DNA of 64,000 nucleotides from NCBI GenBank assembly GCA_049279635.1, contig JBAPOM010000092.1:60457-124456 (forward strand). Reading direction: 5' to 3'. A program made the translations under genes and the position numbers. The stretch comes from Candidatus Acidiferrales bacterium. Its GTDB lineage: Bacteria > Acidobacteriota > Terriglobia > Acidiferrales > UBA7541. Below the pieces are notes generated by a model. That model was not told the origin of the DNA. It did not search any database and saw only the letters and a list, made by a program, of their open reading frames with translations. This document shows positions 1 to 64,000 of this stretch, one piece after another. Numbering within the stretch: the first letter of the stretch is position 1; every line of letters begins with the position of its first letter.

Positions 1-3000
1 GCGGACGATCAGGATTTTCGCGTGAAGCAGACTCCCCAAAGCGGCCTTTCCTTCTACGGGAGTAATGGCCGGGGAAACAGCGTCACCGTGGACGGCGGCG
101 AGGCTCTGGATGACAGCGGCGGTGTCCGCTTGACCGTTAGCCAGGATGCGGTGCAGGAGTTCCAAGTGAATCGCAGCAACTACGCCGCCGATCTGGGTGG
201 GGCTAGCGGCGCGACCATCAACATCGTTACGAAGTCAGGGACGAACGATGTGCATGGGACCCTGTACAGCTATTTCCGCAACGATGCCCTGGATGCGCGC
301 GACCCGTTTGCCTTCAGTTCTGCGCTGGCGCCAAACCCCACGTTCAGCAACTTTAAATTTGATTCCGTCGGCGCGCCCGTGAAGAACAGCCTGAGCCGGT
401 ATCAATATGGGGGCGGCGTAGGATTTCCGATCAAGAAGGACAAGACCTTTCTATTTGTGGCATTCGAAGGCCTGCTGCAGAACTCGCAGAATTCGGTTCC
501 GCTGCTGACGAACAGCTCGATCTTTCTCGGACCAAATCCACTGGCGGCATCGAACCCATTTGCAACCAGTGACCCGAGATTCGCGCAACAGGCCATCGTC
601 AGCGCGCTGGCAGCTTCGGCAAACCCAAGCGTGCCCTGCCTCAGCGGGCAGCCTAACATGTCCGCGGTGGACTGCGCTTTCGCGCTCGAGACCGCTCTGA
701 CGATCAGTCCCGTAACGGGCCTACCCGGAACGGGTCAAACTGCATTAAATCAATACCTTATAGGCCAGTTCGAGGCAAACGGAGGAGTATTCCCGTACAA
801 CACACGCGAGTACTTAGCGTCGGGACGTCTCGACCATCGTATCGACGAATCAAATCAGATTTCTCTTACGTATCGGTACGGACACGATCTCGAGGAAAAC
901 CCCGACGTGCAATCGCTGAACGGCTTTTCGGCGGGCAGTTCGGTCCACACTTATGACAGCACGCTTCAGGGGGCTTGGTTCCATGAGTTCAGCCCGAGTG
1001 CTCAGAACGAACTGCGGCTGCAGTACGATTACGAGGGCTTTAACGTGATTCCAAATGAGCCCGCGCAGGTAAATCTCCAAATTCCGGGGTTCGCCAATAA
1101 TCTGGGAACCAACATCTTCCTGCCGGACTATGTCATCCTCCGCCGCTATGAATTCGCGGACAACTTCACTCTGATTCACGGCCGCCACACGATCAAATTT
1201 GGCGGCTCCGAACTTCTGCGCGGGGATCACTCGGAATCGCATACGTACATGCCGGGCCGGATTGTCTTTGGGTCGCTGCCCGGAGGCATCCTGAGCGATT
1301 GCCTGGCAGCACCCGCGGCGGCGTGTGGACTTTCGCCGTCGCTGGGCTCGGCAAGCATAAACTCTCTGCAGTCGGCTTCTCTGGGGCTGCCGCAGTTCTA
1401 TCAACAGGGCTTCGGCAATGCTGATTACCCGGCCTACACGCGTCCGCTGACAGGGCTGTATTGGCAAGACTCATGGAAGGTTACGTCCACCTTCACATTG
1501 AATCTTGGGGTTCGCTACGAAATCGATTCGCAATTCCAGCCACTGAACACGTACTACGGCGACGTGGCGCCGCGGATCGCTTTTGCTTGGGATCCGTTCA
1601 AAGACCACAAGACGGTGATCCGTGGCGGATATGGGATTTTTTACGGCCCTATCGATTCCCAGATTCCACAGGTGGATCTGAGTTTGGGAGCCTTGAACAA
1701 GGATCACAGCACCGTAGAGAACCACAACAACACGTCGCAGGTTCCCGACCAGGTGAACAACCTCATTGGGACGTGCGGGGTTAACTTTCCTCCTTATCCC
1801 CCAGGCACGCCTGTAATTTCGCCCGGAAGCAACAGCCCCTGTACGCGATACATTTCGATTTATGCGGATCCGCTCACGCCGACCGGGCTGCCGATTCAGA
1901 ACTCGGCGGTTGTGTTTCAGACTCTGTTTGCAGAGGGCGCCATCCAGTGCACTACTCCAACAGCCGGAAATAACGCTTGCATCACGCCAGGGGAAGTAGA
2001 GCCGTTGGGGATCGGCGTCGCGAACAGTGGCCCGATCTCACCGTTGAGTGTGCTCTTTAGCAACCCGCCCGACTATAAACCTCCTTATTCGCAACAAGCG
2101 TCGATTGGAATCGAACGTGAGATTTCGCCCGGGTTTTCTATTTCGCTGAGCGGGATTTATTCCCACACGCTCCGGCTCCCTGTTGCGATTGACACGAACC
2201 TGCTGAAGGCGCCCTTCGTTTCACTGCCGCTGGCGAACGGGAAGGTGGCAACGTACCGCGACTGGTATACCGACCCAGCCATTGATCCGTATAGCCTGAT
2301 TGCAAGCGCTGTAGCTGGCACTCCGGTCCCGTCCCCCTGCGCGGCGAATCCGTTCGCGTGTTTCGTAAACCCGCTGATCGTGCAGAATAACCAGTACACG
2401 TCCGCGGCCTCCGCCCTTTACGAGGGAGGGATCCTGGAAATCAGAAAGCGATTCAGCGATCACTTCACAGTGTTTGGAAATTACACTTACAGCAAAGCGT
2501 TTGACACGTCGACGGATTACAACACGGACTATGGCCCGCAGGACCCGACGAACTTGGCCCTGGACCGAGGGCTTTCCGCGTTTGATCAGCGGCATAAGGT
2601 GGTGATCGCCGGCGTGTTTGACAGCCCGTGGAAGGAAGCCGTCTTGTCCGGCTTTCAACTCGCGCCGATTTTCACATACAACAGCGGGCATCCGTTCAAT
2701 CTACTGGTGGAAGGAGAGGATAACGGCGACAACCACGTGACGAATGAACGCCCAATTGGAGCGCCCCGCGATTCGGGTCTTGGCCCCAATCTTATCGACT
2801 TCGACATGCGCCTGACCTGGCAACACAAACTAAACGAAAAGTTGAATCTGCAAATCACGGCGGAGGGATTCAACATCGCAAATCGGACAAACTATGCCAG
2901 CGTGAATAACGAGGTAGATCCATTGTTTGGCCTTCCGACTGCGCTCGGCGGAGACGGCGAGACCACGTTCAACGTGCATGGGATTCGACCCGGCACACCT

Positions 3001-3099
3001 CTTCCCGGCGGGGGAACGGCTACGCCCAGCACGCCGCTGGCTTTCACGTCGGCGTTGCCCAAGCGGGAATTCCAGTTTGGGGCGCGACTGAACTTTTGA
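1..3099 (+). CDS. TonB-dependent outer-membrane receptor (5' end lies outside the window)
   Basis: The frame is open from base 1, before the first ATG at 22. There is a plug-like N-terminal region (NSVTVDGGEALDDSGG, INIVTKSGTNDVHG), then a long Gly/Asn/Tyr-rich barrel-like body. The C-terminal aromatic residue (FQFGARLNF*) is typical of TonB-dependent receptors. Confidence 0.85.
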   Translation, partial: ADDQDFRVKQTPQSGLSFYGSNGRGNSVTVDGGEALDDSGGVRLTVSQDAVQEFQVNRSNYAADLGGASGATINIVTKSGTNDVHGTLYSYFRNDALDARDPFAFSSALAPNPTFSNFKFDSVGAPVKNSLSRYQYGGGVGFPIKKDKTFLFVAFEGLLQNSQNSVPLLTNSSIFLGPNPLAASNPFATSDPRFAQQAIVSALAASANPSVPCLSGQPNMSAVDCAFALETALTISPVTGLPGTGQTALNQYLIGQFEANGGVFPYNTREYLASGRLDHRIDESNQISLTYRYGHDLEENPDVQSLNGFSAGSSVHTYDSTLQGAWFHEFSPSAQNELRLQYDYEGFNVIPNEPAQVNLQIPGFANNLGTNIFLPDYVILRRYEFADNFTLIHGRHTIKFGGSELLRGDHSESHTYMPGRIVFGSLPGGILSDCLAAPAAACGLSPSLGSASINSLQSASLGLPQFYQQGFGNADYPAYTRPLTGLYWQDSWKVTSTFTLNLGVRYEIDSQFQPLNTYYGDVAPRIAFAWDPFKDHKTVIRGGYGIFYGPIDSQIPQVDLSLGALNKDHSTVENHNNTSQVPDQVNNLIGTCGVNFPPYPPGTPVISPGSNSPCTRYISIYADPLTPTGLPIQNSAVVFQTLFAEGAIQCTTPTAGNNACITPGEVEPLGIGVANSGPISPLSVLFSNPPDYKPPYSQQASIGIEREISPGFSISLSGIYSHTLRLPVAIDTNLLKAPFVSLPLANGKVATYRDWYTDPAIDPYSLIASAVAGTPVPSPCAANPFACFVNPLIVQNNQYTSAASALYEGGILEIRKRFSDHFTVFGNYTYSKAFDTSTDYNTDYGPQDPTNLALDRGLSAFDQRHKVVIAGVFDSPWKEAVLSGFQLAPIFTYNSGHPFNLLVEGEDNGDNHVTNERPIGAPRDSGLGPNLIDFDMRLTWQHKLNEKLNLQITAEGFNIANRTNYASVNNEVDPLFGLPTALGGDGETTFNVHGIRPGTPLPGGGTATPSTPLAFTSALPKREFQFGARLNF

Positions 3100-3117
3100 T
3101 TTTGCTCCACCCCCTGA

Positions 3118-3154
3118 GGGACCGTGGGTTCGGCCCACCCCGGCTCGCGGTCCC
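3118..3154 (+). terminator. Nested GC-rich hairpin downstream of the receptor gene (possible terminator)
   Basis: Outer stem is gggaccg (3118-3124) paired with cggtccc (3148-3154). Inner stem is gtggg (3124-3128) paired with cccac (3134-3138). It starts 19 nt after the stop codon. There is no clear T-tract, so confidence is low. Confidence 0.3.
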
Positions 3155-3208
3155 GTCGAACGGCTGCGCGTGCGCGGTGAGCCGATGTTGCAGGAGAGCG
3201 TCCAGGCA

Positions 3209-3976
3209 ATGAACGTCAAGCAGCTCTTCGATCTCACGGGGCGCGTGGCCATCGTCACCGGGGGCTCGGTTGGCCTGGGGCGCCAGATGGCCGAGGGGCT
3301 CGCGGAAATGGGCGCCAGTCTTGTGCTGTGCGCTCGCAAGAAGGAACGCTGCGAACAGGCTGCCGAGGAACTGAAGGCGCCCGGCGTGAAGACTCTTGCG
3401 CTCGGCTGCGACGTGAAAGATCCGGCGAGCGTTCAGGAGCTTGTGGACGTCACGGTGTCACAATTCGGGCGGATCGATATTTTGATCAACAACGCCGGCA
3501 CATCATGGGGAGCGCCCATCGAAGAGATGAGCCTCGAGCAATGGAACAAAGTGATCGAGACGAACCTGACGGGGACGTTCCTCTGCTGCCAGGCGGCCGG
3601 CAAGATTATGGTCGCGCAGAAGCGCGGGAAGATCATCAATATCGCTTCGACCGCCGGGCTTCGGGGCTCGCCGCCCGAGTTTCAAGCGATCGGATATCAC
3701 GCCAGCAAGGGAGGAGTCATCACCTTCACGAGGGATTTGGCTCGCAAATGGGCGATTCACAATGTCCACGTAAACGCCATCGCGCCGGGATGGTTTCCGA
3801 CACGCCTGTCTCAAGTCGTGATCGAACGAAACAGGGAAAACATGCTGCGGGGAATTCCGCTGGGGCGATTCGGCGGCGAGCATGATTTGAAGGGTGCGGC
3901 CGTCTTTCTGGCGTCGGACGCTTCCGATTTTGTCACCGGAGATGTGCTGGTCGTGGACGGAGGACAAGCAGCGTAG
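3209..3976 (+). CDS. Short-chain dehydrogenase/reductase (SDR) family oxidoreductase
   Basis: Cofactor motif VTGGSVGLG, NNAG motif, and a catalytic S...YxxxK region (ASTAG...YHASKGG). The start is uncertain: GTG 3170, ATG 3185 or ATG 3209. Confidence 0.85.
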   Translation: MNVKQLFDLTGRVAIVTGGSVGLGRQMAEGLAEMGASLVLCARKKERCEQAAEELKAPGVKTLALGCDVKDPASVQELVDVTVSQFGRIDILINNAGTSWGAPIEEMSLEQWNKVIETNLTGTFLCCQAAGKIMVAQKRGKIINIASTAGLRGSPPEFQAIGYHASKGGVITFTRDLARKWAIHNVHVNAIAPGWFPTRLSQVVIERNRENMLRGIPLGRFGGEHDLKGAAVFLASDASDFVTGDVLVVDGGQAA

Positions 3977-3988
3977 GCCAGAGATGCC

Positions 3989-5611
3989 ATGAACGTTCCA
4001 CTCACACCCTTACGATTCTTGCGTTACGCAGAGCAGCAATATCCGGATAAAACGGCCGTGGTATGCGGCAATGAGCGGTTTACGTACCGTCAACTGGCGG
4101 AGCGTGTGGACCGCCTCGCAGGCGCACTGCGCAAGGCGGGAATCGAGCGGGGGGATCGAGTCGCATTTCTGAGCTTGAATTGTCACCGATTGCTCGAGGC
4201 ATATTTTGGGGTTCTGGAGGCGAACGCGGTGCTGCTTCCGTTGAACATTCGCCTGGCGCCGGACGAGCTCACCTATATTCTGAACGATGCAGGGGCGAAG
4301 ATTCTATTTCTGGAAAAGGATTTCTTGGGCCTGGTGGATTCGTTTCGCCAAAAGCTGTCCGCGGTGCAGTCTTTTTTTCTGCTTACCGGAACGCCGCAGG
4401 CAGCCTGGCTCGCTCGCGAGAATTATGAGGAGCTTCTAGCCGCTGCTACGCGGCGTCGCTCCGACGTAATGGAATTCGATGAGAACGCAGTCGCCGAACT
4501 CTTCTACACCAGCGGAACCAGCGCCAATCCCAAAGGCGTGATGCTGACCCATCGAAACGTCTACCTGCACGCGCTGAGCAGTTTGCTGTCCCACGAGACC
4601 TCGCCCGAGGGTGTTCATCTCCACACCATTCCTCTTTTTCATGCGAATGGATGGGGCGCCGCGCACACGGTCACATTCAGGGGCGCCAAGCACGTGATGA
4701 TGCCGCGTTTTGACCCGGCAGAGGTCTTCCGGCTGATCGAACAGGAGCGAGTGCAAAGTTTCGGCGCCGTGCCGGCCATGGCCATTGCGCTAGTGAACTG
4801 CCCGGAACGCAAGAAGCACGATTTGAGCAGCCTCAAGTGGATCAATGTCGGCGGCGCGGCGGCCTCCCCGACGCTTGTGCAGGAGATCGAAGAGAAATTT
4901 GGGTGTACATGCTTCGCCGGATACGGGCTCACGGAAACGGCGCCGGTGCTCTCCGTTTCTTCCATGAAGCCAGGGCTTGAATGGGAAGGGGAGAAACGTT
5001 TTGTGGGCCAGGCGATGACGGGTTACGCCATCCCTGGCGTCGAGCTTCGAGTCGTGGATCCGGACGACAACGACGTGCCTCGCGACGGCCGGGCCATTGG
5101 CGAGATCATCGCCCGCGGCGATGGCGTGATGGAAGGCTACTGGAAACAGCCGGAGGCCACGGCCCAAGCAATGCGCGGCGGATGGTTTCATAGCGGAGAC
5201 CTGGCGACTTGGAACGAGGAGGGGTACATCCTCATTGTCGACCGCCAGAAAGACATTATCGTCAGCGGCGGCGAAAACATTTCGTCGCTGGAAGTCGAGA
5301 AAGCGTTACTCGCGCATCCCGCCGTGCTTGAAACCGCCGTCATCCCCGTGCCTGACCAGAAGTGGGGCGAGGTCCCCAAAGCCTTAGTGGTGCTGAAACC
5401 TGGAGCAGGAGCCGGTGACACGGAGTTGATTGAATTCTGCCGGTCGCGGCTGGCCCATTACAAATGTCCGCGGTCGATTGAATTCCTCGAAAGTTTGCCC
5501 AAGACCGGCACGGGCAAAATCCTCAAGAGAGAGCTGCGCAAGAAATATTGGCAAGGGCGGGAAACAATTCGTCCGGAGATCGCCGAACCGGCTCGAAAGG
5601 GATCAGCTTAG
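3989..5611 (+). CDS. AMP-dependent acyl-CoA synthetase/ligase (fatty-acid--CoA ligase type)
   Basis: AMP-binding signature LFYTSGTSANPKGVMLTH, plus GYGLTE, GWFHSGD and a C-terminal PKTGTGKILKRELR motif. Confidence 0.9.
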   Translation: MNVPLTPLRFLRYAEQQYPDKTAVVCGNERFTYRQLAERVDRLAGALRKAGIERGDRVAFLSLNCHRLLEAYFGVLEANAVLLPLNIRLAPDELTYILNDAGAKILFLEKDFLGLVDSFRQKLSAVQSFFLLTGTPQAAWLARENYEELLAAATRRRSDVMEFDENAVAELFYTSGTSANPKGVMLTHRNVYLHALSSLLSHETSPEGVHLHTIPLFHANGWGAAHTVTFRGAKHVMMPRFDPAEVFRLIEQERVQSFGAVPAMAIALVNCPERKKHDLSSLKWINVGGAAASPTLVQEIEEKFGCTCFAGYGLTETAPVLSVSSMKPGLEWEGEKRFVGQAMTGYAIPGVELRVVDPDDNDVPRDGRAIGEIIARGDGVMEGYWKQPEATAQAMRGGWFHSGDLATWNEEGYILIVDRQKDIIVSGGENISSLEVEKALLAHPAVLETAVIPVPDQKWGEVPKALVVLKPGAGAGDTELIEFCRSRLAHYKCPRSIEFLESLPKTGTGKILKRELRKKYWQGRETIRPEIAEPARKGSA

Positions 5612-5629
5612 TCGAAGGAGTCCCTCGAA

Positions 5630-6817
5630 GTGGATCTGAATCTGAATGCCGAGGAAAAGCAGTTCCGCGACGAATTGCGCGCGTGGCTCAGCGCCAACGT
5701 TCCCAAGGATTGGGCCGATTGGCGCGAGAAGCCGCTCGAGGAGTCTTTCCCTTACTTGCGGGCCTGGCAACGAAAGCTCCATGAAGGCCGCTGGGCCGCC
5801 GTTTCTTGGCCGAAGGAATATGGCGGCCGCAGCGCGACGCTGATGCAGCAAGCCATTTTCTGGGAAGAGATGGCGCGCGCCCAGGCGCCGTCCATGGCGA
5901 ACGCTCTCGGCCTGGGACTGATTGGTCCCACGATCATCGCTTACGGCACCGAAGCCCAGAAGCAGCGATTCATTCCCAAGATTCTCAGCGCGGAAGAAAT
6001 CTGGTGCCAGGGCTTTTCCGAACCGAACGCCGGCTCCGATCTCGCGGGCCTGCAGACAGAGGCGCGGCTGAACGGCGACCACTATATCGTCAACGGGCAG
6101 AAGGTGTGGACCAGCTTCGGCTGGGTTGGTAATTGGTGTGAGCTGGTTGTTCGCACCGATCCAAACGTGCCCAAGCACAAAGGATTAACGGTCCTGCTTG
6201 TGGATATGAAATCGCCGGGCGTCGACGTTCGCCCGCTGCGGCAGATGACGGGCGAGAGCGAGTTCAATGAGCTTTTCTTTCGCGACGTGCGCGTTCCCGC
6301 CCAAAACGTGCTCGGCAAAGTGAACGACGGTTGGAACGTGGCTGTCAGCACGCTGATGTACGAGCGCGGATCGTATGGCGCGCGCCTGCATCTCATTTTC
6401 AAACGGAATATCGAGCGGCTAATCGAACTTGCGCGCACCGTGCAAAGAAACGGGCGGTCGGCTGCCGCGGACCCGCTGATGCGGCAGAAGCTCGCCCAGT
6501 GTTACGCCGAGATCGAAATCATGCGCTTGAATCAGCTGCGTGCCTTCAGCCGGATTACGGCAACCGGCGTGCCCGGGCCGGAGGGGTCGATCCAGAAAAT
6601 TTTTTGGAGCGAGCTGAATCAGCGGCTCCAGCAAGCCGCGCAGGAGTTGCTCGGCCCATACGGCCAACTGGCGGGCGGCGATCGCCGCGCGGTGGACAAC
6701 GGCATATGGTCGTACGGTTATCTCCGAACGCGAGGAAACACGATCGAGGCGGGGACCTCGGAGGTTCAGCGCAATATCATCGGACATTTCGTTCTCGGAC
6801 TACCCAGGAGCTATTGA
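5630..6817 (+). CDS. Acyl-CoA dehydrogenase family protein
   Basis: ACAD motifs: WCQGFSEPNAGSDLAGL, KVWTS, and C-terminal TIEAGTSEVQRNIIG. GTG start is 10 nt after GAAGGAG. Confidence 0.9.
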   Translation: MDLNLNAEEKQFRDELRAWLSANVPKDWADWREKPLEESFPYLRAWQRKLHEGRWAAVSWPKEYGGRSATLMQQAIFWEEMARAQAPSMANALGLGLIGPTIIAYGTEAQKQRFIPKILSAEEIWCQGFSEPNAGSDLAGLQTEARLNGDHYIVNGQKVWTSFGWVGNWCELVVRTDPNVPKHKGLTVLLVDMKSPGVDVRPLRQMTGESEFNELFFRDVRVPAQNVLGKVNDGWNVAVSTLMYERGSYGARLHLIFKRNIERLIELARTVQRNGRSAAADPLMRQKLAQCYAEIEIMRLNQLRAFSRITATGVPGPEGSIQKIFWSELNQRLQQAAQELLGPYGQLAGGDRRAVDNGIWSYGYLRTRGNTIEAGTSEVQRNIIGHFVLGLPRSY

Positions 6818-6821
6818 GGCG

Positions 6822-7925
6822 ATGGAATTCGGACTGAGCGAGAGCCAGCAGATGCTCAAAGACAACGCGCGGAAGTTCTTCGCGGGCGAGTGCCCGATGG
6901 AAGAAGTTCGGCGCCTGATGGAAACTGATACCGCCTACGACGAAGCGTTGTGGGCAAAGATGGCCGAGCAGGGCTACTTGGGAATCATTTTCCCCGAGGA
7001 GTATGGCGGCGTCGGCCTCGGCAAAGTGGAATTGATTCTCCTGATGGAGGAGGCGGGTCGCGCGCTCGTGCCGGGGCCATTTTTCTCGACCGTTGCGCTG
7101 GCCGGCGCCGCATTGGACGCAACGGCAACGCCGGAGCAGAAAAAGAGGTACCTTGCGCCGATCTGTGGCGGCGAAGCGAGATCGACCCTCGCGATACTCG
7201 AGGGGGCCGCGAGCTGGAATGTGGCGGATGTCCGGATGACAAGCGCTAACGGAGAGCTGACGGGAGAAAAGCTCTTCGTGCCCGACGCCAAGGTGGCGAA
7301 CTTCATGATCGTTGTCGCTCGGGATGGCGTCTTCGTGGTGGACGCGAAGGCGCGGGGGATCGATGTCGAGCCGATGGAGGGCATGGATCCAACGCGCAAG
7401 ATGTATTCCGTGCGGTTCAACCACACGCCCGCGGAAAAGCTGGGCAATGCCGGAGGCTTGGCGCGGGCTCTCGACATTGCCGCCACGGCTTTGGTTGCGG
7501 AAATGGTGGGCGGCATGCAGCGAACTCTCGACATCACCGTTGAATACGCGAAGATGCGCAAGCAGTTTGGCAAGCCCATCGGCATGTTTCAGGCGGTGCA
7601 ACACCAGTGCGCGGACATGTACGTCGAAACGGAGTCCGCACGCTCGGCGGTCTATTACGCTGCGTGGGCGCTCGAAGAGAACGTGCCGGACGCCGCACTG
7701 GCCGTCTCGATCGCGAAGATGTACGCAAGCGATGCGGGGCGCACGGTCGGCAACCGGGGCATTCAGGTGCACGGCGGAATGGGCTTCACCTGGGAAAACG
7801 ATCTTCATCTGTATTACAGACGCGCCAAGGTTTCGGAGACCACCCTCGGCGATTCGACCTGTCATCGCGAGCGGATTGCGCGACTTGTGATCGACGCCAG
7901 CGTGGCCTCGACGCAAAGCGCGTAG
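6822..7925 (+). CDS. Acyl-CoA dehydrogenase family protein (second, shorter ACAD, 4 nt after the first)
   Basis: ACAD-like N-terminus (QQMLKDNARKFF, PEEYGGVGLG), a QFGKPIGMFQAVQH segment, and IQVHGGMGFTWENDLHLYYRRAK. Confidence 0.85.
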   Translation: MEFGLSESQQMLKDNARKFFAGECPMEEVRRLMETDTAYDEALWAKMAEQGYLGIIFPEEYGGVGLGKVELILLMEEAGRALVPGPFFSTVALAGAALDATATPEQKKRYLAPICGGEARSTLAILEGAASWNVADVRMTSANGELTGEKLFVPDAKVANFMIVVARDGVFVVDAKARGIDVEPMEGMDPTRKMYSVRFNHTPAEKLGNAGGLARALDIAATALVAEMVGGMQRTLDITVEYAKMRKQFGKPIGMFQAVQHQCADMYVETESARSAVYYAAWALEENVPDAALAVSIAKMYASDAGRTVGNRGIQVHGGMGFTWENDLHLYYRRAKVSETTLGDSTCHRERIARLVIDASVASTQSA

Positions 7926-7950
7926 GGCTCGACGAGAGAGGCGAACTTCC

Positions 7951-10077
7951 ATGAGCGATCTTGTGCAACTCACCAAGTCCGGCGGGATTGCGGTTATTAC
8001 GATCAACAATCCGCCGGTGAATGCTTTGAGCCCGGGCGTGCCGGAAGGCATTTCCGAAGCGGTCGCGCAAATCGAAAAAGATGGCGACGTTCAGGCCGCG
8101 GTCCTCATCGGCGGAGGACGCACCTTCGTCGCTGGTGCGGATATCAAGGAGTTCGGCAAGCTCACTTCCGGCAAGAAGCGGCGAGGTGCCGGTCTTTTGC
8201 CGCTGCTCCTTCAAATCGAGGATTGCCGCAAGCCAATTGTGATGGCGATTCACGGCGCGGCGTTCGGCGGCGGCCTCGAGCTCGCGATGGCCGGCCACTA
8301 CCGCGTCGCCGCGCCAGGCGCACAAGTTGGCCAGCCCGAAGTAAAGCTCGGCATCATTCCGGGGGCGGCCGGGACGCAGCGCCTTCCTCGCCTTGTGGGG
8401 GTGGCCAAGGCTGTGGAGATGTGCGCCAACGGCGATCCAGTCAAAACGGAAGAGGCGTTCAAGCTCGGCCTTATCGACCGAATCATCGAAGGGGATTTGC
8501 TCGAAGGCGCTGTTCGCTTCGCACTGGAAGTCGCCGGCCGCCCGGCTCGGAAAACACGCGACATCGAAGGAAAGCTTGGAACACCGGAGCAAAACGCCCC
8601 GGTCTTTGCTGCCGCGCGAGAAGCCGCCCGCAAAAGGCAACGCGGGATGATGGCGCCGCTCGCGGCGATTGATGCAGTCGAAGCCGCCACGAAGCTCTCT
8701 TTCGTGGAGGGTTGCCGCGAAGAAGAGCGGTTGTTTATCGAATGCTTGAATTCAGATCAGTCCAAGGCGCTGATTCATGTTTTCTTCGGCGAGCGCGAGG
8801 TGGCCAAGATCCCGGACGTGCCAAAAGAGACGCCGGTGATTCCGGTGAATAGCGTCGCCGTGATAGGCGCCGGCACGATGGGCGGCGGCATCGCCATGGT
8901 GTTCGCCAATGCAGGCATTCCTGTGCTGCTCAAGGAGGAAGGACAGGAAGCGCTCGACCAGGGTATGGCCAAGATTCGGACAAATTATGCCGGCTCGGTG
9001 AATCGCGGCCGCTTCACGCAGCAGTTTGTGGACGAACGTTTGAAGCTGATCCAGCCAACGCTCACCTATGAAGGATTTGAGAAAGTTGACATGGTGGTCG
9101 AAGCGGTGTTCGAGGGCATGGCGCTGAAGAAGAAGATCTTTTCCGAACTCGATCGATTGTGCAAGTCGGGAGCGATTCTCGCCAGCAACACATCCACCCT
9201 GAACGTTGACGAAATCGCCTCCAGCACATCCCGGCCGGAATTCGTGATCGGCACTCATTTTTTCAGCCCCGCGAATGTGATGCGCCTGCTCGAGATTGTC
9301 CGAGGGGGAAAATCCAGCAAGCCGGTGATCGCGACCTGCATGCAGCTTTCGAGGAAGCTGGGGAAGATTGGGGTGTTGGTCGGCAATTGCCGCAGTTTTG
9401 TCGGCAACCGCATGTTCCATCCATACGTGCGCGAGTCGGTCTTCTTGGTCGAAGAGGGCGCAAGCGTCGAGTCGGTCGACAAAGCGCTTGTGGAATTCGG
9501 CATGGCCATGGGGCCGTTGGCTGTCGGCGACCTGGCGGGGCTCGACGTGGGCTGGCGCATTCGCAAAGAATATCGCCACCTGGAAAAGCCGGGAATTCGG
9601 CAAGCGTTTGCCGGAGATCGCTTGTGCGAGATGGGGCGGTACGGCCAGAAAACCCGCGCGGGTTGGTACAAATATGACGAAAATCGCCGCGCGATTCCCG
9701 ATCCCGAAGTCTCGACCCTCGTGCGCAAGTGGGCTGCGGAGGCAGGCATCCCGGAGCGGCAGATTTCGGCGAATGAAATTGTCGATCGCTGCGTCTATGC
9801 GTTCGTCAACGAAGGCGCGCGCATTCTCGAAGAGGGTTACGCGCTCCGCTCGGTCGATATCGATATCATCTATCTCAACGGCTACGGTTTTCCGGCGTAT
9901 CGCGGCGGGCCGATGTGGTTTGCCGACACCGTCGGGCTTGGAAAAGTGTACGACCGTATTTGCGAATTTCATAGGCAACACGGCGCGCTGTGGGAACCCG
10001 CTCCGCTGCTCAAGCAGTTGGCCGCACAGGGCAAGACGTTCGCCGGCTTCAACTCGGCGGGCGGCGCGGCCGCGTAA
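7951..10077 (+). CDS. Bifunctional enoyl-CoA hydratase / 3-hydroxyacyl-CoA dehydrogenase (FadB/FadJ type)
   Basis: N-terminal crotonase fold (ITINNPPVNAL, FVAGADIKEF, HGAAFGGGLELAM), followed by an NAD-binding VAVIGAGTMGGGIA and a 3-hydroxyacyl-CoA dehydrogenase body. Confidence 0.9.
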   Translation: MSDLVQLTKSGGIAVITINNPPVNALSPGVPEGISEAVAQIEKDGDVQAAVLIGGGRTFVAGADIKEFGKLTSGKKRRGAGLLPLLLQIEDCRKPIVMAIHGAAFGGGLELAMAGHYRVAAPGAQVGQPEVKLGIIPGAAGTQRLPRLVGVAKAVEMCANGDPVKTEEAFKLGLIDRIIEGDLLEGAVRFALEVAGRPARKTRDIEGKLGTPEQNAPVFAAAREAARKRQRGMMAPLAAIDAVEAATKLSFVEGCREEERLFIECLNSDQSKALIHVFFGEREVAKIPDVPKETPVIPVNSVAVIGAGTMGGGIAMVFANAGIPVLLKEEGQEALDQGMAKIRTNYAGSVNRGRFTQQFVDERLKLIQPTLTYEGFEKVDMVVEAVFEGMALKKKIFSELDRLCKSGAILASNTSTLNVDEIASSTSRPEFVIGTHFFSPANVMRLLEIVRGGKSSKPVIATCMQLSRKLGKIGVLVGNCRSFVGNRMFHPYVRESVFLVEEGASVESVDKALVEFGMAMGPLAVGDLAGLDVGWRIRKEYRHLEKPGIRQAFAGDRLCEMGRYGQKTRAGWYKYDENRRAIPDPEVSTLVRKWAAEAGIPERQISANEIVDRCVYAFVNEGARILEEGYALRSVDIDIIYLNGYGFPAYRGGPMWFADTVGLGKVYDRICEFHRQHGALWEPAPLLKQLAAQGKTFAGFNSAGGAAA

Positions 10078-10108
10078 CGCCGAGGGATTCGATTCGCTCG
10101 GAGAGAAC

Positions 10109-11296
10109 ATGAGAGAAGCGGTGGTGGTCGCGAGTTCGCGGACAGCGCTCGCGAAGTCGTATCGCGGCTCCTTCAACATGGTGCGCCCCGACGAGCTTGC
10201 CGCGCACTGCATCAAGGATGTGCTACGGAAAACGCCCAAGCTCGATCCGTGCGAAATCGAAGATGTCGTGCTGGGGTGCGCGCAACCTCACGGCCCACAG
10301 GGACAAAACGTGGCTCGCGTTTCAGCCATGCTGGCCGGACTGCCGACGTCGGTTGCCGGCACGACGATCAATCGTTTCTGTTCATCCGGTTTGCAAGCGA
10401 TCGCCGTGGCCGCGCATCAGATTGTGAGCGAAGGCGTGGACGCGGCCATCGGCGGAGGCGTTGAAAGCATCAGCCTCACGCCGCGCGACTACTACCCGAA
10501 TGCGGAGCTGCTGGAACGGCTGCCCGGGCTGTACATGGTAATGGGTGTCACCGCGGAGGTTGTTGCCAAGCGATACAAAATCGGCCGCCAGGCGCAGGAC
10601 GAGTACGCCCTCCTGAGCCAGCAGCGGACGGCGCGTGCGCAGGGCGCAGGTTTTTTCGAAGATGAGATCGCGCCGATCCGCGTGACGCGTGCCATCCTCG
10701 ACAAGAGAACCGGCGAGACGATCGGGAAAGAAGAAGTGTGCGTGGATCGCGACGAGTGCAATCGCCCGGACACGACTCTCGAAGGCTTGCTCGCTTTGAA
10801 GCCCTATTTCGATCCGGAGAGCGGCCAGGGAACGGTGACCGCAGGCAATACCTCCCAGCTCTCCGATGGCGCGTCGGCCACGCTCTTGATGTCCCGCGAG
10901 CGCGCCGACCAGCTCGGCATTCCTTACGAGCTGATTTTCCGCGGCTTTCAGATCGCCGGATGCGATCCGGACGAGATGGGCGTTGGTCCCATATTCGCTG
11001 TTCCAAAACTGCTGAAGCGCGCCGGCATGCGAGCCGATGATATCGATCTTTGGGAACTGAACGAAGCATTTGCCGTCCAGGTAATCTTTTGCCGCGACCG
11101 CCTGGGAATCGATCCCGAAAAACTCAACGTGAACGGCGGGTCGATTTCGATCGGTCACCCATACGGAATGACCGGCTCGAGGATGGTCGGCACGATTGCC
11201 AATGAAATGGCGCGGCGCAAAGCGCGCTACGGCGTGGTGACGATGTGCGTCGGTGGCGGGCAGGGCGCCGCGGCTTTATTTGAGAGAGCGGGCTAA
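10109..11296 (+). CDS. Acetyl-CoA C-acyltransferase (thiolase)
   Basis: MREAVVVASSRTALAKSYRGSF start, active-site INRFCSSGLQAI, NEAFA, and C-terminal GVVTMCVGGGQGAA. The track ORF beginning at 9368 overlaps the upstream fadB-like gene, so ATG 10109 was chosen. Confidence 0.9.
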   Translation: MREAVVVASSRTALAKSYRGSFNMVRPDELAAHCIKDVLRKTPKLDPCEIEDVVLGCAQPHGPQGQNVARVSAMLAGLPTSVAGTTINRFCSSGLQAIAVAAHQIVSEGVDAAIGGGVESISLTPRDYYPNAELLERLPGLYMVMGVTAEVVAKRYKIGRQAQDEYALLSQQRTARAQGAGFFEDEIAPIRVTRAILDKRTGETIGKEEVCVDRDECNRPDTTLEGLLALKPYFDPESGQGTVTAGNTSQLSDGASATLLMSRERADQLGIPYELIFRGFQIAGCDPDEMGVGPIFAVPKLLKRAGMRADDIDLWELNEAFAVQVIFCRDRLGIDPEKLNVNGGSISIGHPYGMTGSRMVGTIANEMARRKARYGVVTMCVGGGQGAAALFERAG

Positions 11297-11307
11297 GTTT
11301 CAAGGAA

Positions 11308-12387
11308 TTGCGGGCGCTCATGGCCGACCTTCGAGACCGTCCCAACGCGGTGAGAGCTGGGGAGGAACTCGACCTTGCGAGGCTCGAACCATTCCTGCTG
11401 AGCCACCTTCCCGGCAGCACGGGTCCTCTTCGCGTTGAGCAGTATCCCAGCGGACATTCCAACCTGACGTACCTGGTGAAGCTCGGCGGCCGCGAGATCG
11501 TGTTGCGGCGGCCTCCTTTCGGCAGCAAGGTGAAAACCGCGCACGATATGGGCCGCGAGTATCGAGTCCTGTCGAACCTGCACGCCGCATATCCCGCAGC
11601 GCCGAAGGCGCTCCTCTTTTGCGACGATCTCTCCATATTGGGCGCGCCCTTTTACCTCATGGAACCGATCCAAGGAGTCATCATCCGCAGGGATCCGCCC
11701 GCAGGCTTGGCATTTTCAGCCGAGACGGCGCGCAGCCTCAGTGAATCGTTCGTCGACAATCTCGTTCGGCTGCACGCATTGGACTATGCAACGTTCGGCT
11801 TGGGCGATCTCGGCAAACCGCAGGGCTACGTGGAACGGCAGGTGCACGGCTGGATTGCGCGCTACTACGGCTCGCAGAGTCACGACATTCCCGAAGTCGC
11901 GCGCATCTCGGCCTGGCTTACGGATCACATGCCTCCTGAGAGCGAGCCCACGCTGATCCACAATGACTATAAGTACGACAACATCGTGCTTGATCCCAAC
12001 GACATCACCAGAATCGTGGGAGTGCTGGACTGGGAGATGACTACCATCGGCGATCCGCTGAGCGATTTGGGCACTTCTTTGGGTTATTGGGTCGATCCGC
12101 AGGATCCGGACGAGTTGCAGAAAATTCGCTGGTGTCCTTCGACCTATGCCGGTAGCATGACGCGCGCCCAACTCGTCGAGCGCTACGCGCGAAAGACGGG
12201 CCGCGATGTCTCGCACATGGCCTTTTATCTCGCTTTCGCGAGGCTCAAGCTTGCGGTGATTGTGCAGCAAATTTACTACCGCTACCATCAGGGCCTGACG
12301 AAAGACCCGCGCTTCGCTTCGATGCCAGAGGTAGTGAAGACACTCCTCCGCGCTTCCCTGTCCATCACACAGAATCCCGCGATTTGA
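11308..12387 (+). CDS. Phosphotransferase (APH/choline-kinase fold) family protein, ACAD10/11-kinase/LvaA-like
   Basis: Kinase catalytic loop LIHNDYKYDNIVLD (HxDxxxxN) and metal-binding VLDWEMTTIGDP are both present. The start is either TTG 11308 or ATG 11320. Confidence 0.8.
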   Translation: MRALMADLRDRPNAVRAGEELDLARLEPFLLSHLPGSTGPLRVEQYPSGHSNLTYLVKLGGREIVLRRPPFGSKVKTAHDMGREYRVLSNLHAAYPAAPKALLFCDDLSILGAPFYLMEPIQGVIIRRDPPAGLAFSAETARSLSESFVDNLVRLHALDYATFGLGDLGKPQGYVERQVHGWIARYYGSQSHDIPEVARISAWLTDHMPPESEPTLIHNDYKYDNIVLDPNDITRIVGVLDWEMTTIGDPLSDLGTSLGYWVDPQDPDELQKIRWCPSTYAGSMTRAQLVERYARKTGRDVSHMAFYLAFARLKLAVIVQQIYYRYHQGLTKDPRFASMPEVVKTLLRASLSITQNPAI

Positions 12388-12406
12388 TGTTGCTTGCCCC
12401 GCCAAC

Positions 12407-13633
<1,227 letters not shown>

Positions 13634-13642
13634 TGGATTGTC

Positions 13643-14470
13643 TTATCTGCCGGTGAAAGAAGGGGAGCGCTTCTCGATGTAATGCGCGACACCCTCCTTG
13701 AAATCTTCACTCTTCAGGCTCGCCAGCATCTCGCGCTCGGCGAGTTCAAACGCCTCCGAGAGACTTTGGAACATCGCTTCGTACACTTGCCGCTTCATCA
13801 CGCGCAAGGAACGTGGGCTCACGGTCGACGCCATTTCTCGCGCATTTTCCCGCACCTTCTCCCCAAAAACGTCCTGGGGGAACACCTGGTTCACCAATCC
13901 GATCCGCAGCGCTTCGGCCGCGTCGATGGTGCGCGCGGAGAAGAGAAGATCGAGCGCGTTCGGGACACCGACAAGACGCGGCAACATCCACGCCATTCCG
14001 TACTCTGCCACCAGGCCACGGCGCGCGAAGGCCGTGCTGAGGCGGGCGCTGTCCGAGGCCCAGCGGAGATCGCAATACAGCGCGATCACCAGCCCGAGTC
14101 CGACGGCGGGTCCGTTGAGAGCGGCGATCACCGGTTTTCCAACCTGGAGAAAATACGAATACTTCTTCTGGAAATCGGGTCGAATGCCCTCACGAAGCGC
14201 GTTCGCGCTCATTGCCCGCTTTTTGCCGCTGTCATCGAGGCCCTGATTCGCGACGCTGCTGAGAAGCGACATATCCGCGCCGGCGCAGAACCCCCGCCCC
14301 GCGCCAGTCAATACGATCACGCGCGCGTTGTCGTCGCGCTCGGCTTCCTCGACCGCCGAACGCACCTCCTGCTCCATGATCGCAGTCCAGGCGTTCAGTT
14401 TGTCCGGGCGATTCAGCGTGATGGTCGCGACGCGATCAGCGACCTTGTAAAGCGTCTCCTGGCCAGCCAT
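13643..14470 (-). CDS. Enoyl-CoA hydratase/isomerase (crotonase) family protein
   Basis: ITLNRPDKLNAW, GRGFCAGADM, and ALNGPAVGLGLVIALYCD. It lies 9 nt upstream of the ACAD on the same strand. Confidence 0.9.
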   Translation of the reverse strand: MAGQETLYKVADRVATITLNRPDKLNAWTAIMEQEVRSAVEEAERDDNARVIVLTGAGRGFCAGADMSLLSSVANQGLDDSGKKRAMSANALREGIRPDFQKKYSYFLQVGKPVIAALNGPAVGLGLVIALYCDLRWASDSARLSTAFARRGLVAEYGMAWMLPRLVGVPNALDLLFSARTIDAAEALRIGLVNQVFPQDVFGEKVRENAREMASTVSPRSLRVMKRQVYEAMFQSLSEAFELAEREMLASLKSEDFKEGVAHYIEKRSPSFTGR

Positions 14471-14619
14471 GGTGGGGTCATTATATACAACAAGTGGGAA
14501 TCGGATAGTCGCTCTCTTCTATAACCGACTATCAGAACTTTGGGTAATCCCGCGATAAGGCGGGCACGGCACATGCCCGGCACCCAGCTGCCTCAACCGC
14601 TCTTCCTGGCTGGGCGAGA

Positions 14620-16422
14620 CTAGAATCCGGGCGGCCGCTCGTCTGCCACCTTAAAGCTGCGCTCCAGCGCCAACCCGGCGCGCCCTAGGGTGCCCTCATC
14701 GAAGAGTCGTCCGATCAGGGTAACGCCGTAGGGCACGCGGCGCGGCGGAGAGAATTTTGGAAGCGGGTTCTTTGGATCCGGAGCCCAATCGCTGCGCGCC
14801 TCCGACACCTCGACGAAGCCGGCGCGCAGCGTCAGCGAGGGATGCCCCGTAAAGTTCGTGATTGTCAGCATCTCGTCGCGCAACGCCGGTACGAGCAGCA
14901 GATCCACTTCGGCGAACACGCGCTCCATCTCTTCAGCCACTTTGCGGCGAAACCGGTCGGTCTGGACGAAGTCCACGGCGGAAAGAAATCTCGACTGGCG
15001 GAATGAATTGGGCCATCCGTCGGGCACCTGCATCTTCAGCTGATCGACGGTGTGATCGAGCGTAATCTTCTCGTGCGCGGCCGCGGATTCGGCGAAAAGA
15101 ATCAGATTGAGAGAATCATAAGGCCAGTCCGGAATCGCCACTTCCACCGGGATCATTCCCACTTTCTTCGCCGTCTCGAGAGCAGCGCGGTCCACTGCGG
15201 TCGCCTGCGCATCGTTCATCCATCCGGGGAAATAGCCCACGCGCAATCCTTGCACGCTCGCGCCGGCGTCGAAGTCGAGCTTGCTCGGGACGCTGGCCAA
15301 ATCGCCGGCATCGGGCCCCGAGATGGCCAGCAAAACCAGCATGGCGTCCTCGACGCTGCGCGTCATGGGGCCGAGCTTGTCGAGTGACCAGCAAAGCGTC
15401 ATCGCGCCGGTGCGCGCCACACGGCCGTACGTCGGCCGCAGTCCCGTGACCCCGCAGCGCATGCTCGGGCTCACGATGCTGCCTTCCGTCTCGCTTCCGA
15501 TCGAGAAAGCCACCAATCCCGCAGCGGTGGCAGCGCCCGGTCCCGCGCTCGAGCCTGACGATCCTTCCTCAAGCAGCCACGGATTCATCGTTTGCCCGCC
15601 GAACCAAATATCATTCAACGCCAGCGCGCCCATGCTCAGCTTAGCGACCAGAACCGCCCCCGCATCGTCCAGACGCTGCGCCACAACGGCATTTTTCGCA
15701 GGGATCCGGCTCCGGTAAGGCTCGGCGCCATAGGTGGTCCGAATTCCGGCGGTATCGAGAAGGTCTTTGGCGCCCCAGGGAATGCCATGCAGCGGCCCGC
15801 GGTATTTGCCCGCGGCGATTTCTTCGTCGGCCTTCTTGGCTTGCGACAACGCTGCTTCCCGCGTGAGCGTAATCACGCAGCGGAGCTTTGGATCAAACTG
15901 CTTCAGCCGGTCGAGATAAATATTCGTGAGCCGCTCCGAGCTGAGATTTCGGCTCTCGATCCACCGCGAGAGCTGAGTCACAGTGGAGAACGCAATATCA
16001 TCGTCCTTCGACGGCAGCATCCCCGGATCGTTCTTGCTCCGGAGAAATCGGTCGCGATCCGGACCTGCCTTCGTGCCCGGAAGAACGGGGTTCCACTGCG
16101 TTGCAGGTGAGAGTTGCGCTTCTAAGGAAACCTTCCTCGGCCCGGTGCGTCGTTCGTAGAGCGCCGCCATCGACTCGCGCCAGTTACTTGCCGCCTCTGC
16201 GCGGTCGCTGGTGTTCATCTCCACCCGTACGAGCTTCTCCGCTTCCGTGAAGGTCTCGGGCGATACCGCCGGGCCCACGGGCGGCGCCGTGCCAAACGCG
16301 GGCGGAGCACCGGCCGGCGGCTCGGCAGCCTTCTGCTTCTGCTCCGGCACCTGAAATGCGGCGGTCCCGGCAAGCATGGACATCGATACATCCGCCAAGA
16401 ATTCTCTGCGCGATTTTGACAT
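14620..16422 (-). CDS. Tat-exported amidase (amidase-signature family)
   Basis: Twin-arginine leader MSKSRREFLADVSMSMLAGTAA. Amidase signature GSSGSSAGPGAATAAGLVAFSIGSETEGSIVSPS. ATG 16422 is preceded by GGAGAGGA. Confidence 0.85.
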   Translation of the reverse strand: MSKSRREFLADVSMSMLAGTAAFQVPEQKQKAAEPPAGAPPAFGTAPPVGPAVSPETFTEAEKLVRVEMNTSDRAEAASNWRESMAALYERRTGPRKVSLEAQLSPATQWNPVLPGTKAGPDRDRFLRSKNDPGMLPSKDDDIAFSTVTQLSRWIESRNLSSERLTNIYLDRLKQFDPKLRCVITLTREAALSQAKKADEEIAAGKYRGPLHGIPWGAKDLLDTAGIRTTYGAEPYRSRIPAKNAVVAQRLDDAGAVLVAKLSMGALALNDIWFGGQTMNPWLLEEGSSGSSAGPGAATAAGLVAFSIGSETEGSIVSPSMRCGVTGLRPTYGRVARTGAMTLCWSLDKLGPMTRSVEDAMLVLLAISGPDAGDLASVPSKLDFDAGASVQGLRVGYFPGWMNDAQATAVDRAALETAKKVGMIPVEVAIPDWPYDSLNLILFAESAAAHEKITLDHTVDQLKMQVPDGWPNSFRQSRFLSAVDFVQTDRFRRKVAEEMERVFAEVDLLLVPALRDEMLTITNFTGHPSLTLRAGFVEVSEARSDWAPDPKNPLPKFSPPRRVPYGVTLIGRLFDEGTLGRAGLALERSFKVADERPPGF

Positions 16423-16583
16423 GCGTCCTCTCCTCTCGCATTGTATCCGCAAAAGCATCGCTGGCAATCTGCAGCAATCGCCTCCTGGCATGTCAATTGT
16501 GAACGCGGCGGAATAGAGTCAGTCGCCCGCCGCAAGCTGCTCCCGAGTGGTTGGAGATAGAGAGTGTCGAGTAACCGGAACCG

Positions 16584-17441
16584 CTATTTCTTGTCGCCTG
16601 GTGGAGAAAGGGACGGTGCCGTCTTTCCTGGTTCGGCCGAATTCGCTGGTTCGCCGGCGGCGCCTGTCGGAGCCCCCGCTTCCGCTGTGCCGGCAGGTTT
16701 TGCGTCGCTCTCGCCCGGTTGTTGGTCCAGGTATTTCACAATCACCGAAATCCTGCGATTCGAAGGATCGAGCGGATTGGCGGGATCTCGTGGCAGCATA
16801 TCTGCAAAACCCCGCACCTCCGCCACTTGATCGGGGCGTACTCCGTGGGATTGCAGCAGGCGGCGGGCATCGTTGGCGCGATCGGTGGAGAGCTCCCAGT
16901 TCGTATAACCCGCACCGTTCGAATAGGGCTTGGCGTCCGTGTGGCCTTCCACGTAAATTTTGTTTGGAAGCTTTCCCAGTTCCGCCGCGAGCGCGAACAA
17001 AAGGTCCTGGCCGTCGACGTTGAATTTCGCGCTTCCTTGATTAAAAAAGGTTCCCGCCGCCGACTCGGTGAGTTCGATTCGCAAGCCTTCGTTGGTGACG
17101 GTCATGTCGATGTGATTTTTCAGCTTGTCGAAATCGGGTACCTTCTTCATCGCGGCTTGGAGCTGTTGCTTCAGCTGCTCCATGTTGTCTTTGGACACGA
17201 CGAAATTATCTTTCGCGCCCTGCATGTCGCTTCCGATTTTCTCGGCCTTGCCCGTAGGGTCCTTGAAATATCCTCCGACAGCCTTTTGAATTTTCTGGCT
17301 GCTGTTCATGAGCCAGAGCACGATGAAAAGCGCCATCATCGCGGTGACGAAGTCCGCGTAAGCCACCTTCCACGCGCCGCCATGGTGCCCGCCGTGTCCG
17401 GCCACTTTCTTGATGACGATAATCGGCCGTTTTCCCGTCAT
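16584..17441 (-). CDS. motB: MotB-type stator protein (OmpA-like peptidoglycan-binding C-terminus)
   Basis: GGAWKVAYADFVTAMMALFIVLWL, which contains the conserved Asp in the single TM helix. The OmpA-like region is VEGHTDAKPY...NWELSTDRAN. The C-terminal tail is Pro/Ala/Gly-rich. Confidence 0.85.
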   Translation of the reverse strand: MTGKRPIIVIKKVAGHGGHHGGAWKVAYADFVTAMMALFIVLWLMNSSQKIQKAVGGYFKDPTGKAEKIGSDMQGAKDNFVVSKDNMEQLKQQLQAAMKKVPDFDKLKNHIDMTVTNEGLRIELTESAAGTFFNQGSAKFNVDGQDLLFALAAELGKLPNKIYVEGHTDAKPYSNGAGYTNWELSTDRANDARRLLQSHGVRPDQVAEVRGFADMLPRDPANPLDPSNRRISVIVKYLDQQPGESDAKPAGTAEAGAPTGAAGEPANSAEPGKTAPSLSPPGDKK

Positions 17442-17467
17442 TTCTTTTCTGCTTCTCTGCCGCGCAT

Positions 17468-18376
17468 TTAGGCGGCCGCGACCGGCTGTTCGGAGGTTTG
17501 CGGCGCCCCTTCCGCTTTCGCCTCCGATTTCCCCTTGATGTAGTTTTCACTATCCTGGAAGTTGGGCCGGAGCCGGCTGGGAATGGCGCGCCTCCCAAAT
17601 TCCACAGCCACGCCCGGCGCCGCTCCCTTCATGGAGGAGACGATCATCACGCGCAGCACCTGATAGTAGTCATGCTCTTCGTCCGACGACTTGGCCATGT
17701 TGGCGGCGAGCGGCCCGATAAATCCATAGCACAAAAGAATGCCCAGGAAAGTTCCCACCAGCGCCGCCGCCACTTTTTTCCCGATCTCTTCCGGAGGCCC
17801 GCCCAGCGCCCCCATGGTGATCACCACGCCCAACACAGCCGCGACGATTCCTAGGCCGGGCAGAGAATCGGCCATAGTCGCCAGCGCGGCCACCGGCTGT
17901 GTGCTTTCGTGGTGGTGGACTTCCATATCCATTTCCAGCATCTGGTCGGCGTCGAACGGCTCGATGCTTCCGCTCGCCGCCATTCGAATCGAATCGCAGA
18001 CGAAGAGGAGCGCGTGGTGGTCTTTGAGGAAATTCGGGTACTTCGAGAAAACCGGGCTCTTGTCGGGCGCATCACTGTCTGCTTCGAGCGCCATCATTCC
18101 TTCGCGGCGCGCCCGCCCAAACAGCTCGTACATGATCTTCATGGTTTCCAGATAGCGCGCCTGAGTATATTTCGACGATCCGAAGGCTCCTCCCAATCCG
18201 CCTGCGATCTTCTTAAGAATGTGCAGCGGATTGGCGATCAGCACGGTCCCGATCGCCGCTCCGAGAATGATGATCAGCTCGGCCGGCTGCATGAGCACCC
18301 GAACATTCCCATGTTCCATCAGGTACCCGCCCATAATCGCCGCGATGACCAAGACAATACCAATGATTGCAAACAT
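17468..18376 (-). CDS. motA: MotA-type proton-channel stator protein
   Basis: 302 aa with the four-TM MotA layout (MFAIIGIVLVIAAIMGGYLMEHGN, LPGLGIVAAVLGVVITMG, ALVGTFLGILLCYGFIGPLA). It lies 26 nt upstream of motB. Confidence 0.85.
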   Translation of the reverse strand: MFAIIGIVLVIAAIMGGYLMEHGNVRVLMQPAELIIILGAAIGTVLIANPLHILKKIAGGLGGAFGSSKYTQARYLETMKIMYELFGRARREGMMALEADSDAPDKSPVFSKYPNFLKDHHALLFVCDSIRMAASGSIEPFDADQMLEMDMEVHHHESTQPVAALATMADSLPGLGIVAAVLGVVITMGALGGPPEEIGKKVAAALVGTFLGILLCYGFIGPLAANMAKSSDEEHDYYQVLRVMIVSSMKGAAPGVAVEFGRRAIPSRLRPNFQDSENYIKGKSEAKAEGAPQTSEQPVAAA

Positions 18377-18410
18377 CTCTTCTTGCTCCTCCGCGCGTGC
18401 GCCCCTTACT

Positions 18411-19355
18411 TCACTCTCCGATAATGGTGGTCAGATTTCCGCCCGCGGCGACGCTTTTTTCCATCGAACGGCCAACGCGGGCAAGCAGCTCATCGACAGT
18501 GTCCTCCGGCAACACCGTCGTGGCGCCCAGCGAAGCTGTCACCGGCAGTTGATCACCCCACCAGTTCACTTTGATTCCCTGCACGCTTCTCTTCAGCCGC
18601 TCGCAGACTCTCGTCAAGTCGGATCGCGAACACTCCGTCAGGATGGAAAGAAAGTCAGCCGTTCCACTTCGCCCGAGAAAATCCGTCGGACGCAGGCTGT
18701 TTTCCAGGGTTTGTCCCACGGAACGCAGCAGAACGGCGATCACACCCGGCCCGTACCTGGCCTTGAGCTCGTCGAATTTGTCCACTCGAACCGATACCAC
18801 GCTGAAGGGGACCTGGCATTCCTTGAAGGTCCGCAGGTTCTCGCGCAGGTGCGACAACAGGAAGTTTTCGGTCAACACACCGGTATGGGCATCCAATGCG
18901 CCGTAGCCGGACAGCGTTTCCTGCCGCCGGTCCCAATCGGATGCCGAGACGCTTTCTTCGAAGCTGCCCGCCGCGGCGATGATCGTCCCGCGATCGTTTC
19001 GGATCGCTACCACTCTCATTCGCGCGGGGACGAGGTGGCCGTCTTTGTGCCGCAGCATCACCTCGGCAAAAGCCGGCTTGCCGTCGCGCAGGACTTCCGC
19101 AACGAAATCCTTCGCTTCAGGCGAATCTTCTTCGGCTCCCCCGGTGCCCGACTGGACCAACTCCTGCGCGTCATGGCCCAGCACGTCTTGCCGCAGATGC
19201 CCGGTAGTCTTTTCCGCCCCCTCGTTCCAGAAGCGGACCTTCCGTTTCTGGTCAACCAGGCACACTCCGGTTTGCAGGCTCTCGAGGATTCTCCGGTGTA
19301 TATCTTCGTGCTCGAACTCGGACACAAATTCACCCTCGACTGTTTCATCGGCCAT
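18411..19355 (-). CDS. PAS domain protein with degenerate GGDEF domain (I-site retained)
   Basis: PAS-like ILESLQTGVCLVDQKRKVRFWNEGAEKTTG. GGDEF-fold C-terminus reads RPTDFLGRSGTADF where canonical enzymes read RxxD-x4-GG(D/E)EF. The start is uncertain (ATG 19511, 19487 or 19355). Confidence 0.75.
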   Translation of the reverse strand: MADETVEGEFVSEFEHEDIHRRILESLQTGVCLVDQKRKVRFWNEGAEKTTGHLRQDVLGHDAQELVQSGTGGAEEDSPEAKDFVAEVLRDGKPAFAEVMLRHKDGHLVPARMRVVAIRNDRGTIIAAAGSFEESVSASDWDRRQETLSGYGALDAHTGVLTENFLLSHLRENLRTFKECQVPFSVVSVRVDKFDELKARYGPGVIAVLLRSVGQTLENSLRPTDFLGRSGTADFLSILTECSRSDLTRVCERLKRSVQGIKVNWWGDQLPVTASLGATTVLPEDTVDELLARVGRSMEKSVAAGGNLTTIIGE

Positions 19356-19556
19356 ATACCCTTTCAAGTTTAGGGAACGTTCGAAACAGGAGGCATACGC
19401 CGGCCGGATTCGACTTAACATCCGGAAACTGGGCTTATCGATCGGCCAGAAAATTTCGGCGTTGATTCGGCCGCCATCCTGTGCCATTTTCTCTCCGGCT
19501 TTTCGGTCCATTCCGGGCCGAGGAGTCTGGGGCGCGCTCCTTGTTTTCTCAATCGA

Positions 19557-20576
19557 GTGCGGAGCCGCGGCGTGAAGAAGCGGAAATCAGAGGGGGACAC
19601 ATTGAAATCATTAACGAGAACAATCACTATCCTGTTGTTCGCGGCCGCCATCTTGGCCGCCGCGCAGCCGTCGCAAGCGGCGCAGTGCGATCGCGCCTGC
19701 CTGGAGAGCACCGTCGATAACTATCTGGCGGCGCTGGTCGCGCATGATCCTTCGCGCGTAAAGTTTGCGCCCAACGTGGAATTCATCGAAAATCTCACAC
19801 CGATGAAGCCCGGCGAAGGACTCTGGAAAACCGCCTCCGCCTTACCCACGACATTCAAGATCTATGTTCCGGATCCGGTTTCCGAGGAAGTGGGGTTCAT
19901 GTGCATCATGCAAGAGAGCGACAAGCCCATCGACTTCGCTCTGCGCTTGAAAATCCACAATGGACGGATTGTCGAAGCCGAGCATTTGATCGCCCGGAAC
20001 CTTCGCGAGAACTCGCTGAAGAATCTCCAGACGCCGCGGCCCGGCCTGCTGGCGACAGTCCCGCCGGGCGATCGCGTTCCGCGAGCCGAGATGCTGACAA
20101 TCGGCGCTTCGTATTACGAGGCGTTGGTCTCCGCTGACGCCAACAATGCGCCGTTTGCCGATGATTGCGTCCGCCGCGAAAACGGCATGCAAACTACCAG
20201 CAACCCCCCGCCTGACAAACCCGGCTTTGCTTCGCTGGGCGCTCTCGGATGTGCCGCTCAACTCAAGACCGGCACGTTTAACTACATCAAGCGCATCGAG
20301 CCCCGCCGCGTCGAAATAGCCGATCCCGTGACGGGTCTCGTGTTCGGACTGTCACAGTTTCGCCATCCGATGACGCAGACGACTTTCGAGATCGTGGGCG
20401 TGCCGGGTGTCGATCACAACGATATGAGCAAGACTAAGCCGTTCGATATGCCGGCGGCCCACATCTTCAAGTTGAGCGGCGGCAAGATCCACGAGATCGA
20501 AGCGATGGGCTTCGTGGCGCCGTACGATTCAAAGACCGGCTGGCCGAAGTACGACAGCCAGTCGTCATCGCACTAG
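19557..20576 (+). CDS. Secreted hypothetical protein
   Basis: Signal-peptide-like ITILLFAAAILAAAQPSQA. Codon usage looks coding. I did not recognise a family. An alternative TTG start at 19602 sits behind GAGGGGG. Confidence 0.6.
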   Translation: MRSRGVKKRKSEGDTLKSLTRTITILLFAAAILAAAQPSQAAQCDRACLESTVDNYLAALVAHDPSRVKFAPNVEFIENLTPMKPGEGLWKTASALPTTFKIYVPDPVSEEVGFMCIMQESDKPIDFALRLKIHNGRIVEAEHLIARNLRENSLKNLQTPRPGLLATVPPGDRVPRAEMLTIGASYYEALVSADANNAPFADDCVRRENGMQTTSNPPPDKPGFASLGALGCAAQLKTGTFNYIKRIEPRRVEIADPVTGLVFGLSQFRHPMTQTTFEIVGVPGVDHNDMSKTKPFDMPAAHIFKLSGGKIHEIEAMGFVAPYDSKTGWPKYDSQSSSH

Positions 20577-20579
20577 CAA

Positions 20580-22481
20580 TCAGCGCGTCTGCAATTGTTC
20601 ATGTAACTGTTCGAGTGCCGCATCGCGGTCGCGCAGGGCCTCCTTCTGCGAAGGATCGAGCGCGAGCGCAGCCTCGAATTGTTTGAGGGCTTCGGCGGCC
20701 TGTCCCTGTTGCAGCAGCAACTCGCCGAAATCATCGCGAAGAGTCGCATTCTTCGGGTCGGCCGCCGCAACTTGGCGAAACTCTTCCAGGGCTTCCTCGA
20801 ACTTCGCCGCTCTCACGAGCCCGCGGGCAAGATCGTAGCGCGCCTTCGCATCGCCCCGGTCGAGTTCCACCGGAATTCGAAATTCCTGCACGGCCTCGGG
20901 AAAGCGGCCGACGCCCTCAAGCGCCATGCCTAGAAATCGGCGAGCCTCCTCCTGCTTTGGTTCAAGGCGCACCGCCTGTTGCAGCACGGCTACGGCTCGT
21001 GCGGGATCGAATCGCGCCAGCATCAGTGCGCCCAGCGAAACGCGTGCGTCGAAGTCGTCGCGGTATTTTTCGACTCGATGCTCCAGCAAGGCGGACTCGA
21101 TTTCGATGCTTGCATCGCTATCGCTGCCGCGCGGCAAGACCTGCAACCAGAGGTGCGCCATCTCGTCCGTCGATTGATTGCCTCCCAGCACGCGCCGCGG
21201 CGGGGAATTCGGATTGCGAGGATTCGCGGACGAGTTGTCGTAGTGATAGCGCATCGAAATGACAGTGCCCTTCGGCAGAAAGACGGGATGGCGGTAGTGG
21301 TAGACCGCCTGCCAGTTTGGATCCCATTTCGGTATGCGAATCAGCCACTCTCGTCGGCCGTTTGGCAGCGTGGCATAGCCTTCGATCACGTGGCCGAGAT
21401 AATGCGCGTGAGGATAGATCGCGAGCACGTCGACATCGCGCGGAAGGCGGAAATCATCGCTCACGGCAAAATCGGCGTCGCCTGGGGGAATGTCGAGCGC
21501 GTCGTCATTCTCCAGTTCGATCACCATCGGAAAATGATCGGGCGATTTATCGGTGAAGTACAGTCCGATCGACGGCAACACTTGCTCCGGCGTGCCGGTC
21601 GGCATGAAGTGAGCGTTGAGCACCAGATCGGTGGCCGGATCGAGTTGCCACGCAAAACCTTCCGGCTCGACCCAAGGCGCGCTGCCCGGCTTCCAGAAAA
21701 GGAAGTGGCTGGGAACATCGAAGGGGCTGTGCTCGAGCGAGATGTCCATGCCCGGGAACCCCGCGCCGGGTTCCTTCTCTTGGCGACGCGCCGATCGCGC
21801 GGGATCGACCACCACGTTCGCGTGATGGATCAGGCTCAGATCGCTGCCCGGGCGCACTTCGATCGCGCGAACGTAGCGCATCGTCTTCAAGTTGGGCGAA
21901 AAAATGAAATTCCAAAACACGTCTGGGCCGTAAGCAGGTACTGAAAGCGGTCGCGCGGCTTCGAGAACCAGATCGGGCTTCCCAAGCTGCCATCCGGTGG
22001 TGAATTTCGGCGCAGGTGGGATCTCGGACGCCGGGCCTTCCGGAGCGCCATCTCGGGCCCATTCCGATAGCGTGCGAATTCCCGTATCGCTCAGGCGATA
22101 TTCGTCCACGAAATCGCCGTAGCCATGCTCGGGAAGCCACGGCGGCATCTCGCGGCTGCGCGTCACGCGCGCAATTTCGGATGCGCTCTGCTTCACGTCA
22201 TTGTAGCTGAGCAACGAAAATGCGTTATTCCCGCAAAGCGCGATTTTGCCGGTCTGGGTCGAATGGTGGCAGGAAGCGCAATGCTGATAGATGATCGGCG
22301 CAACATCGTGGGCAAACGTGGGATGCGGGGAGAATTGCCGTCGCTGAGAAGCCGTCGCGTGTGACGGAACCGCCGATTGCGGGATGGACGCCGAAACCGA
22401 TAAGCCGATCAGTGCCAGGAGTCCAGCGAATGCCTTCGTCGTTTTCGTTTTGAACGCCATCGAAGCAGCGCCGCGAGGCAC
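20580..22481 (-). CDS. Exported fusion protein: cytochrome c (CxxCH) module + PHM/DBH-like copper monooxygenase fold + C-terminal TPR repeats
   Basis: Signal peptide present. CASCH lies at 22266-22280. His/Met ligands appear in PHM order (LIHHANV, LNAHFMP, YPHAHYLG, STDEMAHLW). The C-terminus is TPR-like helical repeats. The start is ATG 22481 or 22460. Confidence 0.75.
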   Translation of the reverse strand: MPRGAASMAFKTKTTKAFAGLLALIGLSVSASIPQSAVPSHATASQRRQFSPHPTFAHDVAPIIYQHCASCHHSTQTGKIALCGNNAFSLLSYNDVKQSASEIARVTRSREMPPWLPEHGYGDFVDEYRLSDTGIRTLSEWARDGAPEGPASEIPPAPKFTTGWQLGKPDLVLEAARPLSVPAYGPDVFWNFIFSPNLKTMRYVRAIEVRPGSDLSLIHHANVVVDPARSARRQEKEPGAGFPGMDISLEHSPFDVPSHFLFWKPGSAPWVEPEGFAWQLDPATDLVLNAHFMPTGTPEQVLPSIGLYFTDKSPDHFPMVIELENDDALDIPPGDADFAVSDDFRLPRDVDVLAIYPHAHYLGHVIEGYATLPNGRREWLIRIPKWDPNWQAVYHYRHPVFLPKGTVISMRYHYDNSSANPRNPNSPPRRVLGGNQSTDEMAHLWLQVLPRGSDSDASIEIESALLEHRVEKYRDDFDARVSLGALMLARFDPARAVAVLQQAVRLEPKQEEARRFLGMALEGVGRFPEAVQEFRIPVELDRGDAKARYDLARGLVRAAKFEEALEEFRQVAAADPKNATLRDDFGELLLQQGQAAEALKQFEAALALDPSQKEALRDRDAALEQLHEQLQTR

Positions 22482-22569
22482 TCATCGTATCGCAGCTTTT
22501 CGCGCTACCGCCGTGAATTTCGTTCGGCCGCCACAAAGGTCCCCGCAAATCTGCAAGATCTCCGCTGGA

Positions 22570-24138
22570 CTACGCGGGACGCACAGACTGCCTGGCGTCC
22601 GCTTGGGACAGCAGCGAAACCGCGCGGTGAGCCGAGAGCGCGGCGCCCTCCTGCCAGCCGACGATGTGGCTGATGTGTTCGCCGCAGAGGTAAATCGGCC
22701 CGTCGGGCTCAATCGCGCGTTCATACCCCGGATACATCACGGGATCCTCGATATGGACCCACGAACCGAGATTGTATGGAATGCGGCCCCAGCAGACGCC
22801 GATGGGCTTCGTCAGCTCCTTTGAGCGGCCCGGATGCAGCGCCTCGACCGATTGGCGCGAAGCTTCGAATTTCGCAGCGAGGTCCATCGTCGCCATCACG
22901 GTGCCGTTCTCCAAGCCATACCCGGGGATGATCACGCCCTTCGCCGAGAAAAGCCGCGCGCTCGGATACCACACAAGATTCACAGGCCGATTCAGAAACG
23001 AAATCCCGCCGTAAATCGAATCGTCGCGTTCCCAGAATCGCGATGATTCCCACGCGACTTTGTACGCCTGATCGTAGGTAGTCCTGTCGATGATCTGCTT
23101 GAGATCGGGCGAGAAATCGGCGTCGATGCTTTTCAGCACGGAAAACGGTATCGAGCAGATGCAGTAGTGTGCTTCGATGGTGTCGGTCGTTTTCGCTTTG
23201 CGATCGCGATAGACAATGCGAACGCCCTTGGGCGTCTTGCGAATCTGCTCGACCGGGCAATCGAAGCGAATCAGATGCGCGAGCCGCTTTTCGAATGCGG
23301 CCGGAATGCGATCCATTCCGCCAATCGGCTGGAACATTGTCGCCTGCCAGAAAATTTGCTCTGCGTACAACATGTCGTCCCACAGGTTGGCATCCAGCAA
23401 GGCGCGCATGTCGAGAGGATCGTTGATGGTGCCCGCCTGATCGCCGGCGCCCGGCACGACTTTGTAGCCCGAGCGATTCGAGCCCTTGTAGAAATAATCG
23501 GGCGAAAGATCGCCGTATATGCGCAGGAATTCCAGCATGCGCTCTTTATCACCCGCAGAAACTTCCTGGTCGAGCGAGCCGCCGCCCACAGCCTTGGCGA
23601 GCAACTCGGAGACGTGGCCGCGCGTGTCGTTCACCACCCGCCTCTGCTGCACGGGCTTGCCACCATTCAGCGCATCACTCTGCAGCAGAGAACTGCGCGA
23701 AGAGTTCACTTCCACTTCGAGCGGCACGCCAAACTCATTGCAATAGCCGAGCATCGTGACGTGCTGCGAAGGCAAGCGCGCCGGCCCCGGGTTGAGGTAG
23801 GAGGTCTCGTCCCACATGCAGGTCTGCGACGTGCCGTCCGTCATTTCCACGCGCGTTCCGTTGCGAATCGTCCAGCTGCGTCCCCCGGCGCGTTCGCGCG
23901 CTTCGAGAATCGTGCACTGGTAGCCCGCCTTCGAAAGTTCCCACGCGGCCACCATTCCGGCGATGCCCGCGCCGAGAATCACCACTGTCTTCCCCTTGCC
24001 GGAATTTTCCGCAAGGCGGAGCGTGCTGGCCTGCGTTGGCGGAATCGGCAGAAGCCCCAGCGACTGCATGATGAGATAGGTCGCGCCGAAACCGCCGGCG
24101 TAGCCCACTTGCGTAAGGAAATTACGTCGTGTCGTCAT
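22570..24138 (-). CDS. Tat-exported flavin-containing amine oxidase (monoamine / L-amino-acid oxidase family)
   Basis: Tat leader MTTRRNFLTQVG. FAD dinucleotide fold VVILGAGIAGMVAAWELSKAGYQCTILEARERAGGR. C-terminal motif LCGEHIS...GWQEGA. ATG 24138 sits behind GAGG. Confidence 0.85.
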   Translation of the reverse strand: MTTRRNFLTQVGYAGGFGATYLIMQSLGLLPIPPTQASTLRLAENSGKGKTVVILGAGIAGMVAAWELSKAGYQCTILEARERAGGRSWTIRNGTRVEMTDGTSQTCMWDETSYLNPGPARLPSQHVTMLGYCNEFGVPLEVEVNSSRSSLLQSDALNGGKPVQQRRVVNDTRGHVSELLAKAVGGGSLDQEVSAGDKERMLEFLRIYGDLSPDYFYKGSNRSGYKVVPGAGDQAGTINDPLDMRALLDANLWDDMLYAEQIFWQATMFQPIGGMDRIPAAFEKRLAHLIRFDCPVEQIRKTPKGVRIVYRDRKAKTTDTIEAHYCICSIPFSVLKSIDADFSPDLKQIIDRTTYDQAYKVAWESSRFWERDDSIYGGISFLNRPVNLVWYPSARLFSAKGVIIPGYGLENGTVMATMDLAAKFEASRQSVEALHPGRSKELTKPIGVCWGRIPYNLGSWVHIEDPVMYPGYERAIEPDGPIYLCGEHISHIVGWQEGAALSAHRAVSLLSQADARQSVRPA

Positions 24139-24282
24139 GAGGCCTCGATGATACCCGTTGCAGTCGCGATCCAATCTGTCGCGCGTAAGGTACAGACACC
24201 CTCAGCGAGAGTCAAATTGGATTCCTGCATCGAACGGATCGCTTTCCTCTGTTGTGTCTCGTCTTGATGCAGGCGGGCCGAA

Positions 24283-25731
24283 TCAGGAGTAGCGGAACAG
24301 CGCCTTGAAGCCGTAATCCATGTGCTGCTGAATGTGGCAGTGAAAAAGCGTCAAGCCGGGGTGGTCGGCGACCAAATCGACGGAAACGCGGCCGTAAAGC
24401 GGAACGATCACCGTGTCCTTGATTACGCCCGCGGTCTTCTTCCCGTTCACATCGACCAGCTCGAAAGAGTGCCGGTGAAAATGGAGCGGGTGCCCATCGT
24501 CCGTCCGATTGTGAAAGACAATCCGGTAGCGCGCGCCCTCCTTCAGGATAAATTCGCGATCGTGTGGATACTGCTTCCCGTTCACGAGCCACGCGTTGAA
24601 CTTTCCCGCTCCGCTCGGGATTTTCTCGAACACCATGTCGATCATCTCGTCGGGTGAAGGCTGCGTGCCCGCGCGCCCGAAGATCGTGTAGTCCCACGGA
24701 TTGTTCGGCGGCGCCAACCACTCCGGCTGCTTATGCTGATTTTCGTATTCGACCACCACGCCGAGCCCCGCGCCGCGAATCATGTCCTGCGTCGCGCCGA
24801 GAATCCATACGCCTGGCTGATTCATGTCGACGAACGCATCGATGCGTTCGCCGGGACCGAGCGTGAGGATGTCGGCCGGTCGAGGCGAAGGTACGGGATT
24901 GCCATCGAGGGCAAACACCTGAAATCGGTGCCCGGGCATCGCGATCGTGCGATTCTCGATGGCGCTCGCATTCAACAAATGGAAGAGAACGCGATCCCCC
25001 AGCCGCACGCGAATCGGCTCGCCCGATCCGAGCGCCTTGTCGTTGATCGAGAACATCTGCGACGTCACTTCGAGCCCATTCGGCCGCGTGTCGAGCACGG
25101 CCGGCTTCTCCGGCTGCGGCCCGCCTTGACCCTGCTCATCTGTGTCCATTTCTGCATTCGTAAAAAACGGCTCCCAATCGCGGATTGCGAGGAAAATCTC
25201 CTGATCGTAGTGGCCCGGATCTTTGCCCGAATCCACCACGAGAAATCCAAACTGCCCCGTGTAGGTGCCGCGATGGAGATCGTCATCCGCCATTGCGTGG
25301 CTGTGATACCAGCGCGTCCCGGCGGGCCGGGGAGTGAATTGATAGCGGCGCCGCCCGCGCGGCGGCACTGCCGGAGTGCCTTCTTCTTCTGCTCCATCCA
25401 CTTCCGACGGCAAAAACAGTCCATGAAAGTGCACGTATTCGGGCACATCCGTGTCGTTGATGGCGTCCACGGTCACCGGCAGGCCCTCGCGCATTCGTAG
25501 CAGCGGCCCGGGCGAGGTGCCGTTGTACCCGATCGTGCTGATGATGTAATTGGGCGTGAGTTCGACGGTCACCGGCGCGATGCGAATCGTGAAGTCGGCT
25601 GGCGTAGTCTCCGGCGGCGGGGAATTCGCCTGCATTCCCGGCATTTGGCCCTGCTGGGCGGGAAGCACCTTCGCCGCGCCAAGCTCGGCCGCAGCCGCGC
25701 CCGCCAGCTTCAGCAAATCCCTTCGCTTCAC
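24283..25731 (-). CDS. Tat-exported multicopper oxidase
   Basis: Tat leader MKRRDLLKLAG. All four copper motifs are present: HFHGLF, WYHSH, HPLHFHRH and HCHIQQHMDYGF. Confidence 0.9.
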   Translation of the reverse strand: MKRRDLLKLAGAAAAELGAAKVLPAQQGQMPGMQANSPPPETTPADFTIRIAPVTVELTPNYIISTIGYNGTSPGPLLRMREGLPVTVDAINDTDVPEYVHFHGLFLPSEVDGAEEEGTPAVPPRGRRRYQFTPRPAGTRWYHSHAMADDDLHRGTYTGQFGFLVVDSGKDPGHYDQEIFLAIRDWEPFFTNAEMDTDEQGQGGPQPEKPAVLDTRPNGLEVTSQMFSINDKALGSGEPIRVRLGDRVLFHLLNASAIENRTIAMPGHRFQVFALDGNPVPSPRPADILTLGPGERIDAFVDMNQPGVWILGATQDMIRGAGLGVVVEYENQHKQPEWLAPPNNPWDYTIFGRAGTQPSPDEMIDMVFEKIPSGAGKFNAWLVNGKQYPHDREFILKEGARYRIVFHNRTDDGHPLHFHRHSFELVDVNGKKTAGVIKDTVIVPLYGRVSVDLVADHPGLTLFHCHIQQHMDYGFKALFRYS

Positions 25732-25855
25732 GAATCCCCCAAAACACGCCCAAATTTCAACGCGTCAACGATCGGCAGCCATCAGCGCTCAAGATGCGCG
25801 CGTTTGGAAAGCATACATCAATCTGTTACGCTCTCCGGGCGCATCAGAGTATCTC

Positions 25856-26683
25856 ATGAAGCTTCTGCCAAGGCTTTCGGCGGTAGTTTCCCTCGTAGTG
25901 TTGGGCGGTGGTCTGCTAGCTCTCCGGTCGGATGCGCAATGGTACGGCTCAAGCCCCTTCGCGCCGGTCTCGCCCGAGCAAAGCCATGAAAAGGCTGAGT
26001 ATTCTTGGTCGCGGCTCAAGTACACCGCGGTCGCCCGCAGCTTTGGCGGTGGCTACGGCTATGGATACGGCTACGGTTTCGGGCGGGGAAGCTGGTCGCA
26101 GGACTATCCCAAGGCCGACCGGCAGTTCCTGCTCGCCTTGCGGCGCCTCACGCGCGTGAACGCCCGGTCCACCGAACAGGTGGTTGATCTCGATAGCGAC
26201 GACATTTTCAACTACCCGTGGGTCTACGCGGTGCAGGTCGAGAACTGGACGTTCACTCCGCCGGAAGCCAAGCGCCTCCACGACTACCTCCTCAAGGGCG
26301 GCTTTCTGATGGTCGACGATTTCCACGGCACTGCCGACTGGGAAAGCTTCATGAACGGAATGCGCATGGTTTTTCCCGACCGCCCCATCGAAGACTTGAA
26401 CAACAGCGACGAAATCTTTCACGTGCTGTACGACCTCGGCCAGCGCTTTCAGGTGCCGGGCGAGCAGTATGTCAACACCGGCCGCACGTACGAGAAAGAC
26501 GGCTACGTGCCCAAATGGCGCGCCATTCGCGACGACAAAGGCCGCATCATGGTCGCCATCTGCCACAACATGCATCTCGGCGATGCCTGGGAATGGGCCG
26601 ACAGTCCTGAATATCCGGAACGCTTCGCGTCGCTGGCGTTTCGTTTGGGAATCAATTATGTGATCTATGGAATGACGCACTGA
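25856..26683 (+). CDS. DUF4159-like secreted/membrane-anchored protein
   Basis: N-terminal hydrophobic segment. The core WSQDYPKADRQFL...FNYPWVYAVQ...LHDYLLKGGFLMVDDFHG matches my memory of DUF4159. The track ORF from 25550 overlaps the divergent MCO leader, so ATG 25856 was chosen. Confidence 0.7.
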   Translation: MKLLPRLSAVVSLVVLGGGLLALRSDAQWYGSSPFAPVSPEQSHEKAEYSWSRLKYTAVARSFGGGYGYGYGYGFGRGSWSQDYPKADRQFLLALRRLTRVNARSTEQVVDLDSDDIFNYPWVYAVQVENWTFTPPEAKRLHDYLLKGGFLMVDDFHGTADWESFMNGMRMVFPDRPIEDLNNSDEIFHVLYDLGQRFQVPGEQYVNTGRTYEKDGYVPKWRAIRDDKGRIMVAICHNMHLGDAWEWADSPEYPERFASLAFRLGINYVIYGMTH

Positions 26684-26738
26684 GGAAAGGATTCTTGGGG
26701 GCGGTCGAGGCGACACGGGGCTCAGGGTTCTCCAGAAC

Positions 26739-29000
26739 ATGTTTCAGTTTCTTTTCAAATATCCGGCCGCGATTTTTTCAAAGGGCCATTTCATACTGCT
26801 GGGCACTTGGCCCCGGTGGTCGCTGTGGCTGCTCGTCTTTGGGGCCGTGGCTGGGCTGGGATGGCTCGTGCGTTCGCGAATGGGGAAGGCGGCGCCGGGC
26901 GTTCGAAACTGGCGCGCGGGAATCATCTGGCTGCTGCAATCCGCTGTCGCCGCCCTGATACTTCTTCTGCTCTGGCAGCCGGCCATCACGGTCGCGGAGC
27001 TGAAGCCGCAGCAGAATATCATCGCCGTTTTGGTCGACGATTCGCGCAGCATGGCCATCGCCGATAACGGGACCACGCGGCAGGCGCAAGCCGTGAAGGC
27101 GCTCGATGGCGGCGTGCTCGCCGATTTGCAGAAACGATTCCAGACGCGCCTTTATAGCCTCGATAGCCGCGCCACTCGCATCCCCAGCCTCAACGCGCTC
27201 CAGCCTTCCGCTCCCGCCACGCGCATCGGCGACAGCCTCAAGCAATTGGTGGCGGAAACAGGCGATCTGCCGGTCGGCGCGATCATACTGCTCAGCGACG
27301 GCGCCGATAATTCCGGCGGCATCGATCTCGACACGATCTCAGCTCTACGCAACCGGCGCATTCCCGTCCACACGGTCGGCTTGGGTGCGGAAGAAGTGCC
27401 GCACGACGTCGAAATCGATGATGCGATCCTTGCACCGAAAGCGCTGGCGAATTCGCGGCTCGCCGCAACCGTCACCTTCCACCAGCGCGGCTACTCAGGC
27501 CAGAAAGCCACGCTCAACGTGCGCGACGGCGATAAAATGCTCGCATCGCAGCCAATCGAATTTGCCGGCGACGGCAAAATCCAGACCCAAAACGTCCTCT
27601 TCAGCGCCGGCGATGCGGGAGCGAAGACGCTCCAATTCTCAATCGACCCGCTGCCGGGCGAAACGAACCGCGCCAACAACGCTGTCACGCGCCTCGTGAA
27701 CGTCGTCAACGACAAGCGCCGCATCCTCTACGTCGAGGGCGAGCCGCGCTGGGAATACAAATTCATCCGCCGCGCGGTGGACGACGACAAGGTCGTCGAG
27801 ATCGCTTCGATGCTGCGCACCACCGAAAACAAGATCTATCGCCAGGGCATCGAGAATCCGAACGAACTCGCGGAGGGCTTTCCGTCGAAGCCGGAGGACC
27901 TCTTCGGCTATCAGGCGCTGATTATCGGCTCAGTCGAAGCCGGCTACTTCACGCCGGCCCAGCAGGATTTGGTCCGCCAGTTTGTCGACCGGCGCGGCGG
28001 CGGCCTGTTGTTTCTCGGTGGGCGGTTTGCGCTGGCTGACGGAGGCTGGGGCGGCTCGAATCTGGCGGATTTGCTGCCCACCATTCTGCCGAGCCACAAA
28101 AATACATTCCATCGCATCCCTGCCACGGTCCAACTGACTCCTGCCGGTGAAGACAGCCTGATTTGCCGCTTCATCGACGATCCCGCACGCAACGCGGAGC
28201 GCTGGAAAACGCTTCCATACCTCATGGACTATCAGGAGCCCGGCACGCCCAAGCCCGGCGCAACGGTCTTGGCCGAGATGCGAGCGGGTGGCGGCCGCGA
28301 CATGCCGCTGCTCGTCACGCAGAATTTCGGCCGCGGCCGCACCGCGCTGATGGCCACGTCCGGCACGTGGCGCTGGCAGATGAGCTTGCCGCTCGGCGAT
28401 ACGAGCCACACGATGTTTTGGCAGCAGCTCTTGCGCTGGCTCGTTGCGGATACGCCGAGCCAGGTCGTAATCTCCGTGCCCAGCCAGATGCTTTTTGACG
28501 ATGGCCACGTAAAATTGTCCGCGGACGTGCGCGACAAGAGCTACCTGCCCGCGCCCGATGCCACCGTCGAGGCGCATATCCTCGGACCCGGCGGTGTCGC
28601 CGCGACCGTCGAGATGACGCCGGTTCCCGACGCGCCCGGCACGTTCCAGTCCGATTGGAACGCCGAGAAGCCCGGCTCGTATCTCACCGAAGTGGTCGCG
28701 CAGCGCGGCGGACAGGAGCTCGGGCGGGACGTGCTGGCTTTTCAACGAATGGACGGCGTCGCCGAGAATTTCCATACCGAGCAGAACCGCGACCTCCTCG
28801 AAAAGCTTGCCTCCGAGACTGGCGGCCGCTACTGGACGCCTCAGGACGTTTCGAAGCTGCCGGGCGAAATCGCCTATTCCGAGGCCGGAATCACAGTGCG
28901 GGAAACGAAGCCACTGTGGGACATGCCGGCGATTTTTCTTTTGATTCTGGCGCTGCTTTTCGCCGAATGGCTGCTCCGCCGGAGATGGGGGATCGTGTGA
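26739..29000 (+). CDS. Membrane protein with VWA domain and glutamine-amidotransferase-like (GATase1-like) domain
   Basis: N- and C-terminal TM segments. MIDAS motif VLVDDSRSM (27036-27050). RILYVEGEPRWEYKFIRRAV and ALIIGSVEAGYF...GGGLLFLGG resemble the non-catalytic GATase1-like module seen in Bat-type clusters. Confidence 0.8.
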   Translation: MFQFLFKYPAAIFSKGHFILLGTWPRWSLWLLVFGAVAGLGWLVRSRMGKAAPGVRNWRAGIIWLLQSAVAALILLLLWQPAITVAELKPQQNIIAVLVDDSRSMAIADNGTTRQAQAVKALDGGVLADLQKRFQTRLYSLDSRATRIPSLNALQPSAPATRIGDSLKQLVAETGDLPVGAIILLSDGADNSGGIDLDTISALRNRRIPVHTVGLGAEEVPHDVEIDDAILAPKALANSRLAATVTFHQRGYSGQKATLNVRDGDKMLASQPIEFAGDGKIQTQNVLFSAGDAGAKTLQFSIDPLPGETNRANNAVTRLVNVVNDKRRILYVEGEPRWEYKFIRRAVDDDKVVEIASMLRTTENKIYRQGIENPNELAEGFPSKPEDLFGYQALIIGSVEAGYFTPAQQDLVRQFVDRRGGGLLFLGGRFALADGGWGGSNLADLLPTILPSHKNTFHRIPATVQLTPAGEDSLICRFIDDPARNAERWKTLPYLMDYQEPGTPKPGATVLAEMRAGGGRDMPLLVTQNFGRGRTALMATSGTWRWQMSLPLGDTSHTMFWQQLLRWLVADTPSQVVISVPSQMLFDDGHVKLSADVRDKSYLPAPDATVEAHILGPGGVAATVEMTPVPDAPGTFQSDWNAEKPGSYLTEVVAQRGGQELGRDVLAFQRMDGVAENFHTEQNRDLLEKLASETGGRYWTPQDVSKLPGEIAYSEAGITVRETKPLWDMPAIFLLILALLFAEWLLRRRWGIV

Positions 29001-29938
29001 AGGCCGCGCTTCTCGCCGTCTGCCTCGCGGCCGCGCTGCTGTTCGCCGTCCCCGCGCGCGCGGCGGTCTATTACGTCACGGTCGCGGGCCTCGGCGGCGA
29101 GCCGGATTACGAGCAGGAATTCACTTCTCTCGCGACGGACCTCGACAAGCTGCTCAAAGCTTCAGGCAGCGATGTCCACGTCTATACGCTGACCGGGAAG
29201 GATGCGACTCGCGCTAATCTGACTGAGACGCTCAGCAAAGTCGCGAGCGAGGCGAAACCGGACGATGATTTTGTACTCACCCTGATCGGCCACGGTTCCT
29301 TCGACGGCTTCGAATACAAGTTCAATCTTCCGGGCCCCGATATTTCCGCCGCGGACCTCGCCGTCCTTTGCGACCACGTACCCGCCAGGCGCCAATTGAT
29401 CGTCAATACCACAAGCGCCAGCGGAGGTTCGGTGGCAGCGCTCGAAAAGCACGGCCGCGCCGTGATTGCCGCCACGAAGAGCGGCACCGAGAAGAACGCC
29501 ACCGTTTTCGCGCGTTATTGGGTGCAGGCGCTGCACGATCCGGAAGCCGATGTGGATAAGAACGACGCCATCTCCGCCCTCGAAGCGTTCCGCTACGCCA
29601 CAAGCCGCACGGCTGAGTTTTACGACGCCCAAAAGCGCCTGGCCACCGAGCATGCTGAGTTCGAAGACACAGGCTTGCACGATCCGGTGCGCGAGGCGTC
29701 CACCGATACCGGCGAGGGGTTGCTGCTTTCGAGCTTCACCCTGATTCGCCTCGGCGCCGCGCAGAAGGCATACGCCGACCCTGCCAAAAGGGCCTTGCTC
29801 GCGCGTAAGGAAGAACTCGAGCAGCAAATCGACACGTTGAAATATCAGAAGGCCGCGATGGCCCAGGACGATTACAGAAGCCAGCTCACGGCCGCCCTGA
29901 TCGAGCTGGCGAAGGTGGAGGAGGAACTCGACAAGTGA
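28985..29938 (+). CDS. Secreted clan-CD (legumain/caspase)-like fold protein lacking the catalytic Cys, with C-terminal coiled coil
   Basis: Signal peptide LLAVCLAAALLFAVPARA. A His-Gly dyad (LTLIGHGSFDG, His codon at 29291) is present. The position expected for (D/E)xCxSG reads NTTSASGGS (29408-29428). The start overlaps the upstream stop (ATG 28985 or GTG 28997). Confidence 0.55.
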   Translation: MGDRVKAALLAVCLAAALLFAVPARAAVYYVTVAGLGGEPDYEQEFTSLATDLDKLLKASGSDVHVYTLTGKDATRANLTETLSKVASEAKPDDDFVLTLIGHGSFDGFEYKFNLPGPDISAADLAVLCDHVPARRQLIVNTTSASGGSVAALEKHGRAVIAATKSGTEKNATVFARYWVQALHDPEADVDKNDAISALEAFRYATSRTAEFYDAQKRLATEHAEFEDTGLHDPVREASTDTGEGLLLSSFTLIRLGAAQKAYADPAKRALLARKEELEQQIDTLKYQKAAMAQDDYRSQLTAALIELAKVEEELDK

Positions 29939-32142
29939 CGCGCGCACGCCAATGCGCGATTTTGTCCGCGATGCTGCTGACCGCGGGAAGCGCCGTCGCG
30001 GCGGCGACGCCCGACGATTGCCATGCGCTAGGCAAGCACGGGCATCGCGCCGAGGCGCAGGCTTGCTACGAATCGCTCACACGCGCGCGCGATCCCTACC
30101 TCCGCGCGGAAGGCAATTGGGGCCTCGGAAATTACACGGACGCGAACAATGAATTCCGCGCAGCCGTGGCCCAGTCCGACGACAACGCGCTCTATCGCGT
30201 CCGCTGGGGACTCCTCCTCCACGAGCGCTTCAACAACACCGACGCCGAGGGCCTCTTCAAGGAAGCGCTGCAACGGGATCCGAAGAATGCGCAAGCCCAT
30301 CTCGGCCTCGCGCTCGTCAGCGAAGACGGCTACGACAACAACGCGATCGTCTGGGCCACCAAGGCGCTCGAACTCGATCCCAAACTCGTGGCCGCGCACG
30401 AGCTCCTCGCCGAGATCGCGCTCGAGGATTCCGATACGGCTCAGGCCATCGCGCAGGCGGACGAAGCCATTAAGCTCGCGCCCGACGCGCTCGATGCAAT
30501 GGCGGTCCACGCCGCCGTCGAAGTGCTGGCTGATCGCTCGCCGGACTCGTGGTTCGCAGAGACCGCGCGGATCAATCCCATATACGGCGAGGCCTACGCG
30601 ATCGTCGCCCGTAATCTCGTTCTTCATAATCGCTACGAAGACGCGGTCGCCGACTATCGCAAGGCCGTCGAGCTCGATCCGCAGCTCTGGTCCGCGCGCT
30701 CCGAGCTCGGCATCAACCTCATGCGCCTCGGCCAGGAAGACGAGCCGCGCCGCCAGCTCGAAATGTGCTACGACAACGGCTACCGCAACGAGGCCACCGT
30801 CAACACGCTTCGTCTCCTCGATAGCTACAAGAATTTCGTCATCTTTAAGGACGCCACGACGATCATCAAGCTCAATGAAAAAGAAGCCGACCTGCTGCAT
30901 CCCTACGTCGAAGAAATCCTGAAGCGCGCGATGGCGACCTACGAGAAGAAATACAAAATGACGCTGCCCGGCCCCGTGCAGGTCGAGGTCTATCCTGACC
31001 ATGAAGATTTCGCGGTTCGCACCACAGGCATGCCGGGCCTCGGCGCGCTCGGCGTCACATTCGGCATGGTTGTCGCGATGGACAGCCCTTCGGGCCGCCA
31101 GCCCGGCGACTTCAATTGGGCGAGCACGCTGTGGCACGAGATGAGCCACGTCTACATTCTCACCGCCACCAATCACCGCGTCGCGCGATGGTTCACCGAA
31201 GGTCTCGCGGTTCACGAAGAGACGCAGGCATCGCCCGAGTGGGGCGACCCGATCACGCCCGACATCGTCGCCGCGTTGCGCGATAAGAAGCTCCTCCCCG
31301 TCGCCGATCTCGATCGCGGCTTCATTCGTCCCGAGTATCCCGCGCAGGTCATCGTCTCCTACTACCAGGCGGGCCGCATCTGCGATTACATCCAGGACCG
31401 CTGGGGTGCCGACAAGCTGCTCGATATGGTCCACTCATACGCCGCGTTGAAGGCTACGCCCGAGGTGATTCAGGAAAATCTCGGCACGACGCCCGAGGAG
31501 TTCGACAAGGAATTTCAGGCGTGGCTCTACAAGGGTGTTCAGCAGACCGTCGACAATTTCGACAAGTGGCGCGAAGCGCTGAAAGCCCTGGCGCAGGCGG
31601 CGAAAGCGGACAACTCCGATGAAGTGCTGAAAGACGGCGACGCAGTCGTCCAAATGTACCCGCAGTATGTCTATGCCGCGAATGCCTACGAATTCATTGC
31701 CGAAGCCGATCTCGCGAAGGGCAACAAGCCGGCCGCGGCCGCCATCCTTACCGAATACGAAAAGCAAGGTGGCCGCGATCCGGAAGCGCTGAAGCAACTG
31801 GCAACGCTCGAAGAAGGCCTCAGCGAGCCGAAAGAAGCGGCTGCCACGCTCGACCGTCTCAACTGGATCTACCCGATGGACGAAGACCAGCATCGCCATC
31901 TCGGCCAGCTCTGGCTCGCCCAAAATAATTACACGGGCGCGATCCGCGAATACTCGTCCGTGCTCGCCCTGCACCCTCTCGATCGCGCTTCGGCGCAATT
32001 CGATCTGGCGCAGGCTTACTTCGACGACGGCCAGAAGGACAAGGCGGAAGACAACGTCCTCCAGGCGCTCGAAGCCGCTCCCGATTATCGCCCGGCCCAG
32101 AAACTACTCTTGCAGCTCCAAGGTTCCGAGAAAGGAAAATAG
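29935..32142 (+). CDS. Secreted TPR-repeat protein with gluzincin-like HExxH metallopeptidase motif
   Basis: Signal peptide present. TPR-like N-terminal and C-terminal halves. LWHEMSHVY (HEMSH at 31135-31149) is followed by FTEGLAVHEE. The start overlaps the upstream stop (GTGA). Confidence 0.75.
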   Translation: MTRARQCAILSAMLLTAGSAVAAATPDDCHALGKHGHRAEAQACYESLTRARDPYLRAEGNWGLGNYTDANNEFRAAVAQSDDNALYRVRWGLLLHERFNNTDAEGLFKEALQRDPKNAQAHLGLALVSEDGYDNNAIVWATKALELDPKLVAAHELLAEIALEDSDTAQAIAQADEAIKLAPDALDAMAVHAAVEVLADRSPDSWFAETARINPIYGEAYAIVARNLVLHNRYEDAVADYRKAVELDPQLWSARSELGINLMRLGQEDEPRRQLEMCYDNGYRNEATVNTLRLLDSYKNFVIFKDATTIIKLNEKEADLLHPYVEEILKRAMATYEKKYKMTLPGPVQVEVYPDHEDFAVRTTGMPGLGALGVTFGMVVAMDSPSGRQPGDFNWASTLWHEMSHVYILTATNHRVARWFTEGLAVHEETQASPEWGDPITPDIVAALRDKKLLPVADLDRGFIRPEYPAQVIVSYYQAGRICDYIQDRWGADKLLDMVHSYAALKATPEVIQENLGTTPEEFDKEFQAWLYKGVQQTVDNFDKWREALKALAQAAKADNSDEVLKDGDAVVQMYPQYVYAANAYEFIAEADLAKGNKPAAAAILTEYEKQGGRDPEALKQLATLEEGLSEPKEAAATLDRLNWIYPMDEDQHRHLGQLWLAQNNYTGAIREYSSVLALHPLDRASAQFDLAQAYFDDGQKDKAEDNVLQALEAAPDYRPAQKLLLQLQGSEKGK

Positions 32143-32145
32143 CCG

Positions 32146-33174
<1,029 letters not shown>

Positions 33175-33175
33175 C

Positions 33176-34063
33176 GTGCAGCGTTTTCTCGATCCAGCGG
33201 TGCTTGCGCGTATCTCGGGCCTCGACCTCGTCGCCAAGACGGTCGTCGACGGCTTCGTCGCAGGCCTTCACCGCTCGCCCGATTTCGGTTTCAGCCAGGA
33301 GTTCGCCGAGTACCGCGCCTACACGCCCGGTGATGATCTGCGCCACGTCGATTGGAACGTCTTCGCACGTACCGAGCGCTGCTACCTCAAGCGCTATCGC
33401 GGCGAGACCAACAGCCTGCTCACCGTCCTGCTCGACGCGAGCAACTCCATGAATTTTTCATCCCACGGCGTGAGCAAAATGGACTACGCGCGATTCATCG
33501 CGGCGTCGCTCTTCCATCTCGCGATTCACAATCAGCGCGACGCAGCCGGCCTGATCGTCTTCGATGATGAAGTGCGCAACTACATTCGCCCCTCCACGCG
33601 CCAGGGCCAGCTCCACCGTCTGCTCAGCGGCCTCGAACTCGCCGAGCCCCGCGCCCGCACCGACTTCAGCAAGCCGCTGCACCATTTCCAGGAATTTCTC
33701 AGGCGTCGCGGGCTGGTGCTGATCATCTCCGATTTCTTCGAAACGCCCGAGACGATCGTGCGCACTATCGAGCCGCTGCATTTCCACGGCAATGAAGTCG
33801 TCCTGTTTCATGTCCTCGACCCGAAAGAAATTCAGCCGCAGCTCGACGCGCCCGTGATCCTCGTCGACCTCGAAACCAAAGAGCGCCTCGAAGTCACTCC
33901 CGAATACGCGCGCGATGAATATCGCCCCAAAATGGATGCGCACATCGCGGACCTCCGCAGCCGCGCGCAGGGCGCTGGAATGGATTATTTCGTGCTCTCG
34001 ACCGATCGCCCGCTCGATGAAGCGCTCGCCGAATATCTCTCGATCCGGCAGCGGAGGAACTAG
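33176..34063 (+). CDS. DUF58 domain protein (MoxR partner)
   Basis: YRAYTPGDDLRHVDWNVFARTERCYLKRY is the hallmark DUF58 motif. The GTG start is 1 nt after the MoxR stop. Confidence 0.85.
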   Translation: MQRFLDPAVLARISGLDLVAKTVVDGFVAGLHRSPDFGFSQEFAEYRAYTPGDDLRHVDWNVFARTERCYLKRYRGETNSLLTVLLDASNSMNFSSHGVSKMDYARFIAASLFHLAIHNQRDAAGLIVFDDEVRNYIRPSTRQGQLHRLLSGLELAEPRARTDFSKPLHHFQEFLRRRGLVLIISDFFETPETIVRTIEPLHFHGNEVVLFHVLDPKEIQPQLDAPVILVDLETKERLEVTPEYARDEYRPKMDAHIADLRSRAQGAGMDYFVLSTDRPLDEALAEYLSIRQRRN

Positions 34064-36085
34064 ATGGGCCTCCTCGCTCCATGGTTTCTCGCAGGAGCAG
34101 CGGCGCTGGCCGTGCCGCTTTATCTGCATCTGCTGCGCCGGCACACGTCGGATCCGCAGCCATTCAGCTCGCTGATGTTTTTCGAGCAGCGGACGCAAAG
34201 CTCGATCAAGCATCGCCGTCTCCGCTATCTCTTGCTGCTAGCGCTGCGGCTCAGTCTGCTTGCGCTGCTGGTCCTCGCCTTTGCCGGCCCGTTCATCAAT
34301 CGCCCCGCCGTCAGCGCAGCCAATGACAAGCTCCTCATGCTTGTGATCGACAATTCCTTCAGCATGCGTGCCGGCTCGCGCCTCGCCGACGCGAAGCGCG
34401 CGGCGCAATCCTTGCGGGCTTCACGGAATCCCGCCGAGCGCGCGCAGGTGATGGCGCTCGGCTCGCAGTTGCAAGTCCTCACGCAGCCGACGCAGGATGC
34501 CGCCACGCTTACCGCCGCCGTCAATAGCATCGAGCCCGGCGATTCGCGCGGTAGTTTCGCCGAACTGGCGCGCGCGCTTCGTTCCGCGGCGCAGAGCATG
34601 TCGGCCCCGATCGAGCTGCATTTCTTCAGCGACATGCAGAAGTCCGACATGCCGGCGAATTTCGCCGATGCGGTTCTGCCCAACAACGTTTTGCTGATCC
34701 TGCATCCCGTGGTGAAGAGCAACGTACCCAATTGGGCAGTCGAAAGCGTGAACGCCCCCGGCCAGGTCTGGGACGTGAAGAAGGCCCGCGTTCAGGCCGT
34801 AATCGCGGGCTACGGCACTCCCGCCGCCACGCGCACAGTTTCGCTCATCATCAACGGCAAAACGGCCGCCACGCGCACCGTCGCCGTGCCCGCCGCGGGC
34901 CGCGCCACCGTCGAATTCGATTCGCTCGACGTGCCGCACGGCTTCAGCCGCTGCGAGGTGCGCATCGATTCCGCCGACGCACTGCCGGCCGACGACGTGA
35001 GCCGCTTCGCCGTCGAGCGCTCCGATCCGCAAAAGGTGTTGTTCCTTCACGAATCGGGCGACACGCGCTCGCCTCTGTATTTCAGCGCCGCGCTCGCCGC
35101 TGCCGCCGAATCCGCATTCACGATGGACAGCATTCCCGTCGCCCAAGCGGCGAACGTGCGGCCACAGGATTATGCTTTCGTCGTTCTTTCCGACGCGGTT
35201 TCGCTGCCGTCTTCGCTCGAAAATGAACTCGCGCGCTACGTCCGCGCCGGAGGCAGCGTCCTCGTAGCCGCCGGCACAGCCGATGGCGCGCGCCAGCGTA
35301 TCGCCGTGTTCGACGCAAACGTGCTCAAGGCCAATTACTACACGAGCGCGGGCGGCTTCGCTCAGACGGTCGGCGATACGGACCCATCCTATCCTTCCAT
35401 CGGGAAAGCCGATCGATGGTCCGGCGTCAAAATCTATTATGCGGTGAAAGTTGAGGACACCGGCTCGCGCGTCGTAGCGCGCCTTACCGACCAGACCCCG
35501 CTGCTCCTCGAGAAGCAAATCGGCGAAGGCCGCGTCCTGCTGTTCGCTTCCGGCCTCGACAATCTCACCAACGATTTCCCTTTGCATCCCGATTTCGTCC
35601 CGTTCGTCGAGCAGACGGCCTTCTATCTTTCAGGCACCGCCCGCCGCACCGGATCGCGCCTCGTTGATTCGTTCATTGATCTGCGCACCAGCAAAGAGGA
35701 AGCGGTAAGCGTGGAAGTGATTGACCCACAAGGCCGGCGCCCGCTCTCGCTCAAGGAAGCGGCCAACGCGCAAACCTACCAGGTGACCCAGGCGGGCTTC
35801 TACGAGCTGCGCCTGGCGAATGGCCGCCAGGACGTGATCGGTGTCAATCCCGACCGCCGCGAATCCGATCTTGACGTGCTGCCGCCCGATGTCCTCTCCC
35901 TATGGACCGGGAAGAACGCTACGGAGCCGGGCACCCAGGCCGCCACCGCGGCGCCCGGCCCCTCAGAAGATAAAAGCAAACCGTACGGCCTATGGTGGTA
36001 CGTTATGCTAGTGGCATTGGCGGCGGCACTGTGCGAGTCCTGGGTGGCCAGCCGGTACCTGGGGATTCGACGGGAGGATTCATGA
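34064..36085 (+). CDS. BatA-N (aerotolerance regulator N-terminal, double-TM) protein with VWA-like MIDAS and C-terminal TM anchor
   Basis: MGLLAPWFLAGAAALAVPLYLHLLRR, MIDAS-like LMLVIDNSFSM, and C-terminal YGLWWYVMLVALAAALC. The start directly abuts the DUF58 stop. Confidence 0.8.
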   Translation: MGLLAPWFLAGAAALAVPLYLHLLRRHTSDPQPFSSLMFFEQRTQSSIKHRRLRYLLLLALRLSLLALLVLAFAGPFINRPAVSAANDKLLMLVIDNSFSMRAGSRLADAKRAAQSLRASRNPAERAQVMALGSQLQVLTQPTQDAATLTAAVNSIEPGDSRGSFAELARALRSAAQSMSAPIELHFFSDMQKSDMPANFADAVLPNNVLLILHPVVKSNVPNWAVESVNAPGQVWDVKKARVQAVIAGYGTPAATRTVSLIINGKTAATRTVAVPAAGRATVEFDSLDVPHGFSRCEVRIDSADALPADDVSRFAVERSDPQKVLFLHESGDTRSPLYFSAALAAAAESAFTMDSIPVAQAANVRPQDYAFVVLSDAVSLPSSLENELARYVRAGGSVLVAAGTADGARQRIAVFDANVLKANYYTSAGGFAQTVGDTDPSYPSIGKADRWSGVKIYYAVKVEDTGSRVVARLTDQTPLLLEKQIGEGRVLLFASGLDNLTNDFPLHPDFVPFVEQTAFYLSGTARRTGSRLVDSFIDLRTSKEEAVSVEVIDPQGRRPLSLKEAANAQTYQVTQAGFYELRLANGRQDVIGVNPDRRESDLDVLPPDVLSLWTGKNATEPGTQAATAAPGPSEDKSKPYGLWWYVMLVALAAALCESWVASRYLGIRREDS

Positions 36086-39000
36086 GCGCGCGGGAACAGC
36101 TCAACTCCTACATCAGTCAGGTCGAGAAACGCCTGCGCCTTGGCACTGCCGCGCGCGGTGCGGCCATCCTCACGCTCGCTGCGCTTGTCACCACCGTTGT
36201 CCTAGTTCTGATCGCGAATTACTTTGGCTTCTCCCAGGCGAGTCTCGCTAGCGCGCGCGCCATTCTCGTCCTCGCGCTGCTTGCCGCCCTCGTTTACGCT
36301 CTTGCGCTCCCGCTGCTCTATCTCGACCGTCAGAGCGCGGTCGGCAAAGCGGAAAGCGCCTTCCCGAAATTCAAGCAGCGCCTGATCACATTCGCCGAAC
36401 GCGATCCCCGCGCCCCGGATGCCGATGCCCGCGAGCCTTTCATCGAGTTGCTTGCCGCCGACACCCTCGAAATCGCGCGCGGCTCCGAACCGAAAGCGCT
36501 CGTGCCTCAGCGCACGCTGCTCGTCTTCAGCGGCGTCCTCGTTGCTTCCCTCGGTGTACTGATTTGGCTGGTTGCCGCCGGCCCCGGCTATCTCGGCTAT
36601 GGCGCCTCGCTGCTGTGGATGGGCGCCCGCACGGGCGCCACGCCTTTCTACGATATTCGCGTCAGCCCGGGCGATGCCTCCGTGCGCCGCAATGCGGATG
36701 AACTTGTCACCGCGCAGCCCATCGGCCTGCAGACCGACAAGATGCGCCTCTACGCGCGCTATGAGAGCGCGTCGAAATGGGAGCAGGTCGCGATGCAGCC
36801 GCAGTCTGGCGGCTCCGGCTTCCAATTTCTCTTCGCGGGACTTCCCGAGGCGGTCGAATACTATGTCGAGGCGGGGCCGATTCGCTCGCGCCATTACAAG
36901 ATTCGTGTGGTCGATCTCCCAGGTGTGAAGCAGATTCGCGTCACCTATCGCTACCCGTCGTGGACCGGCCTGCGCAACACGGTTGACGAGCACGGCGGCG
37001 ATTTGCACGCGGTCGAAGGCACGGTCGCCAATCTCGAAGTCCTCACCGACCGCCCGCTTCGCGATGGACTGCTCGTCCTTGACGACGGCCAGCAGATCCA
37101 GCTCACGCCCGGCGCGAATGGCGCGGACCACTACACCGGTTCGGTCAGCATGGCCAAGGACGGCAGCTACCATGTCGCCGCCGTCGATCAGGGCCAGCCC
37201 GTTCGCCTCTCCGAGGATTTCTTTATCGAGGCGGACAAAGCCAATCCGCCGCAGGTCGAGGTCACGCGGCCGGCGCGCGATTATCGCGCCAGTCCCATCG
37301 AAGAAGTCACGATCGCGGCGAATGCCAACGATCCTTTCGGCGTCGATGCCATGACCCTGCACTATTCCGTGAATGGCGGCGCCGAGCAGACGGTGAATTT
37401 GCTGAAGCGAAAAGGCGCGAAAGACGCGGATGGCTCGACCGTGCTCTCTCTCGAAGATTTCAAGCTTGTCCCAGGCGATCTTGTAAGCTTCTACGTCACC
37501 GCCAAGGACGCGCGCGCTGAGGCGCACACGGACATTTTCTTCATCCAGGCCGATCCTTTCGAGCGCGATTTCTCGCAGTCGCAATCCGCTGGAGGTGGTG
37601 GCGGAGGAGGCGGGCAGGGCAATCAGAACGATATCTCCGAGCGCGAAAAGGAGATCATCGCGCAGACCTGGAAGCAGCGCGGCGATAAGAACGCGGCCGC
37701 GCAGCAGGCTGCCGAAGCAGGAAAATTCCTTTCCGAGGTGCAGTCGAAGCTGCGCGATCAGGCCATCGCGCTGGCCGGCCGCCTGCAGTTGCGCGACCTC
37801 AACACTGAGAACGAGGAGTTCAATTCCTTTCAGCAGGATATGAATGCGGCAGCGCAAGCGATGAATCCGGCCGCGGATCAGCTTCGCAAGCAGAAATGGG
37901 ACGAGGCGCTTCCGAGCGAGCAGAAAGCGCTGCAGCATTTGCTGCAGGCGGAAGCCACGTTCCGCCAGATTCAGGTGGCGTTCGGCAATAGCGGCGGAGG
38001 CGCTGGCGGCGGAGGTGCGGGCCGCGATCTCGCGAGCCTCTTCGATCTCGAACTCGACACGCAGAAGAATCAGTACGAAACCGCGCAGACAGCCTCCTCT
38101 GCCGATGAGAAGCAGAAGGAAATCGACGACGCGCTGAAGAAGCTCGACGAGCTCGCGCGCCGCCAGCAGGATCTTGCGAACCAGTCGCAAAACAGCAATC
38201 AGAGCTTCCAGCAGCGCTGGCAGCAGGAAATGCTGCGCCGCGAAGCGGAAAAATTGCAGCAGCAGATGGAGCAGCTCGCGCAGCAGCAGTCGCAACAAAA
38301 TGGCCAGCAATCGGGTCAGTCATCTTCGGGACAATCGTCGTCCGGGCAATCTTCCTCGGGTCAATCGCAATCTCAGGGCGGCGCTTCGGGTTCTTCGGGC
38401 GCCGATTCGCGCGAACAGCGCGTGCAGCAAGCCCTCGAACAGCTCCGCCAGGCGAATCAGGATATGCAGCGCGCGCAGCAAAATCAGGACAGCGCCGAGG
38501 CGCGCCGCGCCGCCCAGCGCCTCCGCGATGCCACGAATCTTCTCGGCAGCATGCAGCAGCAGCAAGCCTCGGGACGCCTTGATTCGATGGCCAGCGAAGC
38601 CGACCGCCTCGCCGCCGAACAGCGCGATCAGGCCGACCGCATGCGCAAGCTGCTCAGCGACGCGAGCTCGCCAGACGAGTCGGGCCAGGCTCCGCAGGAT
38701 CTCTGGAATCAGGCCAGCAAGCTCGCTCGGGACCGCCAGCAACTCGCGGACGATCTGGCGAGTCTCGAAAAGCAAGCTCGCGACGCGGCGCGCGATCTCG
38801 CCTCGACGCAGCGCGGCGCCGCTTCGAAGCTGCGCGACGCCCTCGGCAATCTCGATCAGGAAGATTTACAGACGCGCCTGCAGCGAAGCGCGGATTGGCT
38901 CCGCCGCGGCATCGCTCCCAATTCGCTCGCGGCGGAACAGGGGATCACGTCTGATCTGCAGCGCTTCGGCGATCAGGTGAGGCAAGCCCAGCAGGCGCTG

Positions 39001-39747
39001 GGCGCCGGACAACAGCAGGATCAAGGGCAAGATGCGCAGGCCGCCATCGACCGCCTCGAGCGTCTGCGCAATCAAATGGCGGGCATCACGCGCGATATGG
39101 GTGCGGCGGGCCGGCCCGGTCAGCAGGGAAGCGGCCAAAATCGCAATGGTCAAAATGGCGAAGCCGGCCAGCTCCCGCAGAATGGCCAGCCCGGTCAAGC
39201 CTCCGGCCAAAATGGTGGAAGGCTCAGTCGCAACGGCGGCCCGGACGGTGGCCCAGCCGGCGGTCCCGCCAGCGGCCAAGTCGGCGACGATTACACCCGA
39301 GGCTACGGCCAACGCTACGGCGGCGCGCGAGGCGGCAACAACAATTGGTGGATCGACACCGGCAACAATTCCAATCTGCCGCAGCCCGTCGGCCCCGACA
39401 ATTCGCCGCTGCCGCCCGACCCCGAGCGTTCCTACCAGCAAAGTCTCGACGGCCTGAATCAACTCCGCCCAACCGTCGAGAACGATCCCGATACCGCGCG
39501 CGAATTGCAGGAACTGATTCGCGAAATGCAGCAGCTCGATCCGAAGCGTTTCCCCGGCAATCCAGCGCTCTTCGAGCAGCTCCACACGCAAGTGCTCAAC
39601 GACGTCGACAAGCTCGAGCTGCAACTGCAGCGCAAGCTCGACGACAAGCAGTCGGGCCAGATTCGCAGCGCCAATCCGATGCCGATGCCCGCCGGATATC
39701 AGGACGCCGTCGCCGATTATTTCCGCCGCCTCAGCAAAAATCCGTAG
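36082..39747 (+). CDS. Large (1221 aa) membrane-anchored protein with Gln-rich coiled-coil/low-complexity C-terminal half (possibly DUF4175-like)
   Basis: ATGA overlap with the upstream gene. Three N-terminal TM helices, then a beta-rich middle. A Gly8 run lies at 37591-37614. Roughly 650 aa of Q/A/R-rich heptad-like sequence and Q/N/G-rich tracts follow. The protein ends in YQDAVADYFRRL. Confidence 0.75.
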   Translation: MSAREQLNSYISQVEKRLRLGTAARGAAILTLAALVTTVVLVLIANYFGFSQASLASARAILVLALLAALVYALALPLLYLDRQSAVGKAESAFPKFKQRLITFAERDPRAPDADAREPFIELLAADTLEIARGSEPKALVPQRTLLVFSGVLVASLGVLIWLVAAGPGYLGYGASLLWMGARTGATPFYDIRVSPGDASVRRNADELVTAQPIGLQTDKMRLYARYESASKWEQVAMQPQSGGSGFQFLFAGLPEAVEYYVEAGPIRSRHYKIRVVDLPGVKQIRVTYRYPSWTGLRNTVDEHGGDLHAVEGTVANLEVLTDRPLRDGLLVLDDGQQIQLTPGANGADHYTGSVSMAKDGSYHVAAVDQGQPVRLSEDFFIEADKANPPQVEVTRPARDYRASPIEEVTIAANANDPFGVDAMTLHYSVNGGAEQTVNLLKRKGAKDADGSTVLSLEDFKLVPGDLVSFYVTAKDARAEAHTDIFFIQADPFERDFSQSQSAGGGGGGGGQGNQNDISEREKEIIAQTWKQRGDKNAAAQQAAEAGKFLSEVQSKLRDQAIALAGRLQLRDLNTENEEFNSFQQDMNAAAQAMNPAADQLRKQKWDEALPSEQKALQHLLQAEATFRQIQVAFGNSGGGAGGGGAGRDLASLFDLELDTQKNQYETAQTASSADEKQKEIDDALKKLDELARRQQDLANQSQNSNQSFQQRWQQEMLRREAEKLQQQMEQLAQQQSQQNGQQSGQSSSGQSSSGQSSSGQSQSQGGASGSSGADSREQRVQQALEQLRQANQDMQRAQQNQDSAEARRAAQRLRDATNLLGSMQQQQASGRLDSMASEADRLAAEQRDQADRMRKLLSDASSPDESGQAPQDLWNQASKLARDRQQLADDLASLEKQARDAARDLASTQRGAASKLRDALGNLDQEDLQTRLQRSADWLRRGIAPNSLAAEQGITSDLQRFGDQVRQAQQALGAGQQQDQGQDAQAAIDRLERLRNQMAGITRDMGAAGRPGQQGSGQNRNGQNGEAGQLPQNGQPGQASGQNGGRLSRNGGPDGGPAGGPASGQVGDDYTRGYGQRYGGARGGNNNWWIDTGNNSNLPQPVGPDNSPLPPDPERSYQQSLDGLNQLRPTVENDPDTARELQELIREMQQLDPKRFPGNPALFEQLHTQVLNDVDKLELQLQRKLDDKQSGQIRSANPMPMPAGYQDAVADYFRRLSKNP
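38311..38370 (+). repeat. Imperfect 15-nt tandem repeat (x4) encoding SGQSS-SGQSS-SGQSS-SGQSQ
   Basis: The four units are tcgggtcagtcatct, tcgggacaatcgtcg, tccgggcaatcttcc and tcgggtcaatcgcaa. The first three units differ only at synonymous positions. Confidence 0.7.
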
Positions 39748-39928
39748 TCTCGCGCCGCGCGATTTCGGCCGAATTTTCTGCTCCGCCGGGCGCAACAATG
39801 TTGCTGCCGTCGGGGGCTTAACCGGCCTCTAACCAGCCAAGAAAAGCCAAATTTGGCGGCTTCTTGCGTTGTAAACTTTGTCTCGCCTCGTTTCGAGGCC
39901 TCATCTGCTTTCGAATCATGGAGGTGCA

Positions 39929-41005
39929 ATGCGGTTCACGTCGAAGTGTATCTTGCTGGCCCTGGCTTTGATGCTTCCGTCCACTTGCCTTCTCCGGGCA
40001 CAGGGCACCCCGCCTCCAATTCCGATCCACGTGAAGGTGGTCGTCGTAAATATGTTTGAAGCGGGCAACGATACTGGCGATCGCCCCGGCGAATACCAGC
40101 TCTGGGTCGAGCGCGAGCACCTCGATCAGATTTTGCCGCTTCCCGCGGGCTATCACCACGTGCGCATGAACAAAGACGGCGTGCTCGGCCTGCTCACCGG
40201 CGTAGGCACGGCGCGCGCGGCCGCATCCGTGATGGCGCTGGGCCTCGACCCGCGCTTCGATTTCTCGAAAGCCTACTGGATCGTCGCCGGAATCGGCGGC
40301 GGCGATCCGGCGGACGTCTCGCTCGGCTCGGCGGTCTGGTCGGATCATGTGGTCGATGGCGATCTCGCGTACGAAATCGACGCGCGCGAAATTCCCAAGG
40401 ATTGGCCCACCGGCTACGTTCCGTTGCAGCACGCGACGCCTTACGAGCAGCCCGTGCGGCAAGGCGCCACCGGCGAAATCTACACGCTTAACCCAGGCCT
40501 CGTCGGCTGGGCCTTCGGGCTTACGCGCAACGTCCCACTCGCGGATACCGACGGAATACGCGCGTACCGCGCACGCTTCACCGGATTTCCCAATGCGATG
40601 AGGCCGCCGTTCGTTACGCGCGGCGACAACATGTGCGGCAGCACCTTCTGGCACGGCACGCTGATGGACCAATGGGCGAATGCCTGGGTGAGCTATTTCA
40701 CCGGAGGGAAAGGCAACTTCATGGTCTCGGCGATGGAAGATACGGGCACGCTCCAGTCGCTCACGTTCCTCAGCCACGCTGGGCGCGTCGATTTCAATCG
40801 CGTGCTCGTCCTGCGCACGGTAAGCAACTACGATCGCGAGCCTCCCGGCTCGACGCCCGCCGAAAGCCTCGCGCAGATGGCGAAAGGCAACTACCCGGCG
40901 TACATGGAGTCACTCGAGGCGGCGGAAACGGTGGGAGACAAGGTCGTTCGCGATATCGTCGAACATTGGAGCGACGGCGAGAAGAATATTCCTTCGGCGC
41001 CTTAG
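39929..41005 (+). CDS. NUP-family ('purine nucleoside permease') protein with signal peptide
   Basis: MRFTSKCILLALALMLPSTCLLRAQG leader behind GGAGGTG. VVVVNMFEAGNDTGDRPGEYQLWVERE and GIGGGDP resemble the PF06516 family as I remember it. Confidence 0.75.
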   Translation: MRFTSKCILLALALMLPSTCLLRAQGTPPPIPIHVKVVVVNMFEAGNDTGDRPGEYQLWVEREHLDQILPLPAGYHHVRMNKDGVLGLLTGVGTARAAASVMALGLDPRFDFSKAYWIVAGIGGGDPADVSLGSAVWSDHVVDGDLAYEIDAREIPKDWPTGYVPLQHATPYEQPVRQGATGEIYTLNPGLVGWAFGLTRNVPLADTDGIRAYRARFTGFPNAMRPPFVTRGDNMCGSTFWHGTLMDQWANAWVSYFTGGKGNFMVSAMEDTGTLQSLTFLSHAGRVDFNRVLVLRTVSNYDREPPGSTPAESLAQMAKGNYPAYMESLEAAETVGDKVVRDIVEHWSDGEKNIPSAP

Positions 41006-41013
41006 CCGCAGCG

Positions 41014-42405
41014 CTAGATTCCCGCGTATTGCTGGCGGCGGATGAATTCGCCGCTGCCGGCTTTGCCGACGAAAATTCCGTTCTCGATCACCGGGCGTCC
41101 GTGCGAGAGCACCGTCCTCGGCACGCCTTTTACGTGAATTCCCTCGAACATGGAGTAATCGACACGCATATGGTGCGTTGCCGCGCTGATTGTCTGCTCC
41201 TTGTTTGCGTCGAAGATCACGAGGTCGGCGTCGGATCCGATTGCGATGGTGCCTTTGCGCGGGAATAGGCCGAACAATTTCGCGGGGGCCGTCGCCACGA
41301 GCTGAACGAACCGGTTCGGCGAAAATCGCCCGCCGTGCACGCCGCCCGTATAGATGAGGCTGAGCCGGTGCTCGATTCCCGGCCCGCCATTCGGGATTTT
41401 CGTGAAATCGTCGCGGCCGAGTTCCTTTTGCTCCTTGAAGCAGAAAGGGCAGTGATCGGTCGAGACCACCTGCAGCGTGTCGTGCGCAAGCCCCTGCCAC
41501 AGTTTTTCCTGGTGCCATTTCTCGCGCAGGGGCGGAGTAAAAACGTATTTCGCGCCCTCGAATCCGGGTGCATCCATATTTTCGAGCGAGAGATAGAGAT
41601 ACTGCGGGCAAGTCTCGGCGTAGGCAGGCAGGCCGCGGTCGCGCGCCTCGCGCACTTTTTCGAGCGCGTCGTTGCACGAGAGATGGACGATATACACGGG
41701 CGCGCCCGCCATCTCCGCGAGCGCGATCGCGCGGCTGGTCGCTTCGCCTTCGGCCGTCGTCGGACGAGTGAGCGCGTGATATTTCGGTGACTTCTTGCCT
41801 TCCGCAAGCGCCTTCTGCACGATCACGTCGATCGCGCCACCGTTTTCCGCGTGCATGCAGATCAGCCCGCCGAATTTCGCGGCTTGGGACATCGCGCGGA
41901 AAATCGTCGCGTCGTCCACCATCAGCACGCCCGGATACGCCATGAAAAGCTTGAAGCTCGAGACGCCTTCGCCGATCAGCGCGCCCATCTCTTCGAGCTG
42001 CGCCGCGCCAAGGTCGGTGATGATGCAGTGGAAGGCGTAGTCGATGGCGGCTTTGCGGTCGGCCTTTTTCATCCACGTGTCAAATGCCTGCCGCAGGCTG
42101 TGGCCCTTGGTCTGGATCGCGAAATCGATCAGCGTGGTGGTGCCGCCGAAGGCCGCCGCGATCGTGCCGGATTCGAAATCGTCGGCGCTCGTTGTGCCGC
42201 CAAAAGGCATATCGAGGTGCGTGTGGGCATCGATGCCGCCCGGCATCACGAGCAGGCCAGTCGCGTCGATCACCTTGCCGGCGTTTTCGACCGGCAGCGC
42301 CTGCGCGATCGCGGTGATGCGCCCGCCGGAAATGCCGATGTCGCTCACATAAGTGTCCGTCGCGGTGACGACGGTGCCGTTTCTGATCACGGTGTCAAAG
42401 CGCAT
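41014..42405 (-). CDS. Dihydropyrimidinase / D-hydantoinase
   Basis: GGIDAHTHLDMPFGGT metal motif, the carboxylated-Lys region SFKLFMAY, and HAENG. 463 aa. AAGGAG lies 5 nt upstream of the ATG. Confidence 0.92.
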   Translation of the reverse strand: MRFDTVIRNGTVVTATDTYVSDIGISGGRITAIAQALPVENAGKVIDATGLLVMPGGIDAHTHLDMPFGGTTSADDFESGTIAAAFGGTTTLIDFAIQTKGHSLRQAFDTWMKKADRKAAIDYAFHCIITDLGAAQLEEMGALIGEGVSSFKLFMAYPGVLMVDDATIFRAMSQAAKFGGLICMHAENGGAIDVIVQKALAEGKKSPKYHALTRPTTAEGEATSRAIALAEMAGAPVYIVHLSCNDALEKVREARDRGLPAYAETCPQYLYLSLENMDAPGFEGAKYVFTPPLREKWHQEKLWQGLAHDTLQVVSTDHCPFCFKEQKELGRDDFTKIPNGGPGIEHRLSLIYTGGVHGGRFSPNRFVQLVATAPAKLFGLFPRKGTIAIGSDADLVIFDANKEQTISAATHHMRVDYSMFEGIHVKGVPRTVLSHGRPVIENGIFVGKAGSGEFIRRQQYAGI

Positions 42406-42548
42406 CGAATCTCCTTATGGAATGCAGATGAGGCATCTTAGGGCAACATCGAAAGTCCGTGCAACCCCGCAGGTACCCTAACCTATACTGTGTTCGCGCG
42501 CAGGTTCTATTGCGGCTTGCTGCTATGCTCACGATTCGAGAGCAAACG

Positions 42549-42743
42549 ATGCCCAAGAAGGTGCGCTTGACAGACGAACAGCTGGCCGACGAATTCACGG
42601 CGATCGCCGTGAAGCATCTCGACAAACTCCCGGCGGACGAGCGGGAACGCAGGATTCAAGCGTTTGAGAAGAGGATTTCTAGCGCCGCGAAGCCCGTAGG
42701 TCCTCGCGCCGCCCCTTCAGGAACTCGTCGTACTCCGAGATAG
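42549..42743 (+). CDS. Hypothetical small protein (64 aa), weakly supported
   Basis: Open frame in the 485-bp divergent intergenic region. GC3-rich codons occur in the first half only. The RBS is weak and no family was recognised. Confidence 0.3.
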   Translation: MPKKVRLTDEQLADEFTAIAVKHLDKLPADERERRIQAFEKRISSAAKPVGPRAAPSGTRRTPR

Positions 42744-42753
42744 GACGTTGCCT

Positions 42754-42774
42754 GCACAGACAGATTGTCTGTGC
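42754..42774. promoter_or_regulatory. Perfect 9-3-9 inverted repeat gcacagaca-gat-tgtctgtgc upstream of preT
   Basis: Read directly from the sequence. It lies 116 nt upstream of the preT ATG and 11 nt after the small-ORF stop. It could be an operator or a hairpin. Confidence 0.4.
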
Positions 42775-42889
42775 CACCTGATCTGAAATTAAGACACCAA
42801 CATGCTAGAATGGCGGCCTTACAGGCAGTCACGCGCGCTCGAAGCGTTCGTCCCGCCCGGCCGTGCGATTCGGAGATTCATACCTTTCC

Positions 42890-44254
42890 ATGCCGCTTCG
42901 CGAAACGGCGCCGAAGCTTCTCCCGGAACAATATGAAAAGAACTTCGCCGAAATCGCTCCGGCGCTGAATCCGCGTCAGGCCGCCATCGAAGCCGCGCGC
43001 TGCCTCTACTGCTTTGATGCGCCGTGCACGATTGCCTGCCCCACGCATATCGACGTACCCGCGTTCATTAAGAAAATTTCAACCGGCAATTTGCTGGGTT
43101 CCGCGCGCACGGTTCTTTCCGCGAATATTCTGGGCCACAGTTGCGGGCGTGTCTGTCCGACGGAAGTGCTCTGCGAAGGCGCTTGCGTGATGCACGAAAA
43201 GGGAGAGCCGCCGATTGAGATCGGCCGGCTGCAGCGCTACGCCGTCGATCACGTGCTCGACAACAATATTCAGCTTTTCCACGCCGGCGCACCGAATGGA
43301 AAGAAGGTCGCGTGCATCGGTTCGGGACCCGCGTCCCTCGCCTGCGCCGCCGAGCTTTCGAAGTGGGGATACGACGTCGCCATCTTCGATCGCAACGAAC
43401 TTCCCGGCGGGCTCAACACCTATGGCATCGCCGCGTATAAGGCGCGCGCGAAGGACGCGATTCGCGAGGCCGATCTGGTGAAGCAGCTCGGCGTGAAATT
43501 CCGCCAGAAAGTCGGAGTCGGCCGCGACATTAGCTTCGCCGACCTTGAAAAGCAGTTCGATGCGATCTTCATCGGCATCGGACTCGGCGAGACGTGGAGC
43601 CTCAGTCTGCCCGGAGAGGACTTGCACGGCGTCCACGGCGCGATTGAATTTCTCGCTAAAACGAAGGTAAATCCCCTGCACGAAGTCGAAGTCGGCGCGC
43701 GCGTCGCTTGCATCGGAGCAGGGAACACCGCGATCGACGTTGTCACCGCAGCGCGGCGCCTCGGCGCCAAAACGGTTTACCTCATCTATCGCCGCGGCGA
43801 GGCCGACATGCCGGCCTTCGCCTATGAATATCAGCTCGCCAAACAGGATGCCGTCGTGTTTTTCTGGCAGACGCTGCCGGTGCGCATCGTGGGTAGCGAA
43901 GGCGCCGTCACCGGCCTCGAATGCGTGCGGACCGAGCTTGGCCCGCCGGATGAAAAGGGACGACGCGCGCCGGTGCCGTTGGCTGGCACCGAATTTGTGC
44001 TTGATGTCGAGATGGTGGTGCGCGCCGTGGGGCAGCAGCCCGTGACCCAGATTTTGCGCAGCATCAAAGGTGTCGAGCTTCATGAGAACGGCACCGTGAA
44101 GGTCAACGAGCGCCATCAGACGGGCAATCCGAAATATTTTGCGGCAGGCGATTGCACGAATGGCGGCAAGGAAGTTGTGGACGCTGTCGCAGAAGGTATG
44201 GCTGCTGCAAGCGGGCTCGATGTTTGGCTTGGTGCACCGCGAGGGAAGAAGTGA
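42890..44254 (+). CDS. preT: NAD-dependent dihydropyrimidine dehydrogenase subunit PreT (glutamate-synthase small-subunit-like)
   Basis: Fe-S Cys clusters (CLYCFDAPCTIACP; CGRVCPTEVLCEGAC), VACIGSGPASLACA and IGAGNTAID dinucleotide folds, and adjacency to preA. An alternative GTG start lies at 42863. Confidence 0.85.
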   Translation: MPLRETAPKLLPEQYEKNFAEIAPALNPRQAAIEAARCLYCFDAPCTIACPTHIDVPAFIKKISTGNLLGSARTVLSANILGHSCGRVCPTEVLCEGACVMHEKGEPPIEIGRLQRYAVDHVLDNNIQLFHAGAPNGKKVACIGSGPASLACAAELSKWGYDVAIFDRNELPGGLNTYGIAAYKARAKDAIREADLVKQLGVKFRQKVGVGRDISFADLEKQFDAIFIGIGLGETWSLSLPGEDLHGVHGAIEFLAKTKVNPLHEVEVGARVACIGAGNTAIDVVTAARRLGAKTVYLIYRRGEADMPAFAYEYQLAKQDAVVFFWQTLPVRIVGSEGAVTGLECVRTELGPPDEKGRRAPVPLAGTEFVLDVEMVVRAVGQQPVTQILRSIKGVELHENGTVKVNERHQTGNPKYFAAGDCTNGGKEVVDAVAEGMAAASGLDVWLGAPRGKK

Positions 44255-44292
44255 TCGTTGCGGGGTGGGCTCCGGTCTTTGAAGTTCCGGGT

Positions 44293-44321
44293 GCCCCATC
44301 CTAGGTTTGTGAGGGTGGGGC
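44293..44321 (+). other. Intercistronic 10-bp stem hairpin between preT and preA
   Basis: gccccatcct (44293-44302) pairs with agggtggggc (44312-44321). There is one G-U wobble and a 9-nt loop. Confidence 0.5.
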
Positions 44322-44353
44322 CTTTCGCGTTTACTGCTCGCTTCCGGAGGTGA

Positions 44354-45658
44354 ATGATGGCTGATCTTAGCGTGAACTTTTGCGGGGTGAGCAGCCCGAA
44401 TCCGTTCTGGCTGGCTTCGGGGCCCCCGACGAATACGGGCGGGCAGGTGATGCGCGCGTTTGATGCGGGCTGGGGCGGCGCGGTGTGGAAGACGATTGGC
44501 GAGCCGATCGTCAATACGAGCTCGCGCTACGGCGCGATCGATCTTGCCGGCGTGAAGATGATGGGCTTCAACAATATCGAGCTGATCAGCGACCGTCCCA
44601 CCGAAGTGAATTTTCGCGAAATCTATGAAGTGAAAAAACGCTATCCGAAAAATCTGGTGATCGCGTCGCTGATGGTGGAATCGCGGCGCGAGTCGTGGCG
44701 CGCGATCGTGCGGCGCGCGGAAGACGCAGGTTCCGACCTGCTCGAGCTGAATTTCGGCTGCCCGCACGGGATGAGCGAACGCGGGATGGGCGCGGCCGTC
44801 GGGCAGGTGCCTGAATACACGGAGATGATCACGGCGTGGGTGAAGGAAGCCGCGAAGATTCCCGTGATCGTTAAACTCACGCCGAACGTTTCGAGCGTGA
44901 CGCACATCGCCGCAGCGGCCGAGCGCGGCGGCGCCGATGCCGTCAGCCTGATCAATACGATCAATTCGCTGATGGGCGTGAATCTCGATACGTTTGTGCC
45001 GCGGCCGGCGGTGGGCGGCAAATCCTCGCACGGCGGCTACTGCGGGCCTGCGGTGAAACCCATTGCGCTGCACCTGCTCTCGACCGTCGCGAAGAATGTG
45101 CGCGTGCCGATCAGCGGCATCGGCGGAATCGGCTACTGGAACGATGCCGCGGAGCACATCGCATTGGGTGCGTCGACCGTGCAGGTGTGCACCGCCGCGA
45201 TGCACTACGGATTCCGGATCGTGGAGGACATGATCGACGGACTCTCGCAATATATGGATCAGCGCGGATTCCGGACGATCGAGGATTTTCGCGGTCGGGC
45301 GGTGCCGAACGTCCAGGATTGGGGCGACCTCGATTTGAATTACAAAGTGATCGCCAAAATCGATTCGAAGCTGTGCATTGGGTGCCAACTCTGCTACGTC
45401 GCGTGCGAGGATGGCGCGCACCAGTGCATCGAGCCGTACCGCGAAGCTGCGAAGAAAAATACGGGCGGGTTTGGCGTTCACGTGCCGCGGATCATCGAAG
45501 AGGAGTGCGTAGGCTGCAATCTTTGCGCGCTTGTTTGTCCGGTCGATGGGTGCATCACGATGAAGGAAGTGGATAGCGACCGCGCGCCGGTGAGCTGGAA
45601 TGAGCGCGTGCGGCAATCGGCTGCGTCGTGCACGCCGCCAATGCCGAGCGGCGATTGA
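44354..45658 (+). CDS. preA: NAD-dependent dihydropyrimidine dehydrogenase subunit PreA (DHODH-like TIM barrel + 2x[4Fe-4S])
   Basis: NPFWLASGPPT, NFGCPHGM, and VKLTPNV. The C-terminal ferredoxin motifs are CIGCQLCYVACEDG and CVGCNLCALVCPVDGC. Confidence 0.9.
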   Translation: MMADLSVNFCGVSSPNPFWLASGPPTNTGGQVMRAFDAGWGGAVWKTIGEPIVNTSSRYGAIDLAGVKMMGFNNIELISDRPTEVNFREIYEVKKRYPKNLVIASLMVESRRESWRAIVRRAEDAGSDLLELNFGCPHGMSERGMGAAVGQVPEYTEMITAWVKEAAKIPVIVKLTPNVSSVTHIAAAAERGGADAVSLINTINSLMGVNLDTFVPRPAVGGKSSHGGYCGPAVKPIALHLLSTVAKNVRVPISGIGGIGYWNDAAEHIALGASTVQVCTAAMHYGFRIVEDMIDGLSQYMDQRGFRTIEDFRGRAVPNVQDWGDLDLNYKVIAKIDSKLCIGCQLCYVACEDGAHQCIEPYREAAKKNTGGFGVHVPRIIEEECVGCNLCALVCPVDGCITMKEVDSDRAPVSWNERVRQSAASCTPPMPSGD

Positions 45659-45677
45659 GGTGTACAGAGTTTAGAAA

Positions 45678-46139
45678 TCACGCCTTTTCGCGGACGCCCT
45701 CCTCCGGGGGCTTTCGAGCTTCTGCGAGTTTCCCGGCAGTGGCGAGGATCATGAGTATCACAACGAAATCCACTGAGTCGATGCCGGCGATCGCGGCTGC
45801 GGGAACCCACTTGGTGGTCCAGGGGACGGATAAAATAAGGAGAACATGAAGCGCCACGATGATTGTCATCGTGATCCAAAACCACGCATCCCGCCGTAGC
45901 TTCCAATTTAAAACAAACGCGAAACCAAGGACCGCAACACAATTCAATAAGGGTAACGCCATATTCAGTCTTCCAGCGCGATCAAACAGCCAATAAATCG
46001 GCAGTACGCCGATCATCAAACACAGCAGGCCCCACCAGGGCAGGCGCATTTTCTTAGCGACTCTCAGTTCGCTCTTCACATCGTTAACTACTTGCTTTTC
46101 CGACCGCCAAAAAGAAGACGCCCTTTTAGCATGCGTCAT
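45678..46139 (-). CDS. Hypothetical small membrane protein (153 aa), low-GC, translationally coupled to the NCS1 transporter
   Basis: ATGA overlap with the upstream NCS1 stop. Three to four hydrophobic helices. About 49% GC over 45841-46140 by my count, against about 60-65% for the neighbours. Confidence 0.5.
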   Translation of the reverse strand: MTHAKRASSFWRSEKQVVNDVKSELRVAKKMRLPWWGLLCLMIGVLPIYWLFDRAGRLNMALPLLNCVAVLGFAFVLNWKLRRDAWFWITMTIIVALHVLLILSVPWTTKWVPAAAIAGIDSVDFVVILMILATAGKLAEARKPPEEGVREKA

Positions 46140-47590
46140 TTGTTGTGCTCAGCAACCGGTTTGCCGGAGGTCAGAATCAGGTAGGCGAGGAAGCTTACGG
46201 CGAAGCCTACGAACCACGCGTAATCGTAGAGCGCGCGGACGGGCGGGTAGATTAGGCCGACAAATGCCACTGCGCAGCCGATTGCGAGCGCGGCGATCGC
46301 CTTCCAATGCACGCCGCGGGAAAATTCGTAGACGCCGTTGCGGCGGTACAAATCCTTCGCGTTGAGGATGGTTTTGCGACGGACGAAATAGTCGCAGATC
46401 AGGATGCCCGCGATGGGGCCGAGAAAGCCGGAGTAACCTACCAGCCAGCCCGAGACGTAATTCCCGTACGTGGCGAGAAGCTTCCACGGTTGCATCACAA
46501 TGCCGATCACGCAGGTGATCAGGCCGCCTGTGCGGAAGCTGATTCTCTGCGGCCAGAGATTCGAGAAATCGTTGGCGGGCGAGACGACGTTCGCGGCGAC
46601 GTTCACGTTGAGCGTCGCCATCAACAGCGCGAACATCGCGATGATGACCGCGATCGGATTGCCGAGATGCGCGAGGACGGCGACCGGGTCCCAGATCGCC
46701 TGGCCGAAGAGAATCACCGTGGCGGATGTGACGGCAATGCCGATGAAGGAATAGAACGTCATCGTGGCTGGCAGGCCGAGCGCCTGGCCGACCATTTGTT
46801 CGCGCTGGCTGTGGGCGTAGCGGGTGAAGTCGGGAATATTCAGCGCGACCGTGGCCCAGAATGCGACGACTCCTGTGAGCGACGGTACGAAAAACCTGAA
46901 GAATTCGCTGAAGGTGTGAAATTTCGACGGCGACGCGAGCATCGGGCCGAAGCCGCCCGCCTTGCTCCGCGCCCAGAGCAGCAGCGCGAGCCCGATCAGC
47001 AGCAGAAACGGAGCGGTGATTCCTTGCAGGAAGCGGATCGTCTGGATGCCGCGCACGATCACGATTACGTTGAGCAGCCAGAAAAACAGGAAGCACACCG
47101 GCGGGCACCACGAGACGCTTTTCCAGTCGGGCTCGAGCGCCAGCATCATCGTGTAGATTGCTTCGCCGCCAATCCACGCCTGGATGCCGAACCAGCCGCA
47201 CGCAACGAGCGCGCGGAGAATCGCGGGGACGTTGGCGCCGAGCACGCCGAATGCGGAGCGCGCGAATACCGGGAATGGAATTCCGTATTGCGCGCCTGCG
47301 TGCGCGTTGAGCAGCATCGGGATCAGGACGAGCACGTTGCCCAGAAACACCGTGAAGATCGCCTGCTTCCAGTTCATGCCGCCCGCGATCATGGCGCTCG
47401 CGAGCAAATAGGTGGGAATGTTGACGCTCATTGCGATCCAAAGCGCGGCGTAATTGTAGGTGCCCCAGCTGCGGCGCGCGGCGGGGACGGGCGCGAGATC
47501 TTCGTTGTAGAGCGAGCTGTGGCGGACTAAGGCGGGATCGAAAGGCTCGGCGTGCGCGCCGCTCTCGGGATCGATCGCCGCGTAGCTCAT
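46136..47590 (-). CDS. NCS1-family nucleobase:cation symporter (uracil/hydantoin/allantoin permease type)
   Basis: NEDLAPVPAARRSWGTYNYAALWIAMSVNIPTY is the classic NCS1 N-terminus. The body has 12 TM-like segments. Confidence 0.9.
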   Translation of the reverse strand: MSYAAIDPESGAHAEPFDPALVRHSSLYNEDLAPVPAARRSWGTYNYAALWIAMSVNIPTYLLASAMIAGGMNWKQAIFTVFLGNVLVLIPMLLNAHAGAQYGIPFPVFARSAFGVLGANVPAILRALVACGWFGIQAWIGGEAIYTMMLALEPDWKSVSWCPPVCFLFFWLLNVIVIVRGIQTIRFLQGITAPFLLLIGLALLLWARSKAGGFGPMLASPSKFHTFSEFFRFFVPSLTGVVAFWATVALNIPDFTRYAHSQREQMVGQALGLPATMTFYSFIGIAVTSATVILFGQAIWDPVAVLAHLGNPIAVIIAMFALLMATLNVNVAANVVSPANDFSNLWPQRISFRTGGLITCVIGIVMQPWKLLATYGNYVSGWLVGYSGFLGPIAGILICDYFVRRKTILNAKDLYRRNGVYEFSRGVHWKAIAALAIGCAVAFVGLIYPPVRALYDYAWFVGFAVSFLAYLILTSGKPVAEHNK

Positions 47591-49080
47591 TTTCGGGGCT
47601 TACGCGGCGTGTAGTCGATGTAGACGGCTTTCAGCTCGGTGTAGAAATCGATCGCGACGCGGCTCACTTCGCGCAGGCCGACGCCCGTTGCTTTCACGCC
47701 GCCGAAAGGCATCTGCGCTTCGCTGACCACGGTGGGCGCGTTCACATGCGTCATGCCGGTTTCGATGCGGTCGATGAATTCGAAAATTCGGGCGGCGTCA
47801 TTCGTGTAGATCGAGCTCGAAAGGCCGTATTTCACGGAATTTGCGACGCGCAGGGCTTCCTCGAAATCCGGCACACGAATCACCGAAAGCACGGGGCCAA
47901 AAATTTCTTCCTGCGCGATCCTGCTGTCCCAGCGGACGTGATCGAAGATGGTCGGGGCGACGAAGTAGCCGTTTTCTCCGGTGGGCACGACCGCCCCGGC
48001 GGGCAGGCCTCCGAGCAGGAGCGTGGCTTCCTTTTTGCCGATCTCCAGATAGCGCAGCACGGTGTTGAATTGCTGCTCGTCGACGAGAGGGCCGACGTCG
48101 ACGCCGGCGTCGAGGCCGTTGCCGACTTTGAGTTTCTTGGCGCGCTCGACGATCATTTTGACGAATTGGTTGGCGATCGAGTCTTCGACCACGACACGGC
48201 TCGTCGCCGTGCAGCGTTGCCCGGTGGAACCGAAAGCGCCGGCCACGACGTGGTCCGCGGCGAGAGCGAGATCGGCGTCGCTCAGCACGACCACGGGATT
48301 CTTGCCGCCCATTTCGCACTGGCATTTCTTCATTTGCTTTGCGGCGGTGGCGTAAATGAGGCTGCCGATATCGTTCGAGCCGGTGAATGAAATCGCGCGA
48401 ACATCCGGAGAGCGAAGAAGCTCATCGCCGACTTCTTCGCCCGCGCCGAGAACCATATTCAGCACGCCGGCGGGCAGGCCGGCCTGTTCGAAGATTTCGC
48501 AGATCTGCACGCAGGTTTGCGGCGTGAGCTCGGCGGGCTTGATGACCATCGTGTTGCCCGCGACGAGCGCCGGAGCGGCCTTCCACACAGGAATCGCGAC
48601 GGGAAAATTCCACGGGGTTATCGCGCCCACGACGCCGAGAGGCTGCTTGACGGTGTAGGTGAAATTGCGCGGCGAAGCGCTCGGCACGGTTTCACCGCCG
48701 ATGCGGCGGCCTTCGCCGGCGGTGAATTCGAGGATGTCGATGGTGCGCTGCACCTCGACGAGTGAATCTTTCAGGGTCTTGCCTTCCTCGCGCGTGAGTG
48801 TGCGGGCGAGCTCGTCCTTGCGCTGCTCCATGAGCGCGGCCGCGCGGGCGAGAATCTTGCCGCGCACCGGCGCGGGAGTGTCGCGCCACGCGGGGAACGC
48901 AGCTTTGGCGGCGGCGACGGCTTCGTTGATTTCCGCGCGCGTCGAAAGAGGCACGAGGCTCAGCACTTCGTTCAAATCGGCGGGATTGCGCCGTTCGATC
49001 GTTTGCGTGGAGCGAGATTCGACCCAGCGGCCGTTGATGTAGTTGCGGCAGAGGGGAGCCGTCATTGTGGCGCTCGTCAA
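47587..49080 (-). CDS. NAD(P)-dependent aldehyde dehydrogenase
   Basis: [15 protein letters not shown], a CEMGGKNP Glu motif, the catalytic-Cys region GQRCTATSR, and EEIFGPV. Confidence 0.9.
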
Positions 49081-49979
49081 TTGGCCGCCTGCGCCGAGCC
49101 GCTGATATGCGTGCGCGTGATTTCGTCGTAACTTTCGGGGCGGCGATCGCGATAGAACTGCCAGGTCGCGCGCACTTCCTGGATTTCGTCGAGATTCAGG
49201 TCGGCGACGACGAGTTCGTCCTTATCGCGGCTGGCCTGCGCGACGATTTTGCCGCGCGGATTGCAGAAATAGCTTTTGCCGTAAAATTCGCCGATGCTCC
49301 ACGGCTTTTCGGTGCCCACGCGATTGATCGCCGCGACGAAATATTGATTGGCCACGGCGTGTGCGGGCTGCTCGAGTTCCCAGAGATATTCGGAGAGGCC
49401 GGCAACCGTGGCGGAAGGATTGAAGACGATTTCAGCGCCGTTCAGGCCGAGAATGCGCGCGCCCTCGGGGAAATGGCGGTCGTAGCAGATGTAGACGCCG
49501 ATGCGTCCATGGCGCGTTTCGAAAACGGGATAGCCGGCATTTCCCGGCGTGAAATAGAATTTTTCCCAGAAACCCGGATGGCAGTGCGGGATGTGATGCT
49601 TGCGATATTTTCCGAGATACCTGCCGTCGGCATCGAAGACGGCTGCGGTGTTGTAGAAGACGCCGGCCATTTCGACTTCGTAGATGGGCACGACGAGGAC
49701 CATCTTGTGCTTGCGCGCGAGCTTCTGCATGCGCGCGAGCGTCGGGCCGTTGGGGACGCTTTCGGTGAGCTCGTACCATTTGGCATTCTGTTCGGCGCAG
49801 AAATAGGGGCCATAGAAAAGCTCTTGCAGGCCGAGGACCTGGACATTTTTCTTCGCCGCGTCCGCGATCATCTTTTCGTGCTTCGCGATCATTTTTTCTT
49901 TGATTTGCGCGAGCGAGTATTTTTCGGGCGACCACTCGCACTTCGCCTGGATGACACCACAACGCACGATCCGCGGCAT
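49077..49979 (-). CDS. Beta-ureidopropionase (nitrilase-superfamily N-carbamoyl-beta-alanine amidohydrolase)
   Basis: The CN-hydrolase fold is present, with QELF (Glu), YRKHHIP (Lys) and ICYDRHFPE (Cys). It lies in an operon with other pyrimidine-degradation genes. Confidence 0.85.
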   Translation of the reverse strand: MPRIVRCGVIQAKCEWSPEKYSLAQIKEKMIAKHEKMIADAAKKNVQVLGLQELFYGPYFCAEQNAKWYELTESVPNGPTLARMQKLARKHKMVLVVPIYEVEMAGVFYNTAAVFDADGRYLGKYRKHHIPHCHPGFWEKFYFTPGNAGYPVFETRHGRIGVYICYDRHFPEGARILGLNGAEIVFNPSATVAGLSEYLWELEQPAHAVANQYFVAAINRVGTEKPWSIGEFYGKSYFCNPRGKIVAQASRDKDELVVADLNLDEIQEVRATWQFYRDRRPESYDEITRTHISGSAQAAN

Positions 49980-50092
49980 CGAATGCCTCCTGAGCCTGAT
50001 TCGTGCAAGTCTACTATTCGAGGGCGGGGGCTACAACACGGAAGCGGGATAAAGAACGATTAGGCGGTTCTCATTACCGCGGAGCGCAAAAC

Positions 50093-50266
50093 TCACGGAT
50101 GTTGTTCCACCGCAGACGCCTGCTTCTCAGCGAGCTCATATCGTGCGAGCTTTCCTTTGTAAATGCCCAATTTGTAAGACAGGATGATGATTGCCACGCC
50201 TTCACCGATGCAGACTGTTAGGAATCCGCCAATGATTAACAAACCCAGAATCGCTTGGTTGCTCAT
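50093..50266 (-). CDS. Candidate 57-aa single-TM small protein, absent from the ORF track because it is under 60 aa
   Basis: My own translation is MSNQAILGLLIIGGFLTVCIGEGVAIIILSYKLGIYKGKLARYELAEKQASAVEQHP*. AAGGAGG lies at 50272-50278, 5 nt upstream of the ATG. The patch is about 49% GC. Confidence 0.45.
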   Translation of the reverse strand: MSNQAILGLLIIGGFLTVCIGEGVAIIILSYKLGIYKGKLARYELAEKQASAVEQHP

Positions 50267-50439
50267 GTCTTACCTCCTTCCAGCTCCCTCTATATCATGG
50301 GCGGGGGGCCAAATTGTGGGCGTCTTTTCGGCTCGGCTTTTCCAGTCGATCGGCAAAAGCTTAGGTCGACAGGGCGGGTAACGGAGAATTCCGGCGGCGA
50401 GCGGGATGATACTATGAGGCCGGTAAAGCGAGGGGACTG

Positions 50440-51651
50440 ATGGCGGCGAACGCTCATTTTGAGCGCGTGATCTGGATTGTGCTCGACAGCGTGGGGATCG
50501 GCGAGCTGCCGGACGCGGCGGACTATGGGGATGTGGGACGCGACACGCTGGGGCATATCGCGCGGTCGCGGCCGCTGCGATTGCCGAATCTGGTGCGGCT
50601 TGGGCTTGCCAATATCAAGCCGCTGGCGAACCTCACGCCGCCCGCGCGCGCCGCCGGATATTTCGGCAAAGGCGCTACCGTTTCGCCTGGCAAGGATACG
50701 ACGACGGGGCACTGGGAAATGGCGGGCATTTGGCTCGACCACGCGTTTCCTGTGTACCCGCACGGCTTTCCGAAAGAGCTGATCGCGGAATTCGAGCGGC
50801 GGATCGGGCGGCGCACGCTCGGCAATAAACCTGCGTCCGGCACGGAGATCATCAAGGAACTCGGCGAGGAACATGTGCGCACGGGCTGGCCGATCGTCTA
50901 CACGTCGGGCGACAGCGTGTTTCAGATCGCGGCGCACGAAGAGGTGATCCCGATTGGCGAGCTGTATCGCGAGTGCGAGATCGCGCGGGCGCTGCTCGAC
51001 GGGCCGAACCGCGTGGGGCGAGTGATCGCGCGGCCGTTTACGGGCACGGCAGGAAATTTCCGGCGCACCGAGCGAAGGCACGATTACGCCGTCGAGCCGC
51101 CGAAGCCGATGCTGCTCGACGTGCTCGCGGATCGCGGCGTGCCGGTGTTCGGCGTCGGCAAAATCCACGACATTTACAACGGCCGCGGCGTGAAAGATTA
51201 CGCCACGACGAAAAACAACGCCGACGGCATGGCCAAAATTTCGGAAACGCTCGCGCAACGGGCGAGCGGGCTGATTTTCGCAAATCTCGTCGATTTCGAC
51301 ATGCTGTACGGGCACCGCAAGGACGTGGAGGGATTCGCGCGGTCGCTCGAGGAATTTGACGCGATGCTCGGGCCATTTCTCGATGGCATGCGGGCGTCCG
51401 ATCTGCTGCTGATCACCGCGGACCACGGCTGCGATCCCGATCCGGTGAATCCGACGACCGACCATTCGCGCGAGTATGTCCCGATTCTGGCATTCAGCCC
51501 CGGAGCGGCGGGCGGCGGGAACCTGGGGATTCGATCGACGCTTGCCGACATGGGGCAGACGGTGGCGGACAATTTCAGCGGCGCGATTCCGCACGGAACG
51601 AGTTTTCTGGGTGAAATTACCGCCGGGCTGGCTGAGACGGCTCGGGGATGA
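50440..51651 (+). CDS. deoB: Phosphopentomutase
   Basis: VIWIVLDSVGIGELPDA, GKDTTTGHWEM, and ADHGCDP motifs. 403 aa. Confidence 0.92.
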   Translation: MAANAHFERVIWIVLDSVGIGELPDAADYGDVGRDTLGHIARSRPLRLPNLVRLGLANIKPLANLTPPARAAGYFGKGATVSPGKDTTTGHWEMAGIWLDHAFPVYPHGFPKELIAEFERRIGRRTLGNKPASGTEIIKELGEEHVRTGWPIVYTSGDSVFQIAAHEEVIPIGELYRECEIARALLDGPNRVGRVIARPFTGTAGNFRRTERRHDYAVEPPKPMLLDVLADRGVPVFGVGKIHDIYNGRGVKDYATTKNNADGMAKISETLAQRASGLIFANLVDFDMLYGHRKDVEGFARSLEEFDAMLGPFLDGMRASDLLLITADHGCDPDPVNPTTDHSREYVPILAFSPGAAGGGNLGIRSTLADMGQTVADNFSGAIPHGTSFLGEITAGLAETARG

Positions 51652-52981
51652 CCCGGCGGATGAGTTTACGCGGGGCCGGCGGCTGGTCGGCGACTTGGAA
51701 GCTTTGCTCGAGGAGTTTGCTCGCGTGGGCGGCGCGCGACTCCGAATTATAGGTGATCGTGCATAGCGGCTCGCGAGACGAAACCCGATCGCATACCTTC
51801 TTGTGAAGAATGATGCCGACTGCGGGATCGACCGCGTCCTCTTTTTTCTCGCGTCCGCCGCCCAGGATCACGCACGCCGTTCCGACAAGTTCTGACTGGA
51901 TCGCGCTTACGAAGCCGGTTTTCGCAGCGAGGACATCGACAGACTTCTTCGCGCGTGGCAGCCTCTTCGGATCGTCGATCACCCGTGGGTCGCCGCCCTG
52001 CAATGAAACCATCTGGCGGAATTTATCGAGGGCCTGGCCGGAGCGGATGATCTGCTCTGAGAGTGTTTTTCCTTCCGCGATCGTACTCGCGCGGCCGCCG
52101 AGATGAAACATCCAAGCGGCCAGCTCGAGGCAGAGCTCGCGCAGATCCTCCGGGCCTTGACCGAGCAGCACGTCGAGGACTTCCTCGACTTCGAGAGCAT
52201 TGCCGATGCGCAGGCCGAGCGGCTGGTCCATATCGGTGATCAGCGCGACCATTTTCTTTCCCATGCGTTGGCCGGTTTCGACCATCAGCTCGGCGAGGAA
52301 AGCCGCGTCTTTGTCGGTCTTCATGAACGCGCCCGAGCCGGTTTTCACGTCGAGGACGAGGCCGTCGACGCCCTCCGCGAGCTTTTTGCTCATGATCGAC
52401 GCGCAGATCAGGTAGGGGCTTTCGACGGTGCCCGTGACATCGCGCAGAGAATAGAGTTTGCGGTCGGCGGGCGCGATCTCGGCTGTCTGGCCGATCATCG
52501 CGCAGCCGCAGGCGTGCAGCACTTCGCGAAAGCGGGCGAGCGAAAGCTGCACGTTGAATCCGGGAATGGATTCGAGCTTGTCGAGCGTGCCGCCGGTGTG
52601 GCCGAGGCCGCGGCCGCTGATCATCGGAACGATCAGGCCGCCCGCGGCGGCGAGCGGCGCGAGGACGAGCGAAGTTTTGTCGCCGACGCCACCGGTTGAA
52701 TGCTTGTCGATTTTAGCTGGCGAGAATTCGGAGAGGTCGAGCACCTCGCCCGAGTGGAGCATGGAATCTGTGAGAGCGGCGGTTTCCGCTCGGCTCAAGC
52801 CCTTCAGCAGGACGGCCATCAGCCACGCGGAGACCTGGTAATCGGGGATTTCGCCGCGGGTGTAGCCGCCGACGAGGGATTCGATTTCGGCGCGCGAGAG
52901 TTCGAGGCCATCGCGCTTCTTGCGGATCACGTCGATCGCGCGGATCGGGCCGGCGGCGGAGGAATCCGGTGCGTCGCTCAC
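51617..52981 (-). CDS. deoA: Thymidine / pyrimidine-nucleoside phosphorylase
   Basis: IDVIRKKRDG, DKHSTGGVGDKTS, and ISGRGLGHTGGTLDKLE. The GTG start at 52981 overlaps the cdd stop (GTGA). The track ORF extension to 53209 overlaps cdd and was discarded. Confidence 0.88.
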   Translation of the reverse strand: MSDAPDSSAAGPIRAIDVIRKKRDGLELSRAEIESLVGGYTRGEIPDYQVSAWLMAVLLKGLSRAETAALTDSMLHSGEVLDLSEFSPAKIDKHSTGGVGDKTSLVLAPLAAAGGLIVPMISGRGLGHTGGTLDKLESIPGFNVQLSLARFREVLHACGCAMIGQTAEIAPADRKLYSLRDVTGTVESPYLICASIMSKKLAEGVDGLVLDVKTGSGAFMKTDKDAAFLAELMVETGQRMGKKMVALITDMDQPLGLRIGNALEVEEVLDVLLGQGPEDLRELCLELAAWMFHLGGRASTIAEGKTLSEQIIRSGQALDKFRQMVSLQGGDPRVIDDPKRLPRAKKSVDVLAAKTGFVSAIQSELVGTACVILGGGREKKEDAVDPAVGIILHKKVCDRVSSREPLCTITYNSESRAAHASKLLEQSFQVADQPPAPRKLIRRVIPEPSQPARR

Positions 52982-53391
52982 TTCAGGCGGAATCCTTCCG
53001 GCAGCAGCTCGTTGATCTTGAGTTTCTTCTGGCCCTTCGCGCTCTGGAAATAGACGGTCGCCTTCGGGCCGAATTCGTAGATCACCTGGCGGCAGGCTCC
53101 GCAGGGCGCGCACGGGGCGTTGTGGTTGTTGACGATGGCGATCGCCTCGATTTCCATTTTCGGGCCGAGGCTCGCGACGGCGGAAAAGATTGCGGTGCGC
53201 TCGGCGCAATTGGTCATTCCATAGGAGGCGTTTTCGACATTGCAGCCGGCGAAGATTTGCCCCTTGGTGGTTAACAGCGCGGCGCCTACCTTGAATTTGG
53301 AGTATGGTGCGTGGGCGTTGCGCATGGCCGCGCGAGCCACTTCCAGCAATTGTTTACGTGTCGCGTTACTGCGCGAATTCCGTTTTGGCAT
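52978..53391 (-). CDS. cdd: Cytidine deaminase
   Basis: Zinc motifs CAERTAIF and PCGACRQV. 137 aa from ATG 53391. Confidence 0.9.
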   Translation of the reverse strand: MPKRNSRSNATRKQLLEVARAAMRNAHAPYSKFKVGAALLTTKGQIFAGCNVENASYGMTNCAERTAIFSAVASLGPKMEIEAIAIVNNHNAPCAPCGACRQVIYEFGPKATVYFQSAKGQKKLKINELLPEGFRLK

Positions 53392-53482
53392 TTGACCTGC
53401 CAGGGCCGGATTGAAAGCTTGCAGCAAAATGCTGCACCGCGATTGCGAGAAATCGTTGTTAGCGTAGTAATATTCGTAGGCG

Positions 53483-54214
53483 ATGTCGAGCCCAAACTCA
53501 GTTTCCGGCAAGGCGGCGTCATTCGATACCTGGCAGAGCATTGCCAGGATCATCGATCACACGCAGCTGCGCCCCGAGGCCACAGCCAGCCAGATCATCA
53601 AACTATGCGACGAGGCCAGAGAATTTGGCTTTGGGGCTGTGATGCTGAACCCCTGCTACGTCGGGCTCGCGCATTCGCGCCTGCAGGGAAGCGTCGTGAA
53701 GGTGGGGGCCGTGATCGGCTTTCCGCTTGGGGCGACGCTCGCGAGCGTGAAGCGGTTCGAGGCGGCCGAGGCTCTGAAGCTGGGAGCGGTCGAGATCGAC
53801 ATGGTGCAAAACATCGGCGCGCTCAAATCGGGCAATCGCGATCTCGTTTCTACGGAGATTCGCGCGCTGGCCGAGCTGGCGCACGAGCGCGGGGCGCTGC
53901 TCAAGGTAATCCTCGAGATGGGGCTGCTCTCCGAGGAAGAAAAAGTGATCGCGTGCGAGCTGAGCGAGAAGGCTGGCGCCGACTTCGTGAAAACGTCGAC
54001 CGGATTTCTCGGCGGCGTAGCAACAGTGGCAGATGTGGCGCTGATGCGGCGCACGGTGAAGATCGGCGTGAAGGCGTCGGGGGGGATTCGCAGCGCAGCC
54101 GATGCGAAGGCAATGATCGAGGCTGGGGCGGGGCGCCTCGGAACCAGCGCCGGCGTGAATATCATCCGCGAATTGCGGAACGAATCGACAAGCGACGCCA
54201 AGAGCGCATATTAG
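53483..54214 (+). CDS. deoC: Deoxyribose-phosphate aldolase
   Basis: IDHTQLRPEAT, VIGFPLGA, the EIDMV motif, and the Schiff-base Lys region DFVKTSTGF. Confidence 0.9.
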   Translation: MSSPNSVSGKAASFDTWQSIARIIDHTQLRPEATASQIIKLCDEAREFGFGAVMLNPCYVGLAHSRLQGSVVKVGAVIGFPLGATLASVKRFEAAEALKLGAVEIDMVQNIGALKSGNRDLVSTEIRALAELAHERGALLKVILEMGLLSEEEKVIACELSEKAGADFVKTSTGFLGGVATVADVALMRRTVKIGVKASGGIRSAADAKAMIEAGAGRLGTSAGVNIIRELRNESTSDAKSAY

Positions 54215-54337
54215 CGTGGAATTGAGCGGGTGCTCCTGCGGCTCGGCGTGAGCTTGTGGCGCGATGCCGCGCTGAAGCCAGCGGCGCTACATTTAAACCT
54301 TAAAACCCTAGAGTAAGGCGATTGGAACCATCGGGCC

Positions 54338-54832
54338 CTACTGTTTCGTGAAGCCGATCCAGCGGCCGAAGGCGACGACGAGGATCCACAGCACCAGGGA
54401 GATGCCGCCTGCAATCTTGGCGGTGCGCGGGGTGCGCGTGGCGTGGTTCCACGCGGCGATGCCGCGGCGCGTCCAGAATTCGAAGTAGGCCGTGTTGATG
54501 CCCGCCAGCAACAACGTCAGCATCTTCAGCCGGAAGGGGATGTTCTGGTAATACTTCGTGGCGCTCGAGGTGAAAAGCAGGCCGCCGGCAATCGCGGCGA
54601 TTACAAAGGCGGAGCGAGTCCAGGGCATTACGTCGTCGTAGATTTCCGTGACGCTGCGATCGCGCGAAGCTAAATCGAGCAGCCGAAGATCGAACATCGC
54701 GATCGAGCCGACCACAATGACGATGGACAGCACGTGGATCGTTTCAATCGTCGGGAAAAGCCAGGTGGATACGCGAATGTTTTCAGCGACGCGCGTGCTC
54801 TCGAGCCATACACAGAGCCTGAGGATCCCCAT
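54338..54832 (-). CDS. Hypothetical 4-TM membrane protein (paralog 1; possibly DUF6644-like)
   Basis: Hydrophobic helices with a conserved His in helix 1 (PTIETIHVLSIVIVVGS) and a FDLRLL motif shared with the next gene. The C-terminus reads GRWIGF. Confidence 0.65.
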   Translation of the reverse strand: MGILRLCVWLESTRVAENIRVSTWLFPTIETIHVLSIVIVVGSIAMFDLRLLDLASRDRSVTEIYDDVMPWTRSAFVIAAIAGGLLFTSSATKYYQNIPFRLKMLTLLLAGINTAYFEFWTRRGIAAWNHATRTPRTAKIAGGISLVLWILVVAFGRWIGFTKQ

Positions 54833-54898
54833 TACGATTCGTTTTCCCGTGACCCCATTGAGCGACTACACGCCGTCGCGGCGGAATCAAGCGTGCGA

Positions 54899-55375
54899 TC
54901 ACACATAGGCGATCCACCGTCCCGCGGTGACGATTGCCATCCACAACAGCAACGACACGACTCCGACCGCGGCCGCCGCGATTCTGCGATTCTCCCAGAA
55001 TGTGGCGTCGCGCTTATTCATCTGCTGGACGGCCAGTGTGATCAGGCTCACGGTGGCGACCATCGCCATCTTTGTGCGGAACGCCCAATTCAGCAGCTCG
55101 CGACCAGGCTCGCCGATGATCAGGATCGCGCCAGTGGCGGCGAGGATCAAGAGCACGCGCCACACCCACGGGACGAAACGATCGACCATGCGCGAAATCG
55201 GCTGCCGCTTCCCGGTGATGCCGATCAGGCGCAGGTCGAGCATGGCCATCGACGCCATCACGATCGACACGCTGAGGATGTGAACCGTCTGAACCGCCGG
55301 AATGATCCAGACGACGGTCTGTATTTTTAGGCTGACGGGCGTATTCGAAAGCCAGTCGCAGAACGCCTGAACCAT
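54899..55375 (-). CDS. Hypothetical 4-TM membrane protein (paralog 2)
   Basis: Collinear with 54338-54832 (PAVQTVHILSVSIVMAS, LDLRLI, GRWIAY). ATG 55375 was chosen so that its length matches the paralog. Confidence 0.65.
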   Translation of the reverse strand: MVQAFCDWLSNTPVSLKIQTVVWIIPAVQTVHILSVSIVMASMAMLDLRLIGITGKRQPISRMVDRFVPWVWRVLLILAATGAILIIGEPGRELLNWAFRTKMAMVATVSLITLAVQQMNKRDATFWENRRIAAAAVGVVSLLLWMAIVTAGRWIAYV

Positions 55376-55536
55376 TGGCGGTCCCCCGACCCCAAATTTC
55401 GGTCGGAATAGTACATTGTCGCCGCCGTTCTGTCGAACGAATTGAGCGAATCGGGAAAAGCCGCTTGGGCACAAGCGACGTTGACGCCGGCGCAAAAGAT
55501 TTGTACAGTGCCGGGCACATTCGATCATTGGGGGGA

Positions 55537-56325
55537 ATGGTGCGAACAAAACTCAGTTTTGCGGGGAGCTTCTTGTTTCTTCTTGGCCTTGCGGCGGCTG
55601 TGCCTTGCGCGCAGGGGCAGCAGAAGGCGACGCCGGAGGTGTTTCCAGAGGGGGCGCTGGCGCCGGACAATTTGGCGAAGCCGCGCCCGAAGCCGCCGTT
55701 CGATCTGACGGGCACCTGGACGGTCGATCTGAGCGCCGGGTTCAGTTCGTTCATGTTCGGGCCGCCGTACCCGAAGTTTCTGCCGGATGCGCAGGCCGCG
55801 TACGACGAGTCGAAGAAGTACGCCGCCGAGCACAAGGCGTATCGCGACGACATCGGCCACTGCTATCCGGCGGGCATGCCGATGATCATGACGCGCGTCT
55901 GGCCGATTGCCATGATTCAGCTGCCGACCGCGATCTACATGGTCAGCGGGTTTGAAAACGCGCTGCGGATTATTTATCTGGATGGACGGCCGCACACTCC
56001 TGACGACATCGTGGTGCGAACATTCAACGGCGATTCCGTCGGGCACTGGGAAGGCGACGCGCTCGTCGTCGACACCAACAGCATGGTCACCGATCACCAC
56101 TGGATCGATCAGGGATTGCCGGTGAGCGACGAATTTCACATGGTCGAGACCATGCGCCTGCAGGACGGCGGGAAGAGGCTCGAGATCAAATATCAGATGT
56201 GGGATCCCAAGAATTGGGTGGGCGAATGGGACAGTACGAAGCACTGGATCCGCGTGGATGATACGGACATCACGGAAGTGGAGTGTACGCCGGATTTGAA
56301 CCAGCATTTGCTGAGTACGCAGTAG
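55537..56325 (+). CDS. Secreted hypothetical protein (paralog A1) with CxPxGMPxIM and GDSxGHWEGDxLVxDT motifs
   Basis: Signal peptide FLFLLGLAAAVPCAQG. It shares motifs with 57505-58299. Confidence 0.65.
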   Translation: MVRTKLSFAGSFLFLLGLAAAVPCAQGQQKATPEVFPEGALAPDNLAKPRPKPPFDLTGTWTVDLSAGFSSFMFGPPYPKFLPDAQAAYDESKKYAAEHKAYRDDIGHCYPAGMPMIMTRVWPIAMIQLPTAIYMVSGFENALRIIYLDGRPHTPDDIVVRTFNGDSVGHWEGDALVVDTNSMVTDHHWIDQGLPVSDEFHMVETMRLQDGGKRLEIKYQMWDPKNWVGEWDSTKHWIRVDDTDITEVECTPDLNQHLLSTQ

Positions 56326-56342
56326 GGCGGGTCTGCAGTTGT

Positions 56343-56366
56343 AGGGGCGCTGCTTGCTGCGCCCCT
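56343..56366. terminator. GC-rich hairpin between convergent genes (candidate bidirectional terminator)
   Basis: aggggcgc (56343-56350) pairs with gcgcccct (56359-56366), giving an 8-nt loop. It lies 18 nt after one stop codon and 44 nt after the other. Confidence 0.5.
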
Positions 56367-56409
56367 GACCTTGGCGTTTGGCTGCCCTACGCGCTGTATT
56401 GCCGTCGCG

Positions 56410-56838
56410 TTAGTAGGGCGAGCCGGAGGCGCCGGGCTGCTTGGGCTGCGCGCGATAGGTGGGATCGGCGAGGACCGTGCCGTCCGCGAGCTTCACGTAC
56501 ATGAAGCTGCCGCCCTTGTCGCCATTGCGCAGCGGGTGGATGACGATCGTCACCTTATCGCCGGGCTTGAGCGAGGTGGAGCGCCAGCCCTGCTTGGCGA
56601 GATTGTTGGGGCTGTTGCACTCGACGCTCCAGCGATCGGTGCCGCCTGAGCTGTTGGGGACGTCGATCGAGATCCAGCTGTGAGGATTGGTCCAATCGAA
56701 TTGGACGATCGTGCCGGTCAGCGGAACCTGCTTGTCGTGGTCGAACATTGCGGCGGAGTGATGCGCGACGGCGGTTCCGGCGAATGTCATCGCCAGTAGT
56801 AGAGCGGCGCCCAAGCATACGATCGATCGAGTTTTCAT
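56410..56838 (-). CDS. Small secreted protein (paralog B1; possibly DUF6152-like), predicted mature N-terminus HHS
   Basis: Signal peptide ending AVA, followed immediately by HHSAAMFD (His-His codons at 56758-56763). Conserved motifs WTNPHSWI, ECNSPNNL and PLRNGDKGG. ATG 56838 sits behind GGGGAG; an alternative ATG lies at 56853. Confidence 0.7.
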   Translation of the reverse strand: MKTRSIVCLGAALLLAMTFAGTAVAHHSAAMFDHDKQVPLTGTIVQFDWTNPHSWISIDVPNSSGGTDRWSVECNSPNNLAKQGWRSTSLKPGDKVTIVIHPLRNGDKGGSFMYVKLADGTVLADPTYRAQPKQPGASGSPY

Positions 56839-56914
56839 CGTTTTGCTCCCCATCCTCGAAATCCATTCACGCGCAACGTGCGTTATAAGATTGCCGGAAA
56901 TTCAGCCAATCGCT

Positions 56915-57319
56915 TTAAGGCTGCTTTTCTGCCGAACGGAATGCTGCCTCGTCGAGCATTTGGCCGTTCGCGAAAGTCAGTGCTATGAAGAGGCCGCCTT
57001 TGTCCCCATTCCGTAGCGGCCAGAACATGACCGTGACCTTGTCGCCCGGCTTGAGGCTGTCGGAATGCCAGCCTTGCCGCGAAAGATTGTTCGGGCTATT
57101 GCACTCGAGGCTCCAGTGAGTGGTGCCGCCCTTGCTGTCGGGAATGTCGATCTCGATCCAGCTGTGCGGGTTGGTCCATTGGAATTGCGTGACGGTGGCG
57201 ACCGTGGTGATTTTCTTCGAACGGTCAAACATCGCGAACGAATGATGCGCAGAGGCAGTACCGGCGACGACAAGTATTAGGGCGCCCAGGCATCCAACCA
57301 GCGACTTCCGTATCATCAT
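56915..57319 (-). CDS. Small secreted protein (paralog B2), predicted mature N-terminus HHS
   Basis: Signal peptide ending ASA, followed by HHSFAMFD (His-His codons at 57242-57247). It is about 60% identical by eye to 56410-56838. Confidence 0.7.
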   Translation of the reverse strand: MMIRKSLVGCLGALILVVAGTASAHHSFAMFDRSKKITTVATVTQFQWTNPHSWIEIDIPDSKGGTTHWSLECNSPNNLSRQGWHSDSLKPGDKVTVMFWPLRNGDKGGLFIALTFANGQMLDEAAFRSAEKQP

Positions 57320-57504
57320 GGCCCCCGACCAAGAAACTTCCTCCGGCCCCGAACCGCCGGGCCAGCCCTCACGGAAAGTGTAAATACTATAATATGCGGC
57401 GAGACAGATAGCCATATTTTGATGCAAAATGGCTCGCTTCGTTTTGGGGGGAAGGGCGTTCGCCGCACAAGCCGTCGCGGGGCGTTCTTCGAATGGAGGC
57501 GAAG

Positions 57505-58299
57505 ATGAAGTTTTCTGTCACGATCCTGTGTGCGTGTTCGGTGTTTGCGGGGATGGGCGCGACATGCCGGGCGCAGAGCGCTCCCACGCCACCGCCGAAC
57601 ACGACGATCATTCCGGAGAAAACGAGAACGGCCGACTATGCGACTCTGGGTTCGCTGCCCGATTGGAGCGGCATCTGGGTCCTCAATTTTCCGAAACGCG
57701 GCGATGCCCCTCCCGAGGAGCCGTCGTTTACTCCGGCAGCCGCAGCCGAACTGAAAGTGCTGCAGGCCGACGAAGCGAAGAACGAAGAACCCGCGACCGA
57801 GAGCGCGAACTGCGTGCCGCCGGGGATGCCGCAGATCATGTTTCAGCCGTACGACGTCGAATTTCTGTTTACGCCGGGGCGCGTGACAATCATCCAGGAA
57901 GCCTACATGCAGGTGCGGCGCGTCTTCACCGACGGGCGCGGACATCCCGCCAGTCTCGATCCCACGTTCAACGGCGATTCGATCGGGCACTGGGAGGGCG
58001 ACACGCTGGTGATCGACACAATCGGCCTGGGACATAAATTGCCGCTCGGCTACAATCGGATGAATCACGGGCCGAAGATGCAGGTGGTCGAAAGGATTCG
58101 CATGACCAGCCCCGATACGCTCGAAGATCGCATGACGCTGACCGACCCCGACGTACTCGCGCAGCCGTGGCATACCGTGCATACGTTCACGCGCCACCGC
58201 GAGTGGAACCAGCTGGAATTTATCTGCGAGGAAAATAATCGGAATCCGATCAACGACAAGACCGGGCAGGTCTCGACGATTCTCGGCAAAGATAAATGA
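57505..58299 (+). CDS. Secreted hypothetical protein (paralog A2)
   Basis: MKFSVTILCACSVFAGMGATCRAQ leader, with ATG 57505 lying 5 nt after GGAGG. It shares NCVPPGMPQIM and GDSIGHWEGDTLVIDT with 55537-56325. Confidence 0.65.
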   Translation: MKFSVTILCACSVFAGMGATCRAQSAPTPPPNTTIIPEKTRTADYATLGSLPDWSGIWVLNFPKRGDAPPEEPSFTPAAAAELKVLQADEAKNEEPATESANCVPPGMPQIMFQPYDVEFLFTPGRVTIIQEAYMQVRRVFTDGRGHPASLDPTFNGDSIGHWEGDTLVIDTIGLGHKLPLGYNRMNHGPKMQVVERIRMTSPDTLEDRMTLTDPDVLAQPWHTVHTFTRHREWNQLEFICEENNRNPINDKTGQVSTILGKDK

Positions 58300-58321
58300 G
58301 CGCTTGCCGCGAAAATAAAAG

Positions 58322-58347
58322 GGCTGCCGCTCGATTGCGGCAGCCCC
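58322..58347. terminator. Perfect 10-bp GC-rich hairpin after the A2 gene
   Basis: gggctgccgc (58322-58331) pairs with gcggcagccc (58338-58347), giving a 6-nt loop. It lies 22 nt after the stop codon. There is no T-tract. Confidence 0.5.
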
Positions 58348-58524
58348 GTGAATCCTAAACGCTAGCGTTGAGTCGGCAGGGACCTACTTTTTTTTCTCGG
58401 CCTTTGCGGCTTTCTTCGGCTTCTTCGCCATTCGAGTTCCTCCACGATCGACTTGTGCCCCCGCGGGCAGTTGCCACACTTATAAGCAATTTTTGCCCCG
58501 GCGTCCAGCACGTCATCGCACCCG

Positions 58525-59325
58525 CTAGTAATTTGGCGGGCAGTCGAGGCGGACTACGATGCCTTCCAGGGCGGGGCTTGCGGCGGGGTAGCGCTTCATC
58601 ACGAGCGGGTCGTGGCCGGGTACGATGTGTGCCGGAGAATCGGCGAGGCGATGGAGCGTGTTGTATCCCTCGAGCGTCTCTGCGACGCTGTACACCACGG
58701 GGAACGGGCGGCGCTGCTCGAAATTAGCGTAGAGATGCGAAGCATCCGAGGCGATGACGACCCAGCCGCGCTTCGTCCACACGCGCGCGACCTGCAGCCC
58801 GGCGGAATGGCCGCCGATGCGGTGCAGCGTGAAGCCGGGAGCGAGTTCGGCACGATCGTCGTGGAAGACGGCCCTTTCCGCATAGACGTGGCGCACCATC
58901 GAGAGCGTGTTTTCAAGATCGAACGGCGCCCGCAGGCTTTCGTGGCACATGCAGCGGCCGGTCGCAAACGCCATTTCGCTATCCTGCAGGTGGAATCGCC
59001 CGCGCGGCAGAAGATCGAGATTTCCGGCGTGATCGTAATGGAGATGCGTGAGGACTACGCTGGTTACGTCGGCGGGATCGAGGCCCAGTAGGCGCAGGGA
59101 TTCGATGGGGCAGCGGAGCCATTCGCGGCGGCGGCGCTCGGCGGCCTCTTTGCCGAAGCCCGTATCGATCAGGAAAAGGCGGTCGCTGCGGCGCACGACC
59201 CACACGAAATAATCGAGGTCTGAGGCGAATTCGTGCAGATCGGCCAGGATGAAATTCTCGGCCGGGTGGCGATTACCGAGACGGGCGTAACGAATTGCGA
59301 AAATCTCATACGGCTCTGTCTGCAC
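58525..59325 (-). CDS. MBL-fold hydrolase, AiiA-like N-acyl-homoserine-lactonase family
   Basis: LTHLHYDHAGN (HxHxDH), and a later IGGHSAG...ASDASH pattern consistent with the lactonase subfamily. Confidence 0.8.
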   Translation of the reverse strand: MQTEPYEIFAIRYARLGNRHPAENFILADLHEFASDLDYFVWVVRRSDRLFLIDTGFGKEAAERRRREWLRCPIESLRLLGLDPADVTSVVLTHLHYDHAGNLDLLPRGRFHLQDSEMAFATGRCMCHESLRAPFDLENTLSMVRHVYAERAVFHDDRAELAPGFTLHRIGGHSAGLQVARVWTKRGWVVIASDASHLYANFEQRRPFPVVYSVAETLEGYNTLHRLADSPAHIVPGHDPLVMKRYPAASPALEGIVVRLDCPPNY

Positions 59326-59439
59326 GATGCTCCTCGCGTTTGGTTAAGAGCGGCATAGCATGAACCATCGCCGAGCGGAACGTCAATTGTTAGGAGCGCT
59401 GCGGTAGGGCATAATGCGTCGCGATCGACGGAGGGAAGA

Positions 59440-60339
59440 ATGGCGCAGCAGCAAAGTATCGGATTTGTGGGAGTGGGGAGAATGGGCGCCCGCATGGCGC
59501 GGCGGCTGATGGCGGCCGGCTACCCGCTCACCGTTTACGATAGGAGCAAAGCGGCCGTGCAGCCATTGGTCGATGGAGGAGCGAAGCCCGCGGAGTCTCC
59601 CGCCGCCGTGGCGTCGGCGGCCGACATTGTGTTTGCCAGCGTGCCGACGCCGCCGATTGTTGAGGCTGTGGCGCTGGGATCGAAGGGCATCATCGGAGGC
59701 ACGCGCGCGAAGATTTTCATCGACACATCGACTACCGGCGCTACCACGGCCAAGCGCGTGGCGGAAGGGCTCGCCGCGAAAGGAATCACGGCGGTCGACG
59801 CGCCGGTGAGCGGCGGGATCAATAGCGCGGAGAAGGGAACTCTGGCCGTGATGGTCTCGTGCCCGGAGGCGACTTTCGAGATCGTGAAACCCGTGCTCGA
59901 AAATCTTGGCAAGCTTTTCTTCGTAGGGACGCAGGCGGGGCAGGGGCAGACGATGAAGCTGCTGAATAATCTGCTTTCGGCGACGGCCATGGCGATCACT
60001 TCCGAAGCGCTCGTGATGGGAGTGAAGGCGGGGCTCGATCCTGCGCTCGTGATCGACGTATTCAACGCCGGCACCGCGCGCAACAGCGCCTCGCAGGACA
60101 AAATGAAGCAGCACGTGATCTCGCGAAAATTCAGTTACGGTTTCGGGCTCGCGCTCTTGAACAAAGACATCCGGCTGTGCATGTCCGAAGCGGACGCGCT
60201 GGGCGTTCCGATGATCGTGGGCAGCGCGGTGCGGCAGTTGCTGTCGATTTCGACGACGACCGAAGGCGTCGATGCCGATATGACGGCGGTGGCCAAGACC
60301 GTAGAAGCATGGGCGGGCGTACGCATCGGAGAGAAGTGA
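59440..60339 (+). CDS. NAD(P)-dependent beta-hydroxyacid dehydrogenase (3-hydroxyisobutyrate dehydrogenase family)
   Basis: IGFVGVGRMGARMARRL Rossmann motif, DAPVSGG, and a GQGQTMKLLNN motif. Confidence 0.85.
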   Translation: MAQQQSIGFVGVGRMGARMARRLMAAGYPLTVYDRSKAAVQPLVDGGAKPAESPAAVASAADIVFASVPTPPIVEAVALGSKGIIGGTRAKIFIDTSTTGATTAKRVAEGLAAKGITAVDAPVSGGINSAEKGTLAVMVSCPEATFEIVKPVLENLGKLFFVGTQAGQGQTMKLLNNLLSATAMAITSEALVMGVKAGLDPALVIDVFNAGTARNSASQDKMKQHVISRKFSYGFGLALLNKDIRLCMSEADALGVPMIVGSAVRQLLSISTTTEGVDADMTAVAKTVEAWAGVRIGEK

Positions 60340-60371
60340 AGAGTTTTTCATTCCGAGGAGAGGCTCACAAA

Positions 60372-60770
60372 ATGGACAAGAAAACTTTCGATAAGGGACG
60401 CGAAATTCGGAGTGCGGTGCTGGGCAAGGAGTTCGTCGACAATTCGTTTAAGACGGCCGATGAATTCAATCTTCCGCTGCAGGAGCTGGTGACGGAATAC
60501 TGCTGGGGCGCGATCTGGGGGCGCGAGGAGTTGCCGCGCAAGACGCGCAGCATGCTCAATCTCGCGATGATCAGCGCGCTCAACCGTCCCCACGAGCTGA
60601 AGGCGCACATCAAAGGAGCATTGGTTAACGGCGTGACGCCGGTCGAGATCCGCGAAGTCCTGCTGCAAGTGGCGATTTACTGCGGCGTGCCGGCGGCGGT
60701 CGACTCCTTCCGCGTCGCGCGTGAAACGTTCGCGGAGCTGAAGGAGAAAGAGAAAGCTTCGAAATCCTAG
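60372..60770 (+). CDS. Carboxymuconolactone decarboxylase (CMD) family protein
   Basis: EYCWGAIWGREELPRKTRSMLNLAMISALNRPHELKAHIKGALVNGVT is typical of the PcaC/CMD family. ATG 60372 sits behind GAGGAGAGG. Confidence 0.85.
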   Translation: MDKKTFDKGREIRSAVLGKEFVDNSFKTADEFNLPLQELVTEYCWGAIWGREELPRKTRSMLNLAMISALNRPHELKAHIKGALVNGVTPVEIREVLLQVAIYCGVPAAVDSFRVARETFAELKEKEKASKS

Positions 60771-60787
60771 CCTACGGGTCGTGCACA

Positions 60788-62287
60788 ATGGCGACGACGA
60801 TGAGCGAGTTGACGAAACATCGCATGCTGGCGGGCGGCCAGTGGGTCGAGCCTGCGTCCGGTGTGTGGTTCGAGTCGATGAATCCGTACACGGGCCAGCC
60901 GTGGGCGCTCGTCCCGCGCGGGACGAAGGCGGATGTAGACCGCGCGGTCGCCGCGGCCAAGTTCGCTTTCTACGATGGCGAATGGCGCAAGCTGACCGCT
61001 ACCGCGCGCGGCGAGCTGCTGCGCCGCTTCGCTGAGCTCATCACGGTTGAGGCGGACCGGCTCGCCGAGATCGAAACCACGGACAACGGCAAGCTCATCG
61101 CCGAGATGCGCGGGCAGCTCAAATACATCCCCCAGTGGTTCCACTATTTCGGCGGGCTTGCGGACAAGATCGAGGGCCGCGTCATCCCGATCGACAAGCC
61201 GGGCGTATTCAATTTCACGCGGGAAGAGCCGCTCGGAGTGATCGCCGCGATCACGCCGTGGAATTCGCCGCTCCTGCTGGCGACGTGGAAGCTCGCGCCG
61301 GCGCTCGCCGCGGGGAATACCGTGGTGTGGAAGCCATCGGAGTTTTCCTCCGTTTCGGCGCTCGCGTTCGGCGAACTCTTCGAGCGCGCGGGATTTCCTC
61401 CGGGAGTGGTCAACATCGTCACGGGGTTTGGCAGTGAGGTGGGCGAGCCGCTCATCACGCATCGCGACGTTGCGAAAATCGCTTTTACCGGCGGCGATCG
61501 AACGGGCGAGCACGTCTATGGCCTCGCGGCGAAAGGCATCAAGCACATCACGCTTGAGCTCGGCGGAAAATCGGCGAACATCGTTTTCGAGGATGCCGAT
61601 CTCGATCAAGCCGTGAAGGGCGTCGTCTCGGGCATTTTCGCCGCCACCGGGCAGACGTGCATTGCAGGCTCGCGCGCGCTGATCCATCGCCCTGTGCTCG
61701 ACGAATTTGTCGAAAAGCTGCTGGCGCTTGCCAAAACCGCGAAGATGGGCAATCCGCTCGACATGGGCACGCAGGTTGGCCCGATCACCACGCGGCCGCA
61801 ATATGAAAAAGTTCTCGACTATATTCGCATCGCCAAGGAAGAAGGAGCGCTCTGCCGGCTGGGCGGCGCGCCCGCGCAGCGGCCCGAATGCGGGACGGGA
61901 TGGTTCGTCGAGCCGACAATTTTCACTGGCGTGAGGCCCGACATGCGAATCGCGCAGGAGGAAGTATTCGGCCCGGTGCTATCGATCATTCCATTCGACA
62001 CCGAGGACGAAGCCGTCCGCATCGCGAATGGCACGATCTACGGCTTAGCGGCGGGCGTCTGGACGCAGAGCATTCGCCGCGCGCTGACGATGTCCGAGCG
62101 CCTCGAAGCGGGCACCATCTGGGTGAACACGTATCGCGCGGTGAGCTACATGTCGCCCTTCGGCGGCTACAAGCGCTCGGGGATCGGGCGCGAGAGCGGC
62201 GCCGAAGCGATTCGCGAATACCTGCAGACGAAGAGCGTGTGGATCGATATCGCAGGAAATGCGCCCAATCCCTTCGTGATGCGCTAG
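60788..62287 (+). CDS. NAD(P)-dependent aldehyde dehydrogenase
   Basis: ITPWNSP, FTGGDRTG, LELGGKSANIV, GQTCIAGSR, and EEVFGPV. Confidence 0.9.
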   Translation: MATTMSELTKHRMLAGGQWVEPASGVWFESMNPYTGQPWALVPRGTKADVDRAVAAAKFAFYDGEWRKLTATARGELLRRFAELITVEADRLAEIETTDNGKLIAEMRGQLKYIPQWFHYFGGLADKIEGRVIPIDKPGVFNFTREEPLGVIAAITPWNSPLLLATWKLAPALAAGNTVVWKPSEFSSVSALAFGELFERAGFPPGVVNIVTGFGSEVGEPLITHRDVAKIAFTGGDRTGEHVYGLAAKGIKHITLELGGKSANIVFEDADLDQAVKGVVSGIFAATGQTCIAGSRALIHRPVLDEFVEKLLALAKTAKMGNPLDMGTQVGPITTRPQYEKVLDYIRIAKEEGALCRLGGAPAQRPECGTGWFVEPTIFTGVRPDMRIAQEEVFGPVLSIIPFDTEDEAVRIANGTIYGLAAGVWTQSIRRALTMSERLEAGTIWVNTYRAVSYMSPFGGYKRSGIGRESGAEAIREYLQTKSVWIDIAGNAPNPFVMR

Positions 62288-62298
62288 TGCGCCCGCCG

Positions 62299-63552
62299 TC
62301 AGGCAGCTTTAAGCGATGGCTCGGGCTTCGCGGCGCGGCCAATCCACCACCAGAGAGCAGTTCCCAGCGCCGGAATCAGACTCAGCGAGATGAAAGTGGC
62401 TGCGTACTGCTGCTGGTCGAAGAAGCGTCCGTAGATTGGCAGCAGTATCGCCACTACAGCCGACCACGCGCCCGAGCCGATTCCCGCGACCATGCCGGTC
62501 TCTTCGCGCGGGTAAGCGCGCGCGCTCAAGTGCAATGAGATGACGATGAACGCCACGGCGATAAACATTCCCCAGGAAAAGAACGCCAGCGAGGCAATCC
62601 ACGATGTGGTCCAAGTGGTCATCGAAGTTGCCAGAGCGAGAATGGAGAGCACGACGTACAGTTTCACGGGGCGAGCTTCATCGCGCACGAAGCGGTCACC
62701 GACCCACCCCCAAAAATAATAGCCTAGCTCCCAACACACAGCCGGAATCCAGAGAACTTCGCCTAACTGTTTCTGCGTGAGGCCTGACACTCGATTCAAA
62801 TATAGCGGGCACAGATACAAAATCGGGCCGAGCGCCGCGCCTCCGAGCCCCATTCCCACGACGAGCAGCCAGAAGCGCCGCTCCCATACTTTGGGCCACG
62901 CAATGCGGTTTTTCGCACGTGGTACCGGCCGCAGCAACGGCGGCCGCGCCACAAGCCACCAGACTGCCAGCCACACGACACCGAGCCCGCCGGTGACTAC
63001 GAACGCCGCCCTCCATCCAAAGCGCAGCGCGATCGGCGTGATAATGATCGGCGCGAAAATCGATCCGAGCGACGCGCCGCTATACGAAATTCCCATCCCG
63101 CGCGACTGCCGGTTGAGCGGCAGTGACTCAGCGGCGGTCCGCAAGCCGCCCGGAAACGTCGCGCCTTCGCCCAGGCCCAGCAGCGTGCGCGCTGCGGCGA
63201 AGCCCAGAAATCCCGCGACCCACGCGTGCGACGCGCTCGCAAGCGTCCAGATTCCGACGGCCGCCAGCATCCCGGCGCGCAGGCCGACGTAATCGATCAC
63301 CGATCCCCACAGCGGATTGGCGATCATGTACGCAACGGAAAATGCCGCGACGGCGTCCGCGTAGGCCGATGCGCTCAGTCCCGTGTCTTTGAGAATCATG
63401 GGCGAGATGACGGCGAGGGCCTGCCGGTCGATGTAGGAAAGCCACGAGCACGTCATCATCACCATGACGGGCACCCACATGCGCCAGCCCGGCGCGTACG
63501 AATCCGCGCGGCCGGTCGCGTGCTCGATCGCTTCGGGAGCGGTGCTCGGCAT
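62299..63552 (-). CDS. MFS transporter
   Basis: Twelve hydrophobic segments with an MFS loop motif region (DYVGLRAGM). 417 aa. Confidence 0.85.
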   Translation of the reverse strand: MPSTAPEAIEHATGRADSYAPGWRMWVPVMVMMTCSWLSYIDRQALAVISPMILKDTGLSASAYADAVAAFSVAYMIANPLWGSVIDYVGLRAGMLAAVGIWTLASASHAWVAGFLGFAAARTLLGLGEGATFPGGLRTAAESLPLNRQSRGMGISYSGASLGSIFAPIIITPIALRFGWRAAFVVTGGLGVVWLAVWWLVARPPLLRPVPRAKNRIAWPKVWERRFWLLVVGMGLGGAALGPILYLCPLYLNRVSGLTQKQLGEVLWIPAVCWELGYYFWGWVGDRFVRDEARPVKLYVVLSILALATSMTTWTTSWIASLAFFSWGMFIAVAFIVISLHLSARAYPREETGMVAGIGSGAWSAVVAILLPIYGRFFDQQQYAATFISLSLIPALGTALWWWIGRAAKPEPSLKAA

Positions 63553-63586
63553 GGGCGTTACGCCTCGCCGCTAGGTTGCGCGAGTG

Positions 63587-64000
63587 CTAATCGTAATATT
63601 TCGGGGCTTTCTTGAGCTTCGCGTTCGCGACGAAATCGTGCTCGATCCAGAGCTGCGTGTTTGTCTTCTTGAGGTAGGTTTCGATCATCGCGCGGCTCGC
63701 GAGCGTTTCCTGCGCGTTGTATTCGAAAGAAGGCACGCGATTCAGCTTGCGCTCCTCGGGATAGTGATAGAGATCGCCGGAGAGCATCACATTTCCCGTA
63801 TGCGCGAGCTTCACGATCAGCACCTGATGGCCCGGCGTGTGGCCCGGCGCGGACTTGATGATGACCTTGCCGTCGCCGAAAACATCGTATTCATCGGTCG
63901 TGATCAGGATGGTCTTGCTGTCCTTCAGCTCGTTGTAAGTCTTGGGCGTGGCAATTGCAGGCGGCTTTTCGGCGAACATCGCATCGCGCTCGACCTGCCG
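63587..64000 (-). CDS. MBL-fold hydrolase, AiiA-like (N-terminus beyond the window edge)
   Basis: Only the C-terminal part is visible (APGHTPGHQVLIV, MLSGDLYHY). The frame stays open to base 64000, and the HxHxDH motif is not yet seen. Confidence 0.7.
   Translation of the reverse strand, partial: RQVERDAMFAEKPPAIATPKTYNELKDSKTILITTDEYDVFGDGKVIIKSAPGHTPGHQVLIVKLAHTGNVMLSGDLYHYPEERKLNRVPSFEYNAQETLASRAMIETYLKKTNTQLWIEHDFVANAKLKKAPKYYD

Follow-up and report, generated by a model that had tools for sequence, protein, structure and literature searches.

The 64,000-nucleotide stretch analysed here (the window), from a contig of a 'Ca. Acidiferrales' bacterium (Acidobacteriota, Terriglobia), contains an eight-gene operon that is real and common to at least three bacterial phyla. 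We propose, with a probability of roughly 0.6, that this block is a cell-envelope operon passed on by vertical inheritance and related, in expanded form, to the MoxR/DUF58/BatA_N clusters Bat and cmd. ORF listing and translation of the window place all eight genes on the + strand at 25856-39747, with exactly the lengths and junctions given in an earlier note on this DNA (cellular locations below are as predicted):

25732..25855, no strand: intergenic region between g1 and a divergent multicopper oxidase (MCO) gene; presumed promoter region of the block
g1, 25856-26683, +: 275 aa; secreted DUF4159 protein
g2, 26739-29000, +: 753 aa; membrane protein, VWA and GATase1-like
g3, 28985-29938, +: 317 aa; secreted legumain/caspase-fold (clan CD) protein
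g4, 29935-32142, +: 735 aa; secreted, TPR and Peptidase_MA_2 zincin domain
g5, 32146-33174, +: 342 aa; cytoplasmic MoxR-type AAA+ ATPase
g6, 33176-34063, +: 295 aa; cytoplasmic DUF58 protein
g7, 34064-36085, +: 673 aa; membrane protein, BatA_N and VWA
g8, 36082-39747, +: 1221 aa; DUF4175-related membrane protein

Gene order and junctions across phyla

From g1 to g8 the junctions measure +55, -16, -4, +3, +1, 0 and -4 nt, a spacing that suggests translational coupling of the block genes. Strict coupling is evidently dispensable, because hairpin-type inserts of 100-640 nt occur at block junctions in some relatives. The start of g3 may be GTG 28997 instead of ATG 28985, which would leave a 4-nt GTGA overlap with g2; the database copy of g3 is 313 aa long. 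Upstream, the block is bordered by the MCO gene on the - strand, whose product carries a Tat signal, and downstream by a co-directional purine nucleoside permease gene, approximately 130-180 nt past g8; its base composition is similar to that of its surroundings. The region at 25732..25855 would be expected to hold the promoter; a scan of it for the sigma-70 consensus, which says little for an acidobacterium, found no site.

In 80 of 80 Terriglobia loci the genes follow one another as g2-g3-g4-MoxR-DUF58-BatA/VWA-giant protein, as far as contigs reach, with median junctions from g2 to g8 of -16, -4, +3, +2, -1 and -4 nt. The block is also present in Gemmatimonadaceae (locus L081 and the cultured Gemmatirosa kalamazoonensis), where the flanking genes are unrelated to those of Terriglobia, in two gammaproteobacterial loci (L082 and L083), which have no DUF4159 gene, and in four further metagenomic lineages. 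Conservation of g3, g4 and g8 alongside the core extends to Acidobacteriota, Gemmatimonadota and Gammaproteobacteria; these genes are not lineage-specific insertions, the alternative raised in the earlier note.

The gene for g1 is an accessory member of the block, recurrent but movable. It lies upstream of g2 in Terriglobia and between g4 and MoxR in Gemmatimonadota, while three loci (L084, L087 and L088) have a DUF4159 gene at both positions; the 55 nt separating it from g2 in the window become 2-5 kb in some relatives. In most Terriglobia loci a multicopper oxidase gene adjoins the DUF4159 gene, even where both are displaced from g2.

The encoded proteins

Topology was assigned by combining a simple hydropathy scan with the positive-inside rule and with what is known of a single homologue, the Borrelia BatA_N protein BB0173, the VWA domain of which faces the periplasm (PMC5700661). 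The scan detected signal or transmembrane (TM) segments in g1-g4, g7 and g8 and no hydrophobic segment in g6. In g5 it returned a single borderline internal segment (residues 231-249, score 1.69), which we read as a buried lid-domain helix rather than a TM helix. The prediction is thus of cytoplasmic g5 and g6, inner-membrane proteins g2, g7 and g8 with their bulk in the periplasm, and secreted g1 (DUF4159), g3 (Cys-less legumain fold) and g4 (TPR-flanked zinc peptidase).

The MoxR protein g5 matches the Pfam families AAA_3 (E 5.5e-60) and AAA_lid_2 and the MoxR structure 2R44 (E 7.8e-78), and is 59-66% identical to orthologues from other phyla. Its Walker A motif GLPGTAKT is found in 70/70 orthologues, and the window protein has the Walker B motif DEIN. 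Its neighbour g6 matches DUF58 (E 1.2e-43) as well as VWA_2 and VWA_CoxE, and has an intact MIDAS (DASNS at residue 87; DxSxS in 70/70 orthologues), and is predicted to be the VWA-type partner of MoxR. The same arrangement, a MoxR ATPase gene adjoining that of a cytoplasmic VWA-type protein with intact MIDAS, is seen in RavA-ViaA, CbbQ-CbbO, NorQ-NorD and CoxD-CoxE; such pairs, however, comprise two genes and a defined enzyme client, whereas the block adds six more envelope proteins and has no evident client. MoxR/VWA pairs are characterised as ATP-driven maturation factors in the passage of PMC8926400 that cites Snider & Houry 2006 and Tsai 2020.

Both large VWA proteins retain the MIDAS motif. 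In g7 it reads DNSFS at residue 96 (DxSxS in 66/66 orthologues), and the protein matches BatA (E 7e-16), VWA_2 (E 5e-13) and TIGR02226 (E 4.6e-17), with weak matches to DUF7408 and GATase1_like; a double-TM BatA_N domain anchors it at one end and a TM helix at its C-terminus. In g2, anchored at each end by TM segments at 60-78 and 728-746, the motif is DDSRS at residue 100 (DxSxS in 76/76 orthologues). The earlier note gave g2 both a VWA and a GATase1-like domain. Pfam supports the second (29 bits; cut-off 27), while all Pfam VWA models stayed below threshold, so that the VWA assignment comes from the DxSxS motif and from profile-profile homology to g7 (hhalign probability 97.7%, E 1.6e-12, 463 columns). 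On this profile comparison g2 and g7 are remote paralogues.

Three secreted components accompany these. The DUF4159 match of g1 (PF13709) has an E-value of 4e-46; the protein begins with a hydrophobic N-terminal signal, and its fold is class-I glutamine-amidotransferase-like, the nearest solved relative being 4I66. For g3 the Pfam search gave no family, yet the description of it as clan CD-like without the catalytic Cys held up on structural and family evidence. Its AF2 model (pLDDT 94.5) retrieved legumain, MALT1 and caspases in Foldseek at E 1e-8 and below, and the family profile matched metacaspase-4 (E 1.7e-4), with GHG aligned to the catalytic His and TSASG to DSCHSG. An alignment of 353 family members shows His103 in 352/352; at position 145, 282 have Ala, 59 have Ser and 6 have Cys, the nucleophile Cys thus being replaced by Ala or Ser in approximately 98%; Ser144, Ser146, Asp189, Glu222 and His223 are invariant or nearly so. 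The family, which numbers 2,548 clusters at 50% identity, shares with clan CD (legumain C13, caspases/metacaspases C14) the fold and the Gly-His-Gly motif of the catalytic His; some homologues have precomputed PF01650 matches and one is named 'C13 family peptidase' by NCBI. The family differs from these peptidases in the Ala or Ser, rarely Cys, at the nucleophile position, and g3 in being secreted and in a pair of long helices at the C-terminus.

The N-terminus of g4 is signal-like, and Pfam TPR families flank a Peptidase_MA_2 domain (33.7 bits; cut-off 32.4) with the zincin motif HEMSH at 401 (H401-E402-x-x-H405) and E422. HExxH…E is conserved in 72/72 orthologues, including those of Gemmatimonadota and Gammaproteobacteria, in keeping with the earlier reading of g4 as a secreted TPR protein with HExxH; a PDB search with the peptidase domain found no solved relative. 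E. coli BepA, which acts in outer-membrane protein quality control, is a zinc metallopeptidase of the periplasm and has a TPR domain; g4 is analogous to it in combining a secreted zincin with TPR repeats in an envelope context. However, BepA belongs to family M48 and is not known to be linked to MoxR, whereas g4 has Peptidase_MA_2, and the likeness is drawn from the zincin motif.

Judged from its sequence, g8 is a divergent DUF4175 protein. The window protein matched no NCBIfam model and gives two collinear weak DUF4175 matches (21.4 bits against a Pfam gathering score of 27.3), while DUF4175 (PF13779) is matched by 30/45 orthologues with a best E of 3.6e-15. It has three TM helices and a helical insert of ~60 aa that is predicted to be cytoplasmic; in the AF2 model of residues 1-523 (pLDDT 83), tandem Ig/FN3 matches in Foldseek point to three Ig-like domains, predicted to be periplasmic. 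The tail of ~730 aa is Q/A/R/G-rich, helical and disordered, with 18% Gln at 493-1000 and 27% Gly at 1001-1110. TM segments, model and composition together bear out the picture of a membrane-anchored Q-rich giant. Like the DUF4175 proteins of the alphaproteobacterial TIGR02302 type and A. baumannii AdvA, an essential protein of cell division whose N-terminal region is annotated as DUF4175 (PMC7481262), g8 carries TM helices at its N-terminus and, after them, a long stretch rich in Gln and Gly; it departs from them in its sub-gathering score and three Ig-like domains, and the likeness to AdvA is at the domain level only.

Relationship to the cmd and Bat clusters

The closest counterpart in composition is a four-gene, MoxR-first cluster of S. 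meliloti (CP090106.1), MoxR-DUF58-[BatA_N…DUF4159]-[VWA/GATase1_like], which we take, from its annotation, to correspond to the Rhizobium leguminosarum cmdA-D cluster (RL3499-RL3502). It shares with the block the MoxR AAA_3 protein (46% identity to g5), DUF58, the BatA_N double-TM domain and DUF4159, and its fourth gene is homologous to g2 (tblastn E 6e-14). There DUF4159 and the BatA_N protein are fused into one polypeptide, whereas in the block DUF4159 is a separate, secreted protein, and the cluster lacks genes for a legumain-fold or a TPR/zincin protein as well as a DUF4175 gene next to it. The earlier note considered the block a candidate for an undescribed system. Since the alphaproteobacterial cluster, too, has DUF4159, the GATase1-like VWA protein and BatA_N, the system is not wholly undescribed; what is new is the linkage of a MoxR/DUF58/BatA_N cluster to g3, g4 and g8.

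The label 'Bat-like' likewise applies in part. Bacteroides fragilis BatI and the spirochaete Bat clusters (Leptospira; Borrelia bb0170-bb0176) have MoxR, DUF58, BatA_N/VWA and TPR proteins in common with the block, but BatA and BatB are small VWA proteins (~330 aa), whereas those of the block have 673 and 753 aa, a GATase1-like domain and a C-terminal anchor, and the TPR protein g4, unlike that of Bat, has a zincin domain. A Pfam search of the block proteins to E 0.01 found no BatD (PF13584) and no SH3 domain of the BatE type, and the Leptospira BatA and BatC models, whose cut-offs are 380 and 175 bits, scored only ~20. The resemblance therefore holds only for MoxR, DUF58 and BatA_N.

Possible functions

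The suggestion in the earlier note that MoxR drives an assembly of several proteins in the envelope appears reasonable. MoxR and DUF58 would spend ATP on remodelling or activating the membrane proteins of the block, contacting them at the basic BatA_N loop and the ~60-aa helical insert of g8, and acidic ligands would be bound at the periplasmic MIDAS sites. The g4 peptidase might cleave a component, the obvious candidate substrate being the Q/N/G-rich tail of g8, and g3 could perhaps serve as a non-catalytic subunit that holds substrates or regulates. If the published mutants of cmd and Bat clusters are taken as an analogy, the physiological role is likely to be in envelope integrity and stress tolerance. 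Envelope and morphology defects of Rhizobium cmdA-D mutants are mentioned in PMC5700661, where Vanderlinde 2011 is cited, and Leptospira bat mutants show no oxidative-stress phenotype (PMC3557215); the phenotypes of related clusters are therefore inconsistent. We also count against this envelope-operon explanation that the AAA+ ATPase is cytoplasmic whereas its partners are mostly periplasmic, that some relatives have the junction inserts described above and that L082 and L083 lack DUF4159.

Maturation of metalloenzymes (NorQ/NorD, CoxD/CoxE, CbbQ/CbbO) is the best-known MoxR/VWA role (PMC8926400), and MoxR with its VWA partners could load or activate a metal cofactor in the neighbouring Tat-exported multicopper oxidase or in g4. 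The additional match of g6 to VWA_CoxE is in favour of this, as is the persistence of the oxidase, with its twin-arginine signal, next to DUF4159 in the majority of Terriglobia loci. It nevertheless seems unlikely, as the Gemmatimonadota, gammaproteobacterial and other distant contexts retain the rest of the block but lack the oxidase, the MoxR clients known so far mature in the cytoplasm, and a simple chaperone-client pair leaves three large membrane proteins and the 1221-aa Q-rich protein unexplained. An inducible defence against phage or interbacterial toxins is very unlikely. Its models would be the MoxR-vWA conflict systems and P. aeruginosa Arc2 (PA4317-23), in which a MoxR-like ATPase and a VWF protein protect against the pore-forming T6SS toxin ColA (PMC8926400), and the matches of g3 to a PADLOC 'caspase' (weak, E 2e-4) and of g5 to the bpMoxR model (35 bits) fit with them. 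However, no block protein had a convincing PADLOC system-model match, g3 has no nucleophile, the homology to Arc2 considered here is that of MoxR, and a beta-propeller or effector partner is missing; throughout a whole class the block keeps its synteny and shows vertical conservation, with a base composition like that of its surroundings, rather than being patchy or in a defence island.

Finally, g1, g2-g3-g4 and g5-g8 might be separate units that are merely syntenic, which we consider quite unlikely. The g4/g5 junction is a recurrent breakpoint, spanning 146-636 nt in Acidobacteriaceae loci and taking up the DUF4159 gene in Gemmatimonadota, g1 stands apart from g2 to varying degrees, and in Alphaproteobacteria the four-gene cluster functions in the absence of g3, g4 and a neighbouring DUF4175 gene. 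Nevertheless, g2-g4 and g5-g8 are adjacent and co-directional, never apart, in all loci examined across three phyla with unrelated flanks, and g2 of the upstream unit is both the paralogue of g7 in the downstream unit and the homologue of the last gene of the MoxR-first alphaproteobacterial cluster.

Layout and core proteins of the block

The block comprises eight plus-strand genes (g1 to g8), whose coordinates, as proposed in the earlier note, were reproduced from an ORF map and translations. The junctions it listed all matched as well, with spacings of +55, -16, -4, +3, +1, 0 and -4 nt from g1 through g8 (g6 begins 1 nt past the end of g5). The start of g3 may be the GTG at 28997, which would give a GTGA overlap, and the database copy of this protein has 313 aa. 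Base composition is even over the block and its flanks, there are no meaningful repeats within the block, and Rfam returned no RNA element in 24000-41500. A consensus scan for promoter-like sites gave none, a result that is uninformative, while terminator-like sites occurred at chance level. The block and its neighbours are arranged as follows:

24283-25731, minus strand: divergent multicopper oxidase with a twin-arginine signal, the upstream neighbour
25856-39747, plus strand: the block, g1 to g8
39878-41005, plus strand: secreted purine nucleoside permease (PF06516, E 1.9e-110), 130-180 nt downstream of g8
41014-42405, convergent: amidohydrolase, next after the permease

An Arg-rich minus-strand ORF at 39818-40777, considered as a convergent hypothetical gene, is spurious, the true gene there being the plus-strand permease.

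A hydropathy scan found signal-like N-termini on g1, g3 and g4, transmembrane (TM) helices at both the N- and C-terminal ends of g2 and of g7, three N-terminal TM helices in g8 and none in g6. The single borderline internal segment of g5 (231-249) is read as a buried, non-TM helix. The MoxR ATPase g5 matches AAA_3 (PF07726, 201 bits against a cut-off of 27, E 5.5e-60), AAA_lid_2 (55 bits) and the MoxR structure 2R44 (E 7.8e-78), and carries Walker A (GLPGTAKT, residue 60; kept in 70/70 orthologues) and Walker B (DEIN, residue 127) motifs. It is adjoined by its VWA-type partner g6 (DUF58, E 1.2e-43, plus VWA_2 and VWA_CoxE), in which DxSxS is likewise kept in all 70 of 70 orthologues.

The membrane protein g7 matches BatA_N (58.8 bits against 25.9), VWA_2 and TIGR02226, while Pfam assigns GATase1_like to g2 (29 bits, cut-off 27) and DUF4159 to g1 (E 4e-46). 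BLASTP between g2 and g7 was not significant; hhalign comparison of their orthologue alignments gave a probability of 97.7% (E 1.6e-12, 463 columns), and judged by these alignments the two are remote paralogues. They have a common plan of a double TM segment, a VWA domain with intact DxSxS (kept in 76/76 orthologues of g2 and 66/66 of g7), a GATase1-like/DUF7408 region and a C-terminal TM helix. No hhalign match was obtained between g1 and either g2 or g7. Directly before its DUF4159 domain, g1 contains a short Gly/Tyr repeat, GGGYGYGYGYGFGRG (residues ~64-80, window 26045-26095).

The legumain-fold, TPR and giant proteins

The protein g3 belongs to no Pfam or NCBIfam family. Its AlphaFold2 model, built from a 46-sequence alignment (pLDDT 94.5), was matched by Foldseek to legumain, MALT1 and caspases with a probability of 1.00 and E down to 1.4e-8, and on this model g3 is predicted to adopt the caspase-haemoglobinase fold. 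The family profile in turn matches metacaspase-4 (E 1.7e-4) and the bacterial caspase-like protein GSU0716, and alignment with metacaspase places GHG on the catalytic His and TSASG on the Cys motif DSCHSG. His103 is present in 352/352 family members, and the residue at the Cys position in 353 members is Ala in 282, Ser in 59 and Cys in only 6, the window protein having Ala145; Ser144, Ser146, Gly147, Asp189, Glu200, Glu222 and His223 are near-invariant. The suggestion that g3 is clan-CD-like and Cys-less was thus borne out both by the fold matches and by the alanine at the nucleophile position. A secreted protein with the legumain fold, g3 is strongly constrained even though its thiol nucleophile is gone, and it acts either as a binding subunit or as an enzyme with altered chemistry. 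Some family members show weak Peptidase_C13 matches, and NCBI labels one a 'C13 family peptidase'; we found no description of the family in the literature. At E <=0.001 it contains 2,548 clusters at 50% identity; this large family of secreted legumain-fold proteins, with ~2,500 such clusters, is defined by the present analysis.

Many TPR families match g4, together with Peptidase_MA_2 (33.7 bits against a cut-off of 32.4), and H401, E402, H405 and E422 are kept in 72/72 orthologues, including those from other phyla. Both results uphold its reading as an HExxH-containing TPR protein; E422 is presumably the third zinc ligand. No relative of the peptidase part was found in the PDB.

For g8, at 36082-39747, DUF4175 (PF13779) is sub-threshold (21.4 bits against 27.3, as two collinear partial matches), and the same family is matched by 30 of 45 orthologues at E <=0.01, the best at 3.6e-15. 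A model of residues 1-523 (pLDDT 83) contains three TM helices, cytoplasmic helices (83-132) and three beta-sandwich domains (191-490) resembling tandem Ig/FN3 structures; the rest of the protein, ~730 residues, is Q/A/R/G-rich. Most database homologues (P0389-P0508) are 500-900 aa long and tagged 'partial', which suggests that assembly or gene calling is frequently interrupted in the repetitive Q/G-rich half and that the full-length family is under-represented.

Conservation in Terriglobia and other phyla

With a six-sequence g3 alignment, a scan that took one genome for each species matched at least 599 species. The best 80 of these loci are all from Terriglobia (g3 identity 67-94%), and close homologues carry the names Candidatus Acidiferrales or Terriglobia. 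By tblastn with the eight proteins, the order g2-g3-g4-g5-g6-g7-g8 was found in each of the best 80 loci that reaches far enough, with extrapolated median junctions from g2 to g8 of -16, -4, +3, +2, -1 and -4 nt. The block is near-universal among sampled soil Terriglobia, and for that reason is probably important to how this dominant soil group builds or maintains its envelope.

In some relatives the usual 0-4 nt junctions are filled by inserts of 100-640 nt (loci L070, at 9819-9985 and 14202-14362; L080, at 1430-1568; L040, L045 and L055, at several junctions; L068-L076, at g4|g5; L002 and L003, at g6|g7). Several contain long, almost perfect inverted repeats, and one element occurs at two junctions of a single operon and is also common to different genomes; the inserts look like MITE/REP-type hairpin elements targeting intergenic junctions. 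In most Terriglobia loci a Tat-signal multicopper oxidase adjoins the DUF4159 gene, and where both have moved 2-5 kb upstream of g2 they stay together in altered relative orientation (loci recorded for this linkage are L028, L034, L037, L040, L045, L051 and L055). The linkage is not present in the Gemmatimonadota and gammaproteobacterial versions.

Genomes other than Terriglobia were reached by profile search from distant g3 homologues, followed by reading of their contigs. A Gemmatimonadaceae MAG has the order GATase1_like, g3, TPR/Peptidase_MA_2, DUF4159, MoxR, DUF58, BatA/VWA, DUF4175, and the same order without DUF4159 is found on a contig beside lptD-surA-pdxA and on a contig named Gammaproteobacteria. 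DUF4159 occurs twice in three further lineages, upstream of g2 and between g4 and MoxR, and one more lineage has a layout identical to that of the window. On its 1.1-Mb replicon, Gemmatirosa kalamazoonensis KBS708 has g2-g3-g4-g1-g5-g6-g7-g8; this cultured carrier offers a tractable host. Flanking genes differ in every one of these cases. Since the block is kept across phyla amid different flanks, the extra genes are co-conserved with the MoxR core, a point on which the earlier note's proposal could have failed.

In one metagenomic relative (L087; locus entry covering 4831-6516 and 15431-16033), a DUF433/PIN toxin-antitoxin pair sits between MoxR and DUF58, g4 is broken in two, and genes for a TPR-SLT lytic transglycosylase and for MotA/ExbB are found directly upstream.

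Relation to cmd and Bat clusters and possible function

MoxR/DUF58/BatA clusters are present in many phyla, and their mutants have envelope, stress or virulence phenotypes; to our knowledge no molecular function has been assigned to them in more than 20 years. Within this known but functionally unsolved class, the block represents a new form with wide conservation. A cluster in Sinorhizobium meliloti (CP090106.1, within 2628766-2649677) encodes MoxR, DUF58, a 937-aa protein running from BatA_N to DUF4159 and a VWA/GATase1_like protein, and we take these four genes to be the counterpart of Rhizobium leguminosarum cmdA-D (RL3499-RL3502). AAA_3, DUF58, BatA_N, DUF4159 and GATase1_like are all common to this cluster and the block: g5 is 46% identical to the S. 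meliloti MoxR, g2 matches the fourth gene in both its VWA (E 7e-6) and GATase1-like (E 6e-14) parts, and g7 matches the third (E 9e-5). However, the block has eight genes with MoxR fifth, rather than four with MoxR first, and its DUF4159 protein is separate and secreted rather than fused to the BatA_N protein. Mutants in cmd have envelope and morphology defects, as cited in PMC5700661.

Given this shared set, none of DUF4159, the BatA_N protein or the GATase1-like VWA protein is a novel addition; the new part is the linkage to g3, g4 and g8. In the searchable literature we found no description of the core linked to a legumain-fold protein, a TPR-zincin or a DUF4175 protein. A frame change near 15262 splits the fourth S. 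meliloti gene (L090, ~14672-16740), which the gene table does not list; in the plasmid collection the record carries the label pSymB, yet at 3.72 Mb it is chromosome-sized.

The description 'Bat-like' holds for the MoxR and DUF58 genes and, more loosely, for a BatA_N/VWA protein and a TPR protein, with nothing further in common. MoxR and DUF58 head the Bat cluster of Bacteroides and the spirochaetes, whereas in the window they are preceded by g1-g4. In contrast to the small BatA and BatB, g7 has BatA_N and VWA_2 but is 673 aa long with additional domains, and whereas BatC is a stand-alone TPR protein, g4 combines TPR repeats with a zincin. The Leptospira models score far below their cut-offs (VWA_BatA_Lepto of NCBIfam, 20 bits against 380, matched only g2 and not g7; TPR_BatC_Lepto, 20.5 bits against 175 for g4), and neither BatD (PF13584) nor an SH3 domain of the BatE type was matched among the eight proteins at E <=0.01 in Pfam. 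Published data on oxidative-stress phenotypes of related clusters are inconsistent (PMC3557215).

We consider the block to be a cell-envelope operon and an expanded relative of MoxR/DUF58/BatA_N clusters, with a probability of roughly 0.6; the original observation is confirmed, and the interpretation attached to it, a MoxR-driven multi-protein envelope assembly, is supported in part. The composition of the block, the conservation of its motifs, the linkage of its genes and the paralogy of g2 and g7 are shown by the analysis, and the specific steps of a mechanism we rate far below that figure. The BatA_N helix pair encloses a basic loop and the C-terminal tails are rich in Arg, which makes periplasmic VWA domains probable in g2 and g7; experiments on Borrelia BB0173 agree with this topology (PMC5700661). 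The cytoplasmic MoxR/DUF58 pair would act upon the short stretches of g7, g2 and g8 that lie in the cytoplasm, and g4 would process a periplasmic component with g3 as its non-catalytic partner; the likely physiological role is envelope maintenance.

It is improbable, though it would be the first mechanistic model for the entire Bat/cmd class, that the operon encodes an undescribed ATP-dependent envelope machine in which the Asn/Gln/Gly-rich tail of g8, displayed on the VWA/GATase1-like anchors g2 and g7, is captured and processed by g3 and g4 to yield a periplasm-filling scaffold or gel built or renewed under MoxR/DUF58 control. The interest of the block lies mainly in the testable parts that it brings to an old open question, components whose biochemistry is readable: one peptidase that retains an intact active site, together with a pseudo-peptidase and a giant protein of low complexity.

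Three other explanations may be set against an envelope operon. Maturation of metal cofactors would fit the way in which the multicopper oxidase accompanies DUF4159 in Terriglobia; it is unlikely, since the versions in other phyla lack the oxidase. A defence system like Arc2 of Pseudomonas aeruginosa (PA4317-23, with MoxR and VWF proteins), which protects against ColA (PMC8926400), is unlikely: the component proteins gave just two marginal matches in PADLOC-DB ('caspase', E 2e-4, and mad8, E 8e-4), and it is this lack of matches that disfavours defence, the synteny also being housekeeping-like. We doubt, too, that the block is two adjacent yet separate units, as the recurrent breakpoint at g4|g5 might suggest, because adjacency is kept in three phyla and g2 and g7 are remote paralogues.
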